From positions 134,077 through 198,076 of the forward strand of contig CANQYI010000003.1 of assembly GCA_947628005.1 (NCBI GenBank): a stretch of 64,000 bases of DNA, read 5' to 3'. The position numbers and the translations under genes are program-made. Each line of letters starts with the position of its first letter. Within the stretch, counting starts at the first letter, position 1. The notes under the pieces are model-generated. The model ran no database searches and was not told where the DNA came from. It was given only the letters and a program-made list of their open reading frames with translations. Source of the DNA: an uncultured Clostridia bacterium (GTDB lineage: Bacteria; Bacillota; Clostridia; TANB77; CAG-465). Of this stretch, positions 1 through 64,000 are shown one piece after another.

Positions 1-10
1 AAGACAAGAG

Positions 11-1108
11 ATGTCAAAGATGTTAATGCAAACACGTGAAGAAATAGATAAAAATATAGGAAACAAAATAACTGAAAGTTCAAATATTCAGCAATTGCAA
101 CTTACTTCTCTTACATCTCTTAATGAAACTAAACTTGAAAATGTCAGAAAAACAGTAGAAGAAAAACTTACTTATATTCAAAAAGACAATAATGAAAAGT
201 TAGAAAAAATGCGTATAACTGTAGATGAAAATCTACATAGCACATTAGAGAAAAGATTAGGAGAATCATTTAAAATAGTAAATGATAGATTAGAATCTGT
301 CTACAAAGGCTTAGGAGAAATGCAAACTTTAGCACAAGGTGTTGGCGATTTAAAAAAAGTTTTCACTAACGTTAAATCACGTGGGTATTGGGGTGAAATT
401 CAACTTTCAAACATCCTTGAACAATTTTTAACTAAGGAACAATATTTAACAAATGTAAAAACTAGGCCTAATAGTAACGATTTAGTAGAATTTGCAATTA
501 AACTTCCTGGGAAAAATGATAACGAAATCGTTCTCCTTCCTGTTGATTCAAAGTTTCCTATTGAAGATTATTCAAGGCTTCTTGAAGCTGAAGAAAATTG
601 CGACACTGAATTAATATCAGAATGTAAAAAGAAACTTGAAAATTCAATTAAATCATTTGCTAAGGACATTCATGATAAATACATTGAAATTCCTTATACA
701 ACGGATTTTGCAATAATGTTTTTACCAACTGAAAGTCTATATTGTGAAGTTTTAAAAAATACTGGCCTAGCTGAATTTGTATCTCAAAAATACAGAATTA
801 TAATATCTGGTCCAACAACTTTTGTTGCACTACTTAATAGCTTGCAAATGGGATTTAAAACTCTTGCAATAGAAAAAAGAACTAGCGAAATATGGCAACT
901 TTTAGGAGTTGTAAAATCTGAATTTATGAAATTTGGAGATATACTAGATAAGACAAATAAAAAGCTTCTAGAAATTTCTAATACTATGGAACTTGCTACT
1001 AAAAAATCCAAAACAATAGAAAGAAAATTAAAAAATGTAGAAGCACTACCTGCTGATGATAGTTTCTTTGAAAATGATACAAAAGTAGATTATGATACAG
1101 AAGAATAA
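11..1108 (+). CDS. rmuC: DNA recombination protein RmuC family (probably N-terminally truncated by the window edge; frame is open back to position 2)
   Basis: 365-aa ORF with coiled-coil N-terminal part and an RmuC-type C-terminal region (GYWGEIQL motif). No in-frame stop between position 1 and the first ATG. Confidence 0.75.
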   Translation: MSKMLMQTREEIDKNIGNKITESSNIQQLQLTSLTSLNETKLENVRKTVEEKLTYIQKDNNEKLEKMRITVDENLHSTLEKRLGESFKIVNDRLESVYKGLGEMQTLAQGVGDLKKVFTNVKSRGYWGEIQLSNILEQFLTKEQYLTNVKTRPNSNDLVEFAIKLPGKNDNEIVLLPVDSKFPIEDYSRLLEAEENCDTELISECKKKLENSIKSFAKDIHDKYIEIPYTTDFAIMFLPTESLYCEVLKNTGLAEFVSQKYRIIISGPTTFVALLNSLQMGFKTLAIEKRTSEIWQLLGVVKSEFMKFGDILDKTNKKLLEISNTMELATKKSKTIERKLKNVEALPADDSFFENDTKVDYDTEE

Positions 1109-1114
1109 AAATAA

Positions 1115-1152
1115 AGCTTGAAAAATTTTCAAGCCTTATTTTTTATATTTTA
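1115..1152 (+). terminator. intrinsic terminator after rmuC
   Basis: gcttgaaaa/ttttcaagc perfect stem followed by a T-run (cttattttttatatttt). Confidence 0.6.
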
Positions 1153-1228
1153 TTTTCAATTATATAGACATTTTAATAAAATTATGGTAAAATATGTGTG
1201 GTTTTTTCTTTTTAAAGGAGTGATTTAT

Positions 1229-2599
1229 TTGAAAAAAATAAAGGCAGTTATACTTGCAGCAGGAAAAGGTACAAGAATGAAATCAGATCTTCATAAGGTA
1301 CTACACAAAGTTTATGATAGAGCTATAATAGATTATGTGTGTGATGCGTGTGAAGATGCTGATGCATCAGAAATATATATAATAACTGGTTATAAAGCAG
1401 AACAAGTTGAAGAACATGTAAAAGCTAGAAGACCAAATATAAAATTTTGTTTACAAAAAGAACAACTTGGAACTGGTCATGCTGTGATGCAAGCTGAAAA
1501 ATATATCGATGATGATGATTTAGTAGTAGTTATAAATGGGGATCAACCACTTATATCTTCTCAAACTATAAAATCATTAGTTGCTTTCTGTGATCAAGGT
1601 AACTACGGTGGTGCCGTATTATCTGGAATTGTTGATGAGCCAGGATCATTAGGAAGAGTTATTAGAGATAACAATGGAAATTTAAGTAGAATAGTTGAGA
1701 AAAAAGATTGTGACGAATTTGAAGAAAAAGTAAAAGAAGTAAACATTGGTGTTTATTGCTTTAATGGTAAACTTCTTAAGTCCTCTTTTTCAAAATTAGA
1801 TGATAATAATGCTCAAGGTGAATATTATATAACTGATATTCCATCTCACATAAAACAAGCAGGCTATAATTTTGGCGTTTACACTATGCCAGATATGTCA
1901 GAATTCCAAGGAGTAAATTCTAGAGAAGAACTTTCAATTGCTACTGAAACTTTACTAAATAAAACTAGAAAAATGCATATGGAAAATGGTGTAACATTAA
2001 TTGATCCCAATAATACTTACATTAGTTTAGATGCAAAAATTGGAAAAGATACTATAATTTACCCTGGAACTAATATACAAGGTGAAACTATTATAGGTGG
2101 AAATTGTATAATTGGTCCTAATTCTAATATAATAGCTTCTAACATTGGAAATAATGTTACTATTGAAATGAGTAAAGTTGTTGAAAGTACAATAGATGAT
2201 AACTGCATAATTGGTCCTTTTGCACACTTAAGACCTAATACAAATATTTCTTCTAAATGTAAAGTTGGAAGTTATGTAGAAACAAAAAATGTAAATGTTG
2301 GTGAAGGAACTAAAATTCCACATTTCATTTATGTTGGTGATGCAGATATTGGTAAAAATGTTGAAATTGCTTGTGGTACAATTACTGCTAACATGAATAT
2401 AAATTGGGAAAAAAATAGAACTACTATAAAAGATAATGCTTTCATTGGTGCAAATTCTACTCTACTTGCTCCAGTAACAGTAGAAGAAGATGCTATAATT
2501 GCTGCAGGTTCTGTTATAAATCAAGACGTTCCTAAAAAAGCATTAGCAATAGCTAGAGAAAGACAAGTAATAAAACATGATTATAAAACTAAAAAATAA
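1229..2599 (+). CDS. glmU: bifunctional UDP-N-acetylglucosamine pyrophosphorylase / glucosamine-1-phosphate N-acetyltransferase GlmU
   Basis: LKKIKAVILAAGKGTRMKS nucleotidyltransferase N-terminus and C-terminal left-handed beta-helix hexapeptide repeats. TTG start at 1229 is 8 nt after an AAAGGAG RBS. The N-terminal extension in the ORF track (from 1118) is not supported. Upstream TGnTAAAAT extended -10 with TAGACA -35 (about 1163-1192). Confidence 0.9.
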   Translation: MKKIKAVILAAGKGTRMKSDLHKVLHKVYDRAIIDYVCDACEDADASEIYIITGYKAEQVEEHVKARRPNIKFCLQKEQLGTGHAVMQAEKYIDDDDLVVVINGDQPLISSQTIKSLVAFCDQGNYGGAVLSGIVDEPGSLGRVIRDNNGNLSRIVEKKDCDEFEEKVKEVNIGVYCFNGKLLKSSFSKLDDNNAQGEYYITDIPSHIKQAGYNFGVYTMPDMSEFQGVNSREELSIATETLLNKTRKMHMENGVTLIDPNNTYISLDAKIGKDTIIYPGTNIQGETIIGGNCIIGPNSNIIASNIGNNVTIEMSKVVESTIDDNCIIGPFAHLRPNTNISSKCKVGSYVETKNVNVGEGTKIPHFIYVGDADIGKNVEIACGTITANMNINWEKNRTTIKDNAFIGANSTLLAPVTVEEDAIIAAGSVINQDVPKKALAIARERQVIKHDYKTKK

Positions 2600-2605
2600 C
2601 TACAT

Positions 2606-2652
2606 AAAAATATACAATATTTTTGAAAAAATATTGTATATTTTTTTTATTT
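2606..2652 (+). terminator. intrinsic terminator after glmU
   Basis: Long AT-rich perfect inverted repeat aaaatatacaatatttt / aaatattgtatatttt followed by a T8 run. Confidence 0.6.
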
Positions 2653-2701
2653 GATATAGAATATAAGTATTAATGGTTATATATAAACGGAGGATAAAAT
2701 A

Positions 2702-4423
2702 ATGAAAGACTATCTTAAAAAATTACAGAAGAAATGCGATATAGATGAAAATTTGATGGTAGTTATAAAAGACCTTATTGATAAATTAATAAAATTTGGG
2801 TATATTTCTTCTATGGAATATGGAAAAATTTCTAAAAAATTATTCGATAATATTGATACTGTAATAACTGGCGATATAAATGGACTTGACTATAAGACTG
2901 GTTATTATGATGCTATGAAAAAAGAGTTATATATAAAAGATACCTCAAATTTTGAATCTATATATTTGCGTATATTATATATATTATCTACTACTGAAAT
3001 TGACGATAAGAAATTTAATGTTGGTTACTCTATTACTTCCCTTGCTAAAAAAAGTTATAAAATAAACCATAAAAATTTTGGATTAAATAGAGCTGTTATT
3101 TCTAATTTAGTATGTAGATTACTTTATACTCTACCTACTACACTTAGTATTGTTCCAACATATAGAACTTATGAAAATGATTTTTTAGGAAATAAATTAA
3201 GTAGTGATAACGATATATATTTCTTAGAGGGAAAACTACTAAAAGAACTTTGTTATTGTTGTGATATATCAGAAGAAAGTCTATATTCAAATTTATTTAG
3301 TTCTTCACCTATAAAATTTTTAGATAAAGCTTTTGAAAAATCTGGCATAGATAATATTTCTGAAATTGAAGATTTATTCGATACAACTAGTAGAATGTAT
3401 TCAAATTACAATAAACTATGCTTCTTAAATAGAAAATTAAATGAAAACTATATAAATATTAGAAAAAATATATTAAATGATGATATTTCTGAACTTAATA
3501 AAGAACAAGATAGAATAAAACTAGCTATAAAAACTGCTATTCAAAAATTAGAATACAAAGAACTAAATATTGATGATGATGAATTTGATAATAAAATTGA
3601 ATCTAGTCTATCAGAAAAAATAAGTTTCTTAGAAGAGAATATTTTATTAAATATATATAAAATTCAAAATATACTTGTAAATGTCTTAATTAAAAATGAA
3701 AGCAAATATGAACCAATAGAATATGCTATAAAATTAAAAGAAATTAATTCTTTATTAATAGTTGAAAATGACGTATTAAAAGATGCTATATATACTACTA
3801 TTTCTACTAAATTACTTAGTACATCAGAATCTACTGCATCTAATTTAGTAGCCAAGATAAAATATAGCTTAGTTAATCAAATAATATCTTCTGATAAATA
3901 TATTAAAATCTATAAAAACTTATCATTTAAAAAACTAAATGATTTAAAACTAAAAACTAATTCATCTCTTGTTGTTCTTACATCTGAAAATAATTTTTTA
4001 AATTTAGTTGAGATAAGTAAATTAAATGAAAAATCAAAAAATTTAGATAATAATACTAAAATAATACATCTAGAGAATTTGAGATATTTATTGACTAATC
4101 CTTCTATAACTACTGATACTTATAAAATCGAAGAAATATTTTCAGCTATAAAGAACAAATATAAAAAATATGCAAAACTTCAAATAGAAAATGTATATTG
4201 GACATCTGTATACGAACCTGGTCTTTTATTCATAATGGACGATAATGGTTTTGATGTATTAAAAATAAAAATTAATGATGAAAATATAGAACTTAGCACA
4301 GTAAAATTATCTGAGAATTATAATGTCTTTGACGTACATGGAGAAAATCTTCCTGCACCATATTCTAAAAATAAGAAAACATCTATATTTCAAAAAATTG
4401 TTGCATTATTTGCATTAATATAA
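2702..4423 (+). CDS. hypothetical protein (573 aa, N/K/I-rich, no recognisable motif)
   Basis: Long ORF with native codon bias and good RBS (AACGGAGGAT, 8 nt before ATG). No signal peptide, TM or catalytic motif recognised. Confidence 0.5.
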   Translation: MKDYLKKLQKKCDIDENLMVVIKDLIDKLIKFGYISSMEYGKISKKLFDNIDTVITGDINGLDYKTGYYDAMKKELYIKDTSNFESIYLRILYILSTTEIDDKKFNVGYSITSLAKKSYKINHKNFGLNRAVISNLVCRLLYTLPTTLSIVPTYRTYENDFLGNKLSSDNDIYFLEGKLLKELCYCCDISEESLYSNLFSSSPIKFLDKAFEKSGIDNISEIEDLFDTTSRMYSNYNKLCFLNRKLNENYINIRKNILNDDISELNKEQDRIKLAIKTAIQKLEYKELNIDDDEFDNKIESSLSEKISFLEENILLNIYKIQNILVNVLIKNESKYEPIEYAIKLKEINSLLIVENDVLKDAIYTTISTKLLSTSESTASNLVAKIKYSLVNQIISSDKYIKIYKNLSFKKLNDLKLKTNSSLVVLTSENNFLNLVEISKLNEKSKNLDNNTKIIHLENLRYLLTNPSITTDTYKIEEIFSAIKNKYKKYAKLQIENVYWTSVYEPGLLFIMDDNGFDVLKIKINDENIELSTVKLSENYNVFDVHGENLPAPYSKNKKTSIFQKIVALFALI

Positions 4424-4515
4424 ATAAAAATATGTTTATACTTAGCTACTGAAATAATGATTTCGGTAGCTATTTTTTGCATAAAAAAAGAGGCAAACCT
4501 TTTATGGTCCACCTC

Positions 4516-5139
4516 TTAGATAATTTCTTCCACATCAAGTTCCTCGATGTCGCTTATTCTCCTCCTATTCAAGAATTTAAGCTTTTTGAGCTTTTTGCCA
4601 ACATATCTATAATCTATCCCGTGGAAATATGAAGGAATAATATCATCCATCAAATTATTTCCAACCATGAGTCTTATAAAGCAAGACTTCTGTAGATTTT
4701 CTAAAGCTAGAGTCTTACTTCTTGTACTATAAATTTCTACTGATTTAATAAGAATCCGATCAGTTATCTTATTATTAGAAATTATAATCACATGATAGCC
4801 TTTTTCTTCTAGGCTCTTAAAATATGGCAAACGCTTTAAAATTTCTTTCATAGTAAGCTCTGTGTACATCACTTTGTATTCTTCAAAAACAGCTTTGAAA
4901 TTTGAGCCTGATATCAAAGAATACAACAATAGCCTAAATTTTAGCATTAAAGTTGTATTTTTTATTATATCTTGTTCATTTATTTTCCACGCTATTTTAT
5001 CTAAAGCCAAAGTAAGCTTATGGTTTTTAAAAATGTGGTTTCTAATTATCTTATTATCGATTTTTCTAAAATCTGTTACTGTACCATCCAGGTCAAAAAC
5101 TATTACTGGAACTTTCCGTAAAATTTCAGAATTCATCAT
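4516..5139 (-). CDS. HAD-superfamily hydrolase
   Basis: Motif I VIVFDLDGTVTD (DxDGT) near the N-terminus, about 200 aa. AGGAGG RBS 8 nt upstream of the ATG. Confidence 0.7.
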   Translation of the reverse strand: MMNSEILRKVPVIVFDLDGTVTDFRKIDNKIIRNHIFKNHKLTLALDKIAWKINEQDIIKNTTLMLKFRLLLYSLISGSNFKAVFEEYKVMYTELTMKEILKRLPYFKSLEEKGYHVIIISNNKITDRILIKSVEIYSTRSKTLALENLQKSCFIRLMVGNNLMDDIIPSYFHGIDYRYVGKKLKKLKFLNRRRISDIEELDVEEII

Positions 5140-5171
5140 TAGATAAGCCTCCTTTTTTCACTTATGTCAAC

Positions 5172-6284
5172 TTATATTATAACATCTTTTTTTATATATT
5201 TCAAGTATTCATAAATAAAATCATCTATTTTGCCATCAAGTACAGCTTGAACATTACCAACTTCATAGTTTGTTCTATGATCTTTTACTAATGTATATGG
5301 ACAAAATACGTAGGATCTAATTTGGCTTCCCCAACCATTATCACTTGATTCTCCCTTTATACTATTCATCTTTTCCTTATAACTATTTCTTTCTAGATTA
5401 TATAATTTTGCCTTCAACATTTTCATAGCATAATCTCTGTTTTGAAATTGTGATCTTTCAGTTTGACATGTTACTACAATTCCTGTTGGAATGTGTTTAA
5501 GTCGCACAGCAGAAGATGTCTTGTTTACATGTTGTCCCCCTGCTCCACTAGCTCTAAATACATCCATCTGTATATCTTCATCTTTTATATCAACTTTGAT
5601 ACTATCATCAATTTCTGGCATTACTTCTACTGAAGCAAAAGAAGTATGTCTTCTGCTATTAGCATCAAAAGGAGAAATCCTTACAAGTCTATGAACTCCA
5701 TTTTCAGATTTTAAATACCCATAAGCATTACTTCCTTTTACTAAAAAAGATACACTTTTAATTCCTGCTTCTTCTGAGTCTTGATAATCTAATGTTTCTA
5801 CCTCAAACTCATTTTTTGCACACCATTTAAGATACATTCTATATAACATTAATGCCCAATCTTGTGATTCTGTACCACCAGCTCCTGGATGAATAGTAAC
5901 AATTGCATTATTTTCATCATATTCTTCTCCAAGTAAAGTGTCTATTTCTAATTTTTCTATAGATTCTTCTAATTCTTTTGATATTTTATTAGATTCTTTA
6001 AAACTCTCTATATCATTCATACTAATAGCAAGTTCTAAATACTCTTTAGCATCTCTTAGCTTGCTTACAAGTGTATCAATTTTTAAAACGCTTTTTTCAA
6101 GCCTTTTTTGTTCCTGTAAAATTTTAGAAGAATTATCTGTATCTTTAAAGAAATCTTCATTTAGTATCATTTTTTCTATTTCTTCAATTTTAGCTTTTTT
6201 ATCACTTATTTTTAAAGCTATAATAAGTTTATCTAAATTTTTTTCTAATTCTTCTAATTTTAATCTTATACTATCAAAATCCAT
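5172..6284 (-). CDS. prfB: peptide chain release factor 2
   Basis: GGQ motif (SGAGGQHVNKT) and SPF tripeptide-anticodon motif (RISPFD) typical of RF2. The ORF is continuous, so no programmed +1 frameshift site. Start overlaps the upstream stop as TAATG. Confidence 0.9.
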   Translation of the reverse strand: MDFDSIRLKLEELEKNLDKLIIALKISDKKAKIEEIEKMILNEDFFKDTDNSSKILQEQKRLEKSVLKIDTLVSKLRDAKEYLELAISMNDIESFKESNKISKELEESIEKLEIDTLLGEEYDENNAIVTIHPGAGGTESQDWALMLYRMYLKWCAKNEFEVETLDYQDSEEAGIKSVSFLVKGSNAYGYLKSENGVHRLVRISPFDANSRRHTSFASVEVMPEIDDSIKVDIKDEDIQMDVFRASGAGGQHVNKTSSAVRLKHIPTGIVVTCQTERSQFQNRDYAMKMLKAKLYNLERNSYKEKMNSIKGESSDNGWGSQIRSYVFCPYTLVKDHRTNYEVGNVQAVLDGKIDDFIYEYLKYIKKDVII

Positions 6285-6982
6285 TATTTTACCTCATTCC
6301 ATATTTTATCTTTATATTCATAATCCCAAGGATTAAAGGTAAATTCTAAATATTCATCTTTAGTAGGATGAAAAAAAGATAAATAATATGACCACAAAGC
6401 TAAATTTTGTCCTACCTTATTTTGCTTTTGACCATATTTTTGATCACCATATAGTGGATTTCCTATTGAAGAAAACTGTACTCTTATTTGATGATGTCTA
6501 CCAGTTTTTAAATCAATATCAACTAATGTATATTCCTTATCTCTTAATCTAATATTTTTAATTGGTGTATACTCTAATTGAGCATATTTTGCATTCTTTG
6601 TATTTGGGTCAACTACTCTACTCATATTCATTTTTTCATTTTTTACTAAATAATTTTCCAATATCACTTTTTTGTTAATTTCAAGTTTACCATTTACTAT
6701 TGCATAATATTTCTTTTTAAAGTTCTTTTCTCTTATATATTCACTAATTCTACTAGCTGCCTTTGAAGTCTTTGCAAATACCATTAATCCCCCAACCATT
6801 CTATCTAATCTGTGAACAAGACCTAAATATACGTTTCCCGGCTTATTATATTTTTCCTTTAAATATTCCTTTATTATCGTAATCATATCTTTATCGCCAG
6901 TTTTATCTTGTTGTACTGGAATACCTGCAGGTTTAATAACAACTATTATATGATTATCTTCATATATTACTTTTAAATTCAT
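6284..6982 (-). CDS. RluA-family pseudouridine synthase
   Basis: HRLDRMVGGLMVFAKT catalytic-Asp motif of the RluA family. 232 aa. RBS AAGGTGG. Confidence 0.8.
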   Translation of the reverse strand: MNLKVIYEDNHIIVVIKPAGIPVQQDKTGDKDMITIIKEYLKEKYNKPGNVYLGLVHRLDRMVGGLMVFAKTSKAASRISEYIREKNFKKKYYAIVNGKLEINKKVILENYLVKNEKMNMSRVVDPNTKNAKYAQLEYTPIKNIRLRDKEYTLVDIDLKTGRHHQIRVQFSSIGNPLYGDQKYGQKQNKVGQNLALWSYYLSFFHPTKDEYLEFTFNPWDYEYKDKIWNEVK

Positions 6983-7117
6983 TAAGTAACCACCTTTAGT
7001 ATTATTTTAGCACAGATTATATACATAAACAAGTTAAGATATTTATTTTTTTTGTAAACTGTGCTATAATCTGTGTAATAAGAAAATGTTCCAACTTAAA
7101 TTTAAGGAGGTAATTTT

Positions 7118-7801
7118 ATGATTAATTTTGATGATTTGTCATTTGAAGGTTTTGATATATCTTGCTATAAATTTATACTTGTTGAAGTTAATAAAAATGT
7201 ATCACTACACATTTTAAATTCTAAAAATGTATTAGAATATACTATACTGCCAAAACTTTCTAAGGCTGAAAAAGACAGATTATATAGTAATAAGTTAGAG
7301 AGTAATGTGTTTTCTTTTTTAGGTCAAAGTTACTTTTTATCTGTTGACAATTGTAATTTTGATGAAATTATGGTTCCATACTTTAAATTAGTGTCATCTA
7401 AGTATATTTTTAAAAAGTTTAAAAAAATAAAAATTCCAAATGATGCTACTAGAAAATTATCTTTTAAAGATTATGAAAATTTAGACAAATTTATTGAAAC
7501 CAAGGTTAAAAATAAGCTATTAGAAGATATAAAATCAACAGATTCTGTTTGCATTGAATTGATTTCTGGCCTACCAGCCTCAATGATTCCAAAGGAATAT
7601 ACAATTTTATATCATAATCTTTGTACTTATGTGCTCTTAGATACAAAAAAAGCAATATCGATGGCAAATGTACAAAATAATTGTTTAAGAATAAAAGTTG
7701 ATAAGCGGTATAAGGCAGCAATTATTGGATATAAAGGAGAAAATATAAAAAGAATTGCAAAAAAACTCAATATAAAAATAATTGTTGATATAAAAAAATA
7801 A
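7118..7801 (+). CDS. hypothetical protein with C-terminal KH-like RNA-binding segment
   Basis: C-terminus IIGYKGENIKRIAKKLNIKI resembles a KH-domain GXXG loop. AAGGAGG RBS. Rest of protein unrecognised. Confidence 0.45.
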   Translation: MINFDDLSFEGFDISCYKFILVEVNKNVSLHILNSKNVLEYTILPKLSKAEKDRLYSNKLESNVFSFLGQSYFLSVDNCNFDEIMVPYFKLVSSKYIFKKFKKIKIPNDATRKLSFKDYENLDKFIETKVKNKLLEDIKSTDSVCIELISGLPASMIPKEYTILYHNLCTYVLLDTKKAISMANVQNNCLRIKVDKRYKAAIIGYKGENIKRIAKKLNIKIIVDIKK

Positions 7802-7825
7802 CTGATTAAAAAATCAGTTATTTTT

Positions 7826-8023
7826 TTATGCGTTTTCTTGCTTTTTCTCTTTAATTTCAAGAACTTGTTTCTTATTATAATAACCACAGCTTGGACAAGC
7901 CTTATGTGATAAAATTGGTTCTGAACAATTTGGGCAAGTTGATAAATTTTTTTCTTCTAATTTCCAATTAGAACGTCTTAAATGTGTTCTTTCTTTTGAC
8001 CATCTTCTTTTTGGTTGTGCCAT
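7826..8023 (-). CDS. rpmF: 50S ribosomal protein L32
   Basis: MAQPKRRWSKERTHLRRSNWKL... with a CPNC...CPSC zinc ribbon. Matches the Firmicutes L32 pattern (MAVPKRRTSK...RRTH...CxxC). AAGGAGGG RBS. Confidence 0.85.
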   Translation of the reverse strand: MAQPKRRWSKERTHLRRSNWKLEEKNLSTCPNCSEPILSHKACPSCGYYNKKQVLEIKEKKQENA

Positions 8024-8211
8024 ATCGTGTATTCCCTCCTTAACAAGCTATATATCAAGATAACATAGCTTAGAATTTCTTAGTTACCTATATATTATAT
8101 ACTAGTAAGTTAAAAATGTCAATAACTAAACATAATTTTTTTCTTGACACATATGTTATAATGATATAGATTCTTATTTTAACTATTTTCAAATTTGAAA
8201 GGAGACAAAAA

Positions 8212-8748
8212 ATGCTAAATTCTACAGATATAAATACCATATTTAATGTCAGTGAAAAAATTGACAGAGCAATACTTGCTCAAGCAAAGACTAAAAGTTG
8301 CGTAAGTCTTATTAGAGATAAATTAATTCTGCGGTATCCATTTAATGAGGCAATACTAAATGTAAGAGAAGAAATAACCCATAAAATTTATTCTGAAAAT
8401 CCTTCATTGATAAAAGATACATTATCTGAATTATCTTGTTTAATTGATAATTTAAAAAGTTATAATTCAGAATATTTTGCAGATAAAGTGCCCTCTGATA
8501 TAATACCAAATTATATGTTGCTTTTAAGCTATATTGGTATAGCTCCAACTAAGTCAAAAATATTTAAGAGAATAAAAAATATTATTACGGTAACCTCACG
8601 ATTTGTATCAAATAAAATAACTTTAGAAAAGTTAAAAGCCGAATTTGAAATCCAACTTGTTTCGTTTGAAAGGAAAATTCAAATATACAAAAGTAGCGAT
8701 GAAGAAGATATAATAGTTTTTATTTTAAGGTATGATATAAAAAAATGA
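8212..8748 (+). CDS. hypothetical protein (178 aa)
   Basis: ORF with GAAAGGAG RBS and followed by a hairpin terminator (aaagcctgcttaataagcaggcttt). No motif recognised. Confidence 0.45.
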   Translation: MLNSTDINTIFNVSEKIDRAILAQAKTKSCVSLIRDKLILRYPFNEAILNVREEITHKIYSENPSLIKDTLSELSCLIDNLKSYNSEYFADKVPSDIIPNYMLLLSYIGIAPTKSKIFKRIKNIITVTSRFVSNKITLEKLKAEFEIQLVSFERKIQIYKSSDEEDIIVFILRYDIKK

Positions 8749-8868
8749 TTTAAAGCCTGCTTAATAAGCAGGCTTTATTTTATACACATTTAAAATATTA
8801 AAATATTAAAATATTAAAATATTTAATAAAAATATAAATTATGATATAATTATATTCGAGGTATTTTT

Positions 8869-9147
8869 ATGAATATTTATATTTACTTTATAATTTATAT
8901 AATAGCAATAAATTTATTAAGTTTTTACGTAATGTATTCTGACAAATCAAAAGCAATTAGAAATGCAAGAAGAATACCAGAAAAAAGTATATTTTTATTA
9001 TGCTTTTTAGGTGGCTCATTAGGAACTTATCTGGGAATGTATAAATTTAGACATAAGACTAAGCATATAAATTTTGTAGTTATGGTTCCTGTCATATTTT
9101 TATTAAACATTATAATGGCATATTTTATATTAAAATATATAAAATAA
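8869..9147 (+). CDS. DUF1294-family small membrane protein
   Basis: 92 aa with two TM segments and conserved ARRIPE...GGSLGTYLGMYKFRHKTKH block typical of DUF1294. Preceded by an extended -10 TGATATAAT. Confidence 0.6.
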   Translation: MNIYIYFIIYIIAINLLSFYVMYSDKSKAIRNARRIPEKSIFLLCFLGGSLGTYLGMYKFRHKTKHINFVVMVPVIFLLNIIMAYFILKYIK

Positions 9148-9150
9148 TAT

Positions 9151-10875
9151 TTACATTTTTTCTGGACATTCTATTCCCAATATATCAAGGCCATTTTTTA
9201 TAACTATTCCTGTAGCATAAACTAGTATTGATCTTGCTGTTTTTAACTGTTCATCTTCTAAATTTACTACATTACATTCATTGTAAAATCTAGAAAACTT
9301 AGTTGCTACATCGATTAAGTATCTTGAAAGTATTGCAGGTTCATATTCAATTGCTGCCCTCTTTATAGTTTCTTTAAACTTTTCTAGTGACTTTATTAAT
9401 TCTATTTCTTGATTTGTATTTAAAATATTAAAATTTACATTATCTAATGAGATTTTATCTAAATTAAAGTTTAACTTTTCAAGTATTGAATTAGTTCTTA
9501 CGTATGTATACTGTATATATGGTCCTGTTTCGCCATCAAATCTTAATGTTTCATCTAAATCAAATATTACATCTTTGCTTTTACTAGATTTTAAGTAATT
9601 AAACACCAATGCGCCTATTCCCACCTGTTTTGCAACTAAATCAATATTTTCTAATTTAGAATTTTTATTTCTTAATATTTCCTGTGACTTAGAAATTGCT
9701 TCATTAATTAAGTCATTTACATATATAACATTACCTTCTCTAGTTGACATTTTTCCACTCTTTAATCTAACCATTCCATAAGATACATGTACAAGTCCTT
9801 CTTGATATTTCTTATCAACTAAATGTTTTGCTACACTAAATATCTGTTTAAAATGCAATATTTGTTCTGTAGCAGTAACATATATACATTTATCGAAATT
9901 ATAAGTCCTTGCTCTATATAATATAGCAGCTAAATCACGTGTTGCATATATTGTAGATCCATTTGATTTTAATACTATACATGGTGGCATATCATCTCCA
10001 ACATCTACAACTTTTGCTCCTTGGCTTTCAATTAATACACCCTTTTTATCTAAAATGTCTATTACTTCATCCATTTTATCGTTATAAAAAGCCTCTCCAT
10101 TATAAGAGTCAAAGTGACAATTTAAAATTTCATAAATTCTATTATATTCTTTTAATGATACATCTTTAAAGAATTCCCACATCTTTATTAATTCTTTATC
10201 GCCACTTTCTAATTTTTTAAAGTTTTCTCTAGCTAAATTCATTATATTTTCGTCTTCTTTAGCAAGTTTTGATATTCTAACATAAATGTCTGAAAGTACA
10301 CCAAGTGGGTCCTTTGATAAGTCATATTCATCACTAAAGCGCCTATAACCTTCTATTAATAATCCAAACTGTCTTCCCCAATCTCCTAAATGATTTATTG
10401 AAATTACATTGTAGCCTAATTTTTTATATAAATTATATATTGCTTTTCCTAATACAGTATTTCTAAAATGTCCTAAATGAAACGGCTTTGCAATATTAGG
10501 AGAAGAATACTCCACAATTATATTAAGTTTTGAATTTTTGCTTTCATCTTGCATACCATAGTTATCTTTATTAATTACAATATCATTTAATGTACTAGAA
10601 ATAATATCTTCATTGTTAATGTAAAAATTTAAAAATCCATTAACAGGCTCTACTTTTTTTATATTTGAATCTAGTTTGATACTATTTTTTATATCATTTG
10701 CAATATTAATAGGAGAATTTCTTAAAATTTTTGCAAGACTAAAACATGGAAAAGAAAAGTCTCCATTTTTTTTATCTTTAGGGACTTCTATTTTATCGTA
10801 AATTTCATCATAATCCACATTTATATTTAAAGAATTTATTATACTGTTTGCTATTACCTCTTTAATATTTTTCAT
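9151..10875 (-). CDS. argS: arginine--tRNA ligase
   Basis: Class-I HIGH motif (PNIAKPFHLGHFRN), MSTR (KMSKS-equivalent) motif and an ArgRS-type anticodon-binding C-terminus. 574 aa. Confidence 0.95.
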   Translation of the reverse strand: MKNIKEVIANSIINSLNINVDYDEIYDKIEVPKDKKNGDFSFPCFSLAKILRNSPINIANDIKNSIKLDSNIKKVEPVNGFLNFYINNEDIISSTLNDIVINKDNYGMQDESKNSKLNIIVEYSSPNIAKPFHLGHFRNTVLGKAIYNLYKKLGYNVISINHLGDWGRQFGLLIEGYRRFSDEYDLSKDPLGVLSDIYVRISKLAKEDENIMNLARENFKKLESGDKELIKMWEFFKDVSLKEYNRIYEILNCHFDSYNGEAFYNDKMDEVIDILDKKGVLIESQGAKVVDVGDDMPPCIVLKSNGSTIYATRDLAAILYRARTYNFDKCIYVTATEQILHFKQIFSVAKHLVDKKYQEGLVHVSYGMVRLKSGKMSTREGNVIYVNDLINEAISKSQEILRNKNSKLENIDLVAKQVGIGALVFNYLKSSKSKDVIFDLDETLRFDGETGPYIQYTYVRTNSILEKLNFNLDKISLDNVNFNILNTNQEIELIKSLEKFKETIKRAAIEYEPAILSRYLIDVATKFSRFYNECNVVNLEDEQLKTARSILVYATGIVIKNGLDILGIECPEKM

Positions 10876-11195
10876 TAAACGTTTCCTCCTAGCTTTGCAT
10901 AATTTGATATTATCTCGTAAATCTTAGATAAGTTGTCATCTTTTGCAGATATGTTTTTAACAATACTTCCACATTTTTTACATTTATAAACTATTACTTT
11001 TCCTTTTTTAGATGTCTCAATTACATTTATTGGAACCAATATTCCCTTACATTTATTTTTTCTATCTCCTGGAGTCACATCTACATGCACAGAATATAAG
11101 CAGTTGTTACAGTGATCTCTGGAAGTATATTTTAATTTTTCAACTTTTTTACCACAATTAACGCAAAAAAATTCATCATCATTTTTTTTAAACAT
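10875..11195 (-). CDS. small zinc-ribbon protein (RNHCP-domain-like)
   Basis: 106 aa with CVNC...CNNC...CKKC cysteine pairs and an S-R-D-H-C-N block resembling the RNHCP domain signature. Translationally coupled to argS (TAATG overlap). Confidence 0.5.
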   Translation of the reverse strand: MFKKNDDEFFCVNCGKKVEKLKYTSRDHCNNCLYSVHVDVTPGDRKNKCKGILVPINVIETSKKGKVIVYKCKKCGSIVKNISAKDDNLSKIYEIISNYAKLGGNV

Positions 11196-11273
11196 ATTAA
11201 CTCCTAAAATTATGTTTATATTTTACAACAAAAGTGCATATTTTGCAAGAAAAAAGCCTAGATTAACTAGACT

Positions 11274-12920
11274 TTATCTATAAAAGCAACCATTTCCTAT
11301 AAATTCTCTTATTATTGAATCTATTGGAATATTAGCAGTTTCAATTGGCAAGAAATTATTTAAATACTCGTATAATCTTCTTGCTTCTGAATAAAATTTA
11401 CTAGATTTTTCAACTTGTAAAAGTAATGGCTGAGCAAAAGTTTTTATAACTCCTGGTTCATAAATTAAACTAGAATTATATATAAAATCAACTGTATCAA
11501 CAAATGGGAATATATATTTTTCTTCTCCTTTTTTTACATTAGTCCATAAATCAAATGTCTTTTCTACTCCATTACCACGTGTTGTATAATCTCTTACCAT
11601 TCTTCTTAATAACCTAGTATCTGTAGAAGAAACTTTAGTATATCCATCTATATTTAAAGTTGCTATTGGTGCGATATAAATTTTATACTTATTTTTATCT
11701 GGTGTAAACGTTGTAAGTATTGGATTTAATGCATGTATACCCTCTATTATTAAAATATCATTTTTCTGCAATTTTAAATAATTTTTTTCATATTTCTTAA
11801 CACCATATACAAAATCAAATTTTGGAAGTTCTACCTGTTTACCTTCAATTAAATCTCTCATTTGTGTATTAAACAAATCTATATCTAAAGCCTCAACACT
11901 TTCAAAGTCATATTTTCCGTCTGGTCCTAAAGGAGTATCTACTCTTTCTTTAAAGTAATTGTCCATTGAAATAGTTATTGGGTTATAACCTATTAATTGT
12001 AATTGAACTCCTAATTTTTGTGCAAAAGTAGTCTTTCCTGAAGAAGATGGACCTGCTATTAATATCATTTTTATATCTTTTTTCTTCTCTATATCAAGTA
12101 CTAGTTCAATTAGTTTTCTTTGATGTATAGCCTCTGATGCTTGGATTACAGATCCTATTTTATTTTTTAATACCTTATCATTTAATTTTCCTACTGTCTC
12201 AACGCCCAAAATTGTATTTAGCTTATTAAAATTAATAAAAGTATCGTATAATCTATTATCTTTTATATCTTTATTAATGTTCATATTTTCATCAGGTATT
12301 ATTAGTAAAGCTCCGTCTCTATATTTAATTAAATCAAAGCATTCAACTGCACCTGTACTTGGAGCAAGAGCGCCATAAAAATAATTATACGTTGAATCAC
12401 AAAAATACATACTCAAATATGAAACTAATTTATTTTCCAAATTAGTCAATTTGTCTATATTGTTTGATTCTTTATACAAATTTGTAGCTTCTTCTAAAGG
12501 AACAATCCTTTTAGTAATGGGATAATCTTTTTTTATGATAGTTTTCATCATATTTTTAATATCATTTATTTTATCTTCAGTTAGTTCCATATTATTTATT
12601 GTAAAATATTGATCCCTATTTATAGTAGTTATAAATTCAACATCTGCATCAGAATATAGTCTTACAAGTGCCATATATAGCACCATTTTTAAAGTTCTAG
12701 AATATATTCTATAACCATCTTGACTTGAAATATAAATCGGTTCAATTTCAGAATCAACTACAATTTCATATTCATAATTTCTTATTTCATTATTTACTCT
12801 AAATCCTAAAATAGATTTATCATTAATATTTAATTTTTTTAATATATCAGCTACTTTAGATTTATATTGAGCTGATATATTTTTTCCCTCATAACTTACA
12901 TTTACTTTTCTTTCAATCAT
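11274..12920 (-). CDS. uridine kinase-family P-loop protein with N-terminal ThrRS/TGS-like extension
   Basis: Walker A IAGPSSSGKTTFAQKLG and a PRK/uridine-kinase-like C-terminal half. N-terminal about 270 aa resembles the N-terminal domains of threonyl-tRNA synthetase. Confidence 0.65.
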   Translation of the reverse strand: MIERKVNVSYEGKNISAQYKSKVADILKKLNINDKSILGFRVNNEIRNYEYEIVVDSEIEPIYISSQDGYRIYSRTLKMVLYMALVRLYSDADVEFITTINRDQYFTINNMELTEDKINDIKNMMKTIIKKDYPITKRIVPLEEATNLYKESNNIDKLTNLENKLVSYLSMYFCDSTYNYFYGALAPSTGAVECFDLIKYRDGALLIIPDENMNINKDIKDNRLYDTFINFNKLNTILGVETVGKLNDKVLKNKIGSVIQASEAIHQRKLIELVLDIEKKKDIKMILIAGPSSSGKTTFAQKLGVQLQLIGYNPITISMDNYFKERVDTPLGPDGKYDFESVEALDIDLFNTQMRDLIEGKQVELPKFDFVYGVKKYEKNYLKLQKNDILIIEGIHALNPILTTFTPDKNKYKIYIAPIATLNIDGYTKVSSTDTRLLRRMVRDYTTRGNGVEKTFDLWTNVKKGEEKYIFPFVDTVDFIYNSSLIYEPGVIKTFAQPLLLQVEKSSKFYSEARRLYEYLNNFLPIETANIPIDSIIREFIGNGCFYR

Positions 12921-12975
12921 ATATTAAACCTCTTAACTTAACTATATAAATTTTACCATTAAATATAAAAATATT

Positions 12976-14292
12976 CTACTTATTCTTTATATTTTTTTTA
13001 AATATTTCCATAAACTCTTTATTAGTTTTAGTTTTTGAAATAATGTTAAAGATTTTCTCTACTATTTCCATATTGCTTAGAGTAGAATTTTGATTATTCA
13101 TAATCTTTCTTATATTTGTACTACATTCAATTTCTTCTTTTGAAAGAAGTAAATCATCTCTTCTAGTTCCAGATTTATAAATATCAATTGATGGAAATAT
13201 TCTTCTCTCTGACAATCTTCTATCTAGATGTACTTCCATATTACCAGTGCCTTTGAATTCTTCAAATATAATATCATCCATTCTACTACCAGTATCTACT
13301 AATACTGTTGCAAGTATTGTTAGGCTACCACCATTTTCAATATTCCTTGCAGAGCCAAAAAACTTTTTAGGAAAGTTTAGACATGCTGGATCAAGACCAC
13401 CTGATAAAGTTCTTCCACTAGGCTCTACTTGTAAATTATTTGCTCTTGTAAGTCTTGTTAAACTATCAAGTAATATTATAACATCTTTATTTTGTTCAAC
13501 TAATCTTTTTGCTCTCTCTAATACCATCTTTGAAACTTTTATGTGATTATCTGGAGATTCATCAAAAGTAGAATGAATTACTTCAGCATTTATTGAACGT
13601 TCTATATCTGTAACTTCTTCTGGTCTTTCATCAATAAGTAGTACCATTAAATTACATTCTGGATTATTTTTTAAAATGCTATTTGCTATTTGTTTTAATA
13701 TAGTAGTTTTACCTGCTTTAGGCTGAGCAACTATTAATCCACGTTGACCTTTTCCAATTGGTGCAAGTATATCTATTATTCTAGTTGAATACTCATTTGG
13801 ATTTGACTCAAGTTTTAACCTTTCTGTAGGATAAATTGGAATTAAACTTTCAAAAGGCTTTCTTTTTAATGCAACTTCTACTCTATCTGAATTTATTTCT
13901 TCTATATAGATTAAAGATGGAAATTTATTTTGTGGATCTGTAGTAAATCTTGCTATTCCTTTTAATTTATCACCTGTTGCGAGTTTAAATCTTCTAATTT
14001 GAACTTGAGATACATAGATATCTTTATTACCAGGTAAATAATTATCACTTCTTAAAAATCCATATCCATCATTCATAACTTCAAGTATACCTTCTGCAAT
14101 ATAGTCTGTTTCTGGATTTTCTATTTGCATATTTACTTTCTCATCTAAATTATCTGTATCTTGCAAAGCTTTTATTATTTCTTCTATTAAATACTCTTTT
14201 TTTAATCTTTCATAACCATCTAACTTCAAACTGTCTGCTATTTTTCTTAACTCAGTTAATGTAGATTTTTTTAAATCTTCCTTTGTGTACAT
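12976..14292 (-). CDS. rho: transcription termination factor Rho
   Basis: N-terminal RNA-binding domain followed by a RecA-type ATPase with GQRGLIVAQPKAGKTT Walker A. 438 aa. AGGAGG RBS. Confidence 0.95.
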   Translation of the reverse strand: MYTKEDLKKSTLTELRKIADSLKLDGYERLKKEYLIEEIIKALQDTDNLDEKVNMQIENPETDYIAEGILEVMNDGYGFLRSDNYLPGNKDIYVSQVQIRRFKLATGDKLKGIARFTTDPQNKFPSLIYIEEINSDRVEVALKRKPFESLIPIYPTERLKLESNPNEYSTRIIDILAPIGKGQRGLIVAQPKAGKTTILKQIANSILKNNPECNLMVLLIDERPEEVTDIERSINAEVIHSTFDESPDNHIKVSKMVLERAKRLVEQNKDVIILLDSLTRLTRANNLQVEPSGRTLSGGLDPACLNFPKKFFGSARNIENGGSLTILATVLVDTGSRMDDIIFEEFKGTGNMEVHLDRRLSERRIFPSIDIYKSGTRRDDLLLSKEEIECSTNIRKIMNNQNSTLSNMEIVEKIFNIISKTKTNKEFMEIFKKNIKNK

Positions 14293-14295
14293 TTT

Positions 14296-15615
14296 TTATT
14301 CCTCCTCTACTTTTGCAAATAGATCATATTCATTATAATCTATTATCTTAACCTTACAAAATTCACCAACTATAACTTTTTTTGAACTTGTTTCATCTAT
14401 CTTTACATATACTCTACCATCGACGTCGGGTGCATGCATATATGACCTACAAATAAAATATTTTTCATCTTCTGTCACACCTTCAACAATGACTTCATAT
14501 TTTTTCCCTACTTTTTGCTTATTACTTTCTTCAGATATATGTTTTTGAATATCAAATATCTCTTTTAATCTTCTGGTTTTTATATATTCTGGAATTTGAT
14601 TTTTCATACTATAAGCTTTCGTATCTTCTTCCTTTGAAAATGTAAATGCACCTAATCTGTCAAATTTTAATTCATAGATTCCACTTTTTAATTCCTCGAA
14701 ATCTTTTTCTGTCTCCCCAGGGAAGCCAGTAATTAAAGTTGTTCTAAGTATTGCTCCTGGTACATTTTTTCTAATCTTTTCTATATTATCATATATTAAT
14801 TTTTTGTTATCGTATCTATTCATATTTTTGAGCATTTTATCATTTAAATGTTGTATAGGAATATCAAAATATTTGCAAAGTTTATCATTATTTTTAAATT
14901 CATCAATCAGTTCATCTGTTATTTCATATAGGTACATGTATAGTACTCTAATCCACTTTACTCCTTCTATTTTGCTAATTTTGTTTAGTAATTCTGCAAG
15001 TTTTAACTTTCCATATATATCTAAACCATACTTTGTTGTATCTTGAGAAATTATACAAAATTCTTTTATTCCTTGACTTGCTAAGTTTTCTACTTCGTCT
15101 AAGATATCTTCCATTTTTCTACTTTTGAAACTTCCACGTATTAAAGGAATTGCACAATAACTGCACTTATTATCACAACCATCTGAAATTCTTATATAAG
15201 CTAAAGGAAAATTTGAAGATATAATACGATCATTAAAACTTAATTTATGATTGAAAAAATTCTTATTGAAAAAATTAGATAGAATAACATCTATTTGTGG
15301 GTATTCATCCACTCCTATTACTAAATCTACTTCTGGCATATACTTTAAAATATCTTGTTTATATCTTTTTGCAAGACAACCAGTTACAATTAAATATTTA
15401 CAATTTCCTGTCTGTTTAAAATCAGCCATATCAAGAATAGTATTTATAGCCTCTTGCTTAGCAGATTCTATAAATCCACAAGTATTTACTAGTATTATGT
15501 CTGCTATTTGTAGATCAGTTGTAATATTAAAATTTCTCTTTTTAAAAAATCCCAGTAGCATTTCGCTATCTACTTGATTTTTAGTACATCCTAAAGTAAT
15601 TACTGCTATATTCAT
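14296..15615 (-). CDS. rimO: radical-SAM methylthiotransferase, RimO/MiaB family (RimO-like)
   Basis: MTTase N-domain (NIAVITLGCTKNQVDSE), radical-SAM CSYCAIP motif and C-terminal TRAM domain. Start moved to the ATG at 15615 (MNIAV...). Confidence 0.8.
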   Translation of the reverse strand: MNIAVITLGCTKNQVDSEMLLGFFKKRNFNITTDLQIADIILVNTCGFIESAKQEAINTILDMADFKQTGNCKYLIVTGCLAKRYKQDILKYMPEVDLVIGVDEYPQIDVILSNFFNKNFFNHKLSFNDRIISSNFPLAYIRISDGCDNKCSYCAIPLIRGSFKSRKMEDILDEVENLASQGIKEFCIISQDTTKYGLDIYGKLKLAELLNKISKIEGVKWIRVLYMYLYEITDELIDEFKNNDKLCKYFDIPIQHLNDKMLKNMNRYDNKKLIYDNIEKIRKNVPGAILRTTLITGFPGETEKDFEELKSGIYELKFDRLGAFTFSKEEDTKAYSMKNQIPEYIKTRRLKEIFDIQKHISEESNKQKVGKKYEVIVEGVTEDEKYFICRSYMHAPDVDGRVYVKIDETSSKKVIVGEFCKVKIIDYNEYDLFAKVEEE

Positions 15616-15768
15616 ATATAGTCTCCTTTCAGTAAAAAAATTATACCACAAAATGTGAAAAAAAGATAGTATTTGATTAAAGTTCGACAAAATTGTATAT
15701 AAATCTATAAATTATGTCGAAATTTGTCCTAATTATGTAAAACTTTTTTCTAAATTTTAAATATAATA

Positions 15769-15797
15769 TTGACTTTTTCTTTTTTCTATGTTATAAT
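15769..15797 (+). promoter_or_regulatory. sigma-A-type promoter (TTGACT-17-TATAAT) driving the GC-rich element
   Basis: Perfect-spacing consensus hexamers read directly from the sequence. Predicted TSS about 15804-15806. Confidence 0.55.
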
Positions 15798-15803
15798 ATT
15801 GCT

Positions 15804-16303
15804 TAGTCTATTTTTTTTAATATGTAAAAAAATTTTTTTAACAGGAGGAAATGAAATTGGTTTATCTTACCGAAATCGGGTTCTCTGCTGGGGCCCTGCA
15901 ATTTATCAATGCCCCAGGTCAATTCGTTGACCTGAAGCCAGCAAAAAATAACAACAATGTTGACCTGCTACTTGCCGTCATCCATGACGAAAGTGGCGAG
16001 GTTGCAAACATGGAGCTGATCGCAACGTCTGATGATCAGCTCGAGGGAATTTGTCTTCTAGACAAACAGGCTCTAAGTAGAGCCTTTGAAAGGGCGAATC
16101 GAAAAGATTCACATTCACTAATAGAAGATATGCGAAACGGCAGTCTTCTGAAGTGGACAGAGTTTCTAGCGAGTATTTGGATGAATGTACGTCCGATAGC
16201 GCTAGAGAAAGTCTCTTAATCGCAACTACTGTTGCGGTTTGAGATTTATATAAATGTAGCCGGTAGACCTTTGGGGTCTGCCGGCTGCCTTTTATTTAAT
16301 TTT
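15804..16303 (+). ncRNA. candidate structured RNA, or a small foreign-codon ORF (122 aa, 15851..16219). GC-anomalous transcription unit
   Basis: About 47% GC body in a roughly 28% GC genome. Several perfect hairpins: ggtcaaTTCGttgacc, gagctgatc-N12-gatcagctc, aggctctAAGTagagcct, cgcaacTACTgttgcg. Ends in the gccggtagacc/ggtctgccggc hairpin plus T-run. AGGAGG sits only 2 nt before the ATG, or 8 nt before an in-frame TTG. Codons rare for clostridia (CTG, GCC, GGG, CCG). No match to tmRNA, RNase P or SRP conserved blocks. Confidence 0.35.
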
Positions 16304-16888
16304 ATCAAACCTTGATAAAATTGGTTGTATTTGCTTTTGATTCATAGCATCACTTATTGTATCAACTACATATGTATAATCTAAAACTAATGATTTTGGC
16401 TTTGCTATTGAATCATCTTGTCTAAAAGGTACAAAATAAAAATTTTTAGTATTTAATAAAAGTCCTATATTTTTCAAGCTGTTACCAAGTCCATCATTTG
16501 TAGAAACTCCAAGTACTACTGGTTTATTATTTCTAATGTGACTTTTTATTGCCATAGTAACAGTTGTATCTGTTATACCATTTGCAAGTTTTGCTAAAGT
16601 ATTTCCTGTACAAGGGCATACAACAATAATATCAACTATATTTTTTGGTCCAATTGGTTCAGCTTTTACAATTGTATCAATTATTTGATTTTTTGTAGTA
16701 TCTTCTAGCATTTTTACAAAGTCTGAGGCCTTATAAAACCTAGTATCAAAATTTTTAGAAGATTCTGATATTATAGGTAAAACATCTGCCCCCTCTTGTT
16801 TTATATTCTCTATTAAATTTTTTACTTCCTTAAAATTACAAAATGAGCCGGTTATACCTAGTCCTACTTTTAATCCTTCTAATTTCAT
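16292..16888 (-). CDS. HFCD-family flavoprotein, dipicolinate synthase subunit B (DpaB/SpoVFB)-like
   Basis: MKLEGLKVGLGITGSFCNF...CPCTGNTLAKLANGITDT...VVLGVSTNDGLGN... is collinear with B. subtilis SpoVFB. No dpaA partner gene is adjacent. Confidence 0.7.
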   Translation of the reverse strand: MKLEGLKVGLGITGSFCNFKEVKNLIENIKQEGADVLPIISESSKNFDTRFYKASDFVKMLEDTTKNQIIDTIVKAEPIGPKNIVDIIVVCPCTGNTLAKLANGITDTTVTMAIKSHIRNNKPVVLGVSTNDGLGNSLKNIGLLLNTKNFYFVPFRQDDSIAKPKSLVLDYTYVVDTISDAMNQKQIQPILSRFDKIK

Positions 16889-16940
16889 TAAAACACCCCC
16901 GACATATTACATTCTATGCCGGGGATTTTTTTTTGTTAAA

Positions 16941-17552
16941 CTATTGCCAAATTTTTCTAACTAGTCCAACTACTTTTCCAAGTATCTTTACATCTTTTAC
17001 TATAATAGGATCCATAGTATCATTTTCAGGTTGTAATCTAATATGATCTTTTTCTTTGTAAAAAGTTTTAACTGTAGCTTCATTATCTATCAAAGCTACT
17101 ACTATTTGGCCATTTCTAGCTGTATCTTGTTTTGAAACTATGATATAATCGCCATCATTTATTCCAACATTTATCATACTTTGACCTTGGACTCTTAAAA
17201 TAAAATTATCATTTTTTAATGCATCTTTAGTAAAGAAACTTTCACCTATTGAGAAATAGTCTTCTATATTTTCTTGTGCAAGAATAGGAGCGCCTGCTGC
17301 TACCTTTCCTACTACAGGTATAGAAATTGTTGATTCTGTTCCTACAACTCTTATTGCTCTTGTTTTTAAATCTTTTTTAGATATATAGCCTTTATCTGCT
17401 AATCTTTGTATGTATTGATGTACAGAAGAAGTTGATTTAAATCCAACTGCAGCACATATTTCTCTAATAGAAGGTGGATAACCAGTGTCTTTTATTTGCT
17501 CCTTAATATAATTTAAAATTTTTTCCTCTTGAGGTTTTAAACTAGTATTCAT
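16941..17552 (-). CDS. lexA: LexA repressor
   Basis: N-terminal wHTH (IREICAAVGFKSTSSVHQYIQRLADKGYI) and C-terminal S24 peptidase with Ser/Lys dyad (GQSM...VKDVKILGKVVGLVRK). Start at MNTSLK with GGGGAG RBS. Confidence 0.9.
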   Translation of the reverse strand: MNTSLKPQEEKILNYIKEQIKDTGYPPSIREICAAVGFKSTSSVHQYIQRLADKGYISKKDLKTRAIRVVGTESTISIPVVGKVAAGAPILAQENIEDYFSIGESFFTKDALKNDNFILRVQGQSMINVGINDGDYIIVSKQDTARNGQIVVALIDNEATVKTFYKEKDHIRLQPENDTMDPIIVKDVKILGKVVGLVRKIWQ

Positions 17553-17577
17553 ATATACTCCCCTTTCATTTTTTAAC

Positions 17578-17616
17578 ATTATATCATGCAAATATATGTT
17601 TGTCAAACAAAAGTTC
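17578..17616 (-). promoter_or_regulatory. lexA promoter (TTGACA-17-TATAAT) with overlapping putative LexA (Cheo-like) box GAACttttGTTT
   Basis: On the minus strand: aaatGAACttttGTTTGACAaacatatatttgcatgaTATAATg. The dyad GAAC-N4-GTTT overlaps the -35. Confidence 0.4.
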
Positions 17617-17633
17617 ATTTTTTTATAATTTTA

Positions 17634-18047
17634 TTATTCTATTTTTTGCACACCACTTTCTTCAAGCCATTTAGCCTCTTCTTCAGAAAAATCAATTTCT
17701 CTATATACTAACTGTCCATCTTTTAGACCAAGTCTATCAACATATTCCTCAGTGATAGAAGGTATATATTCTTCTATTTCATATTTATCATCATCAGTTT
17801 TTCTTCCGATAGTTGCATCCATATCAGTAAAATTATATTTCAAATTTTCTGTCTTCTTATTAGTATATGTGATAGAAATTTCATTAATAAAATTGTCAAT
17901 ATCATTTTTAAATCTTACTTCTTTTGCTGAATCTATTGGATTGTTTCTTTCTATGTTTAATAATACAACTGATAGCAATATTACACTTACAATTATAGTA
18001 ATTATTAAAACTATCATACTTATTCCGCTTTTTTTCTTTGAAAGCAT
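17634..18047 (-). CDS. hypothetical membrane-anchored protein (single N-terminal TM, acidic C-terminal domain)
   Basis: ATG at 18047 preceded by GAGGTG. One TM (MIVLIITIIVSVILLSVVLL) then a soluble domain. Lies upstream of lexA on the same strand. Confidence 0.5.
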   Translation of the reverse strand: MLSKKKSGISMIVLIITIIVSVILLSVVLLNIERNNPIDSAKEVRFKNDIDNFINEISITYTNKKTENLKYNFTDMDATIGRKTDDDKYEIEEYIPSITEEYVDRLGLKDGQLVYREIDFSEEEAKWLEESGVQKIE

Positions 18048-18166
18048 GTATATCACCTCTTTAACTATTTATAATAATACTACATTTTTATAAAATTAGT
18101 CAATATTTATACTTAGTTTTACATATTTTTATAATAATTATTAAAAATATTATTAGGTGAAATAAC

Positions 18167-18961
18167 ATGAAAAAAACTGTTTTTATAACAGGAGCTGGTT
18201 CTGGTCTTGGAAATCAAGCAGCTATATTATTAGCAAAAAGAGGTCATAAAGTTATAGCTACAACTAGATATCAAGTTCAAGCCGATGAATTAAATAATTT
18301 AGCAAAAGAAAAGAACTTGCCTATTGAATCATTTAAATTAGACATTTTACTAGAAGAAGATAGAAACAAAGTTTTAGATTATAATTTCGATGTACTAATA
18401 AATAATGCTGCTATATCAGATTCTGGCTCTGTGGCAGAAATTAGAGTAGATAGATTTGAAAATGTCTTTGAAACTAACGTATTTTCTAATATAAAATTTA
18501 CACAAATTGCTTTAAAAAAGATGATTTTTAATGGTCATGGTAGAATTGTTTTTCTGTCCTCTTTAGCAGGTAAAATATCTATACCATTTTTGGCACCTTA
18601 CTGTGCCTCAAAATTTGCTATAGAAGGATTTTGTGAAGCATTAAGATATGAAATGAAAATACTAAAAGAGCCTAAAATAGAAATTGTTTTAATTGAACCT
18701 GGTGCATATGCTACTGGATTTAACAAAGATAGTTATGAAAGAAAATATACATGGATGAAAGAAGGCTCTTATTTTCAGTCTAAATTAGAAAAAATACGTA
18801 ATATAGAAGAAAAATTATGGAACTTTGGCGAATACAAAAAATTTGACTCAATAGTAAAACAATATGTAAAAGCTGTAGAATCTAAGAAGCCTAAATTTAG
18901 GTACAAAGCTCCCAAATCTCAAGCTATATTGATTCAAATTGGAAGAATTTTTGGTATGTAA
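18167..18961 (+). CDS. SDR-family NAD(P)-dependent oxidoreductase
   Basis: TGAGSGLGNQAA Rossmann glycine motif, NNAA, and catalytic YxxxK (YCASK). 264 aa. Confidence 0.85.
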   Translation: MKKTVFITGAGSGLGNQAAILLAKRGHKVIATTRYQVQADELNNLAKEKNLPIESFKLDILLEEDRNKVLDYNFDVLINNAAISDSGSVAEIRVDRFENVFETNVFSNIKFTQIALKKMIFNGHGRIVFLSSLAGKISIPFLAPYCASKFAIEGFCEALRYEMKILKEPKIEIVLIEPGAYATGFNKDSYERKYTWMKEGSYFQSKLEKIRNIEEKLWNFGEYKKFDSIVKQYVKAVESKKPKFRYKAPKSQAILIQIGRIFGM

Positions 18962-18990
18962 GAGGCAAAACTAAAATTTAGTTTTGCCTC
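18962..18990. terminator. strong hairpin downstream of the SDR gene and of the convergent small Cys-rich ORF
   Basis: gaggcaaaact/agttttgcctc 11-bp perfect stem. Weak or absent T-run on either strand. Confidence 0.45.
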
Positions 18991-18996
18991 AATAAA

Positions 18997-19176
18997 TTAA
19001 TATTGCATATATTGGTTATACCCACTCATACAATAAGAATTGTTGATATTTTGTTCACAGCAATTTTGATTTTGATAATTTGTATTATAACAACATGGAT
19101 TTACAGATTGCTGACATATACATTTGCAACAACAAATATAATTTGATGAATTTTGATTACAACAACAATTTTGCAT
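18997..19176 (-). CDS. small cysteine/asparagine/glutamine-rich protein (59 aa). Possible spore-coat or exosporium-type protein or metal-binding peptide
   Basis: Not in the ORF track (under 60 aa). ATG 5 nt after GGAGGA. Sequence MQNCCCNQNSSNYICCCKCICQQSVNPCCYNTNYQNQNCCEQNINNSYCMSGYNQYMQY with 14 Cys. Upstream AC-17-CATATAGTA resembles a sigma-K promoter. Confidence 0.45.
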   Translation of the reverse strand: MQNCCCNQNSSNYICCCKCICQQSVNPCCYNTNYQNQNCCEQNINNSYCMSGYNQYMQY

Positions 19177-19240
19177 AATATCCTCCTATATCTATTAGCG
19201 TATGCTAATAATATACTATATGTACAAGCTATAAAATTTG

Positions 19241-19275
19241 TTCCAAAAAAAATAGGATACCTAAATTTAAAGGTA
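19241..19275 (-). terminator. intrinsic terminator of the histidine-kinase operon
   Basis: ggatacc-N10-ggtatcc stem followed on the minus strand by a T8 run. Confidence 0.55.
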
Positions 19276-19415
19276 TCCTTGGTATATTATGTATGTTTTT
19301 ATTTTTTACTAACTTCTAATAGTTGCTCTTAATTATCATTTATCACCCCCATTTGACATTATTATATATATCATATGTGATAATAACATGATAAAGTTGT
19401 ATTAATTACATGAAA

Positions 19416-20843
19416 TCACTTTTTTTGAGGTTTTTCAAGTTCAAACCAAAAATCAGAGCCTTTCCCAACTTGACTTTCTACTCCAAAATCCACTCCATGA
19501 GTTTCTAATATATTTTTTACTATTGAAAGTCCTAGGCCTGTTCCATTAGAAGAGCGCTTATAAGTTTTATCTACTTTATAATATCTTTCAAATATATGAC
19601 CTAACTCTTCTTTTGGAATTCCTACTCCGTTATCTATAATATGAACTTTTACTTTCTTTGAATTGCAATTAACCCTTACTATTATTTTTCCATCTTCTTT
19701 CATATTACTATGATTAATTGCATTAGTTAGCAAATTATAGCATACTTGTTCAATTTTTACTTTATCTGCAAAAACAGATATATTATCATCTGGGCAGTCT
19801 ATTTCGATTAAATTTGGATTTTCAACATTAAGTGGTTTTACTATATCATTTAACGTTTCTTTTAAATCAAATACTTCTTTTTTAAGCTTTATATTTCCAC
19901 TCTCTATTCTTGATAAATCTAACATATCATTAACAAGCCTTGTTAATCTATCAGTTTCTTCTATTATGACATTTAAATGTTCCTGTCTCTTTTCTTTGTT
20001 TTCTCCAGATAGATCACGTATCATTTCAGCATATGCTTTTATCATTGTAAGTGGTGTTTTTAAATCATGAGAAACATTGGCAATTAATTCTTTCCTTATT
20101 TTATCTGTCTTTGCAAGTTCGCTAGTAGCATAATTTAATGTTTCTGCCAAATTATCCATTTCATAATAGCCAGATTTTTTAAATTCAATATTATAATTTC
20201 CCTTAGCAAGTTCTTTTGCTGTTTCATTCATTTTAACTATAGGATTCGATAATTTTTTAGATAAAAATATAGATATTATTGAAGATATTATTACAGACAA
20301 TATTGTAACCATCTCTAATTGGCTCTGTAATACATTAGTCGTCGCATCTATTGGATCTATTGGGGTAATCATAGCCAAATAAAGTTGTGTTTGAGGTATA
20401 TTTACACAATATACAAATATTTGTGCCTTAAGCTTACTATGAGTTATAGTTTTACTATATTTTTTTGAATTACTATCTAGTATTTTTTTTATTAACTCAT
20501 TTACATCTATTAAATTTTGTCTAGTCGGAGTAATTTGTGTTTGCTCATTTTTATAAAAAGTATTATAAGTTACATTACCAAATTCATCAAATATCAATAT
20601 ACTAGAAGAATTTTTATATGCCATTTTGTCGACAGAGTCAAAAAATTCTTGTGAATTTTCTCCATATTGTAATGAAAGTTTTGAAACAATATTTACAACT
20701 TCTGTTTTCTTCATAGTAGAATAATAACTTTGAAAAAATATAACTTGCATAAACCACAATATAACAAAAATTGAAATTGCAAACGTAACAAAATACAACC
20801 AAAATTTAAATGTAAGCTTAGCAGTTACTTTTTTATTACTCAA
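19416..20843 (-). CDS. sensor histidine kinase (HisKA + HATPase_c, two TM segments flanking an extracellular domain)
   Basis: H-box ANVSHDLKTPLT, N-box and G-boxes (IIDNGVGIP, GTGLGLSIV). Overlaps the response regulator gene by 8 nt. Confidence 0.9.
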   Translation of the reverse strand: MSNKKVTAKLTFKFWLYFVTFAISIFVILWFMQVIFFQSYYSTMKKTEVVNIVSKLSLQYGENSQEFFDSVDKMAYKNSSSILIFDEFGNVTYNTFYKNEQTQITPTRQNLIDVNELIKKILDSNSKKYSKTITHSKLKAQIFVYCVNIPQTQLYLAMITPIDPIDATTNVLQSQLEMVTILSVIISSIISIFLSKKLSNPIVKMNETAKELAKGNYNIEFKKSGYYEMDNLAETLNYATSELAKTDKIRKELIANVSHDLKTPLTMIKAYAEMIRDLSGENKEKRQEHLNVIIEETDRLTRLVNDMLDLSRIESGNIKLKKEVFDLKETLNDIVKPLNVENPNLIEIDCPDDNISVFADKVKIEQVCYNLLTNAINHSNMKEDGKIIVRVNCNSKKVKVHIIDNGVGIPKEELGHIFERYYKVDKTYKRSSNGTGLGLSIVKNILETHGVDFGVESQVGKGSDFWFELEKPQKK

Positions 20844-21504
20844 ATTTGTACCCCACTGCTCTTACTGTAACAATTCTGTCTCTATATTTACCTATACTAT
20901 TTCTTAACATTTTAATGTGTGTGTCCACTGTTCTATCATCTCCAAAGAAGTCATAGCCCCAAACTTCTGATAAAATTTTCTCTCTTGACAATGCAATATC
21001 TTTATTTACCACTAAATATAATAGCAAATCAAATTCTTTTGGTGTAACTTCAATCTTTTTTCCATCTATAAATACTGTTCTACCTAATTTGTCTATTTGT
21101 AATCCATCAAAATTATACTTTCCATCTTCTGGTTCATTTTCTTTTTTATTTGTTCTTGAAAGTACAGCATTTACTCTTGCCATAAGTTCCTTTGGGCTAA
21201 AAGGTTTTACTACATAATCATCAATTCCTATTTCAAATCCAAACAATTTGTCGTATTCCTCAGACCTTGCAGATAACATTATTATAGGAATATCTTTTAC
21301 TTTTTTTATTTCTTTTATAGTTGAATACCCATCAAGTTTTGGCATCATTATATCCATAATTACAATGTTATAATCTTTTTCTTTACATTTTTCTATAGCT
21401 TCTATTCCATCCTTTGCCTCATCAACATTATACCCACTAAATTTTGCATATTCTTTTATAACATTTCTAATATTTGGTTCATCATCTACTATTAAAATAT
21501 CCAT
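20836..21504 (-). CDS. OmpR-family response regulator
   Basis: Receiver domain (ILIVDDEP...D51 region IMDIMMPKLDG) plus C-terminal winged-helix (RTVDTHIKMLRNSIG...VRAVGYKFE). Confidence 0.9.
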   Translation of the reverse strand: MDILIVDDEPNIRNVIKEYAKFSGYNVDEAKDGIEAIEKCKEKDYNIVIMDIMMPKLDGYSTIKEIKKVKDIPIIMLSARSEEYDKLFGFEIGIDDYVVKPFSPKELMARVNAVLSRTNKKENEPEDGKYNFDGLQIDKLGRTVFIDGKKIEVTPKEFDLLLYLVVNKDIALSREKILSEVWGYDFFGDDRTVDTHIKMLRNSIGKYRDRIVTVRAVGYKFE

Positions 21505-21671
21505 AAAATCTATTCCCCCTAAGTTAAAAAAATTTTAACAAATATATGTGAAATTTTAGTGATAAAAAGAAAAAATATTAAGCTTATATTACATTATCAC
21601 AAATTTTAATTAAAATAAAGCTATATTTGACATTTTTAAGTAAATATACTAAAATTGTATTGAGGTTTATT

Positions 21672-22151
21672 ATGGAAAATTATTATGAAATCTTAGAAGT
21701 TGACAAAAATGCTTCTTTAGACACTATAAAAAAAATATATAAATATAAAATTAAGCAAAATCATCCTGATCTGTTTACAGGTAAGGAAAGACAAAATGCT
21801 GAAAAATTAACAAAGAAATTAAATGAGGCTTATGAAGTACTATCTGATAGCAATTCAAGGAAAATTTATGATGAACAATTATCTAGTAATGACCTAGAAA
21901 AAGAAAATAAAATGTTAAAAGATGAAATTGAACTTTTAAATAATTATATAAATGACCAAAAATTTAAAGAAATATATGATGAAATACCAGAAAATGAAAA
22001 CAAAACAGAAGAATTAAAATATGATAATCAGCTACCATTTTATAAAAATTTATTTTCTTTATTATCTTTTACATTTAAGAATGTATTTTTAAAGCCTATA
22101 ATTTTTGTATTAATTCTACTTCTAATACTATTGATACTTAAACACATATAA
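21672..22151 (+). CDS. J-domain (DnaJ-like) protein with C-terminal TM anchor
   Basis: NYYEILEV...HPD motif (KQNHPDLF) of a J-domain. Coiled-coil region. C-terminal hydrophobic segment IIFVLILLLILLIL. Start at MENYY with GAGG RBS. Promoter TTGACA-17-TAAAAT upstream. Confidence 0.7.
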   Translation: MENYYEILEVDKNASLDTIKKIYKYKIKQNHPDLFTGKERQNAEKLTKKLNEAYEVLSDSNSRKIYDEQLSSNDLEKENKMLKDEIELLNNYINDQKFKEIYDEIPENENKTEELKYDNQLPFYKNLFSLLSFTFKNVFLKPIIFVLILLLILLILKHI

Positions 22152-22176
22152 AGGGAGGCATTATACGCCTCCCTCT

Positions 22177-23337
22177 TTATTTTCCTTTAACATAAGATGT
22201 AGTTTCATTATATGTACCAAATTTAATTAAATAATTTGTACATCCTATAGGTAAAGTAGTTGCTATTTTATTACTAGAATTTTTTGTTTTTACATATTCT
22301 GAAGAACTAACCTTATCTACTAAAATAACATAAGTTTTATTATTATATTTTACTGAGCTATATGTTCCTGTTCCAACAATGCTTACATCAACATCAGGAG
22401 ATGTTCCATGGCTTGGAATATCAAAATTTTGCATATCAACATCATAATCAATTACAACCCATTCCATATCAGTTTCAGGATCTTTATAATTATAATTGCT
22501 ATTATTATTTGCATAATCCTTTACTATATTTGCTGCTTCTTCTCCTCTTACAATATTAGTAACCTTTACTTTTACATTTTGATATTCATGTATGTTAGGA
22601 TTATATTTTGAAGCAACGCACCATTCATTGATATCGGCAGGACTATCTTTAGTATTTCCCTTTTTATTTGATAAATTGCTAGATTCTTCTGATTCATTTA
22701 TAAATTCAAAGCTATTAAATATTTTATCGCCTACACTTTCATCAAAATTTTCTTCCTTTGCACTGTAAGTAAGTACATATTCTGTAATATCTTTTAAAGT
22801 TGCACACTGATAAATACCTACGCCTGAATAACTGTAATAGTCCTTAAATGCTTTCTGCATTCCCATATATACATTATCTTTATCTATTTTTATATCTTCA
22901 TCTGATAAATTATAACTCTTCTTTAATGAATTAATACTTGCATTTATATAGCTGTCAAAATCTTTAATTCCAATTGTATCTCCTACTACTATATTTACTC
23001 CTGTTCCAGTATTTGGATTATAAAATAATATTGTTTTATAACCATCTTCTTCAGTTTCCTCAGTCTTACTAAACTCTTTTGGGTATTTAAATTTTACTCC
23101 TAATTCAGTATTTTCATAGGTTTTATAATCACTATAATCTTGTGTATTTTTATCAGTTTCATTATTTGAATAATCGTAAAAATCATTAGTGATTGAATCA
23201 TTCATATCTGAAATAATATTTTTTGATGTTACAAGAGCCGTTGTAACAAAAATTGTTCCCCATTCTAGAGCCAATACTAAAAATGCACACACAGCAATTA
23301 TAATTGCACCCTTAATAGATACACTTCTATTTTTCAT
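22177..23337 (-). CDS. hypothetical membrane-anchored or secreted protein (N/Y/D-rich)
   Basis: Start at MKNRSVSIKGAIIIAVCAFLV (TM/signal anchor) 7 nt after GGAGG. Remainder unrecognised. The longer track ORF start lies upstream of the RBS. Confidence 0.5.
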   Translation of the reverse strand: MKNRSVSIKGAIIIAVCAFLVLALEWGTIFVTTALVTSKNIISDMNDSITNDFYDYSNNETDKNTQDYSDYKTYENTELGVKFKYPKEFSKTEETEEDGYKTILFYNPNTGTGVNIVVGDTIGIKDFDSYINASINSLKKSYNLSDEDIKIDKDNVYMGMQKAFKDYYSYSGVGIYQCATLKDITEYVLTYSAKEENFDESVGDKIFNSFEFINESEESSNLSNKKGNTKDSPADINEWCVASKYNPNIHEYQNVKVKVTNIVRGEEAANIVKDYANNNSNYNYKDPETDMEWVVIDYDVDMQNFDIPSHGTSPDVDVSIVGTGTYSSVKYNNKTYVILVDKVSSSEYVKTKNSSNKIATTLPIGCTNYLIKFGTYNETTSYVKGK

Positions 23338-23444
23338 TGATATACCTCCACAATTAATACAATTAGAGTATATCAAATAAATAGTAAAAAGTAAATATAG
23401 AATAATAAAAACATAAAAAAGGAACTAATTCCTTAGTTCCTTTA

Positions 23445-24926
23445 CTATAATATAATACAAATCAATCCTCCACTACCCTCGTTTATTATTCTTTGTAGTG
23501 TTTCTTGTAATTTCATTTGTGCTTCATCCGGCATTCTATACAATTTATTGTGTAAACCTTCATTTACCAGTTCATGTAAAGATTTGCCAAATATATTAGA
23601 TTGCCAAATTTGTTTTGGATCATTTTCAAATTCTGACAATAGATATTTTACTAAATCTTCAGATTGTTTTTCACTTCCAACTATAGGTGAAACCTCTGTT
23701 TCTATATCTGCTCTAATCATGTGTATAGATGGTGCTGAAGCTTTTAGTTTTACGCCATATTTATTACCCTGCTTTACAATTTCTGGTTCTTCTAAAGTTA
23801 ATTCATCAATTTGTGGAGTAACAATTCCATAACCTTTTACTCTAACTTCTTCTAAAGCCATTGATATCTTATCATATTCCATTTTAGTAGTTGCAAATTC
23901 TTTCATTAATTTAAATATATCGCCATCTGAATTTACATTGAAGTTAGATACTTCACTTAATACTTTATAGAATAATTTTGGATTAACATTCATTTGAATT
24001 TTTATGCTTCCGTCTTCCATTTTAGCTTCTTCAACATTTATTGATTCAAATAAATCATTATCTTGTTTTAATTTTTCTATTAATTCATTTATTTGTCTGA
24101 TTGAATAATCATTATTAAAATTATTTTTTACTATATTTATAATATCTTGTTTTAGCCAGTTATCAAAATCTAAGATGTTAAACCAATCTGGAAGTCTAAA
24201 ACCTATTTCTGTAATTGGGAACTCATCTAATACCCTTTCAAAAATTTCGCCTAGATCCTTTTCTGATAAATTTGCAATATCTACTGGTATTACTTGAACT
24301 GAATGTTTTTTAGACAGTTCTAAAGCAAGGTCTCTTGTTTCTTGATTTTCTGGATGCACTGAATTTAATAATACAACAAAAGGTTTATTTATTTCTTTTA
24401 ATTCATGTATTACCTTATTTTCTGCTTCAACATAGTCTCTTCTATCTATATCTGTAATAGTACCGTCAGTTGTAACTACAAGTCCTATTGTGGAATGATC
24501 TGTTATTACTTTCTTTGTTCCTATTTCAGCGGCCTTTGCAAATGGTATTGCATCATCGTACCAAGGTGTCTTTACCATTCTTGGCATATCGTCTTCCATG
24601 TGTCCTACTGCTGAATCTACCAAATAGCCAACACAGTCAACAAGTCTAGTTTTCATGTGCACGTTATTTGCAAGTGTAATATCAACTGATTCATTTGGAA
24701 CAAATTTAGGCTCTGTAGTCATTATAGTTTTTCCTGACGCACTCTGTGGAAGTTCATCTTTTGCTCTATCTTGTCTATACTCATTTTCTATATTTGGAAT
24801 GACAAACATTTCCATAAAGTTTTTAATAAATGTAGATTTACCCGTTCTAACTGGTCCAACCACACCGATATATATATCTCCATTAGTTCTTGATGATATA
24901 TCTTTATAAATACTATCTCTTTTCAT
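23445..24926 (-). CDS. spoIVA: stage IV sporulation protein A
   Basis: N-terminus DIYIGVVGPVRTGKSTFIKNFME...DELPQSASGKTIMTTEPKFVP is near-identical in pattern to B. subtilis SpoIVA. 493 aa. Confidence 0.92.
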   Translation of the reverse strand: MKRDSIYKDISSRTNGDIYIGVVGPVRTGKSTFIKNFMEMFVIPNIENEYRQDRAKDELPQSASGKTIMTTEPKFVPNESVDITLANNVHMKTRLVDCVGYLVDSAVGHMEDDMPRMVKTPWYDDAIPFAKAAEIGTKKVITDHSTIGLVVTTDGTITDIDRRDYVEAENKVIHELKEINKPFVVLLNSVHPENQETRDLALELSKKHSVQVIPVDIANLSEKDLGEIFERVLDEFPITEIGFRLPDWFNILDFDNWLKQDIINIVKNNFNNDYSIRQINELIEKLKQDNDLFESINVEEAKMEDGSIKIQMNVNPKLFYKVLSEVSNFNVNSDGDIFKLMKEFATTKMEYDKISMALEEVRVKGYGIVTPQIDELTLEEPEIVKQGNKYGVKLKASAPSIHMIRADIETEVSPIVGSEKQSEDLVKYLLSEFENDPKQIWQSNIFGKSLHELVNEGLHNKLYRMPDEAQMKLQETLQRIINEGSGGLICIIL

Positions 24927-25182
24927 TTTTTACCTCCAAGTTTAAATTCTTACTACAAATATATTATATAAAAAAAAATATATGCATTTTTTTTTGAAAA
25001 AAGGAACATTTTTATAATTTAAGCATATAAACATTATGTATTAACTTTTACATATTAACATTTGACATTTTTTAACAATTTTTGTTGACTTTTTTTAAAA
25101 TAAAAGGTATACTAATATATGCTATATGCAAAATATACTTAGTGTATGTTTTAAAAATATTTATAAGGAGATGGAAATTTTT

Positions 25183-26655
25183 ATGAAAAAAACTAAAATT
25201 GTTTGTACAATTGGTCCAGCCAGTGAAGCACCAGAAATATTAGAACAATTAATAAAATCTGGAATGAATGTTATGAGACTTAATTTTTCTCATGGTGATC
25301 ATGAAGAACATTTAGCTAAAGTAAAGACTTTAAGAGCTCTAAATGAAAAATTAGGTACTAATGTTGGATTTATGCTTGATACAAAAGGACCTGAAATAAG
25401 AACTGGTTCTTTCGGTACTGACCAAAATATAAAATTAGATTTCACAAAAGGAGATAAAATAACTTTAACAACTAAAGAAGTTGAAGGAACAAAAGACCTT
25501 TTGTCTATATCTTATAAAGGTTTACCACACGATGTTGAAGTTGGTGGACATATATTAATTGATGACGGATTAGTTGACCTTTTAATTGATGAAATAAACG
25601 GAACTGAAATAAATTGTACTTTCCAAAATTCTGCTACTTTAAAAGGTAGACGTGGTGTAAATGTTCCAGGAGCTAAATTAAAATTAAGTGCAATGACAGA
25701 AAAAGATAAATCAGATTTAATATTTGCTTGTCAAAATGATTTTGATTTTATTGCTGCTTCATTTATTAGAAAACCTCAAGATGTTATAGATATGAGAAAT
25801 TTCTTAAATGAAAATGGCGGTGAAAGAATAAAGATTATCTCTAAGATAGAAAATCAAGAAGGATTAGATAATTTTGACGAAATTCTAAAAGTTACTGATG
25901 GAATAATGGTAGCACGTGGTGATTTAGGTGTTGAAATACCAATAGAACAATTACCTTCTGTTCAAAAAATGATGATAAGAAAGACTGTTGCTGCTGGTAA
26001 ACCTGTTATAACTGCAACTCAAATGTTAGAATCTATGCAAAAGAATCCTAGACCTACAAGAGCTGAAGTTTCTGATGTTGCTAATGCCGTATATGACGGA
26101 ACTAGTGCAGTTATGCTTTCAGGAGAATCTGCTCAAGGTGATTATCCTATTGAAGCTGTTAAAGTAATGAATTCTGTTGTTACTAATGCAGAAGAACACA
26201 TAGATTATTGGAGAAGATTTAAAAAGAAAAATTTAGAGCAATTAACTATTAACTCTGCTCCTATTGTACTTGATGATTCATATGAATTTAAGAAACAATC
26301 TAACTTTGCTGTATGTTGTTCTGCTATGTTCTCTGATGCAGATGCAATTATTGCAGTATCAGAACATGCAATAACACCATCAATGCTTTCTAGCTTTAAA
26401 CCTGCTTGTCCTATATATGTTATTACTGCAAATCATACAACATATAGACAAATGTCAGTAGAAAATGGAGTTAGTGCTGTATATATTCCTGATGAATATA
26501 ATTTTGAAAAAATACTTTCTAAAGGAATTGAACAATTAAAGGAAAAAGGACTATTATTAGATGGAGACACTGTTGTATTAAGTGGTGGTTTCCCTAACAA
26601 AAATAAATCTAACTTCTTAGCAAATGAAGCTACAGGAACAATATTAAAGATTTAA
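25183..26655 (+). CDS. pyk: pyruvate kinase
   Basis: MKKTKIVCTIGPAS, MNVMRLNFSHG and MVARGDLGVEIP signature blocks. Start at the ATG at 25183 rather than the track start. Upstream TTGACT-17-TATACT promoter. Confidence 0.9.
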   Translation: MKKTKIVCTIGPASEAPEILEQLIKSGMNVMRLNFSHGDHEEHLAKVKTLRALNEKLGTNVGFMLDTKGPEIRTGSFGTDQNIKLDFTKGDKITLTTKEVEGTKDLLSISYKGLPHDVEVGGHILIDDGLVDLLIDEINGTEINCTFQNSATLKGRRGVNVPGAKLKLSAMTEKDKSDLIFACQNDFDFIAASFIRKPQDVIDMRNFLNENGGERIKIISKIENQEGLDNFDEILKVTDGIMVARGDLGVEIPIEQLPSVQKMMIRKTVAAGKPVITATQMLESMQKNPRPTRAEVSDVANAVYDGTSAVMLSGESAQGDYPIEAVKVMNSVVTNAEEHIDYWRRFKKKNLEQLTINSAPIVLDDSYEFKKQSNFAVCCSAMFSDADAIIAVSEHAITPSMLSSFKPACPIYVITANHTTYRQMSVENGVSAVYIPDEYNFEKILSKGIEQLKEKGLLLDGDTVVLSGGFPNKNKSNFLANEATGTILKI

Positions 26656-26662
26656 ATAAATT

Positions 26663-26710
26663 AGAATGCTTAAATAAAATTTAGGCATTCTATATTTCTT
26701 TTTTGGTTTT
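26663..26710 (+). terminator. intrinsic terminator after pyk
   Basis: agaatgcttaaa...tttaggcattct hairpin then a T-rich run. Confidence 0.55.
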
Positions 26711-26795
26711 TTTACTATTTTGCTTGATTATTTAAACTAAATATGTTAAAATAAATGGGTAATTAATTATTTTCTATAAAAAGGAGGGTTATGTT

Positions 26796-26984
26796 ATGGC
26801 AAAATGTGATATATGTGAAAAAGAAGTTGTATTCTCTCAACAAGTAAGTCACTCACACAGAAGAACTGCTAGAACTTATAAACCAAATGTTCAAACTGTA
26901 AAAGCTAATATAAATGGAAGTACAAAAAAAATCAATGTTTGTACTAGATGTTTAAAAAGTGGAAAAGTTGAAAGAGCTATGTAA
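26796..26984 (+). CDS. rpmB: 50S ribosomal protein L28
   Basis: MAKCDICEK...SHSHRRT...ARALKSGKVER pattern of Firmicutes L28. AAAGGAGGG RBS. Hairpin terminator just downstream. Confidence 0.85.
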   Translation: MAKCDICEKEVVFSQQVSHSHRRTARTYKPNVQTVKANINGSTKKINVCTRCLKSGKVERAM

Positions 26985-27110
26985 AAACTGATGAACTATA
27001 TGTTCACCAGTTTTTTTAATATATCTATACTTTAAATATTGTTTTAAGTATCATTCTCATAAACTTTCCAGGTTTATATACAACTATTTTCATAACTGTT
27101 CCCCCTTTAT

Positions 27111-27263
27111 TTAGCAAAATAGCCAAACTAAGCCTAGTATAATTACTGCTATTGCAACTATTGCTATCCAACACCAAAAAGGAAGTATTATACTAAGTCC
27201 AATTCCTACACCAAGCGCTAATAAAAATAATCCCATTGTCTTTCTAAATGCTCCTAAAAACAT
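27111..27263 (-). CDS. small hydrophobic membrane protein (50 aa)
   Basis: Not in the ORF track. ATG after GGGGAGA RBS. MFLGAFRKTMGLFLLALGVGIGLSIILPFWCWIAIVAIAVIILGLVWLFC gives two predicted TM helices. Confidence 0.4.
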   Translation of the reverse strand: MFLGAFRKTMGLFLLALGVGIGLSIILPFWCWIAIVAIAVIILGLVWLFC

Positions 27264-27356
27264 TTTTTATCTCCCCTTCCTTTTTGACAAATGTATTAAA
27301 ATATTGTAAAATATCTAATATATACTATGACAGCAATAAAGATATGGTGATAAAAA

Positions 27357-28010
27357 ATGAAAAAATCTGAAGAATATAAAAATTCAACCAAAAAAGATTC
27401 TGAACAAATTATCAAAGCACTTATAGATTTCTATCCTGAAGCTACTTGTAGCCTAAATTATAAAGATCCATTTGAATTATTAGTAGCTCTTATTCTTGCT
27501 GCGCAATGTACAGACGAAAGAGTAAATAAAATAATTCCTATTTTATTTGATAAATATAAAACTGTAAATGATATTGCAAATGCATCATACGAAGATATAG
27601 AAAAGATTATTAAGCCTTGTGGCTTTTATAAAAACAAAGCTAAAAACATAGTTGACACTGCAAATATTATTGTTGACAAGTTTAATTCAAATGTACCTGA
27701 TACAATGGAAGAATTATGTACCTTAAAGGGTATTGGTAGAAAATCTAGTAATATAATTTTACAAGAATGTTTTTCTAAAATTGAAGGAATTGCAGTTGAT
27801 ACGCACGTCACTAGAATATCTAGAAAAATTGGGCTTTCAAATGGTAAAAGTCAACAAGAAATAGAAAAAGATTTAATGAGCATGTTTGATAAAAAATATT
27901 GGAACAAAATAAACCACGTTTTAGTATATCACGGAAGAGCTATATGTATTGCTAATAGGCCAAAATGTAGTCAATGTCCTATTTCTAAATTCTGTAAAAA
28001 AAATAAATAA
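27357..28010 (+). CDS. nth: endonuclease III
   Basis: HhH-GPD fold (LKGIGRKSSNIIL, catalytic K and D) and C-terminal 4Fe-4S cluster loop C-X6-C-X2-C-X5-C (CSQCPISKFC). Upstream TTGACA-17-TAAAAT. Confidence 0.9.
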   Translation: MKKSEEYKNSTKKDSEQIIKALIDFYPEATCSLNYKDPFELLVALILAAQCTDERVNKIIPILFDKYKTVNDIANASYEDIEKIIKPCGFYKNKAKNIVDTANIIVDKFNSNVPDTMEELCTLKGIGRKSSNIILQECFSKIEGIAVDTHVTRISRKIGLSNGKSQQEIEKDLMSMFDKKYWNKINHVLVYHGRAICIANRPKCSQCPISKFCKKNK

Positions 28011-28025
28011 AGCACATCTTGTGCT

Positions 28026-29825
28026 TTATTTATTTTCATTATTTGTCTTTTTGGTTTTAGCTATTGGTATTGTAATATAAAAAGTTGTGCCTTCGCCTGT
28101 TTGAGAATCAAAAGTTATATCACCATTAAAATTACCTTTAATAACAGAGTATGCTAAATATAATCCTAGACCTGTTCCTGCTATTCCCTTAGTTGTTAAA
28201 ATAGACTTAAATATATATGGCTTTACACTCTCGTCAAGTCCATCGCCAAAGTCCATTATTTTAATTAATGCCTGTCTCTTTGGTGCTTTTGTAATAATAA
28301 GGCTTATTTTTCCACCCTCTTTATCTTTATATGCTTGAGCAGAATTTACTACCATATTAGTTAATACTTGTCCTAATTTTGCTGGATCTCCTTCAACATA
28401 TAAATCATCTTCTACAGTTATTTCTAATTTAGCATTATATTTATTTACCTCATGCAAAGTTAAACATTTAACATCATCTAATACATCGCTAATTTTAAAT
28501 TTAACATTTATATTACTGCCTAAGTTTCTTATTTGATTTCTCATACTGTTTACAATGTTTATTATTTTATCAGCGCAATTGTCCATTCTATTTAATATTT
28601 CTTTTTCTTCATCACTAGAATCTTTTATGCTTAAATCTTTTAGCATTACTATTCCAGTTTTGATTGCAGATATTGGAGTATTTATATCATGTGCTACACC
28701 ACCAGCTACCTCACCTATTGATACTAGCTGTCCTTGTTTAACTATTATTTCCTGTTGCTCTTTTAGTTCTTTTAAGTTCTTCTTGTGCTCTGTTACATTC
28801 TTTATAAGTAATAAAACTCCTATACATTCTTGGGCTCTGTTTTTAGTCTTTATACTATTTATATCTACTTCATAATATTCTTCTATCTCTAAATTTTCAT
28901 CTATAAGGTCTAAATTATATTTTGAACTTTCATTAGCCACTATAGTTTCCAATATTTTAAGTGACAATTTGTTTAATTCTATATTACTGCTATTAGATAA
29001 AATATCTAATAGATTATCTTTATCATCTACATTTATCTTATCTAAAAATGAATTTTTGAACATCTTATTATAGTCTACAATTGTACCGTCATTTGATATT
29101 ACAACGAACGCATCTGTCATCGTATCAATAACTGCTTTTAAAGCTATTGGTGTTATTTTTAAAGAATTATATTTAAATATTGATATTGATACCAATATTG
29201 AAAATGATATAAATAATATTGGAATCAAATATACTGTTATAGATTGTATTTGGAAAATAGCTATTACATTTCCAGATATTAATGCAATTATTCCAAATAG
29301 AAGTAGTAATGTTGACTTAGAAAATAGCCCTGAACGTTTAATAACTCCTGATATCATTATTACTATAGAAATAGCAAACATTGTATAGGTATAAAATGCA
29401 TATAAGTAATATATTGGTCCATACACTATTTGATCTAAATTTATAGAGTATTTTATAAAAAATAAATTGTGAATATCATTTGTAAATATAATTATTAAAA
29501 ATAAAATTGGTATAATGTATAATATTTTTAATTTATTTATATATTTTTCCTCTTTTACATAACTCAATGCTACAAATAATAAGCATATTGGAGTAAAAGT
29601 TGCTCCGATGTATGTTATATATTCAAAATATATGTCCGGGACACTGGTATTTATAAATAAAATTTGAAAAATAAGAGCTAATGTGTGAACTATCAAAGTT
29701 ATATTTAGCCACGTAAAATATTTATATACTTTTGTTTTTTTATCTGATTTATTAAGAAAAAATGTCATTAATACAATTGCAAATAAAGAAATTAAAAGTA
29801 TAATAAGTCTTACATTAATCACCAT
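28026..29825 (-). CDS. orphan membrane sensor histidine kinase (about 6-TM N-domain, PAS-like segment, HisKA, HATPase_c)
   Basis: H-box AHDINTPISAIK, G-boxes (DFGDGL, GTGLGLYLAYSV). No cognate response regulator adjacent. ATG at 29825 after AAGGAGAG. Confidence 0.8.
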   Translation of the reverse strand: MVINVRLIILLISLFAIVLMTFFLNKSDKKTKVYKYFTWLNITLIVHTLALIFQILFINTSVPDIYFEYITYIGATFTPICLLFVALSYVKEEKYINKLKILYIIPILFLIIIFTNDIHNLFFIKYSINLDQIVYGPIYYLYAFYTYTMFAISIVIMISGVIKRSGLFSKSTLLLLFGIIALISGNVIAIFQIQSITVYLIPILFISFSILVSISIFKYNSLKITPIALKAVIDTMTDAFVVISNDGTIVDYNKMFKNSFLDKINVDDKDNLLDILSNSSNIELNKLSLKILETIVANESSKYNLDLIDENLEIEEYYEVDINSIKTKNRAQECIGVLLLIKNVTEHKKNLKELKEQQEIIVKQGQLVSIGEVAGGVAHDINTPISAIKTGIVMLKDLSIKDSSDEEKEILNRMDNCADKIINIVNSMRNQIRNLGSNINVKFKISDVLDDVKCLTLHEVNKYNAKLEITVEDDLYVEGDPAKLGQVLTNMVVNSAQAYKDKEGGKISLIITKAPKRQALIKIMDFGDGLDESVKPYIFKSILTTKGIAGTGLGLYLAYSVIKGNFNGDITFDSQTGEGTTFYITIPIAKTKKTNNENK

Positions 29826-29904
29826 TATCTCTCCTTTCACTATTAAAATTTAACTAATCTTTATATATATTTTATTCTAAAAGACATAATATTTCAACTT
29901 TTTT

Positions 29905-30609
29905 TTAAATAATGTCAAAATATCTTATATTATCTTTTAAGTACTTCTTACATTCATTATAGTCTGGAATGTATTTTTCTACTAGATTCCAAAACTTTTG
30001 ACTATGGTTAGGTTCTTTAAAGTGGCATAACTCATGTACAATTATATAGTCAGCTACATGAGATGGCAACATTGCAAGTTTTAAATTAAAATTTAAGCTT
30101 CTCTTTGATTTTACGGCACTTCCCCAAACTGTTTTTTGACATTTAATTGAGAGGCTGTTATATCTTTCATTCATAATATTACACCAATAAATAAGTCTTT
30201 TTTCAAGCAATATTTTGGTATTTTCTTTGAGGAAACTTTTTAAATTGCTTATAAAATAAGAGTAGCATTCACTATCGTTTACAGAGTTTGGAATATAAAA
30301 TAAAATTTCATCATCATTTAAATCTAACATAAATTGACTGAAATTCCAATATACATAATTTAATTTTCTCAAAGTTCCAAATATAAGTATTTCTTCTTTA
30401 TTATCTACTTGAATTTTTCTATAAATTTCATAAATCTTTTCCTTATTTTCAAGTAAAAATTCATTTGCCCTATTTTTAGATATTCTTTCAGGCTTAGATA
30501 ATCTTATATAATTTTTATTAACAGATATACTAATTCTTTTATAATTTCTACTAGAAACAATTTTTATTGGAAGTTTTACATCTTTATAGTCGAAATATTC
30601 ATGATTCAT
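29905..30609 (-). CDS. DUF45/YgjP-like (M48-type) metal-dependent hydrolase
   Basis: HELCHF HExxH motif near the C-terminus and overall about 230-aa architecture typical of DUF45/SprT-like proteins. Confidence 0.65.
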   Translation of the reverse strand: MNHEYFDYKDVKLPIKIVSSRNYKRISISVNKNYIRLSKPERISKNRANEFLLENKEKIYEIYRKIQVDNKEEILIFGTLRKLNYVYWNFSQFMLDLNDDEILFYIPNSVNDSECYSYFISNLKSFLKENTKILLEKRLIYWCNIMNERYNSLSIKCQKTVWGSAVKSKRSLNFNLKLAMLPSHVADYIIVHELCHFKEPNHSQKFWNLVEKYIPDYNECKKYLKDNIRYFDII

Positions 30610-30727
30610 ATTGTACCTCTAACGTTTTTAGATTATCATATTTACTTGCTTTTTTCAATAGCTTGAGAGGCAATTATTTTAACTAATACTAAGTACTGAA
30701 AAAGTATAAATATTTATAAAAAAAGTG

Positions 30728-30756
30728 TTGACAAAAATATTATTTTCGGTTATAAT
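30728..30756 (+). promoter_or_regulatory. sigma-A promoter of the tRNA operon (TTGACA-17-TATAAT)
   Basis: Consensus hexamers with 17-nt spacer, 20 nt upstream of tRNA-Val. Confidence 0.6.
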
Positions 30757-30775
30757 TGTATATGTCAACGAAAGT

Positions 30776-30851
30776 GGGCGCTTAGCTCAGTTGGGAGAGC
30801 ATCTGCCTTACAAGCAGGGGGTCACAGGTTCGAGCCCTGTAGTGCCCACCA
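30776..30851 (+). tRNA. tRNA-Val (anticodon TAC), CCA encoded
   Basis: Cloverleaf folds by hand: acceptor gggcgct/agtgccc, anticodon loop cTTACAa, T-loop GGTTCGAGC. Confidence 0.85.
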
Positions 30852-30871
30852 CTTTTTTTATTATTGTTTTT

Positions 30872-30948
30872 GGCCTGGTAGTTCAGTTGGTTAGAACGCT
30901 AGCCTGTCACGCTAGAGGTCGTGGGTTCGAGCCCCATTCAGGTCGCCA
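30872..30948 (+). tRNA. tRNA-Asp (anticodon GTC), CCA encoded
   Basis: Acceptor ggcctgg/tcaggtc, anticodon loop cTGTCAc, T-loop GGTTCGAGC. Confidence 0.85.
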
Positions 30949-30961
30949 TTTTTTTATAAGT

Positions 30962-31037
<76 letters not shown>

Positions 31038-31047
31038 TTATTTTTTT

Positions 31048-31123
31048 GCGGGAGTAGCTCAGTTGATAGAGCGCCGCCTTGCCAAGGCGGAGGTCGCGGG
31101 TTTGAGCCCCGTCTCCCGCTCCA
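31048..31123 (+). tRNA. tRNA-Gly (anticodon GCC), CCA encoded
   Basis: Acceptor gcgggag/ctcccgc, anticodon loop tTGCCAa, T-loop GGTTTGAGC. Confidence 0.85.
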
Positions 31124-31173
31124 TTTGTTTTATAAGTTCTATTTATTTTATTTATGAATATACTTTATTAAAT

Positions 31174-31247
31174 GGCGCCATAGCCAAGTGGTAAGGCACG
31201 GCTCTGCAAAAGCCTGATCATCAGTTCAAATCTGATTGGCGCCTCCA
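31174..31247 (+). tRNA. tRNA-Cys (anticodon GCA), CCA encoded
   Basis: Acceptor ggcgcca/tggcgcc, anticodon loop cTGCAAa, T-loop AGTTCAAATCT. Confidence 0.85.
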
Positions 31248-31251
31248 AACG

Positions 31252-31306
31252 ACAAAAAATGACAAATTTCTAACATTAAGTTAAAATTTTGTCATTTTTT
31301 TATTCT
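31252..31306. terminator. bidirectional terminator-like hairpin after the tRNA cluster (left copy of a duplicated hairpin)
   Basis: acaaaaaatgacaaa ... tttgtcattttttt. Near-identical arms recur at 35601-35645. Confidence 0.5.
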
Positions 31307-31398
31307 CTTAGAGCTATCTGCATTTTACATTAAAACTCTCTTTTTGTTTTTCATTGAAATATATTGTAATTTTTTGTATTTTTATATAATCTTCCAGT

Positions 31399-31423
31399 AG
31401 TTACATTAAAATTACATTAAAAA
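31399..31423. repeat. 25-bp direct repeat AGTTACATTAAAATTACATTAAAAA, left copy
   Basis: Perfect identity with 32798-32822. Internal tandem TTACATTAAA x2. Additional single TTACATTAAA copies at about 31328 and 31435. Confidence 0.8.
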
Positions 31424-31498
31424 AACGCTTTTATTACATTAAAGATTGAAAAAACATTCAATTTTGGGTTTACTCATTTGACTTATACATATTATAAT

Positions 31499-32128
31499 TT
31501 ATCTTTCCTCTCCATACTCATATTCTTCATATTTATTAATTGCTCTTTTTAGACCTGCTTCTTTTGCTATTCTCAAATAGTGTTCTGATAATCTATAATT
31601 TCTATCTGTTCCTTTCCCATTATAGTAAAAGTTCGCACCCAAATCATATATGGCTGCAATGTGTCCTTTATTTGCACATTCTTTAATTATTTCAAATGCT
31701 TTTTTATAATCTTTTTCTATTCCACCTAGTCCAAAATAATAATATGCACCTGTAACAAATTGAGCATAAATTCTTTCAATTTCACCTATGTCTTGTGAAT
31801 TTATTAAACTTATTATTTGTGGATAAGCTTGTTGTAACAATTTGTTTCCCTTTTCTTCATCTATTGGTAGTGCATTCCCTAAACCTAATTCATAAGAAAT
31901 TCCTAAAGAATATTTGCATAATGGATAATCTAAATGATAACCTTTTTTATAGTATTCCAACGCAATATCATAATCTTGCTCAGCTCCATTTTCTTCTAAG
32001 TCATAACTTCGACCTAAAATATAATAAGAAAACCCATCTTGTTCTTTTTTCAATTTATCTAAATCAAATTTAATTATATCCATATATTTTCTCCTTAAAT
32101 TGCTATATTTTATAATAATGTTATCCAA
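31499..32128 (-). CDS. Sel1-like (TPR-family) repeat protein
   Basis: Repeated A-x-x-Y-Y-x-x-G / GLG / NKGHIAAIYDLGANFYYNGKG Sel1 repeat signatures. Start overlaps the 3' end of the upstream toxin gene by 19 nt. Confidence 0.65.
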   Translation of the reverse strand: MDNIIIKYSNLRRKYMDIIKFDLDKLKKEQDGFSYYILGRSYDLEENGAEQDYDIALEYYKKGYHLDYPLCKYSLGISYELGLGNALPIDEEKGNKLLQQAYPQIISLINSQDIGEIERIYAQFVTGAYYYFGLGGIEKDYKKAFEIIKECANKGHIAAIYDLGANFYYNGKGTDRNYRLSEHYLRIAKEAGLKRAINKYEEYEYGEER

Positions 32129-32424
32129 TTTCTTCTTCCATACATAACTCTTACAATTTGTATATTTTCATCATTTATTCTATAAAAAACAATATAATTA
32201 TCAACTACTAGTTTCCTAATTTTAAATCTTTTGATTATATCATCATCTATAACAGAATACATTTCTGGATTATCTTTTAAACTATCTATTTCATTTTTTA
32301 TGTTTGTAATTAATTTTTGAGCAGTATTAGGTTCTTGTAAATTATATTTAATGTATCGTTTTATATCTATTAAATCTTGTTTTGCTTCCATTGAATATTC
32401 TATATTATATTTTTTCAAAGGCAA
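32110..32424 (-). CDS. type II toxin, RelE/ParE family
   Basis: About 100-aa basic protein with RelE/ParE-like C-terminus (IVFYRINDENIQIVRVMYGRRN), immediately downstream of a Phd/YefM antitoxin gene. Confidence 0.7.
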   Translation of the reverse strand: MPLKKYNIEYSMEAKQDLIDIKRYIKYNLQEPNTAQKLITNIKNEIDSLKDNPEMYSVIDDDIIKRFKIRKLVVDNYIVFYRINDENIQIVRVMYGRRNWITLL

Positions 32425-32438
32425 ATCCTCTTTCTTTT

Positions 32439-32693
32439 TTAAATTTTATCTAACTCGTCAAAAACTTCTTTTGATGAATATTTTTTGCCATTTTCTAATG
32501 ACTTAATTCCTTTTTCTAATTCTTTATATAAAGCATACTTATCTGTTAAAAGTTCGTATAACTCAATACTCATTACTGCTAAATCTCCTGCACCATTTTT
32601 AGTAATATATACTGGACTATTTGTTTGATGGCAAATTGTAGAAATTTCATTATAATTATTTCTTAAATCAGAACTTGGTCTAATAATTGGCAT
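32439..32693 (-). CDS. type II antitoxin, Phd/YefM family
   Basis: MPIIRPSSDLRNNYNEIS...PVYITKNG...AVMSIELYE is a classic Phd/YefM N-terminus. ATG at 32693 7 nt after GGAGGTG. TTGACT-17-TAAAAT promoter at about 32725-32760 (minus). Confidence 0.75.
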   Translation of the reverse strand: MPIIRPSSDLRNNYNEISTICHQTNSPVYITKNGAGDLAVMSIELYELLTDKYALYKELEKGIKSLENGKKYSSKEVFDELDKI

Positions 32694-32797
32694 ACTAAAC
32701 ACCTCCATAAATATTATATACATATTTTATCAAAATATTGATATATAGTCAATGCTTTTCAATTAATTTTATTTTTAAAATTTACAAACGCAATCCT

Positions 32798-32822
32798 AGT
32801 TACATTAAAATTACATTAAAAA
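32798..32822. repeat. 25-bp direct repeat AGTTACATTAAAATTACATTAAAAA, right copy
   Basis: Identical to 31399-31423. Lies about 105 nt upstream of the antitoxin start. Confidence 0.8.
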
Positions 32823-33196
32823 TTGCTTTCTGTATCTTAAAAGTGTTGATATTACTATAACTTCAAAAATATTAAACCGGAGTACGCCTCCAAAGTATTT
32901 TTTAAATTTCACAGATTTTTAAGAATTCTGTGAAATTTTCATATCTGTCCAAAGCTTTTTATATCAAGCATTTCAATTTTTTATAATTTTCCCAAACTAC
33001 ATTAACATTTTTACAAATATTAACAAATAATGATTTTTATATATAAAAATACTCCTCCAGTTAGAATACTTGGTTTTGATTTTAATATTTTTTATGAAAT
33101 ATATAATATAATTTATTTGTATAAATATATTGGCTTTTACAAACGTTCGCTTTATGATGTAAGCAACTTTTACACAAGGAAGGAATTAAGTTATTT

Positions 33197-34159
33197 ATGA
33201 ATAATCTCACTAATATTGAGCCAGTAAATAAAGAATTAAATTTAGTAAAATATGAAACAGTTGATATTAAGAATTTAATTTATTGCATTAGAGGAAAACA
33301 AGTTATGCTAGATAGCGACGTAGCAATGTTATATCATTATCAAACTAAAAGAATAAATGAAACAGTTATTAGAAATAAGGAAAGATTTCCAGAAAATTTT
33401 TGTTTTCAGTTAACAGAAGATGAGTTTTCATGTTTAAGGTCGCAATTTGCGACTTCAAACGATAAAGAAAATAACTGGTCGCAATTTGCGACCAGTTCAA
33501 AAAATGATAATAGCAAGCATAGAGGAAAAAAATATTTGCCATATGTCTTTACAGAGCAAGGTATAGCAATGCTTTCTGGTCTATTAAAAAATGAAATTGC
33601 AGTTCAAGTAAGTATAAACATAATGAATGCATTTGTTGAAATGAGAAAATTTATTTCCATAAATGGACAAGTTTTTGAAAGATTAACAAATGTTGAATAT
33701 AGATTATTAGAACATGATAATAAATTCAATCAAATATTTAATGAATTACAAAAGAATAAAGAACAAGAATTTAAACAAAAAATATTTTTTAAGGGACAAA
33801 TATGGGATAGCTATGAACTAATAATTGATATTATAAAAACAGCACAAAGTAAAATAGTAATAATAGATAATTATATAGACGATACTATTCTTAAAATGAT
33901 TCAAAAGAAAAATAAAAATGTTGAAGTAATTATTTTAACTTCACAAAATTGTAATATAACAAAGCTAGATATTAAGAAGTTTAATGAACAATATGGAGTA
34001 TTAAAAATAGAACTAACAGATAAATTTCATGATAGATTTATTATTATAGATAATAAAGAGCTTTATCATTGTGGAGCATCACTCAAAGATTTGGGTAAAA
34101 AATGTTTTGGAATTAACAAAATAGAAGAAATAGAATTTATAGAAAATATAATTAAATAA
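33197..34159 (+). CDS. ORF6N/ORF6C-domain protein (phage antirepressor-like DNA-binding protein)
   Basis: N-terminus IYCIRGKQVMLDSDVAMLYHYQTKRINETVIRNKERFPENFCFQLTEDEF...LRSQFATS...KYLPYVFTEQGIAMLSGLLKN matches the ORF6N domain. The C-terminal about 170 aa resembles the ORF6C partner domain. The SQFATS segment is internally duplicated. Confidence 0.7.
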   Translation: MNNLTNIEPVNKELNLVKYETVDIKNLIYCIRGKQVMLDSDVAMLYHYQTKRINETVIRNKERFPENFCFQLTEDEFSCLRSQFATSNDKENNWSQFATSSKNDNSKHRGKKYLPYVFTEQGIAMLSGLLKNEIAVQVSINIMNAFVEMRKFISINGQVFERLTNVEYRLLEHDNKFNQIFNELQKNKEQEFKQKIFFKGQIWDSYELIIDIIKTAQSKIVIIDNYIDDTILKMIQKKNKNVEVIILTSQNCNITKLDIKKFNEQYGVLKIELTDKFHDRFIIIDNKELYHCGASLKDLGKKCFGINKIEEIEFIENIIK

Positions 34160-34359
34160 GTGGCTTAAAATACGTTGAAAAAATCAACAATATATGCTAT
34201 AATAATATCGTTATCTGTATCATGAACTACTATGATTATAGTAACTATTTAGTAATGATTGAAACTATATTTTTTGTTTCTATTAAAACTAAACAAAACC
34301 TTAATACAAGCATACTGCCATAGTGCTTGTAAAAAAATAATTTTATGGAGGTGTTAATT

Positions 34360-35106
34360 ATGGCAGAAAGAGTATCAAAAGAAGTTCCAATTGCGGAACG
34401 GTTAATCGAGTTTGGAAAGGATGATTTCAATGAGAATTTTTCACTTTCTGAAATTTCTGAAAGTTTAATTACTCAGAAAATACTTGAAGAGTTTGCAGAA
34501 AATGCTTTAGTTCTTATTGACGGTACAGACATTCTGCAGTACGCAAATGAATATCCTATTGTTGTATATCAGTGCAACGAAAATATTTGCTATGAAAGTA
34601 TAACACCTGAACCTCGTCTCAACAGCTTTGTACTGAGCATTGCGGTATCAACAGGTGTGAGTGGCAAAAGATTTTCGGTTAGCTCTGGAAAAATGAAAGC
34701 TGACATTAACGATTTCGATACCATTGCTTACTATGAAGATTCAGTTGGCATCAAGCATAAGATTATTCAGTATGACATTTGCAAGTTCTTGCTGAAAAAG
34801 CCTAAGCTTGTTGTCTCTGAGGAAGGTGTTCTTGTTTTCTTTACTGAAGACCAAATTTTAGCAACAATTGACTGTCAGCAGTATGTATGGGTTCGTTGGG
34901 ACGACATCATTAAAAATTGCACAAGCATTGAAAACATTACCGCATATCACGAGTATTGTGAAGTAACTCTTGTTGAGGGCGAAGATGTTTATGATAATTT
35001 AGGTAAAATTTTTAAAAAAGCCCCCAGACACGTTTTAAATCTGAACTTCAATTTGAAGGTAGCAGACCATAACATGATAAATCCTGAATTTACGAAAAAA
35101 TCGTAA
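34360..35106 (+). CDS. hypothetical protein (249 aa), GC-atypical (about 37-38% GC) cargo gene
   Basis: ATG 6 nt after GGAGGTG. Own TTGAAA-17-TATAAT promoter at 34175-34203 with a roughly 150-nt leader. No motif recognised. Codon usage differs from the flanks. Confidence 0.5.
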   Translation: MAERVSKEVPIAERLIEFGKDDFNENFSLSEISESLITQKILEEFAENALVLIDGTDILQYANEYPIVVYQCNENICYESITPEPRLNSFVLSIAVSTGVSGKRFSVSSGKMKADINDFDTIAYYEDSVGIKHKIIQYDICKFLLKKPKLVVSEEGVLVFFTEDQILATIDCQQYVWVRWDDIIKNCTSIENITAYHEYCEVTLVEGEDVYDNLGKIFKKAPRHVLNLNFNLKVADHNMINPEFTKKS

Positions 35107-35179
35107 TCAAAAAAGCTCTAAGATACTACAAACTCCTCAATCACAATATGTGGTTGGGGATGTTTGCATTTAATTATTT

Positions 35180-35464
35180 TTATATTAGTGTATCAGTTTG
35201 TCTAAGTTTACCATCTTTTGCTCTCATTTTTAACTGTACGATATTTTCGTACAGTTGACTACATTTTGTAATCAACTCAGATCCTTCTTTTTTCAATCTT
35301 AACTTTAATACAGGCCAATATTTTCTTGGTTTATTACTATCTGTTAATGCTGATATAACATCAACAACACTAAAATAATAATCTTCTTTTGTAGAATCCC
35401 AAATACTCCTAATTTCCTTACCTTCAAATAAATTTGAAATTGTATCTAACTTATTGCTTTCCAA
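35180..35464 (-). CDS. Bro-N/DinD-like domain protein (short, possibly a remnant)
   Basis: LFEGKEIRSIWDSTKEDYYFSVVDVISALTDSNKPRKYW matches the Bro-N / KilA-N-like pattern (F.G..IR.i..dge.wF...DV..aL). Best start is the TTG at 35464, 7 nt after AGGAGG. Confidence 0.5.
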   Translation of the reverse strand: MESNKLDTISNLFEGKEIRSIWDSTKEDYYFSVVDVISALTDSNKPRKYWPVLKLRLKKEGSELITKCSQLYENIVQLKMRAKDGKLRQTDTLI

Positions 35465-35597
35465 TATACATCCTCCTTTATTAAAAATATAAATCACTAA
35501 TAACTGTAGATATTATGCAAAATATCTGTTCCGTTTTCAATATTTTCATATAACTTTTTAATAATTTATTTTTTTATTAGGAAATAGTGCACACTCA

Positions 35598-35645
35598 CAA
35601 ACAAAAAATGACAAAACTACAACTCAGTGTGTTTTGTCATTTTTT
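35598..35645. terminator. terminator hairpin of the GGDEF-EAL gene (right copy of the duplicated hairpin)
   Basis: acaaaaaatgacaaaac-N13-gttttgtcatttttt. Arms nearly identical to those of 31252-31306. Confidence 0.55.
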
Positions 35646-37079
35646 CTATTTTATATTTTTTACTTTACTATTAAATTTTTCATAATTTTCTAATAATTCT
35701 TCTAATCTATCAATGTCAACTGGATCTGCTATTAATCTTCCTTGTATTTTTGAAATATTACTTTTTAAAATTTCTCTTAATTCAACGTCATTTTCAATAT
35801 TTGTAACTACTACGTGATATCTTAAATCTCTTGCAAGTTTTATTATATCTTTTAATAAATTCTTTTCATTTTCATTATTTTCTGATATATAATTTGCTGA
35901 TACTCTAAACTCATCTATTGGTAAACCTCTAAATAGTGTTAGATTTTCATATCTTAATTCTATATTATTTATTCCTATATCAGCACCGCAAGTTTTTAAT
36001 CTCTCTGTTAAAACTTTAAAATCATCTATTTCTTTTACATTAATATTATTAGTAAGTTGTAAACAAATTTCTCCACTATTTATTTGATATTCATCTAATA
36101 TACTGCACAATTTATCTACAAAATCTTTTCTTTTTGCATGCTTATTTGATATATTCATTGCAAAAGATACATTATTATAACCCTTAAATTTCATTTCATC
36201 TAGTTTTTTGCAAATCGTATCTAATACCAATTGATCTAACTTTATTATAAGTCCCATCTCTTCTGCTTGCTTTATAAAGTATTCTGATTGAATAATTCCT
36301 AGTACAGGGTGTTTCCAGTATAAAAGTGCCTCAAATGATATATTAGTTTTGTCTAAGACATTTATTCTTGGCTGTAATAAAACGCCAAATTCATTATTAT
36401 CATAAGCCTGTTTTAAGTCTTTTTCCATTTTAGTTTTATTTTCAAGTTTTGCCTTTAAAACTTTGTTATGAAAATAATAATTATTTTTTCCATGTTCTTT
36501 TATATAGTACATTGCGTCATCTGCATAATTAATTAAATCTTTCTTATTATTGGCATCTTCTGGATAAATTGCTATTCCAAGGCTATACTCAAGATTAATA
36601 CTATTATTTTCAATTATAAGGGGAATTTCAAATTCTTTTTTCAAGTCATTTAAAATACTAGTTATATCTTCAGTAGTTTTTATATTTTCCATTACAACTG
36701 CAAACTCGTCTCCACCCAATCTATATGATTTTGCATTTTGTGGAAGACTTCTTTCAAATATATTAGATAGCTCAATCAAAACTTTATCGCCTGCATCATG
36801 TCCCATTGTATCATTAATTTGTTTAAATCCATCTAAATCCATAAAACATACAGCAAACTTTTCCTTCTTAGATATAAGTTTATCTAATACATCTAAAAAT
36901 AAATGTCTATTTCCTCTTCCTGTAAGTGGATCAGTATATGCTTGTCTTTTTGTTAATTTATTTTCCTTTAGAGTACCTGATACATAAATTCTATATATTA
37001 ACATACCTAAAGCAACTAAAACTACGCCTTTAATAATACCATATATTATTTCTATATTCACTATTATCCCCCTTATCAT
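35646..37079 (-). CDS. membrane-anchored GGDEF-EAL protein (diguanylate cyclase/phosphodiesterase)
   Basis: N-terminal TM, GGDEF motif (RLGGDEFAVV) and EAL motif (FEALLYWKHP) with conserved downstream blocks. Start may be the ATG at 37079 or the GTG 18 nt downstream that follows GGGGGA. Confidence 0.85.
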   Translation of the reverse strand: MIRGIIVNIEIIYGIIKGVVLVALGMLIYRIYVSGTLKENKLTKRQAYTDPLTGRGNRHLFLDVLDKLISKKEKFAVCFMDLDGFKQINDTMGHDAGDKVLIELSNIFERSLPQNAKSYRLGGDEFAVVMENIKTTEDITSILNDLKKEFEIPLIIENNSINLEYSLGIAIYPEDANNKKDLINYADDAMYYIKEHGKNNYYFHNKVLKAKLENKTKMEKDLKQAYDNNEFGVLLQPRINVLDKTNISFEALLYWKHPVLGIIQSEYFIKQAEEMGLIIKLDQLVLDTICKKLDEMKFKGYNNVSFAMNISNKHAKRKDFVDKLCSILDEYQINSGEICLQLTNNINVKEIDDFKVLTERLKTCGADIGINNIELRYENLTLFRGLPIDEFRVSANYISENNENEKNLLKDIIKLARDLRYHVVVTNIENDVELREILKSNISKIQGRLIADPVDIDRLEELLENYEKFNSKVKNIK

Positions 37080-37082
37080 TTG

Positions 37083-39491
37083 TTATTTTACTACAATATT
37101 GATGATTTTTGATTTAATATTTATTACTTTTACAATATTTTTTCCTCTTGTGTAATTTTCAAGTTTTGGCTCTGCCAAAGCAATTTTTTCTACTTCTTGT
37201 TGTTCTAAATCTTTAGAAACATTTATTTTATACCTTAATACTCCATTTACCTGAACTGGAATTTCCACCATATCAGCAACTGTCTTTGTTTCATCAAATT
37301 GAGGCCATTTTGACTCAAATATATGACCTTCAAGTCCTAAATCTTCCCAAAGTTGCTCTGTTACATGTGGTGCAACTGGATTTAATAATATTAATAATGG
37401 TTTTACATAATTTACAGAAACTTTTTCTTCTTTATAAAGTAAATTTACATATGACATCATACATGCAATAGCAGTATTAAATTTCATATCTGTATAATCA
37501 GATGTTACTTTTTTTATCATAGAATGTAAATTAGATTCTAACTCTTTATTTTCAATATATTCATTAGTCGTAAAATCTTTTATTCTTGCAACTCTATCTA
37601 AGAATTTTTTAGCTCCCTTTACTCCATTATCAGACCAAGCAGCACTAAGAGAAAAATCTCCTATAAACATTACATATGTTCTTAGCGTATCTGCTCCATA
37701 TTCTTTTACAATTTCATCTGGATTTACTACATTACCTTTAGATTTGCTCATCTTATTTCCATCTGGTCCAAGTATAAGTCCATGAGTAGTTCTCTTCTTA
37801 TATGGCTCTTTAGTTGGAACAACTCCTATATCATATAAAAATCTATGCCAAAATCTAGAATAAATCAAATGCCTTGTAACGTGTTCCATTCCTCCATTAT
37901 ATTGATCTACTGGTAACCAATACTTTAATTTATCCATACTTGCTAATTCTTTGTCATTGAAAGGATCTGCGTATCTTAAGAAATACCATGATGACCCTGC
38001 CCACTGAGGCATTGTATCTGTTTCTCTTACTGCGTGTCCTGAACATTTAGGACATTTAGTATTAACCCATTCATCAACATTAACAAGTGGTGATTTTCCA
38101 TCTTCACCTGGAATGAAGTTTTCTATTTTAGGAAGTGTTAATGGTAATTCTTCTTCCGGTATAGGAACTAATCCACACTTTTCACATTTTACTATTGGAA
38201 GTGGTTCACCCCAATATCTTTGTCTAGCAAAAGCCCAATCTTTCATATGGTACTGTGATTTTCTCACTCCTATTTTATTTTCTTCCATATATTGAGTCAT
38301 TTTTTCTTTTGCTTCTTTTACATTTAAACCATTTAAGAAATCAGAATTAATAGCTATACCTTCATCTGATGTATATGCCTTATCTTCAGGAAGTTCTCCA
38401 TTAACTGGTTTTACAACAGGTATAATATCTAGATTAAATTTTTTTGCAAATTCATAATCTCTATCATCATGTGCAGGAACTGCCATAATTGCCCCTGTTC
38501 CATAATTTACCATAACGTAATCTGTTACAAGTAATGGTATCAATTTATTAGTAATTGGATTAATTACTTCAATTCCTTCTACTTTTACACCTGTTTTTTC
38601 TTTAACAATCTGAGTTCTTTCAAATTCAGATTTTTTCATTGCTTCTTTTCTATACTCTTGTATTTTATCAAAGTTCTTTATTTTATCTTTTAGTTTATCT
38701 AACAATTCGTGTTCTGGAGCTATAGCCATATATGTAACTCCATATATTGTGTCAGGTCTAGTTGTATAAATTTCTAGTATTTCATCTGTGTCTTTTATTT
38801 TAAATTTTACTTGTGCACCTGTAGACTTGCCTATCCAGTTAATTTGTTCTGTCTTTACTCTATCTGGAAAATCAAGATTATTAAGTTCTTCTAATAGTTT
38901 ATCTGCGTAATCTGTAATTTTTAACATCCAAACTTCTTTTTCCATCTGAACAATTTGACTATCGCATCTATCACATACTCCACCTTGAGATTCTTCATTT
39001 GCAAGAACAACTCTACATTTTGGGCAATAATTTACATATGTTTTATCTTTGTAAGCTAGTCCCTTTTTAAATAATTGTAAAAAAATCCATTGTGTCCATT
39101 TAACGTAATCATCTTTTGTAGTATCTATTACTCTGTCCCAATCAAAAGAGAAACCAACTGATTTTAACTGATTTGTAAAATTCTTTATATTATCATCAGT
39201 TACTTTTCTTGGATGAATTCCTGTTTTCATAGCATAATTTTCTGTTGGAAGACCAAATGCATCAAATCCAATAGGATATAATACATTATAGCCCTGTAAT
39301 CTTTTCATTCTTGCTATTACATCCATACCAGTATAAGGTCTTATATGTCCTACATGAAGTCCTGCACCAGATGGATATGGAAATTCAATTAATGCATAAA
39401 ATTTTTCTTTAGAAAAATCATCAACTGCACTAAAACATTTGCTATCTTCCCAAACTTTTTGCCATTTTTTATCTATATTTTTATCGTACAT
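37083..39491 (-). CDS. leuS: leucine--tRNA ligase
   Basis: HIGH motif (GAGLHVGHIRPYT), CP1 editing domain, KMSKS (KMSKSKGN) and LeuRS C-terminal domain. 802 aa. Confidence 0.95.
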   Translation of the reverse strand: MYDKNIDKKWQKVWEDSKCFSAVDDFSKEKFYALIEFPYPSGAGLHVGHIRPYTGMDVIARMKRLQGYNVLYPIGFDAFGLPTENYAMKTGIHPRKVTDDNIKNFTNQLKSVGFSFDWDRVIDTTKDDYVKWTQWIFLQLFKKGLAYKDKTYVNYCPKCRVVLANEESQGGVCDRCDSQIVQMEKEVWMLKITDYADKLLEELNNLDFPDRVKTEQINWIGKSTGAQVKFKIKDTDEILEIYTTRPDTIYGVTYMAIAPEHELLDKLKDKIKNFDKIQEYRKEAMKKSEFERTQIVKEKTGVKVEGIEVINPITNKLIPLLVTDYVMVNYGTGAIMAVPAHDDRDYEFAKKFNLDIIPVVKPVNGELPEDKAYTSDEGIAINSDFLNGLNVKEAKEKMTQYMEENKIGVRKSQYHMKDWAFARQRYWGEPLPIVKCEKCGLVPIPEEELPLTLPKIENFIPGEDGKSPLVNVDEWVNTKCPKCSGHAVRETDTMPQWAGSSWYFLRYADPFNDKELASMDKLKYWLPVDQYNGGMEHVTRHLIYSRFWHRFLYDIGVVPTKEPYKKRTTHGLILGPDGNKMSKSKGNVVNPDEIVKEYGADTLRTYVMFIGDFSLSAAWSDNGVKGAKKFLDRVARIKDFTTNEYIENKELESNLHSMIKKVTSDYTDMKFNTAIACMMSYVNLLYKEEKVSVNYVKPLLILLNPVAPHVTEQLWEDLGLEGHIFESKWPQFDETKTVADMVEIPVQVNGVLRYKINVSKDLEQQEVEKIALAEPKLENYTRGKNIVKVINIKSKIINIVVK

Positions 39492-39503
39492 AAAAGCCTC
39501 CTC

Positions 39504-40628
39504 TTAACTATATTTAATATATTGTGATTCAAAAAAATTGTCTGTCATACCCGAAATAAAATCTACAATTTTTACTCCATCTACGGTATTCTTGTTATAA
39601 TTTTCATTCATTGAATTTAAAAACATTCCATAAATATCATTACTTGTATCATTATTTTTCAAGGCTTCTTCATAGACATTAAATAAATGATAAAATTTAT
39701 TTTTATACTGTTCTAATCGTTCATCAGTACATGCTTTATCATATATGTATTCATAATTAAACTTTTTCAGTTTTACCACTGCATCATTAACTTTTTTTGA
39801 CATCTTTATATATGGTTTATCAAAACTTTCATTTATTATATCTAAAATTATAGAATTCATTATTTCATTATTTTTTGTACCCAAAGTAGTTCTAATATCT
39901 TGTGGAATATCTTCTAATTTTAGCATTTTCAGTCTTATTGCATCGTCAATATCTTTACCTATGTATCCAATTATGTCAGAAATTCTAACAATACATCCTT
40001 CTAGAGTCATAGGTCTTAATTTTTTTATATTTTCAGAATTTTTATAACAATCATTATATTCTTTTAAAAATTTGTCATAATCTTTTTCTTCGGGATAGTA
40101 TTTATCGCTTAACATTTCTCCATTATGACACAATATTCCATCTAAAACTTGTAGAGTTAAATTTAAGCCATTACCATTCTTTTCTATATTAGTAAATGTT
40201 CTAACACTTTGAACATTATGTGCAAATGTTATACCTAATTTTTCTTTGCATATATCAGATAATATTCTTTCACCAACATGTCCGTATGGAACATGTCCAA
40301 TATCATGACCTAGTGCTATTGCCTCACATAAATCTTCATTTAAATTTAACGCTCTAGCTATAGTTCTTGCAGCTCTACTCACAAATTGTACATGTGTCAT
40401 TCTAGTAGATATGTTATCATTTTCTGCACACGTATATACTTGTGTTTTATTACTATATCTAGTATATGGTAACGTATGAATTATTTTATCTATATCTCTT
40501 TCAAAATCTGTCCTAATATCTAAATTTTCTTTTTTTAATCTAATTGCATCTTTAGATAGGCAAGCATACTTACTTAAGTTTTGCTCACTTTTTTCCATAT
40601 TAGATTTTATTAACTCAAACTTTTCCAA
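39504..40628 (-). CDS. dGTP triphosphohydrolase-like HD-domain protein
   Basis: HD motif ALGHDIGHVPYGHVGE and overall dGTPase-family layout. 374 aa. Confidence 0.75.
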   Translation of the reverse strand: MEKFELIKSNMEKSEQNLSKYACLSKDAIRLKKENLDIRTDFERDIDKIIHTLPYTRYSNKTQVYTCAENDNISTRMTHVQFVSRAARTIARALNLNEDLCEAIALGHDIGHVPYGHVGERILSDICKEKLGITFAHNVQSVRTFTNIEKNGNGLNLTLQVLDGILCHNGEMLSDKYYPEEKDYDKFLKEYNDCYKNSENIKKLRPMTLEGCIVRISDIIGYIGKDIDDAIRLKMLKLEDIPQDIRTTLGTKNNEIMNSIILDIINESFDKPYIKMSKKVNDAVVKLKKFNYEYIYDKACTDERLEQYKNKFYHLFNVYEEALKNNDTSNDIYGMFLNSMNENYNKNTVDGVKIVDFISGMTDNFFESQYIKYS

Positions 40629-40649
40629 TCTATGTGCACCTCTTAAATA

Positions 40650-41534
40650 TTACAAAAACATTTTTAGTCCTTTTTCAATACATTTTACCTCTATAGGGAA
40701 CTTTACTCCTGATTCTCCATCTACATCTGGATCATCAATTTTTCCCTTAATTTTATTAACTTTAAGCCATCTTTCTTTTAAATATATAACATTTTTATCT
40801 TCAAAATGGTTTCCTGTAAGTACTTTTGGAAGTAAAACACTAGCTTCTGGCAAAGTACATTCTTTTATTATTACTACGTCTAAAAGACCATCTTGTATAC
40901 TTGCTCCATCAGTAAATTTATCCATTCCACCACAACTACTACCATTAAATATTAAAAATAGCATAATGTTTTCAATTATTATATCTTTTTCTGTTTCTAT
41001 TTTTACACTAAAAGGTTTAAATTCTAGAACTTGCTCAACTCCAGTTATAAAATAAGAAAGCTTACCTATTGCATTTTTTAAATTTGCATCTGTCTTTTGG
41101 GGAGCATTAGTAAATACGCCTGCTGAGCATATATTTATAAAGTATTTATCATTTGCAAGTCCTACATCAACTTTTTGAACGTTTCCTGTAAGGATTTTAT
41201 CTATACACTCTATAAAATTTTGTGGCATATTTATGTGCTTAGCAAAATCATTAGATGTACCAGCTGGTATTATACCTATTGGGACATCAATATTTTCTTT
41301 CATCATAATATTGACAACTCTATTAACTGTACCGTCTCCTCCAGCAACTACTATTCCGTATAAATCCTCATCATTTCCTTCTTTTAGAAATTCATATAAA
41401 TTAGTAGTAGCATCAGCTCTAAATACGGTTACTGCAAAATCATTTTGCATGAATTTTTCAATTATAGGATCTAAAAAATACTTAAATTTACTTTGCCCTG
41501 CTCCAGAGTTATATATAAGCTTTATTTTTTTCAT
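40650..41534 (-). CDS. diacylglycerol/lipid kinase family protein (DagK/YegS-like)
   Basis: GGDGT motif (VVAGGDGTVNRVVN) and about 290-aa DAGK_cat plus accessory-domain layout. Confidence 0.8.
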   Translation of the reverse strand: MKKIKLIYNSGAGQSKFKYFLDPIIEKFMQNDFAVTVFRADATTNLYEFLKEGNDEDLYGIVVAGGDGTVNRVVNIMMKENIDVPIGIIPAGTSNDFAKHINMPQNFIECIDKILTGNVQKVDVGLANDKYFINICSAGVFTNAPQKTDANLKNAIGKLSYFITGVEQVLEFKPFSVKIETEKDIIIENIMLFLIFNGSSCGGMDKFTDGASIQDGLLDVVIIKECTLPEASVLLPKVLTGNHFEDKNVIYLKERWLKVNKIKGKIDDPDVDGESGVKFPIEVKCIEKGLKMFL

Positions 41535-41675
41535 ATTTACTTCCTTTCAATGTAAAGGTAAAATTTCACACATATATTATATTATATATTTACTCTAAAT
41601 TCAAGAAAAATAGTATAAATAATGAAATAAAAGAATAAACAATTGCTAACTAATTTTAGCATTGTTTATTCTCTA

Positions 41676-42884
41676 TTATCTATCTATTTTAAATATATTC
41701 ATATCTTTTGTATAAAATCCTTTTATGGCATTTTTTAACATATTTGCTCCTATGACAGAATGAACAATTCCGTTAGTTCCAAATCCTATATTACAAAAGC
41801 AATTTGGCATATTAGGAATTTCATCAACTATTGGTAAGCTATCTTTAGTATTACATACAGATGCATTAAATGCATATTCTAGTGTAAAATCGTCTATTCC
41901 ATATAAAATCTTTTCGATACTTGATTTTAATCTTTTATATCTATCATTTGCAACCATCATAAAATATTTATTATCATAAAATCTATCGGTAATTTTCGTA
42001 TCTTCTCCGCCAAAAATTAATCTACCTGTTGGTGTAAATCTTATATAGTGATGTGGAGCCATAGTATCTCTTGCTGTAAAATTTAAATTCATATTCTTAT
42101 AATTATCTATTGGTTTTGTTACAACTGTATATGTTTTTGCAATTTCTAAAGGTACTTGCCCTATATACTTTAATGCCTCTAATCCAGAAGTAAGTATCAG
42201 GCTATCACAATATATTTTAAAGTTGTTATTAGTAGTGCACTTTATACTTTCATATTCTGTATCAATTTTTTCAGCATTAGTATTTTCAAAAATTCTTACA
42301 TTACTCATTTTATTTAAATAATCAAATATAGATTGTGTTAACATATATGGATTTACAGTAGCACTTGCTCTTCTAATCAATATACCATTTTGCATATCAA
42401 TTATATCGTGAGAATCTAAAAAAAATGACTCTAATCCTGTCTTTTTTCTATTTTCAAATTCCTTTTGCATCTGTGACTTTTGCATATATCTATTAGTAAA
42501 ATATATTAAATCTTTTCTTTCAAATCCAGTATTAAGTTCTACTTCATTGCAAATTTCTTCTATTTCATCTATAGCATTATATGCCATTTTATATATTTTT
42601 TTTGCATGATTATTTCCAATTATTTTTTCCAATTTTAATATATCTAAATCCATTTGTGCTTCTAATATTGCCGAAGATGCTAAAGTTTGCCCGTATCCTA
42701 CTATATTTTTTTCAACTACTACAACATCTGCTCCCTCTTTTGCCAAATAATAAGCAGTTATTGCGCCACTTATTCCTCCTCCAATGACTAAGACATCGCA
42801 ATTTATATCAGAAGTAAGATATGGATATATATTTTTTATATTACTTTTTTTTGGCCAATAAAAATTTCCACTCATTAATTGCAT
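41676..42884 (-). CDS. FAD-dependent oxidoreductase (DAO family)
   Basis: N-terminal dinucleotide-binding motif VLVIGGGISGAITAYYLAKEGADVVVVEK. About 400 aa. Confidence 0.75.
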   Translation of the reverse strand: MQLMSGNFYWPKKSNIKNIYPYLTSDINCDVLVIGGGISGAITAYYLAKEGADVVVVEKNIVGYGQTLASSAILEAQMDLDILKLEKIIGNNHAKKIYKMAYNAIDEIEEICNEVELNTGFERKDLIYFTNRYMQKSQMQKEFENRKKTGLESFFLDSHDIIDMQNGILIRRASATVNPYMLTQSIFDYLNKMSNVRIFENTNAEKIDTEYESIKCTTNNNFKIYCDSLILTSGLEALKYIGQVPLEIAKTYTVVTKPIDNYKNMNLNFTARDTMAPHHYIRFTPTGRLIFGGEDTKITDRFYDNKYFMMVANDRYKRLKSSIEKILYGIDDFTLEYAFNASVCNTKDSLPIVDEIPNMPNCFCNIGFGTNGIVHSVIGANMLKNAIKGFYTKDMNIFKIDR

Positions 42885-43020
42885 AACTTCACACCTCTAT
42901 AAATATTTTTACTTTTTTTGGAATATTTATACAATTTTTGTTATTAATAATTCTATTATTTCAATTAGTTAATAAATATATAATATATTTCTACACAAAA
43001 TATACATATGAGGTGATTTT

Positions 43021-43938
43021 ATGAACTTAAATAAAAAACATTGTTTTATAATTTGTACTACTTTACTTGTGATACTGCTACTTTCTAATATTTTCGGATA
43101 TTCAACAACTAATACAAATCCTACATACGGTATTACAACAGAAAACGTAAATTTGAGATTTAATCCCAATATTTCATCAGCTTCAAAAGTTAAAACAGTT
43201 CCTAAAAATACTAGTGTAAAAATTGTTGGCTCTATTGATTCTTTTGATATAGTTCAACTTGCTTCAAATGAAGTAGGTCTAATTTCAAAGGACTATATAA
43301 AATCTAGTCCTAATGCTCCAGAAGGAGCTAAAACTTACGAAAATATAAATAAATTTTTTGCTAATGTAAATGAAAATAACGTTGCACTCAGAGGTGGACC
43401 ATCTACGAGTTTTAGAGTATACAAAAGATTAAATCCTTCTGATAAAGTTGAAGTTATAGGAAAAATTGATGATTTTTATATGGTAGTAACAGAAGACAAC
43501 AATGTTGGTATGATTAGAAATGATTTAATAAGTCAAAGTGGTACAATTTCTTCTGATGAAACAGAAGTAGAAGCAATTTTAAGATTAATAAATGAGGCAA
43601 GAGAAAAAGAAGGTAGACCTAATTTAATACTTGATACAAATCTTAGTAAAGTTGCTCAAACAAAAGCTGATGATATGGCAAAAAATAATTATTTCTCTCA
43701 TAATTCACCAACTTACGGTTCACCATTTAAAATGATTCAAGATTTTGGAATTTCTTACAAAGTTGCGGGAGAAAATATTGCAGGAAATCCAAGTATTAAA
43801 GATGCTGTCGACTCATGGTTACAATCCGAAACTCATAGAAAAAATATATTATCTAACACTTATAATTATGTTGGTATAGGTATTGCAAATAGCAAAACTT
43901 ACGGAAATATTATAGTATTAATGTTTATTGGAAAATAA
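43021..43938 (+). CDS. secreted protein with two SH3b-like domains and a C-terminal CAP (SCP/PR-1, YkwD-like) domain
   Basis: Signal-anchor N-terminus. Two repeats (VNLRFNPNISS... / VALRGGPSTSF...). The C-terminus AQTKADDMAKNNYFSHNSP...GENIA...WLQSETHRKNIL is a CAP-domain signature. Confidence 0.7.
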   Translation: MNLNKKHCFIICTTLLVILLLSNIFGYSTTNTNPTYGITTENVNLRFNPNISSASKVKTVPKNTSVKIVGSIDSFDIVQLASNEVGLISKDYIKSSPNAPEGAKTYENINKFFANVNENNVALRGGPSTSFRVYKRLNPSDKVEVIGKIDDFYMVVTEDNNVGMIRNDLISQSGTISSDETEVEAILRLINEAREKEGRPNLILDTNLSKVAQTKADDMAKNNYFSHNSPTYGSPFKMIQDFGISYKVAGENIAGNPSIKDAVDSWLQSETHRKNILSNTYNYVGIGIANSKTYGNIIVLMFIGK

Positions 43939-43963
43939 AAAATGGGACTTTAAGTTCCATTTT

Positions 43964-44842
43964 TTATATTATTAATTTTTTTATATCATCAATTATTTCT
44001 TTAGTCTTTATATATCCTGCATTTGCTATCATTTGAGTTTTATCACATTCCAGTAGTGATATTTTTGAAAGTTTCGGAGTTATAATTAAATCAGCATCAT
44101 TTATTTCTAATCTATTTAACTCCTTTGTCATTATATCAAATGACTTCATGGCAACTGATACTATATTTACCTGTAAGGCTGTATTTTGTGTATCAAATGA
44201 CACCGCTATAACCTTATTTGCTCCCATCTTTTTTAAAATATTTACAGGAGTATTTACTCTTACTCCTCCATCAACTAAAACCCTTCTATTTAATATTTTG
44301 GGTTCAAATACTCCCGGGAAACTCGAACTAGCTCTAACTATTGAAGCCAAATTTCCTGTGTAATTTATTGAGTAATTATTGTCTAGTTCATGTGCCATAT
44401 TGTTCAAATTGTTACCTATTCTCTTACTTAGATAATATATAATTTCTCCAGTTGCAAGATCTACTGTAGGTATTGCAAGTGGGACTTTTATATCTGATAT
44501 ATCATGTACATTTTTATACTCACAATATTTATAAATAGTACTTTCCAATCTATTTCCTTTAGCAAATCCTTTTATTTTAACTTTTCCAGTGAATAACATT
44601 CCCGCTAATTTCAAAGGTATTGTTTTATCATAATCTGCTATATATTTACAATATGTAGAAAACATTTTTAAAATTTCTTTTGGTGTATAACCACATGCAT
44701 ATAAAGCGGCAATTATACTCCCACTACTGGTTCCAGATATAAATTGTACATCTATGTTTTCTTCTTTTAATGCTTGAAGTACCCCTATATGTGCTGCTCC
44801 CTTTGCTCCACCACCGCTTAATGCAATTCCTAATTTAGACAT
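43964..44842 (-). CDS. patatin-like phospholipase
   Basis: Oxyanion-hole GGGAKGAAHIG and nucleophile elbow GTSSG. C-terminal DGG catalytic Asp block (VDGGVRVN). Confidence 0.85.
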   Translation of the reverse strand: MSKLGIALSGGGAKGAAHIGVLQALKEENIDVQFISGTSSGSIIAALYACGYTPKEILKMFSTYCKYIADYDKTIPLKLAGMLFTGKVKIKGFAKGNRLESTIYKYCEYKNVHDISDIKVPLAIPTVDLATGEIIYYLSKRIGNNLNNMAHELDNNYSINYTGNLASIVRASSSFPGVFEPKILNRRVLVDGGVRVNTPVNILKKMGANKVIAVSFDTQNTALQVNIVSVAMKSFDIMTKELNRLEINDADLIITPKLSKISLLECDKTQMIANAGYIKTKEIIDDIKKLII

Positions 44843-44905
44843 AAAAAATACACCTCCATAAAAATTATGTTAGTGTATTATATGAAATCTATATTATTTT
44901 GTGAT

Positions 44906-46723
44906 CTATGTAAGCATATTATAAAGTCTTATTAACTCAGAATTAGTAAGTATATCGTAGCATAAATTATCTACTAATACTCCCTTTTCACTATAAATTT
45001 TTCTTACCCCACCATTTATATATTTTGATATATCTTGTAATAGTTCTTTTACCAAATTGTACGCTAATTTTTGTGATGCTCTAGTAACTCCATTTTGTCT
45101 CAAATTTGCCTTAACAAAATGTGCCATATATTTAGGGTATATAAGCCCATTACTTGCCTTACTAAACTTTGAATATTCTCTTAGACCGTATGGCGTATAT
45201 AATTCTTTAAATATAGTGTCTAATAGCTTTATTCCAATTTCATTTGTTAAAACAGGATAAGATAAACTTAAAGTATAAATCATACTTATTTTAGCAAAGT
45301 GTTCATTATCATCTAAATTTTCTTTTAATATTCTTTTTTCTTCTATCCAAAACTTATGATTTACAATATCTTGTATCTCTTCTTGTAAATCATAAGTTGT
45401 AGAATCTTCCTGCTTTTTATTTGATAAAATATTTTGATATATTTTTATAGCATTGTACAATAATGATATAAGTTCAATATTATTTAAAACACATTTTTTT
45501 ATTTTTTCATCTTTTATTATTTTATATATACTATCTCTTATAAAATCAAAAAATTCAGTTTCATCATTATCAACTTGTATAAGTCTATTTATGCTTTCAA
45601 TTGTCCATAACATAAGTAATAGACACTCTTTTTGAATTTTATTATTATCGCATGCATTTAAGTCAAAACTTTCTATACATTCTTCTATTTTATGTAAAAA
45701 GCTCTTTGCTTCATTTAATTTGCCAAAGTTTAGATATCTACCCTCTATTGATCTTACCAAATTAGTAAGATTTATTAGTAATTCATCTGTTATTTTATTA
45801 GTCTTAAATAAGTCTAGAAAATCATCATAACTAATAGAATATGGCACACTATCTGCTATAGCACTGTCAAGATAAGAATTTTTCATAGTAATTGCTAGCG
45901 ATTTAAGTTCAACAAATTCATCTTGTATTTGTTCGGTTATCTTTATATTATCTTTCTCATATTTTTCAAAGATTTTCAAATAGTCTATTTTTGTTATATC
46001 AAACTCTGACGTGCTTATATAAAAATGTACTTTTTTACTTTCCTTTGATTTTAACTTGACAGCAAAACTTCCTGGTATATCTAAATCTTCACTAAATACT
46101 TTTCTTTCTAGGTTCTTATCTATAAATTCATGCTGTACATTACTTAAATATTTATTATCAGCCTTCCACTGTAAGTAATCAGAGGCTAAAAACAAATTGC
46201 TATTATTTGTAACACTTAAATTTAGATAAGCACTATTTTTAGTGTCTTTAATATTAAATTTTAATGCATTTGAATTTTTAATCGATAACAAATCTCTATA
46301 AGTTATAAGTGGAAGCACAAAAAATTTAACTTCATTATTTGTATCATTTGCTAAATCATATTCAATAACTAAGACATCTGAATTACCTGTGTCAAATGCA
46401 ATTCTTTTTTTATATTTAAAATTAGATACATCATATTCAAATACATTGTTTTCTAAATCTACAGAGGTTATGTATTCATCACTACTAATTTTTTCGCTAC
46501 CTACTACAACTTGTCCTATTCTATATACGCTATCTTTGATTTGTATCTTTTCAAATACATTTTCTACTAAAATTTTTGCGTTTTTAATATAAAGGCCATT
46601 ATATATTTTCTTTGAATCAAGTCCTGCTGATAAATTTAGGCATGTATCTATCCCATTTGTAAGAATAAATTGTAAATTTTTTAAACTATTTATATCATTT
46701 ATTCCTCTTTTGTATTTAAACAC
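44906..46723 (-). CDS. hypothetical protein, possibly (alpha/alpha)6-barrel glycoside-hydrolase-like (amylo-alpha-1,6-glucosidase/GDE_C-like)
   Basis: C-terminal block YTPYGLREYS...NGLIYPKYMAHFVKA resembles the GDE_C signature (YGLRSL...G.VWPWL.G.FV.A). Otherwise unrecognised. Confidence 0.4.
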   Translation of the reverse strand: MFKYKRGINDINSLKNLQFILTNGIDTCLNLSAGLDSKKIYNGLYIKNAKILVENVFEKIQIKDSVYRIGQVVVGSEKISSDEYITSVDLENNVFEYDVSNFKYKKRIAFDTGNSDVLVIEYDLANDTNNEVKFFVLPLITYRDLLSIKNSNALKFNIKDTKNSAYLNLSVTNNSNLFLASDYLQWKADNKYLSNVQHEFIDKNLERKVFSEDLDIPGSFAVKLKSKESKKVHFYISTSEFDITKIDYLKIFEKYEKDNIKITEQIQDEFVELKSLAITMKNSYLDSAIADSVPYSISYDDFLDLFKTNKITDELLINLTNLVRSIEGRYLNFGKLNEAKSFLHKIEECIESFDLNACDNNKIQKECLLLMLWTIESINRLIQVDNDETEFFDFIRDSIYKIIKDEKIKKCVLNNIELISLLYNAIKIYQNILSNKKQEDSTTYDLQEEIQDIVNHKFWIEEKRILKENLDDNEHFAKISMIYTLSLSYPVLTNEIGIKLLDTIFKELYTPYGLREYSKFSKASNGLIYPKYMAHFVKANLRQNGVTRASQKLAYNLVKELLQDISKYINGGVRKIYSEKGVLVDNLCYDILTNSELIRLYNMLT

Positions 46724-46730
46724 TTATAAA

Positions 46731-48218
46731 CTACCCTTTCTTTGTAATTTTCATCACTTTCTCTGCTGGTGATATAGCTTTTTTATTACCAGTACGAGCT
46801 GTATTTGATTTTACTTTAGCTTTAGCTCTTTTCATCTTTTTAGTTTTATCTGATTTATTTTTCAATTTTGAAATTACATACTTGAAATTTTCTTTAAACA
46901 TAAGAATTTTTGCTTGTTTATTATGCTTTTTCTTAATTTTTACTATATTTAAATCACCAATTTTCTTAGATTTAGCAATTTTTAATATAATATCTGCAAT
47001 TTTATCACTATCATGAATAATAGCTCCTGGAGCAGTTAAAACAAGATCTCCCTTTACTACAGATATAGCTCTATTTTGAATATTCTCCAAATCTATCTTT
47101 ACTGGAGTTGAAGCTTCTTGATTAAAATCTTTTATCATTTCCTCTGTAATCTCGCCACTATTTACAATTGCATAATCTAGCACGTGTTTTCCTATATATC
47201 TTTCTATTTCATTTATGTACATTGCTAAAGTATAGCCATCTGTCTCTCCCGGTTGATTCATAATGTTAGATATATATACTTTTTTTGCTCTTGATTTTAT
47301 AATTGCTTTTGATACCTCTTCAAGCAATAAATTAGAACATATAGAAGTATACAAAGAACCTGGTCCCAATATAATAACATTTGCTGTTTTTATTGCGTCA
47401 ATTACTTCTGGGTATGTCTTTATATTTCCTTCTTTTAAAAATATTTGTTTTATTCTGCTCTTATCTTCTTTTGTCCTTAATGTTATATTTTCTTTACCTA
47501 CTACTACATCACCATTATCAAGGCCTGCGCAAAGTACTAATTCATCTGTAGTAACAGGATATATTTTCCCTTGCATATTAAAAATCTCTGATAATTTATA
47601 TGTAGCTTTTGCAAAACTTCCAGTAATATTTATTAAACCTGATATAATATGATTTCCTAGTGAATGATTTTTGCCAGTAAGTGAAGCAGATTCATAAGTA
47701 AGAAGTTTAGACATATCAGTTTCAGAAGTAGATAATGCAGCCACACATTTTCTAATATCACCTGGTGTTAATCTTTCTTCATCACTCATAATACTAGTAA
47801 GTGTTAAATCATCATCAGATACATTAACAATTGCTGTTATATTTGCTGTGTACTCTTTAAGTCCTTTTAAAAGATTTGGAAGTCCACTTCCGCCTCCTAT
47901 AACAACAACTTTAGGTCCTTTTCTTAGTCTAGGATCTTGATACAATAATTTTCTAACTTTTATACTTTTGTTTTTTCTTGCTATATTTTTAAGAGATATA
48001 TAAAGTATATTTCTCTGTGCAAATACGAAAGAAAAAATTATACAAAATGCAGATATTGTAAGTAATATAATGTATGCTATTAATCTTGTTTTAGATATAT
48101 CTAATGTAGACTTTAAGCTGATAAATCCAAATATAAATGCTGCAATAGATACAACTTGTAAAAATATATATCTTTTTACTCTTGCACCTGGTTTAAACCA
48201 CTCCAATAATGTTCTCAT
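46731..48218 (-). CDS. YvcK/CofD-family gluconeogenesis factor-like protein with N-terminal TM segments and Lys-rich C-terminal tail
   Basis: VVVIGGGSGLPNLLKGLK glycine loop and overall UPF0052 layout. Overlaps murB by 4 nt. Confidence 0.7.
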   Translation of the reverse strand: MRTLLEWFKPGARVKRYIFLQVVSIAAFIFGFISLKSTLDISKTRLIAYIILLTISAFCIIFSFVFAQRNILYISLKNIARKNKSIKVRKLLYQDPRLRKGPKVVVIGGGSGLPNLLKGLKEYTANITAIVNVSDDDLTLTSIMSDEERLTPGDIRKCVAALSTSETDMSKLLTYESASLTGKNHSLGNHIISGLINITGSFAKATYKLSEIFNMQGKIYPVTTDELVLCAGLDNGDVVVGKENITLRTKEDKSRIKQIFLKEGNIKTYPEVIDAIKTANVIILGPGSLYTSICSNLLLEEVSKAIIKSRAKKVYISNIMNQPGETDGYTLAMYINEIERYIGKHVLDYAIVNSGEITEEMIKDFNQEASTPVKIDLENIQNRAISVVKGDLVLTAPGAIIHDSDKIADIILKIAKSKKIGDLNIVKIKKKHNKQAKILMFKENFKYVISKLKNKSDKTKKMKRAKAKVKSNTARTGNKKAISPAEKVMKITKKG

Positions 48219-49138
48219 TTTTTATTTCCTCCAATAAATTCAACTTCTGTTTCCAATTTAACTGAGAATTTTTCGTAAACAGTATCTTGTATAAACTTTA
48301 TAAGATTCTTTATGTCACTACATGTTGCATTTCCTATATTTACAATAAATCCTGTATGCTTTGTTGATACTTGAGCACCACCTATAGTTTTTCCCCTAAG
48401 ACCTGCATCTTGAACTAATTTTCCTACGAAATAACCTTCAGGTCTTTTAAATATACTACCAGAATTTGGATAATCTAAAGGTTGTTTATTTATTCTAGCC
48501 TCTCTAAATTCTTTCATCTTATTCTCTATATTTTCTATTTTATCTTCAGTTAATTTAAATTCTACTTCAAGTATTACAAAATTTTTATTATCTCTAAATA
48601 TGCTATGCCTATATGAAAAGTCACAATCTTTATTATAAATTTCTTTTATGTTTAATTCATCATCTAAATAAGTAACTTTATTTATAATATTCGCCATTTC
48701 TGAGCCATATGCCCCTGCATTCATTTTAGTCCCGCCACCTATTGTTCCAGGGATTCCACAAGCAAATTCAAAACCTGAAAGGCAATTATTCTTAGCTGTT
48801 TGTGATACAAGTGGCATTGATGCTCCAGCAAGAGCTTTAATAAAGTTACCGTTAACACTAATATCAGAAAATTTATTACTAATTTTTATAACAAGCCCAT
48901 CAATTCCTGAATCATCTACAATAATATTACTTCCATTACCTATAACATAAGTTAAAATATCATTATCTTTACTATATTTTAAAATAGATTTAATTTGTTC
49001 AATATTTGTTGGGACTACAAGACACTTGGCCGGGCCACCAACTTTCATAGTGGTATGTTTTTTCATAGATTCATTATAATATATAATATCTTTAGGCAGT
49101 ATTTTTTCTAACCCTTTATAAATTTCCAAAATAATCAC
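48215..49138 (-). CDS. murB: UDP-N-acetylenolpyruvoylglucosamine reductase
   Basis: FAD-binding PCMH domain (MKVGGPAK...VIGNGSN) and MurB C-terminal domain with catalytic S/E (GSIFKRP). Confidence 0.9.
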   Translation of the reverse strand: MIILEIYKGLEKILPKDIIYYNESMKKHTTMKVGGPAKCLVVPTNIEQIKSILKYSKDNDILTYVIGNGSNIIVDDSGIDGLVIKISNKFSDISVNGNFIKALAGASMPLVSQTAKNNCLSGFEFACGIPGTIGGGTKMNAGAYGSEMANIINKVTYLDDELNIKEIYNKDCDFSYRHSIFRDNKNFVILEVEFKLTEDKIENIENKMKEFREARINKQPLDYPNSGSIFKRPEGYFVGKLVQDAGLRGKTIGGAQVSTKHTGFIVNIGNATCSDIKNLIKFIQDTVYEKFSVKLETEVEFIGGNKK

Positions 49139-49164
49139 ATCCTCAATTTATTATATGTCCATGC

Positions 49165-50067
49165 CTATATTATTGCCTCTACAAACTCTTTTGCATCAAA
49201 AATTTCTATATCATCTATTCCTTCACCAGTTCCAACATATTTTATTGGAATGTTCATATTTTCAACTATATTAAATACTACTCCACCTTTAGCAGTAGAA
49301 TCTAATTTAGTTAATATAATTGAATCAACATTTGCTTTTTCAAAGAAGCTCTTTACTTGTGACATACCATTTTGTCCTGTTGTAGCATCTAAAACTATTA
49401 CAGTTTCTTTTTCTACATCTGGTAAATTTTTATCTAGTATTTTTTTCATCTTCTGCAATTCATCCATAAGATTTTTATTATTATGCAATCTTCCAGCTGT
49501 ATCACAAATTAATACATCATAATCTTCTGCTAAAAATTGTTTAGTTGCATCATATATTACAGATGATGGATCTTGCATATTTTTTCCAACACAAATTTTT
49601 GTATTACTCCTTTTAGCCCAAATTTCTAATTGTTCTACAGCTCCAGCTCTAAAAGTATCAGCAGCAGCAAGCAACACTCTCTTAGAATTTTTCTGATATA
49701 AATTAGCTAACTTTCCAATAGAAGTAGTTTTTCCTACACCATTGACACCAACTACTAATATTACTTTCTTTTTACTGAATTCATCTTGATTTGTATTAGT
49801 AGAATTTAGTGTCAAAATTTTTTCCATTTCTTGTTTTAATAATTCTCTTATAGAATCTGCATCTTTTTCAACTTGTAATTTTAATTTTTCTCTTAGATTT
49901 TCACATATTTTTGCACTTGTATCTGCTCCAACATCTGATAATATTAAAGTTTCTTCTAATTCTTCAATTATTTCATCTATATCTTTTTTATTTGCAAATA
50001 CGTTACTTAATTTTATATCAATTGCACTCTTAGTTTTTGTAAGTTTTTCTTTTAACTTAGAGAACAT
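49165..50067 (-). CDS. ftsY: signal recognition particle receptor FtsY
   Basis: SRP54-type NG domain: VVGVNGVGKTTSIGKLA (G1), DTAGR (G3), TKLD (G4). ATG at 50067 with GGAGG RBS. Confidence 0.9.
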   Translation of the reverse strand: MFSKLKEKLTKTKSAIDIKLSNVFANKKDIDEIIEELEETLILSDVGADTSAKICENLREKLKLQVEKDADSIRELLKQEMEKILTLNSTNTNQDEFSKKKVILVVGVNGVGKTTSIGKLANLYQKNSKRVLLAAADTFRAGAVEQLEIWAKRSNTKICVGKNMQDPSSVIYDATKQFLAEDYDVLICDTAGRLHNNKNLMDELQKMKKILDKNLPDVEKETVIVLDATTGQNGMSQVKSFFEKANVDSIILTKLDSTAKGGVVFNIVENMNIPIKYVGTGEGIDDIEIFDAKEFVEAII

Positions 50068-50236
50068 AAATACCTCCATTTTAAAGAATTTATAAGTTTA
50101 TTTCAAACCTGTTACAATTATATCATATTTTGTTTTTTTTTCAACACAAACTGTTAAAGTTTAGCAAGTTTTAGATATTTATTTTTTCACATTAAAAATA
50201 TCAAATTCATACTATATCTTAGGATGGTGAAAATAT

Positions 50237-51238
50237 ATGAATATTGTCGTTCAAAAATATGGTGGAAGTTCTGTAGACTCCAAAGAAAAATTAGAAAAAA
50301 TCTGTGATAGAATAATTGAATATAAACAAAAAGGTTATAAAGTTGTTATAGTTGTATCTGCACAAGGTAAAACTACTGATAACTTACTAAATAAAGCTTA
50401 CGAATATTCATCTAATCCTAGTAAAAGAGAACTTGATCTTTTGCTTTCAACAGGGGAATTACAAACTGTTTCATTGCTTACTATGATGTTAAACGATAAA
50501 GGTCATTTGGCTGTTGGGCTTACTGGTGAGCAAGCAGGTATTATATCTACTTCCACGTATGGTGAAGCTAGAATAAAACAAATTTGTGAACAAAATATTT
50601 TAAACTATTTAAAAGAAGATAATATAGTAGTTGTTGCCGGATTTCAAGCCGTAGACAGATTTGGAAATATAACAACTCTTGGAAGAGGTGGCAGTGATTT
50701 AAGTGCTGTTGCTATAGCTTCCTCAATACATGCGGACAAATGCGAAATATATAGTGATATAGATGGTATATTTACTGCCGATCCAAAAATAATAACTAAA
50801 GCAAAATTAATCAAAAAAATTAGTTATGACGAGATGTTAGAAGCTTCATCTTCTGGTGCAAAAGTAATGCATAATAGATCCATTTTAGTTGGTAAAAAAT
50901 ATAAAATGCCAATTAAAGTAAAAAACTCACTAACCAGATTTAGAGGCAGTATTATAAAAGAAAAATCTAATCAAAATGAAGTTTGTGATTACATAGAGAA
51001 AAGTAAAGTAAAACTTATTACAAAACGTGATAATGTAACAGAAATTAGCATTATTGGTGAAATGATAATGTCTAATAAACAAGTTATACATTCAATATAT
51101 AAAATTGCATATAAAGAAAATGTGCAAATATATATGATAACATTTAGTGAACTAGCAATACATATATTAGTAGATTCAAAAAATGCAGAAAGCTTCATGA
51201 AATTAGTACATAATGAATTAATAGAAAAAACTAAATAA
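50237..51238 (+). CDS. aspartate kinase (short, lysC-type)
   Basis: N-terminal VQKYGGSSV amino-acid-kinase motif and C-terminal ACT-like region. 333 aa. Confidence 0.7.
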   Translation: MNIVVQKYGGSSVDSKEKLEKICDRIIEYKQKGYKVVIVVSAQGKTTDNLLNKAYEYSSNPSKRELDLLLSTGELQTVSLLTMMLNDKGHLAVGLTGEQAGIISTSTYGEARIKQICEQNILNYLKEDNIVVVAGFQAVDRFGNITTLGRGGSDLSAVAIASSIHADKCEIYSDIDGIFTADPKIITKAKLIKKISYDEMLEASSSGAKVMHNRSILVGKKYKMPIKVKNSLTRFRGSIIKEKSNQNEVCDYIEKSKVKLITKRDNVTEISIIGEMIMSNKQVIHSIYKIAYKENVQIYMITFSELAIHILVDSKNAESFMKLVHNELIEKTK

Positions 51239-51330
51239 TTTATGTAAACCTATTTACTTTTTTTGCTAAATATGTTATAATATATTCAGTTGATTATTTG
51301 TCAACAATATAATTATTGGAGGACGTAAAC

Positions 51331-51588
51331 ATGTTTTTTACCAAGGAAAATTTTGTCGATTTTCTAAATAAGATGGAAATGGACAATCAAATTGAAGAAA
51401 GGGTAAACGTAAGAGGAAACTCTATATACCCCTCTTCCAATCCAAAAGAAAGGAAGAGAGTTGAACGCAAAAAGGCTGCAAGAAAAAGAAGCCAGCGGAA
51501 TGTGCCTAAGTATAACAGAAAAAGGCTCTCAGCTGATGGAAAGCATCCACACTGGAAGCTTTCCGGTAGAAAGTATTTAGCTTCTTAA
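51331..51588 (+). CDS. small highly basic hypothetical protein (85 aa)
   Basis: ATG at 51331 8 nt after GGAGG. K/R-rich C-terminal half. Followed by a strong bidirectional terminator. Local GC is higher than the flanks. Confidence 0.45.
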   Translation: MFFTKENFVDFLNKMEMDNQIEERVNVRGNSIYPSSNPKERKRVERKKAARKRSQRNVPKYNRKRLSADGKHPHWKLSGRKYLAS

Positions 51589-51596
51589 TATAAAAC

Positions 51597-51640
51597 TTCC
51601 CAAAGAAAATATCTTTGGGAAGTCTTTTTATTTTTTATCA
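51597..51640. terminator. bidirectional intrinsic terminator
   Basis: cttcccaaaga-N5-tctttgggaag stem then T-run. Lies between convergent genes. Confidence 0.6.
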
Positions 51641-52761
51641 TCTGTAATATTAGTTGTTTTTACTTGTTCTTTATCAATTTGTTCAACAAAATCTGAACTA
51701 TATTTATATTTTAAATATATTTTTATTAATGCTATTACTGGGACAGCAATTATCATTCCTACAATTCCAAATAACAAATCAAATATAATTAAACCTGACA
51801 ATACTACTACTGGATGTAAATCCACTGATTTAGCAACGATTTTAGGTTGCAATATATTTGCATCTATAAGTTGAACTCCTAAAAGGCATGCAAAAGTTAT
51901 AATTGCAAATATAGGTCCTTCGACAGTTAAGGCATATATAGCTATTATTAATTCTGATAATAGTGCTCCAATATATGGAATAAAATTTAAAACAAATATC
52001 AAAATACCAAATATAACTGCATAATCGATTCCAAGTACAAGGCAAACAATTGTAGTAAGAACACCAACAACAAAACTATCAATAACCATTCCTTTTATGT
52101 AAGATGTAACTGTTTGGTCCATTTCATTTATCATTCTATATTTAACTTTTCCTTTATCATTTTTAGAAAAGAATGTTATTATTCCAGATTTAAATTTATC
52201 TATATCTTGAACCATAAAGAATGATATTACTATAACTGTAAATATACTTACTATTATGTTTTTTAGACTTAAAACTGTATTTATTGAATAGTTCAAAATG
52301 TTATCCATATTATTTTTAAATATGTCTAAATTTTTTATATTCTCAGTTATATTTATTTCCTGTTCTAATCCAAACTTATTAACTGCTATATCATTAATTT
52401 TTGTTATGGCCTTATCATATAAGTCAGGCAGTTCTTTTACCAAATTTGTTAACTGTTCTACAAATATTGGAATTACTAAAGAAAATACAGCAATAATAAA
52501 TCCAAATACTATTATAAGCGAAATAATAGCGGCAATTTTTTTGTTAATTCCTAATTTTCTTAATCTTCTTACTAGTGGCATAGTAATCCAACATATAAAT
52601 ATACCTATATATACTGGAACTAAAGCTACTACAGCCTCATATATTTTATCAGTAAGTCCAATTGATTTAAGAAAAAAGAATATACCTATAATAGCTCCAA
52701 CATACATTATCTTATTCAAAAATCTAAAATCAAATTCTTGTTTTTTTGCAGTCATAATCAA
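51628..52761 (-). CDS. AI-2E family transporter (PerM/UPF0118)
   Basis: About 8 TM helices with the characteristic central cytoplasmic loop and conserved C-terminal TM block of the AI-2E family. Confidence 0.75.
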   Translation of the reverse strand: MIMTAKKQEFDFRFLNKIMYVGAIIGIFFFLKSIGLTDKIYEAVVALVPVYIGIFICWITMPLVRRLRKLGINKKIAAIISLIIVFGFIIAVFSLVIPIFVEQLTNLVKELPDLYDKAITKINDIAVNKFGLEQEINITENIKNLDIFKNNMDNILNYSINTVLSLKNIIVSIFTVIVISFFMVQDIDKFKSGIITFFSKNDKGKVKYRMINEMDQTVTSYIKGMVIDSFVVGVLTTIVCLVLGIDYAVIFGILIFVLNFIPYIGALLSELIIAIYALTVEGPIFAIITFACLLGVQLIDANILQPKIVAKSVDLHPVVVLSGLIIFDLLFGIVGMIIAVPVIALIKIYLKYKYSSDFVEQIDKEQVKTTNITDDKK

Positions 52762-52833
52762 CCTCCAAGTTTTAAATAATTATATTCTATCTATAAAAAA
52801 TTGTCAAGGAATAAAAGAACTTAAAACTTATTT

Positions 52834-54837
52834 TTAAATAGTTTGCTCACTAAACTGACTGTTATATAATTTAGCATAAAAGCCATTTTTATTTAATAAA
52901 CTTTCGTGAGTACCTCTTTCAACTATTTTTCCATGTTGCATTACAAGTATAATATCTGCATTTTTAATTGTAGAAAGTCTATGTGCAATTACAAAGCTTG
53001 TTCTACCTTCCATAAGTTTGTTCATTGCTTTTTGAATTAATTCTTCTGTTCTAGTATCAACGTTACTTGTAGCTTCATCAAGTATTAAAATTGGTGAATC
53101 AGCAAGTATAGCTCTTGCTATTGTTAATAATTGTTTTTGCCCACTTGATATATTAGATGCTTCTTCATTAAGTTCAAATTCATATCCTCCTGGTAATGCA
53201 CGTATAAAATGATCAGCATAAGCAAGTTTTGCTGCCATTTCTACTTCTTCATCAGTTGCATCCTGTCTTGCATATCTTAAATTTTCTCTTATAGTGCCAT
53301 TAAACAACCATGTGTCTTGTAAAACCATAGCAAACATCTGGCGCAAATCTTTTCTTGTCATGTCTTTTGTTGATACACCGTCTATTTTTATATCTCCCTT
53401 ATCTATCTCATAAAATCTCATAAGTAAATTAACTATTGTTGTTTTTCCAGCACCTGTTGGACCAACTATTGCAACCATTTGTCCAGGTTCAACTTTTAGT
53501 GACCAATCTTTTATTAATTCCTCATCTTTTTCATAATTAAAGCATATATTATCACATTCTACCTTACCTAAAACATTATTAATTTTTACTGGATTATCTG
53601 TTTCTTTTACTTCTTCTTCCTCATCCAATATTTCAAATACTCTTTCAGCAGAGGCAACAGTTCCTTGTATCATATTTAACATATTAGCAGTCTGTGATAT
53701 TGGTTCAGTAAATTGTCTTGTATATTGTAAAAATGCTTGTATATCACCTATTTTCATTCTATTTTCAATAGCAAATTTTGCCCCTAACATACATATTACT
53801 ACATACCCTAAATTATTTATAAGATTAACTATTGGCATCATTAGTCCTGATAAAAATTGTGCCTTCCATCCTACTGTATACAACTCTTTATTTTTCTCAT
53901 CAAATTTTTCAGTTTCAACTTTTTGCATATTAAATGCTTTTACTATTAAATCCCCAGAATATGTTTCTTCAATATGAGAATTTAACTCTCCTAATACCCT
54001 TTGTTGCCCAATAAAATATTTTTGAGATAATTTTACTATACATGCTACTAACATTAAAGTAACTGGGATTATTAAAACAGTTACGCCTGACATACTAAAA
54101 CTTATTGTAAGCATCATTATTAATGTACCAAATATTGTAAATATAGATTGTAGTATCTGTATTAAGCTTTGTTGTAGCATTGTACTTATATTATCTATAT
54201 CATTAGTAATACGGCTTAAAATTTCTCCATGAGTGTGCTTATCAAAAAATTTTAATGGCAATTTTCCTAGTTTTTCATCTACATCTTTTCTAAGCTTATA
54301 TGAAACTTTTTGAGAAACATATGTCATAGTTTTATGTGCAATATATGTAAAAATTAAACTTATTATATAAAGAATTGATATTATTATAAGAATTTTTCCT
54401 ATATAATAGAAATTTATTTTTGGTTCTACCGAAAGGCTAACCCTCTTTGCAACATCTGGTATATTTTCTGCCATATCTTGTGATATAAATCCATTATCTA
54501 TTAAAGTTTGTACTGTTGCATCCTGTGGTATCATGTTTTTTGCCACTTCTGGGAGTTTATCAATTGTTTCAGTCACAGTTTTATATACAACTTTTTCTAT
54601 CACATTATTTCCAAGTTCTGTAGTAGCCTTTCCAAGAATTTTAGGCGACAATACAGATAAAACAGTTTCAATAAGTAATACCACAAATACTACTGCAATA
54701 GCTCCTTTATAACCTCCAATATATTTTATTAATCTCTTTAATGAGCCTTTAAAATCTTTTGCTTTGTCAACTGGTCCTCTTGCTCTATGTCTGATGCCTG
54801 CAGGCATAGCAGATTTTTTAGTAGATTTATTTTCCAC
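52834..54837 (-). CDS. ABC transporter permease/ATP-binding protein (exporter half-transporter)
   Basis: 6-TM ABC exporter domain followed by NBD with Walker A GPTGAGKTT, signature LSGGQKQ and Walker B ILILDEATS. Confidence 0.9.
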   Translation of the reverse strand: MENKSTKKSAMPAGIRHRARGPVDKAKDFKGSLKRLIKYIGGYKGAIAVVFVVLLIETVLSVLSPKILGKATTELGNNVIEKVVYKTVTETIDKLPEVAKNMIPQDATVQTLIDNGFISQDMAENIPDVAKRVSLSVEPKINFYYIGKILIIISILYIISLIFTYIAHKTMTYVSQKVSYKLRKDVDEKLGKLPLKFFDKHTHGEILSRITNDIDNISTMLQQSLIQILQSIFTIFGTLIMMLTISFSMSGVTVLIIPVTLMLVACIVKLSQKYFIGQQRVLGELNSHIEETYSGDLIVKAFNMQKVETEKFDEKNKELYTVGWKAQFLSGLMMPIVNLINNLGYVVICMLGAKFAIENRMKIGDIQAFLQYTRQFTEPISQTANMLNMIQGTVASAERVFEILDEEEEVKETDNPVKINNVLGKVECDNICFNYEKDEELIKDWSLKVEPGQMVAIVGPTGAGKTTIVNLLMRFYEIDKGDIKIDGVSTKDMTRKDLRQMFAMVLQDTWLFNGTIRENLRYARQDATDEEVEMAAKLAYADHFIRALPGGYEFELNEEASNISSGQKQLLTIARAILADSPILILDEATSNVDTRTEELIQKAMNKLMEGRTSFVIAHRLSTIKNADIILVMQHGKIVERGTHESLLNKNGFYAKLYNSQFSEQTI

Positions 54838-56572
54838 TCTGCATCGCCTCCTCTTCTGTAATCTGAGATAATACTAATTCTTTGTACTCTTTACAATTAT
54901 TAAATAATTCTTTATGTGTTCCTTGAGCTAGTATTTTCCCATCATCTATAAGCAAAATCTTATCAGCATTCATTACAGTACTTACTCTTTGTGCAACTAT
55001 TACTTTAGTAGCACCCTTAGCATACTTATTTAGTTCTTCTCTTAGAACTCTATCTGTTTTGTAATCTAATGCTGAAAAGCTGTCATCAAAAATATATATA
55101 TCTGGTTTTCTTATTATTGCTCTTGCAATCGCAATTCTTTGCTTTTGACCTCCTGAATAATTTGTTCCACCTTGTGACACTCGTGAATCAAATTTATCTT
55201 CTAACTCAGATATAAATTCATAACTTTGTGATACTTTAGCTGCATCTAATACTTCATCTTCTGTTGCATCCTGCTTTCCATATTTAATATTTTCAGCTAT
55301 AGTTCCAGAAAACAAAACTGATTTTTGTGGTACATAAGCTATCATTTCCCTTAATGTATTTATTTTTATATCTTTAATGTCTTCTCCACCAATTTTTATA
55401 TTTCCAGCAGTTGCTTCATAAAATCTTAGAATAAGATTTACTAATGTAGTTTTTCCACTTCCTGTTCCACCTATAATTGCAAGTGTTTCGCCTTTATTTA
55501 CCTTAAATGTTATATGTTTTAATACTGGTTCATTACTACCATAGTATGAAAATTCAACGTTATCAAATTCAATTTCACCTTTTGCCTTTACATCATCTTT
55601 GTTAGAGATTTTTCCATCGTCTTTTATACTTGGCTCTATTTCTAATACTTCATTTATTCTTTTTACTGAAACAATTGCTCTAGGAATTAAAACAAACATC
55701 ATTGATACCATAAGTACAGAGAATAAGACCTGCATTGCATATTGAATAAATGCCATCATTTCTCCTATTTGTAGTGTTCCTAAATCAATTTGATTTGCTC
55801 CTATCCATACAATAATAACTGAAGAAATATTTATGCAGAAAAATATTAGTGGCATAAGTAAAGCCATTATATAACCTGCTTTTAAAGAAATTTCATATAT
55901 ATTTTTATTTGCCACATCAAATCTTTCTTTTTCATAATCCTGTGTACCAAATGCTCTAATAACCCTTACCCCTGTTAATTTTTCTCTTACTACTTGATTT
56001 AATCTATCTGTTCTCTTTTGAGCTATAGAAAATAAAGGCAATACTTTTTTTGCAAGTAACACTATCAATACAAGTAATATTGGTATTGCTACTGTAAATA
56101 TTATAGATAATTTTTTATTAGTACTAATTGCCATTATCATTCCACCGATACACATCATTGGTGCCATTATCATCATCCTCATTGTCATTAATACTAGATG
56201 TTGTATCTGTGTAACGTCGTTAGTTGTACGAGTAATAAGCGAAGATGTTGGAATTTTATTAAACTCATTTAATGAAAATTCTTCTACTTTTTCATATATA
56301 GAATGTCTTGCTTTTTTAGCAAATCCAGCAGATACTCTTGATGCTATAAATGTAGCACAAACTGCACATAGAGCTGATATACTACTTACAATTAACATCT
56401 TTTTACCATAATTTAATACTTGTTCTATACTTTGACCAACTATTCCATTATCAACAATATCAGACATATAATCTGGCAATTTTAAATTTAAATAAGATTG
56501 AACGAATGAAAAAGCCATTGCAACTATTATAAAAAAAGTATATGGCTTTAAAAATTTAAGTACTCTTTTCAT
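54827..56572 (-). CDS. ABC transporter permease/ATP-binding protein (partner half-transporter)
   Basis: TMD plus NBD with GGTGSGKTT, YSGGQKQR and IYIFDDSFSALD. Start at the ATG at 56572 after AAGGAGA. Overlaps the partner by 11 nt. Confidence 0.9.
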   Translation of the reverse strand: MKRVLKFLKPYTFFIIVAMAFSFVQSYLNLKLPDYMSDIVDNGIVGQSIEQVLNYGKKMLIVSSISALCAVCATFIASRVSAGFAKKARHSIYEKVEEFSLNEFNKIPTSSLITRTTNDVTQIQHLVLMTMRMMIMAPMMCIGGMIMAISTNKKLSIIFTVAIPILLVLIVLLAKKVLPLFSIAQKRTDRLNQVVREKLTGVRVIRAFGTQDYEKERFDVANKNIYEISLKAGYIMALLMPLIFFCINISSVIIVWIGANQIDLGTLQIGEMMAFIQYAMQVLFSVLMVSMMFVLIPRAIVSVKRINEVLEIEPSIKDDGKISNKDDVKAKGEIEFDNVEFSYYGSNEPVLKHITFKVNKGETLAIIGGTGSGKTTLVNLILRFYEATAGNIKIGGEDIKDIKINTLREMIAYVPQKSVLFSGTIAENIKYGKQDATEDEVLDAAKVSQSYEFISELEDKFDSRVSQGGTNYSGGQKQRIAIARAIIRKPDIYIFDDSFSALDYKTDRVLREELNKYAKGATKVIVAQRVSTVMNADKILLIDDGKILAQGTHKELFNNCKEYKELVLSQITEEEAMQSGK

Positions 56573-56673
56573 AATTCTCCTTTCTATTAAATTAGATTTT
56601 AACCGGTACATTTTATCATACAAATATATTAAAGTAAAGTAATTTTTATGATGATTTTGTGAAATATTAAATA

Positions 56674-57531
56674 CTAGATTATATCATTTATATCACTTTT
56701 AGATAATATGGTATTTGCTCCAAGTTTTATTAGATAGTTAGAAAAATAGCAATTACTACTCATTATATCACCTGGTACTACGAATATTTCCTTGCCACAT
56801 TCTAGTACAAAATCTATAAACTTTACATTTTTTTCTTCATATCTTGCTTCTAGAACTATCAATTTATTTAATATACTACTTGCAAGTATCTTACTTAAAT
56901 TTTCATTTTTAATATTAAAATTATACGGGCAAAATAATATAAGTTTATCTGTTAAATCTATGTTATTTATATATTCTAAAGTATATTTATCAATCTTAAA
57001 ATTTAATATGCATATTTCATTCTCACGCATTAATTCTATATCTTCTAGCTTTTCTATAATTTTAATCTGCACTTTAAATTTTTCCATTATTTTTTTATTT
57101 ATATACCCTTCAATATTATTTGAATATTCACTGCTATTAATTTCATTTTTATATATCATAATTTTATCATTTTTAAGCAATAAATCAGTATTTCCTATGG
57201 AAAAAATAACTAATTCATAATTTTTGAAGCAGAAAAAAATATCATTAAATTTATTATTATCATAAGTTAATAAATCTACGCCATATTTTTGAAGTTTATT
57301 ATAAAAATTCTCACACTTTTCTTTTAAACTTGGATTTGTTAATTTGGAATAAATATTTTCTGAAATAAAAACTTTATTTTCTAATAAATATTGTTTGAAT
57401 AAAAATTTTACTTTTGAAATTTTATATATAGTTTCTAAATTATTAAAGACCTTTAATAATTGTTTAAACATTTCATAATTTACATTGCAAAACATGGATA
57501 ACCATAAATAATATTTTATTATCAATATCAC
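56674..57531 (-). CDS. DprA/Smf-like protein (divergent, Rossmann glycine motifs degenerate)
   Basis: C-terminal region LIVLEARYEEKNVKFIDFVLECGKEIFVVPGDIMS...GANTI is collinear with the DprA C-terminal block (VVEA...GSLITAR.ALEQGREVFAVPGSI). The canonical GxARGID motif is not evident. Start ambiguous. Confidence 0.45.
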   Translation of the reverse strand: MILIIKYYLWLSMFCNVNYEMFKQLLKVFNNLETIYKISKVKFLFKQYLLENKVFISENIYSKLTNPSLKEKCENFYNKLQKYGVDLLTYDNNKFNDIFFCFKNYELVIFSIGNTDLLLKNDKIMIYKNEINSSEYSNNIEGYINKKIMEKFKVQIKIIEKLEDIELMRENEICILNFKIDKYTLEYINNIDLTDKLILFCPYNFNIKNENLSKILASSILNKLIVLEARYEEKNVKFIDFVLECGKEIFVVPGDIMSSNCYFSNYLIKLGANTILSKSDINDII

Positions 57532-57576
57532 CCCTTTTAATAATTTGGATATGCACTAAAAAATAGTACATATCCT

Positions 57577-58404
57577 CTATTCTAGACTTATATTTCCTAT
57601 CTTTCCTGATTTTAAGTCATCTAAGAAAATTTTAGAAGTCCTTACCATATCAACTTTTCCACCTGATACTAAGCATCCTCTTTTTTTACCTATTAACTCT
57701 AACAGTTCATATGTATCAAGATTTAAACTCGAATCATCTAATTTATATTTACTAATTAGCATACTAGAATATTTTGGAACGTTAAGTAACATCTTAAGAC
57801 CTTCACATGCTAATTCTTCAACATCTAAAATTTCTTGCTTTATATTCCCCGTAAGTGCTAATTTTAATCCTGCATCATTATCTGAAATTCTTGGCCATAA
57901 CAGTCCAGGTGTGTCTAAAATATCTATATTATCTGCCACTCTAATCCATTGCTTTTTTAAGGTTACCCCTGGTTTATTTCCGACATTTGCTACTTCTTTT
58001 CCTGCTATTTTATTTATAATTGTAGATTTGCCTACATTTGGAATTCCTACTATTAAAACTCTATAAATTGGCTTAATCTTGACAGACTTATCTAGATATT
58101 TTTGGTTATATATCTTTTTTCCTATTATTTTTATTTTTTCTATTATATTTGAAATATTTTCTGATATATTAGCATTAGTTGATATACATGTATAGCCTTC
58201 TTTTTCAAATTTTTTAATCCACACTTCTAAATTTTCTTTATCTGCAAGATCAGACTTATTTAAGACAATTATTCTTTGCTTTCCTTTTGTGAGTTCATGT
58301 ATATTTGGATTAGAGCTAGAAACTGGAATTCTTGCATCTAATACTTCGACCACTATATCAATCAATTTTAATGTATCTTTTATCTCATTTTGCGCTTTTA
58401 CCAT
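57577..58404 (-). CDS. rbgA: ribosome biogenesis GTPase A (YlqF/RbgA)
   Basis: Circularly permuted GTPase order: NKSDL (G4) ... GIPNVGKST (G1) ... DTPG (G3). Confidence 0.85.
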   Translation of the reverse strand: MVKAQNEIKDTLKLIDIVVEVLDARIPVSSSNPNIHELTKGKQRIIVLNKSDLADKENLEVWIKKFEKEGYTCISTNANISENISNIIEKIKIIGKKIYNQKYLDKSVKIKPIYRVLIVGIPNVGKSTIINKIAGKEVANVGNKPGVTLKKQWIRVADNIDILDTPGLLWPRISDNDAGLKLALTGNIKQEILDVEELACEGLKMLLNVPKYSSMLISKYKLDDSSLNLDTYELLELIGKKRGCLVSGGKVDMVRTSKIFLDDLKSGKIGNISLE

Positions 58405-58520
58405 ATGCCCGTGGATACCAAACCACTGAAATTTTAGAATTTTCTTTGTTATTATCTAAATTTTCATTATTTTTATTTCTTTTATTTTTCAATTTTACTC
58501 ACCCACCTTTTCTAAATAAA

Positions 58521-58618
58521 ATTTGATTTATAAATTTCTATAGGTCAATTTTTTTGATTTTTTTGACTTATAGATTTTTATAGGTCAATTTTTTTGATTT
58601 TTTTGACTTATAAACTTT
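58521..58618. repeat. about 2.5 tandem copies of a 40-bp AT-rich repeat (tataggtcaatttttttgatttttttgacttata...)
   Basis: Copies at 58539-58578 and 58579-58618 differ at 3 positions. A partial degenerate copy precedes them. Each unit contains TTGATT/TTGACT hexamers. Confidence 0.8.
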
Positions 58619-58638
58619 TGTAATTTAATTCCAAAAAA

Positions 58639-59775
58639 TTATTTAAATAATTCAATATATTTATCAAAAGTAAAAACTTGATTCCTTGAATATCCTGTTT
58701 TTTCAGTAATTATATCATTATCAAGTAATATATTGATTATATTCTTAATCGTACCTGATTTAATTCCTGTTTTTTGTATTAAATAATTTCTATTAACTGT
58801 TGGTTCATCATACAAAACCTCTATAACCTTTTTTAAATTTTCCGTTTTTGCTGGTAATTTCATAATTAAATCATTAATTTCATTTGTAAACTTAATGACT
58901 TTTTCAAATTTTACTCTCGCTGTTTTTGCTGTTTCTATCATTGCTTCTAAGAAAAATTTTATCCAAGAAATCATATCATTATTAGTCCTTACTCTACTTA
59001 AGAAATCGTAATAAGCCTCTTTATTTTTTTCAATATAATCTGATATATAAAAACAAGGCTTATTTATTATTCCCTTACTTAATAAATAAATTGGAATTAA
59101 AATTCTTCCAGTTCTTCCATTTCCATCTAAAAATGGATGTATTGATTCGAACTGATAATGAATCATTGCAATCTTTATTAATTCAGGCACATTTATATTA
59201 TCATTATTTATAAATTTTTCTAAATCACTAAGACAATTTCCTATTTCACTTGGTATTGGTGGTACATATACTGCATTATCTGGTCTTGTCCCGCCAATCC
59301 AATTTTGAGAAATTCTATATTCTCCTGGATTTTTATGCTTTCCTCTAACATCTTTTAATAAAATTGCATGTATTTCTTTTATCAGTCTTGTACATACAGG
59401 TAATTCTTTTATTCTTTCAATTCCATAGTTCATAGCTTCTACATAATTTTGAACTTCTTGCCAATCATCTCTTTTTTCAGGATCAACATCCAACTTTTCT
59501 AATAAATCTTCATCAATTGTAGTTCTAGTTCCTTCAATTCTGCTAGATTTATTGGCTTCAACTTTTACATGCATTTTAATATAAATATCTATATTTGGAA
59601 TCTGCTCAGCAAAACCATTTAATGCTCCAAGTTGCAAGCTAGCTTCAGATAATAATTTATTAAGTTTACTATCATTCCATATCCATTCATCATTTATTTT
59701 ACTTGGCATAAATGCTTTATAATCATTTACTTTTAGATAACTTCCTGATTGATATTCTTCTAACTTTTGCATCAA
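58639..59775 (-). CDS. Fic-family protein
   Basis: Canonical Fic motif HPFLDGNGRTGRIL in a 378-aa protein with a C-terminal wHTH-like tail. Confidence 0.85.
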   Translation of the reverse strand: MMQKLEEYQSGSYLKVNDYKAFMPSKINDEWIWNDSKLNKLLSEASLQLGALNGFAEQIPNIDIYIKMHVKVEANKSSRIEGTRTTIDEDLLEKLDVDPEKRDDWQEVQNYVEAMNYGIERIKELPVCTRLIKEIHAILLKDVRGKHKNPGEYRISQNWIGGTRPDNAVYVPPIPSEIGNCLSDLEKFINNDNINVPELIKIAMIHYQFESIHPFLDGNGRTGRILIPIYLLSKGIINKPCFYISDYIEKNKEAYYDFLSRVRTNNDMISWIKFFLEAMIETAKTARVKFEKVIKFTNEINDLIMKLPAKTENLKKVIEVLYDEPTVNRNYLIQKTGIKSGTIKNIINILLDNDIITEKTGYSRNQVFTFDKYIELFK

Positions 59776-59927
59776 TTATCCCTCCTTTTTATCAAATATA
59801 TTTTTAAATAATCCTCTTTTATTAAAAAATGTAAAAATCTCAATATATAAAAAGCCAGTATTTTCAACGGCTTGAGCGAGTGTTTCTATAAATTAGTTTA
59901 TCGCAGTTGATGTTTGTTTTGTTTTCA

Positions 59928-60818
59928 TTATTCATTTTCTTCACCTTCTTCTTTGGCTAATTCATATAATTCTTTCTCGTCTTTGACTATTTTAATTAAT
60001 TCTTCTTTAGAAGGTAAATATGTTAAGTATTTTGATGCATATACATTTTTTACTTCATCTCCTAAAGTCATCTCAACAACAGCATCATCTTTGTCGGCAC
60101 ATAATAGTATTCCAATTGGCTCATTTTCTCCTTCTATCATTTGAGTCTTTTTATAATAATTCACATACATTTGCATTTGTCCTATATCTTGATGTGTTAA
60201 TTTTCCAATTTTTAAATCTATTATAACAAAACATTTAGCTAATCTGTTATAAAATACCAAATCTGGATAATAATATTCTGAGCCTATTTTTATTCTCTGT
60301 TGGCTAGCAACAAAAGAAAATCCTCTACCTAATTCAAGTAAAAATTCAGTTAAATGACTTAATAATGCTTTTTCTAAATCCGTTTCTAAATAATTTCTAT
60401 TTTCCTTTAATCCTGCAAATTCAAATATATATGGTGTTTTTAACAATTCTTCTGGCTGTTTTTCTATTAATCCTTTTTTAGCATCTTCTATTATTAAATT
60501 TTTATCTGGTGATATTAAATATCTATCATATAATTTAATGTTGATTTGCCTACGAAGTTCTCTACATCCCCAATTCGATTTAATGGATTCAGCTTTATAA
60601 AATTCCCTTTCTTCTTTTCTCTCTATTCTAATTAACTCTTGAAAATGTGCCAAACTTAATTCGGTCGACACTGTCGACCATATTGGATACATCTCATAAA
60701 ATCTTCTCATTCTTCTAATACTTACAGAAGAAAATCCACTTTCAAATTCCTTTGTAAGTTTATTCGATAATGATTCTACTATTTTTTTTACCATATGATT
60801 TATCTGTGGCATTATCAA
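59928..60818 (-). CDS. YhcG/DUF1016-family PD-(D/E)xK nuclease-like protein, apparently N-terminally truncated
   Basis: YYPDLVFYNRLAKCFVIIDLKIGKLTHQDIGQMQMYVNYY is the DUF1016 restriction-endonuclease-like core. Aligns to family members starting around residue 60. The frame closes 4 codons upstream of a TTG start. Confidence 0.6.
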   Translation of the reverse strand: MIMPQINHMVKKIVESLSNKLTKEFESGFSSVSIRRMRRFYEMYPIWSTVSTELSLAHFQELIRIERKEEREFYKAESIKSNWGCRELRRQINIKLYDRYLISPDKNLIIEDAKKGLIEKQPEELLKTPYIFEFAGLKENRNYLETDLEKALLSHLTEFLLELGRGFSFVASQQRIKIGSEYYYPDLVFYNRLAKCFVIIDLKIGKLTHQDIGQMQMYVNYYKKTQMIEGENEPIGILLCADKDDAVVEMTLGDEVKNVYASKYLTYLPSKEELIKIVKDEKELYELAKEEGEENE

Positions 60819-61003
60819 ATAATTCAGAAGTTATTTTACCAACATACCATGATAGTACGAATTTTCTAAACACCTTTTATGACTTATTACCTTTTTTCTA
60901 TTCTATCAGATAATTTATTTACTCCGTTTCTTTATTTATACAACTTCTTTTAACATTGTATCATACTTTTCATTTTTATTATTAGTTTAATATTTAATTG
61001 AAT

Positions 61004-61489
61004 TTATTTGTTAATATGTTTTTCCATTTCTGCATCATCAGCAATACTTTCCATGTACTTAATTACTTCTTCTAATTTTTTTGGCATATCTTCATAACCT
61101 TCAATTTTATATGTTTTATTATCTAATTTTATGAAGAAACTCCAACATAACCCATCTAAAACTTCTTCGTCATTGTATTCAGTTTTAGACATTTTTTCGA
61201 GATTTATATTTTTTACTAACTCTATAAGTTTATTTATTTTTAAATTTTCTTTTATATAAATACTTATAAGTCTAGGATCATCATCTTCTATAAAATGAAA
61301 TCCTTCTTTTTCTTTAAAAGAAATTTTATCATGAATTTTAATATATTTTTCTCCATTAGGAATATAATTTGGAACCGCTGAATGTATTCTTTCAATTTTA
61401 AAATCTTCAATCTCTTTTTTTGAAAGTTTTATATATGTACCACCTTCAAAAAAAGCAGCACCATAATAACCTATAATTAAATCATCCAT
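61004..61489 (-). CDS. hypothetical protein (161 aa), third gene of an uncharacterised operon
   Basis: ATG at 61489 overlaps the upstream gene's stop by 8 nt (ATGGATGA). No recognisable motif. Confidence 0.5.
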   Translation of the reverse strand: MDDLIIGYYGAAFFEGGTYIKLSKKEIEDFKIERIHSAVPNYIPNGEKYIKIHDKISFKEKEGFHFIEDDDPRLISIYIKENLKINKLIELVKNINLEKMSKTEYNDEEVLDGLCWSFFIKLDNKTYKIEGYEDMPKKLEEVIKYMESIADDAEMEKHINK

Positions 61490-63116
61490 TGTTATTACTC
61501 CAATCATAATTTAATATATCTAATCCAATATTTAACCATCTACTATATATTTCAACAGGTTGCAATCCTTTTATTTTTTCTTGAAATAGATTATTTATAG
61601 AATCATTTATAAATAAATGATTTCCAACTCCTATATCAACATGTATGAATCCATTTTGAACTCCAGTAACTGTTTCAAAGATTCCGCAATTTAGAGTTTT
61701 TAATGTACTAAATTTTGAATATAATTTTTTAACATCAAAGTTTAAAATATTTGTACGATAGAGTTTTATATCATTTTCCTTTTTAGTAATAATTTCAATG
61801 CCATTTGGTTCGCCCATAGCTCCACCTTCTGCAAGAGAAAAAAACATTACATCTTTTTCTTCGAAATCATTTAAATTATTATCATCAATTTCAATAAATG
61901 CAATTAAATATGAAAACAGTTTTTTCTCTAGTAATTCTATTGTTCCATTTTCTAAATTCGTAGCTATCATTCCATCACAAAATCTCTCTCCTCTAATAAT
62001 ATGAGTTAAGTATGAGAGTATTTCATCAAAGTTTAAATCTTCAATATTTTTATCTTTTATATAATCAAAGTTTTCAAGATGATTATGGTCTAATAATTTC
62101 AAGTTATAAAATGCTTCAATCCAATCATATATAGTTTTGTCATATTTAGGAAAAGGCATAGTAAATGAGCCATCTTCATTTTCTTTTGAACTTTGCCACT
62201 CTACCATTTGACTTTTTATAAAAGGTAGTTTTTTTGCTCTATCTTTTATATTTTTATAATCTTCAAATTCAAAATCATCATCAAGATAATCATATTCTTC
62301 CTTAAATAGATTTATATTTTTACTATTATATTCTTCATACTCCTCTTTTGAGCTTCTTCTAATTATTCTTTTTGTTCTATTTATAGGAAAAGGAACATTT
62401 CTATAAGAAAATGTTTCAATATTTTTAACAATAGCAGGACAAGATGATTCTTTTACTGGAACATAAACATAATCTCCAACATTCAAATTTTCTATATTTG
62501 AAATATAATAAAATGTTTTATCTTGATCTTCCTTATATTTTACTGAAACATAAGTATATAGAGTATTATAGATATCTAAAACTTTTAACTTTATTCTTTT
62601 TGCAGAAATATAGATTCCGTTATCATCAATTTCTAAAGATATTTTTTTACCTATTTTATTTACAGTAATACTGTCTATATAGGTTTCATTAGTAAAATAA
62701 GCCATAGTAAAATCATCTACATCATAAAGATAAAATTCTATTTCTTGTTCTCCATCCTTTAAAAAGACTTCTGCATTACCATCTTTATTAAATATTTTAT
62801 ATATTTCAGCTCCATCAAAGAAATCGTTTTTTTGTAAATAAATATCTATTTTTTCATAGTCAGTTAATTCAATATATTTCTTTTCTGTTATATTAACTCT
62901 TTCTTTTTTTTCAATTAAAATATTTAATTCAATTAAATAGTCTTCATATACGCTAGCTATAACTTCAGGAGAAGGATTTACAAAATATTCTTCCTCTTTT
63001 ATTTTACCTTGTTTATAGTCGCTTATATATTGCTCTAAATGTTCTTTTTCTTTATATAATTTATCTAAATCCCAATTTTGTTTTTCTTCAATATATGAAG
63101 CTGGACTAATCATCAT
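61482..63116 (-). CDS. hypothetical protein (544 aa), second gene of an uncharacterised operon
   Basis: ATGATG start at 63116 6 nt after AGGAAG. No Walker, HxH, HNH or other catalytic signature recognised. Acidic, D/E/N/Y-rich. Confidence 0.5.
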   Translation of the reverse strand: MMISPASYIEEKQNWDLDKLYKEKEHLEQYISDYKQGKIKEEEYFVNPSPEVIASVYEDYLIELNILIEKKERVNITEKKYIELTDYEKIDIYLQKNDFFDGAEIYKIFNKDGNAEVFLKDGEQEIEFYLYDVDDFTMAYFTNETYIDSITVNKIGKKISLEIDDNGIYISAKRIKLKVLDIYNTLYTYVSVKYKEDQDKTFYYISNIENLNVGDYVYVPVKESSCPAIVKNIETFSYRNVPFPINRTKRIIRRSSKEEYEEYNSKNINLFKEEYDYLDDDFEFEDYKNIKDRAKKLPFIKSQMVEWQSSKENEDGSFTMPFPKYDKTIYDWIEAFYNLKLLDHNHLENFDYIKDKNIEDLNFDEILSYLTHIIRGERFCDGMIATNLENGTIELLEKKLFSYLIAFIEIDDNNLNDFEEKDVMFFSLAEGGAMGEPNGIEIITKKENDIKLYRTNILNFDVKKLYSKFSTLKTLNCGIFETVTGVQNGFIHVDIGVGNHLFINDSINNLFQEKIKGLQPVEIYSRWLNIGLDILNYDWSNNNG

Positions 63117-63128
63117 ATTTAACACTTC

Positions 63129-63575
63129 CTACTTTTTTATTTCTTCAATATCTCTGTATATATTTTCATTTTGTTTATCCCATCTAATCCCACAATTTAA
63201 GCATAGATAATCTCTAGTATAGTAATCTCCACATGCCCATGGATTACTATATAAGCCTATTTTTTCAAATTTCTTTTTTTCAGCCTCTTTTTGTTCTTTT
63301 GTGCCATTAAATAGTCTATAATATAAATCTCCTGCATAAGTTCTTGCAACATATCTACCATTACAATTAGGACATTTTAAATCATTAGAATTATATTTAA
63401 TTTTGCCTCCTATACCAATAACATTATTAAGAATAAATTGAGATTTTTTAGAATTTTTTAAATCAAAATCTTTGAATTCATTTTGCAGTTTATCAATAGC
63501 TTCTCCTAAATTATTAAATTCAAGATTAAGAATTGTTTCAACTTCCTTATCAGTTAATATAATATTATATTTCAT
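63129..63575 (-). CDS. hypothetical zinc-ribbon protein (148 aa), first gene of an uncharacterised operon
   Basis: Start at MKYNIILTD after AGAGGT. CPNC...(46 aa)...CLNC cysteine pairs suggest a zinc ribbon. Confidence 0.5.
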   Translation of the reverse strand: MKYNIILTDKEVETILNLEFNNLGEAIDKLQNEFKDFDLKNSKKSQFILNNVIGIGGKIKYNSNDLKCPNCNGRYVARTYAGDLYYRLFNGTKEQKEAEKKKFEKIGLYSNPWACGDYYTRDYLCLNCGIRWDKQNENIYRDIEEIKK

Positions 63576-63622
63576 AAATATACCTCTTTTTATAATCAAA
63601 AAGCAAAACTTTAATTGTTTGT

Positions 63623-63651
63623 ATTATATCAAAAAATCCCGATTTTTACAA
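63623..63651 (-). promoter_or_regulatory. promoter of the three-gene operon (TTGTAA-17-TGaTATAAT, extended -10)
   Basis: Read on the minus strand: ttgtaaaaatcgggattttttgatataat, about 45 nt upstream of the first gene's RBS. Confidence 0.5.
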
Positions 63652-63730
63652 GCCACGAAAACTCTTTATGACCGACTATATTTTCTTTGCTACTACAATC
63701 ATTCTTCCATTTTTCTCACTTTCTCGGAGG

Positions 63731-63766
63731 CATAAAAAAGAAGATAAATTTTTTAAATTATCTTCT
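63731..63766 (-). terminator. intrinsic terminator downstream of rmlC
   Basis: gaagataa-N10-ttatcttc stem followed on the minus strand by TTTTTTATG. Confidence 0.55.
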
Positions 63767-63843
63767 ATATTTGTGATATTTACTTTAATATTTTGAACTT
63801 CTATTATTTATACAACGTTTTTAACATTATATCTTATATATTT

Positions 63844-64000
63844 TTAAATAAATCTGTTTCCTTTAATTCTTTTAATGTTGGCCATTTTGCATCCTTCTCA
63901 GATGTAATTAAATCCTCTTTCTTTAAATTTCCCATTGGCCACACAATTCCAACATCTGGATCATCGAATTTAAGTCCGCCTTCAGCTTCATGATTATATA
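63844..64000 (-). CDS. rfbC: dTDP-4-dehydrorhamnose 3,5-epimerase, 3' end only (gene continues beyond the window)
   Basis: C-terminal translation ...YNHEAEGGLKFDDPDVGIVWPMGNLKKEDLITSEKDAKWPTLKEL... matches the RmlC C-terminal pattern (...GIRWDDPxLGIDWP...ILSEKD...). Confidence 0.7.

Follow-up and report, generated by a model that had tools for sequence, protein, structure and literature searches.

A three-gene block in an uncultured Clostridia bacterium as a probable stranded fragment of a conjugative-element cargo slot

The window considered here is a 64,000-nt stretch of contig CANQYI010000003.1 (assembly GCA_947628005.1) from an uncultured Clostridia bacterium. Three genes follow one another on its minus strand: gA (63129-63575; 148 aa, starting MKYN), gB (61482-63116; 544 aa, starting MMISP) and gC (61004-61489; 161 aa, starting MDDL), with AAAGAGG, AGGAAG and GGAG, respectively, ahead of their starts. 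A 12-nt gap separates gA from gB, and gB overlaps gC by 8 nt. The three-gene operon with these junctions, as proposed in the first-pass annotation, was borne out by independent gene calls on near-identical contigs, which gave the same gene sizes and junctions.

The cassette array is driven by a promoter, TTGTAA-17-TGATATAAT, with an extended -10 box (63651-63623, minus strand). It was the top-scoring site of the region in a promoter scan, in which promoter-like matches as a class occurred at chance level (47 found versus 46.2 expected). When the window was aligned with the loci L009, L012 and L016, both promoter boxes (-35 and TG-extended -10) and the ribosome-binding site proved invariant while the adjoining positions varied, which makes this promoter credible; the region is kept in L058 too. 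The earlier suggestion of an own extended -10 promoter thus held, on the score and on the conservation in four loci. The dN/dS ratio was 0.13-0.42 for gA, 0.16-0.39 for gB and 0.18-0.28 for gC. Since all three fall within 0.13-0.42, these are real genes under purifying selection, while VirB4 of the conjugative elements described below shows 0.02-0.07. In the copies of the window and L009, which lie outside any element, the reading frames are intact (dN/dS between the two copies 0.13-0.39).

The operon is located between rmlC, whose C-terminus matches PF00908 with 29.1 bits, and a truncated DUF1016 gene plus a Fic gene. The DUF1016/YhcG product lacks about the first 45 profile positions and matches PDC-S02 of PADLOC; for the Fic gene, the SoFic model of PADLOC gives 5.5e-118. 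These matches agree with the placing given in the first-pass annotation. Its description of the context as defence-like was right in part: the three genes belong to a mobile, conflict-related gene pool and occupy a variable spot beside SoFic-like Fic and DUF1016/PDC-S02 genes, but their usual home is a conjugative type IV secretion (T4SS) operon.

The genes lie within a transferred block (60844..63805, minus strand), which includes a terminator hairpin, a sortase gene remnant, the promoter, gA, gB, gC, one copy of a 34-nt repeat and a fragment of the 5'-end of rbgA. Over 2972 nt the block is 97% identical in nucleotides to positions 7685-10655 of L009, a locus of the uncultured Clostridia MAG GCA_947625835.1. 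The adjacent rbgA genes of the window and L009 share only 68% identity, which indicates that the block moved recently. The sortase remnant (63676..63713, minus strand) is the end of a sortase gene of a conjugative element, with its last ~12 codons and stop codon. Both the window and L009 align there with the 3' end of the L016 and L012 sortase genes (...AATGGAAGAATGRTWGTAGTAGCAAAGAAAATATAG) and diverge upstream of it, the blastn boundary being at 63714. Because these last ~12 codons were kept, the block is recognised as a fragment of a conjugative element; type IV secretion genes were not found in the window. A ~34-nt imperfect direct repeat occurs at the block boundary, where it overlaps the rmlC stop codon (63804..63836), and again downstream (60932..60965), and the sequence of the latter copy is also found just upstream of rbgA in L009. 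The two copies (families D9 and D13) are about 85-89% identical with one indel, which is of modest significance given the AT-rich sequence. The L009-like rbgA fragment (60844..60913, minus strand), reading ...KVFRKFVLSWY, travelled with the block according to the alignment, and the window's own rbgA starts again at about 58404-58440.

Most copies of gA, gB and gC occupy a single site in the T4SS operon of conjugative elements of gut Clostridia, a slot flanked by the sortase and CHAP hydrolase genes, where the cargo genes have the same direction as the VirB4/sortase and CHAP hydrolase genes. Among elements with VirB4 93-99% identical, at least five contents were found in this slot: gB alone, gB with gC, gA with a gC-like gene, gA with another gene and gC, and gA accompanied by WapI-like immunity and Macro genes. 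The commonest form, indexed in 53 collection blocks, has gB and gC with gA exactly absent (L058-62). A gB homologue is accompanied by a 65-aa zinc-ribbon gene in L001. Directly after the sortase gene, gA is followed by a gC-like 217-aa gene and a 177-aa gene in L016-19, and by a 170-aa gene, gC and small HTH genes in L012. In L064-67, gA is second, after an 89-aa gene, and is accompanied by the WapI-like immunity gene (35.7 bits versus a cutoff of 27), a CPCC gene, a zinc-ribbon gene and the Macro gene.

In the co-occurrence check, the triad was whole in L009-11, L026 and L030, all with a gB of 90% or higher identity to that of the window, and not beyond this limit. At greater distance the genes are found singly or in other pairings, including gB alone, gA without gB and gC, and gC without gA and gB, so that as a conserved unit the triad is largely absent, an outcome which the first-pass annotation had named as speaking against a new mobile defence or TA-like system. 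One gB homologue has OLD-TOPRIM/UvrD (Gabija-like) genes on one side and type I-B cas genes on the other, one gC homologue adjoins an AAA_21 gene pair, and individual modules are also present in non-conjugative contexts. The three genes assort independently. Some cassettes may nevertheless cooperate, as the gA/gC and gB/gC pairs recur and the modules M4 and M5 of gB, described below, travel together.

In the gA product, a four-cysteine zinc ribbon (CPNC...CLNC) comes after a ~55-aa N-terminal region, and a GDxYYRL motif is invariant. Its homologues form 36 clusters. The zinc ribbon noted earlier was confirmed, C68, C71, C125 and C128 being invariant in 27 homologues. A profile search found no Pfam family match for gA. 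All three products had been described as domain-less, which is wrong for gB, as it includes a named Pfam domain and is built from recurrent modules.

Five modules are distinguished in the AF2 model of gB (mean pLDDT 81.9). Among 1.84 billion representative proteins, a profile search identified 1629 relatives, mostly covering one module, and each module is also met on its own, in proteins of about 80-150 aa. M1 (aa 1-75; 62892..63116, minus strand, as are all five) is a helical hairpin, which is missing from the 477-479-aa gB homologues and is free-standing as P0100, P0203 and P0212. M2 (aa 76-185; 62562..62891), one helix followed by a six-stranded sheet, is Imm50-like, with weak, sub-threshold matches to Imm50 in 7 of 14 homologues (best E = 0.008). 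A structural match of gB to the solved immunity protein PIM7, at 17% sequence identity, probably belongs to M2. M3 (aa 186-265; 62322..62561) is a small beta-barrel that resembles the 3'-DNA-end-binding domain of PriA. The corresponding family PriA_3primeBD (PF17764) was detected in four fusion relatives (best E = 6e-13); M3 gave target-normalised TM-scores of 0.5-0.8 with small phage proteins and occurs in tandem copies in P0124, P0147 and P0166.

M4 (aa 289-404; 61905..62252) is DUF6508 (PF20118), matched by residues 300-395 above the gathering threshold (54.6 bits, cutoff 23.6, E = 1.4e-14). Precomputed DUF6508 assignments are present in every full-length gB homologue (30 of the 38 matches). 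This module is often free-standing (110-130 aa), and fusions to ARH, NADAR, HD_4 and GIY-YIG exist. M5 (aa 405-537; 61506..61904) is an unnamed alpha/beta domain with the conserved motifs AEGGAMGxPG and LGxGNHL. It is often free-standing (135-150 aa), and fusions to Macro, SSB, DUF192 and ARH+SseB+Macro exist. M4 and M5 are fused in either order and also occur as neighbouring genes. The glycine-rich invariant motifs of M5 could mark an enzyme or a ligand pocket, as opposed to a passive binder. In 55 multi-domain relatives the fusion partners were Macro (7), ARH (3), NADAR (2) and SMI1_KNR4 (2), besides HD_4, SSB, GIY-YIG and DUF6438. Within three genes of 17 free-standing M5 loci, DUF6508 was found five times, Macro and HIRAN three times each and ARH twice. 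At the 17 non-redundant M5 loci, no recognised polymorphic-toxin domain was present among the 25 most frequent of 80 matched neighbour families; the classical toxin-then-immunity layout was thus not seen for M5.

The gC product, with an invariant N-terminal IIGYYG motif, was modelled by AF2 with a pLDDT of 90.5 and a pTM of 0.87 as a Mago-nashi-like platform, a flat sheet with helices on one face. Comparison of this model with known structures gave no enzyme fold. The likeness to Mago nashi, a core protein of the exon-junction complex (PDB 1hl6_B), comes with 6% identity and no eukaryotic RNA-processing context; on the modelled structure it is a likeness of fold only and is not evidence of homology or common function. 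Weak matches to Pfam DUF6438 were obtained for 5 of 8 gC homologues.

Searches against defence and toxin families gave little. In PADLOC-DB v2, gA and gB had no matches and gC had a single weak one (NDT_II-A, E = 0.006, 14 bits), and the three products had no significant match in NCBIfam or PHROGs. Profile and structure searches of gB and gC revealed no nuclease, NADase, protease, pore or other effector domain. No toxin family or fold was recognised in these two proteins, no toxin family in gA by sequence families, and no toxin domain in the sister arrays. No gB module reached the curated threshold of a named immunity family, and gA, gC, M4 and M5 match none. A type II toxin-antitoxin module was considered and rejected, there being neither a toxin family nor obligate pairing.

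The favoured explanation, which we consider probable, is that gA, gB and gC are a stranded fragment of the cargo slot of an integrative conjugative element (ICE), with shuffling immunity-like or counter-defence-like cassettes, and not a three-part system. In this explanation an ICE fragment of gut Clostridia has moved into the chromosome from the hypervariable slot between the sortase and CHAP genes, in which the internal promoter would express whatever cassettes occupy the slot. The three products may be self-contained, non-enzymatic, cytoplasmic cassettes, apparently of binder type, which were united by cassette shuffling and not by a function as one machine. In its construction gB would be similar to a polyimmunity or polyvalent protein: its Imm50/PIM7-like M2 is predicted to block a nuclease-type toxin, its PriA-3'BD-like M3 to bind DNA 3' ends or single-stranded DNA, and DUF6508 and M5 seem to come from a module set that acts elsewhere beside or fused to ADP-ribose strippers (Macro, ARH, NADAR) or the alarmone stripper HD_4. 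For gC a Mago-like protein-binding platform is predicted, and gA would be a zinc-ribbon protein. From this we infer that the cassettes would neutralise incoming toxins or host defence effectors during cell-to-cell contact, for the benefit of the element's host or of the freshly transferred DNA. The analysis establishes the gene structure, the origin from an element, the independent assortment, the modular build, the partners in fusions and neighbourhoods, the purifying selection and, for gB and gC, the lack of recognisable toxin or enzyme domains, whereas the binder or neutraliser activity, its targets and the link of the PIM7 match to M2 are predictions.

A specific sub-case of this protective-cargo explanation, rated by itself, is counter-defence against the ADP-ribosylation of nucleic acids, in which gB and possibly gC would protect incoming ssDNA from a DarT-like ADP-ribosyltransferase defence. 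The part of M3 would be to bind ssDNA or the 3' ends of DNA, and DUF6508 with M5 would recognise ADP-ribose or a modified base and recruit or replace Macro, NADAR and ARH. Relatives of M4 and M5 are indeed fused to all three ADP-ribose-removing families and to HD_4. The L056 gene with an M5 fusion is flanked by Macro and ARH genes, and in L037 ARH, M4 and M5 genes come after the coupling-protein gene. A gC-like gene and the start of an ARH gene overlap, the two being translationally coupled; a Macro gene comes next, and the array also includes SSB, LPD16 and DUF3846. Links to DNA ends include the PriA-3'BD-like module, the SSB fusion and the HIRAN and UmuC neighbours, and orphan phage NADAR enzymes neutralise DarTG1 (PMC11825919). 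However, the window locus encodes no hydrolase, binding of ADP-ribose by M4 or M5 is a prediction, Macro and ARH domains act on protein-ADP-ribosylating toxins as well, and the Imm50/PIM7-like module of gB points instead to a nuclease target. Such a role is possible but unlikely. In a broader and somewhat more doubtful form, DUF6508 and M5 would be an unrecognised two-part module that works with Macro, ARH, NADAR and DNA-end binders (PriA-3'BD-like, HIRAN, SSB) in detecting or reversing nucleic-acid ADP-ribosylation. Gut Clostridia conjugative elements would carry it with the Mago-fold gC, shielding incoming ssDNA from DarT-type defence, and the slot would be a cassette library.

Improbable in our estimation is a new three-component anti-phage or toxin-immunity system, in which a Zn-ribbon protein would serve as sensor or regulator, alongside a 544-aa effector with a small partner. 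The tight operon with its own promoter, the neighbouring SoFic-like Fic and DUF1016/PDC-S02 genes, the gB homologue between Gabija-like and type I-B cas genes and the gC homologue beside the AAA_21 pair are in line with such a system. On the other hand, the triad is lost below 90% gB identity and the genes are found apart, no significant PADLOC match was obtained, and their main habitat is a conjugative T4SS operon. The arrangement of small Zn-ribbon protein, large effector and small partner read from the operon at first sight was not supported, since gB is a chain of small binding-type modules and, like gC, has no effector-like domain. The suggested anti-phage or toxin-immunity module fared no better, as the module relatives have antitoxin-type, damage-undoing hydrolases (Macro, ARH, NADAR, HD_4) and SUKH immunity domains as fusion partners instead of toxins. 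It is very improbable that gA, gB and gC are accessory parts of the conjugation machinery (chaperones, sortase substrates or transfer regulators): although embedded in the same orientation between the VirB4/sortase and CHAP hydrolase genes, they belong to a slot whose content is wholly different among elements with near-identical VirB4, they show no signal peptide, membrane helix or LPXTG sorting motif on sequence inspection, their frames persist intact in the window and L009 under the selection given above, and single modules are also found in non-conjugative settings.

The cargo-slot explanation has parallels in known systems. The acquired interbacterial defence that Ross et al. are said to have described in 2019 reportedly consists of orphan immunity gene clusters on conjugative elements of gut Bacteroidales. 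The present case is similar in that a gut mobile element carries immunity-type arrays lacking matching toxins; it differs in the Clostridia host and the gene families, and toxin delivery would be of the type VII/LXG or WapA-like kind, not type VI.

Heterogeneous polyimmunity loci are same-strand and tightly packed, lack a toxin gene and vary in content between close relatives (Zhang et al. 2012, PMC3482391). Similarly, the window genes share a strand and form a closely packed polycistronic unit that includes no toxin gene, the slot genes differ in number and type among close relatives, and gB strings together several small unrelated modules, one of which resembles PIM7 and Pfam Imm50. A WapI-like gene is present in sister arrays, and SUKH (SMI1_KNR4) and ADP-ribosylglycohydrolase domains occur in fusions with module relatives. 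Unlike in polyimmunity loci, the modules of the window are below the curated immunity thresholds, the array is short (three genes), lies within a T4SS operon rather than next to an XerC/D-type recombinase and lacks a known cognate toxin, M3 looks DNA-binding and M5 may bind a small ligand.

Polyvalent proteins of conjugative elements and phages are marked by methylase, SNF2, ArdC, zincin and ART domains; Macro, ARH and NADAR are absent from the domains discussed for them (Iyer et al. 2017, PMC5512222). Like these proteins, gB is multi-domain and element-encoded, its modules occur alone and recombined with Macro, ARH, NADAR and SSB, its proposed action would be at invasion, and the gC-like array with SSB, LPD16 and DUF3846 fits the same pattern. 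Unlike them, gB lacks the hallmark catalytic and LPD domains: ArdC, methylase, SNF2, zincin, ART and LPD all went undetected when gB was searched against Pfam. As with the orphan phage NADAR directed against DarTG1 (PMC11825919), the mobile element carries the protective half only, and relatives of M4, M5 and gC are located with NADAR, Macro or ARH. The difference is that the window locus has no hydrolase domain, so the role would be one of binding or recruitment, for which there is no precedent.

For annotation, the locus illustrates that genes packed tightly into an operon among defence-like neighbours need not form a system. DUF6508, the M5 domain and the gA zinc-ribbon family are three families of the window's block with no known function or literature, and the gC family, with its Mago-like fold and weak likeness to DUF6438, is a fourth. 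The repeated association of DUF6508 and M5 with each of the three families of ADP-ribose-removing enzymes offers a concrete lead that can be tested. If the favoured explanation is true, the T4SS operon of widespread gut Clostridia elements has a swap-in slot by which immunity-like and counter-defence-like genes are shuffled, co-expressed and spread between species. Mobile orphan-immunity arrays would thereby be extended from Bacteroidales to Firmicutes, and the slot would be a compact hunting ground for new toxin- or defence-neutralising proteins.

Three minus-strand genes lie between rmlC and a DUF1016/Fic gene pair: gA (63129-63575, 148 aa), gB (61482-63116, 544 aa) and gC (61004-61489, 161 aa), each with a plausible ribosome-binding site. 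A 12-nt gap separates gA from gB, and gB overlaps gC by 8 nt. The same sizes and junctions were returned by independent gene calls on near-identical public contigs, which reproduces the tight co-directional arrangement described in the first-pass annotation. The extended -10 promoter also proposed there, TTGTAA-17-TGATATAAT at 63651-63623, was the top-scoring site of the region in a promoter scan, although in this AT-rich DNA promoter-like matches as a class were not above chance (47 found against 46.2 expected). The site is credible because its boxes are conserved and not because of its scan score: four loci share identical -35 and -10 boxes and an identical ribosome-binding site, while the flanks vary. 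The CPNC...CLNC zinc ribbon of gA is real, its four cysteines being invariant in 27 homologues. A ribbon-helix-helix regulator at the gA N-terminus was a by-eye impression supported by no tool and is not claimed.

The three genes do not form a conserved unit. Each family is small: a database of 5.8 billion sequences gave 38 homologue clusters for gB, 36 for gA and 9 for gC. The co-occurrence check suggested earlier found the three genes together only in relatives whose gB shares 90% or more identity with that of the window, namely in the homologous loci L009-11, L026 and L030. Homologues of gB with 56-75% identity occur without gA or gC, homologues of gC with about 51% identity occur without gA or gB, and those of gA (54-59%) are found within long arrays of unrelated small genes. 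In L004, a gB homologue (75% identical) is flanked by a Gabija-like OLD-TOPRIM/UvrD pair and a type I-B cas operon (1168-5051 and 11849-17641); two small genes precede it, and by eye one of them looks like a sigma- or ArpU-type regulator.

Most contexts belong to one conjugative-element family of uncultured gut Clostridia, with the order TraG/VirD4, MT-A70, TrbL, PrgI, VirB4, sortase, a variable slot and CHAP hydrolase. VirB4 is 93-99% identical between the elements; the slot genes differ nonetheless. The commonest form of the slot (L058-62) contains gB and gC with gA exactly missing. L001 carries a gB homologue and a 65-aa zinc-ribbon gene, L016-19 carry gA with a gC-like 217-aa gene and a 177-aa gene, and L012 carries gA, an unrelated 170-aa gene, gC and small HTH genes. 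In L064-67, an 89-aa gene is followed by gA, a WapI-like immunity gene that passes the Pfam cutoff, a 194-aa gene, Cys_rich_CPCC, a zinc-ribbon gene, a Macro-domain gene and a 172-aa gene. Since slot contents differ among near-identical elements, gA, gB and gC behave as interchangeable cassettes behind one shared internal promoter.

The sortase-CHAP slot of L064 (5631-9607) thus comprises eight genes and includes a second zinc-ribbon gene. The CPCC domain is also found in place of the last two modules (M4-M5) of gB in its relative P0031. The 170-aa gene of L012 (7478-7990) occupies the position of gB between gA and gC; it is PD-(D/E)xK-nuclease-like by eye (...DIKLVGG...YFFIECKGKS...) and has no Pfam match.

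As judged from sequence, the window copy is a piece of such an element that has been left stranded. In the window and in L009, from another uncultured Clostridia MAG (GCA_947625835.1), what is left of the element's sortase gene is its final ~12 codons (about 63676-63713), and the conserved promoter comes next. Resemblance to the elements ends upstream of this remnant, and no type IV secretion genes occur in the window. The block at 60844-63805, which holds the promoter and the three genes, is 97% identical to L009, whereas the adjoining rbgA is only 68% identical, so the block has recently passed between different lineages. Its far end carries an L009-like piece of the rbgA 5' end, and its boundary at 60844 coincides with the truncation point of DUF1016. 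A ~34-nt imperfect direct repeat surrounds the three genes, with one copy at the block's upstream edge and a second inside the block, directly downstream of gC. The 2.97-kb block had no DNA match in plasmid and phage collections.

The rbgA of the window is one base longer than that of L009 at the conserved WYPGH codons (58404-58440), and its open reading frame begins at an internal Met (MVKAQ...). At 60844-60913, where the triad block ends, there is a second, L009-like rbgA 5' end (...KVFRKFVLSWY), 2.4 kb upstream of the first and separated from it by the truncated DUF1016 gene and the Fic gene. Recombination may have left this as a scar, or the frameshift may stem from a sequencing error.

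The neighbours are those named in the first-pass annotation. The rmlC C-terminus matches PF00908. The DUF1016/YhcG PD-(D/E)xK nuclease gene (59928-60818, minus strand) lacks about 45-65 N-terminal residues, with roughly 45 positions missing at the start of the profile, and matches the PADLOC candidate PDC-S02 at 2e-110. The Fic gene (58639-59775, minus strand) encodes Fic_N, Fic and a C-terminal winged helix. It scores 392 bits with the PADLOC SoFic model but 181 bits with the NCBIfam SoFic equivalog (cutoff 550), and is therefore related to the SoFic defence protein without being a confirmed equivalent. Tandem repeats occur between Fic and rbgA (a 40-nt unit repeated 2.3 times at 92% identity, 58522-58614) and at 57348-57415 (a 35-nt unit, 1.9 times).

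Values of dN/dS for gA, gB and gC were 0.13-0.42, against 0.02-0.07 for VirB4 of the same elements. These values indicate that the three genes are under purifying selection, and their several-fold excess over VirB4 fits the expectation for conflict genes. The same values and the intact reading frames speak against the block being a dead remnant, yet gC is degraded in L030.

The 544-aa gB protein is not domain-less, as it had been called. Its structural model is confident (pLDDT 81.9), and among 1.84 billion representative proteins a profile search found 1629 relatives, most of which span one piece only. Five modules were defined on this basis. M1 (residues 1-75) is a helical hairpin, and M2 (76-185) consists of one helix and a six-stranded sheet, with sub-threshold Imm50 matches in 7 of 14 homologues. 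M3 (186-265) is a small PriA-3'BD-like beta-barrel. M4 (289-404) is DUF6508 (54.6 bits, Pfam cutoff 23.6), and M5 (405-537) is an unnamed domain with the conserved motifs AEGGAMGxPG and LGxGNHL. Going by the Imm50 signal and the succession of secondary-structure elements, the structural match of gB to the immunity protein PIM7 would belong to M2.

Neither gB nor gC showed a catalytic or toxin-like domain; gA was covered by family-level sequence searches only. PADLOC, NCBIfam and PHROGs gave nothing significant for the three proteins, and profile searches of solved structures gave no credible match for them or for M2, M4 and M5. Macro matches in the latter search were due to Macro-containing rows of the alignment and were discarded; matches to "Bagel/Cake" designed proteins were repeat artefacts. 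The gB protein had no match in the plasmid collection and three weak matches, all to M3, in the phage collection. The viral fold library yielded only small unnamed M3-like proteins.

Fusion partners in 55 multi-domain proteins related to the gB modules were Macro (7), ARH (3), NADAR (2), SMI1_KNR4/SUKH (2), and further HD_4, SSB, GIY-YIG, SseB, DUF192 and DUF6438; the last is weakly resembled by gC. The commonest neighbours within three genes of 17 non-redundant free-standing M5 genes were DUF6508 (5), Macro (3), HIRAN (3) and ARH (2), and UmuC, restriction genes and a coupling protein also occur nearby. M4 and M5 are fused in both orders and are also encoded by separate adjacent genes; they probably work as a pair. 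No recognised polymorphic-toxin family was present among the 25 most frequent of 80 matched neighbour families at the 17 M5 loci, for which reason M5 as a cognate immunity gene was rejected. The company of the modules, as read from these fusions and neighbourhoods, is one of DNA-end binders and of proteins that block or reverse damage, with no weapons.

Several individual loci can be described here. Adjacent free-standing M5 and DUF6508 genes occur in three mutually unrelated loci among L037 (2370-5853), L052 (1269-2202), L054 (5965-6767) and L056 (4904-7862). In L037 the pair is preceded by an ARH-fusion gene and by a gene for a TraG/VirD4 coupling protein. L056 has an M5-fusion gene with Macro on one side and ARH on the other, adjoining EF-Tu and EF-G. 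In L063 (6001-8111), a gC-like gene of 210 aa runs into the beginning of an ADP-ribosylglycohydrolase (ARH) gene, and a Macro gene follows the latter; this array also holds SSB, LPD16 and DUF3846, and then DUF2779, WYL and GmrSD genes.

Heterogeneous polyimmunity loci have been described as genes on the same strand, tightly spaced, without a toxin gene and with content varying between close relatives (PMC3482391). The triad layout fits this description, and gB strings modules together in one protein, as in polyimmunity proteins. The locus can thus be read as protective cargo of a conjugative element: a short array of predicted binder-type proteins that would neutralise incoming toxins or host defence effectors. 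This reading has two candidate versions. In one, the proteins would give immunity to toxins that other bacteria deliver by contact, a version supported by WapI, Imm50/PIM7 and SUKH. In the other, they would act in counter-defence and shield the DNA being transferred, perhaps from ADP-ribosylation; this version is supported by Macro, ARH, NADAR, SSB, HIRAN and PriA-3'BD, and has a precedent in the orphan NADAR carried by phage (PMC11825919). The three-part defence or toxin-antitoxin system suggested by the first-pass annotation is disfavoured: the mobile, conflict-related character of the genes stands, but they are not co-conserved, gB and gC showed no effector domain and PADLOC gave no significant match. 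That the genes serve conjugation itself, as parts of its machinery, is likewise disfavoured, as the slot content is replaced wholesale among near-identical elements and the genes survive outside any element.

The earlier observation was mostly right, while its system-level interpretation is unsupported. The kind of locus is already known; the protein families are uncharacterised, among 8 million papers nothing was found on DUF6508, and a literature search on Cys_rich_CPCC gave nothing relevant. The broader idea of mobile, conflict-related genes is supported, and the sharpest lead is the pair of DUF6508 and M5, linked to ADP-ribose-removing enzymes.
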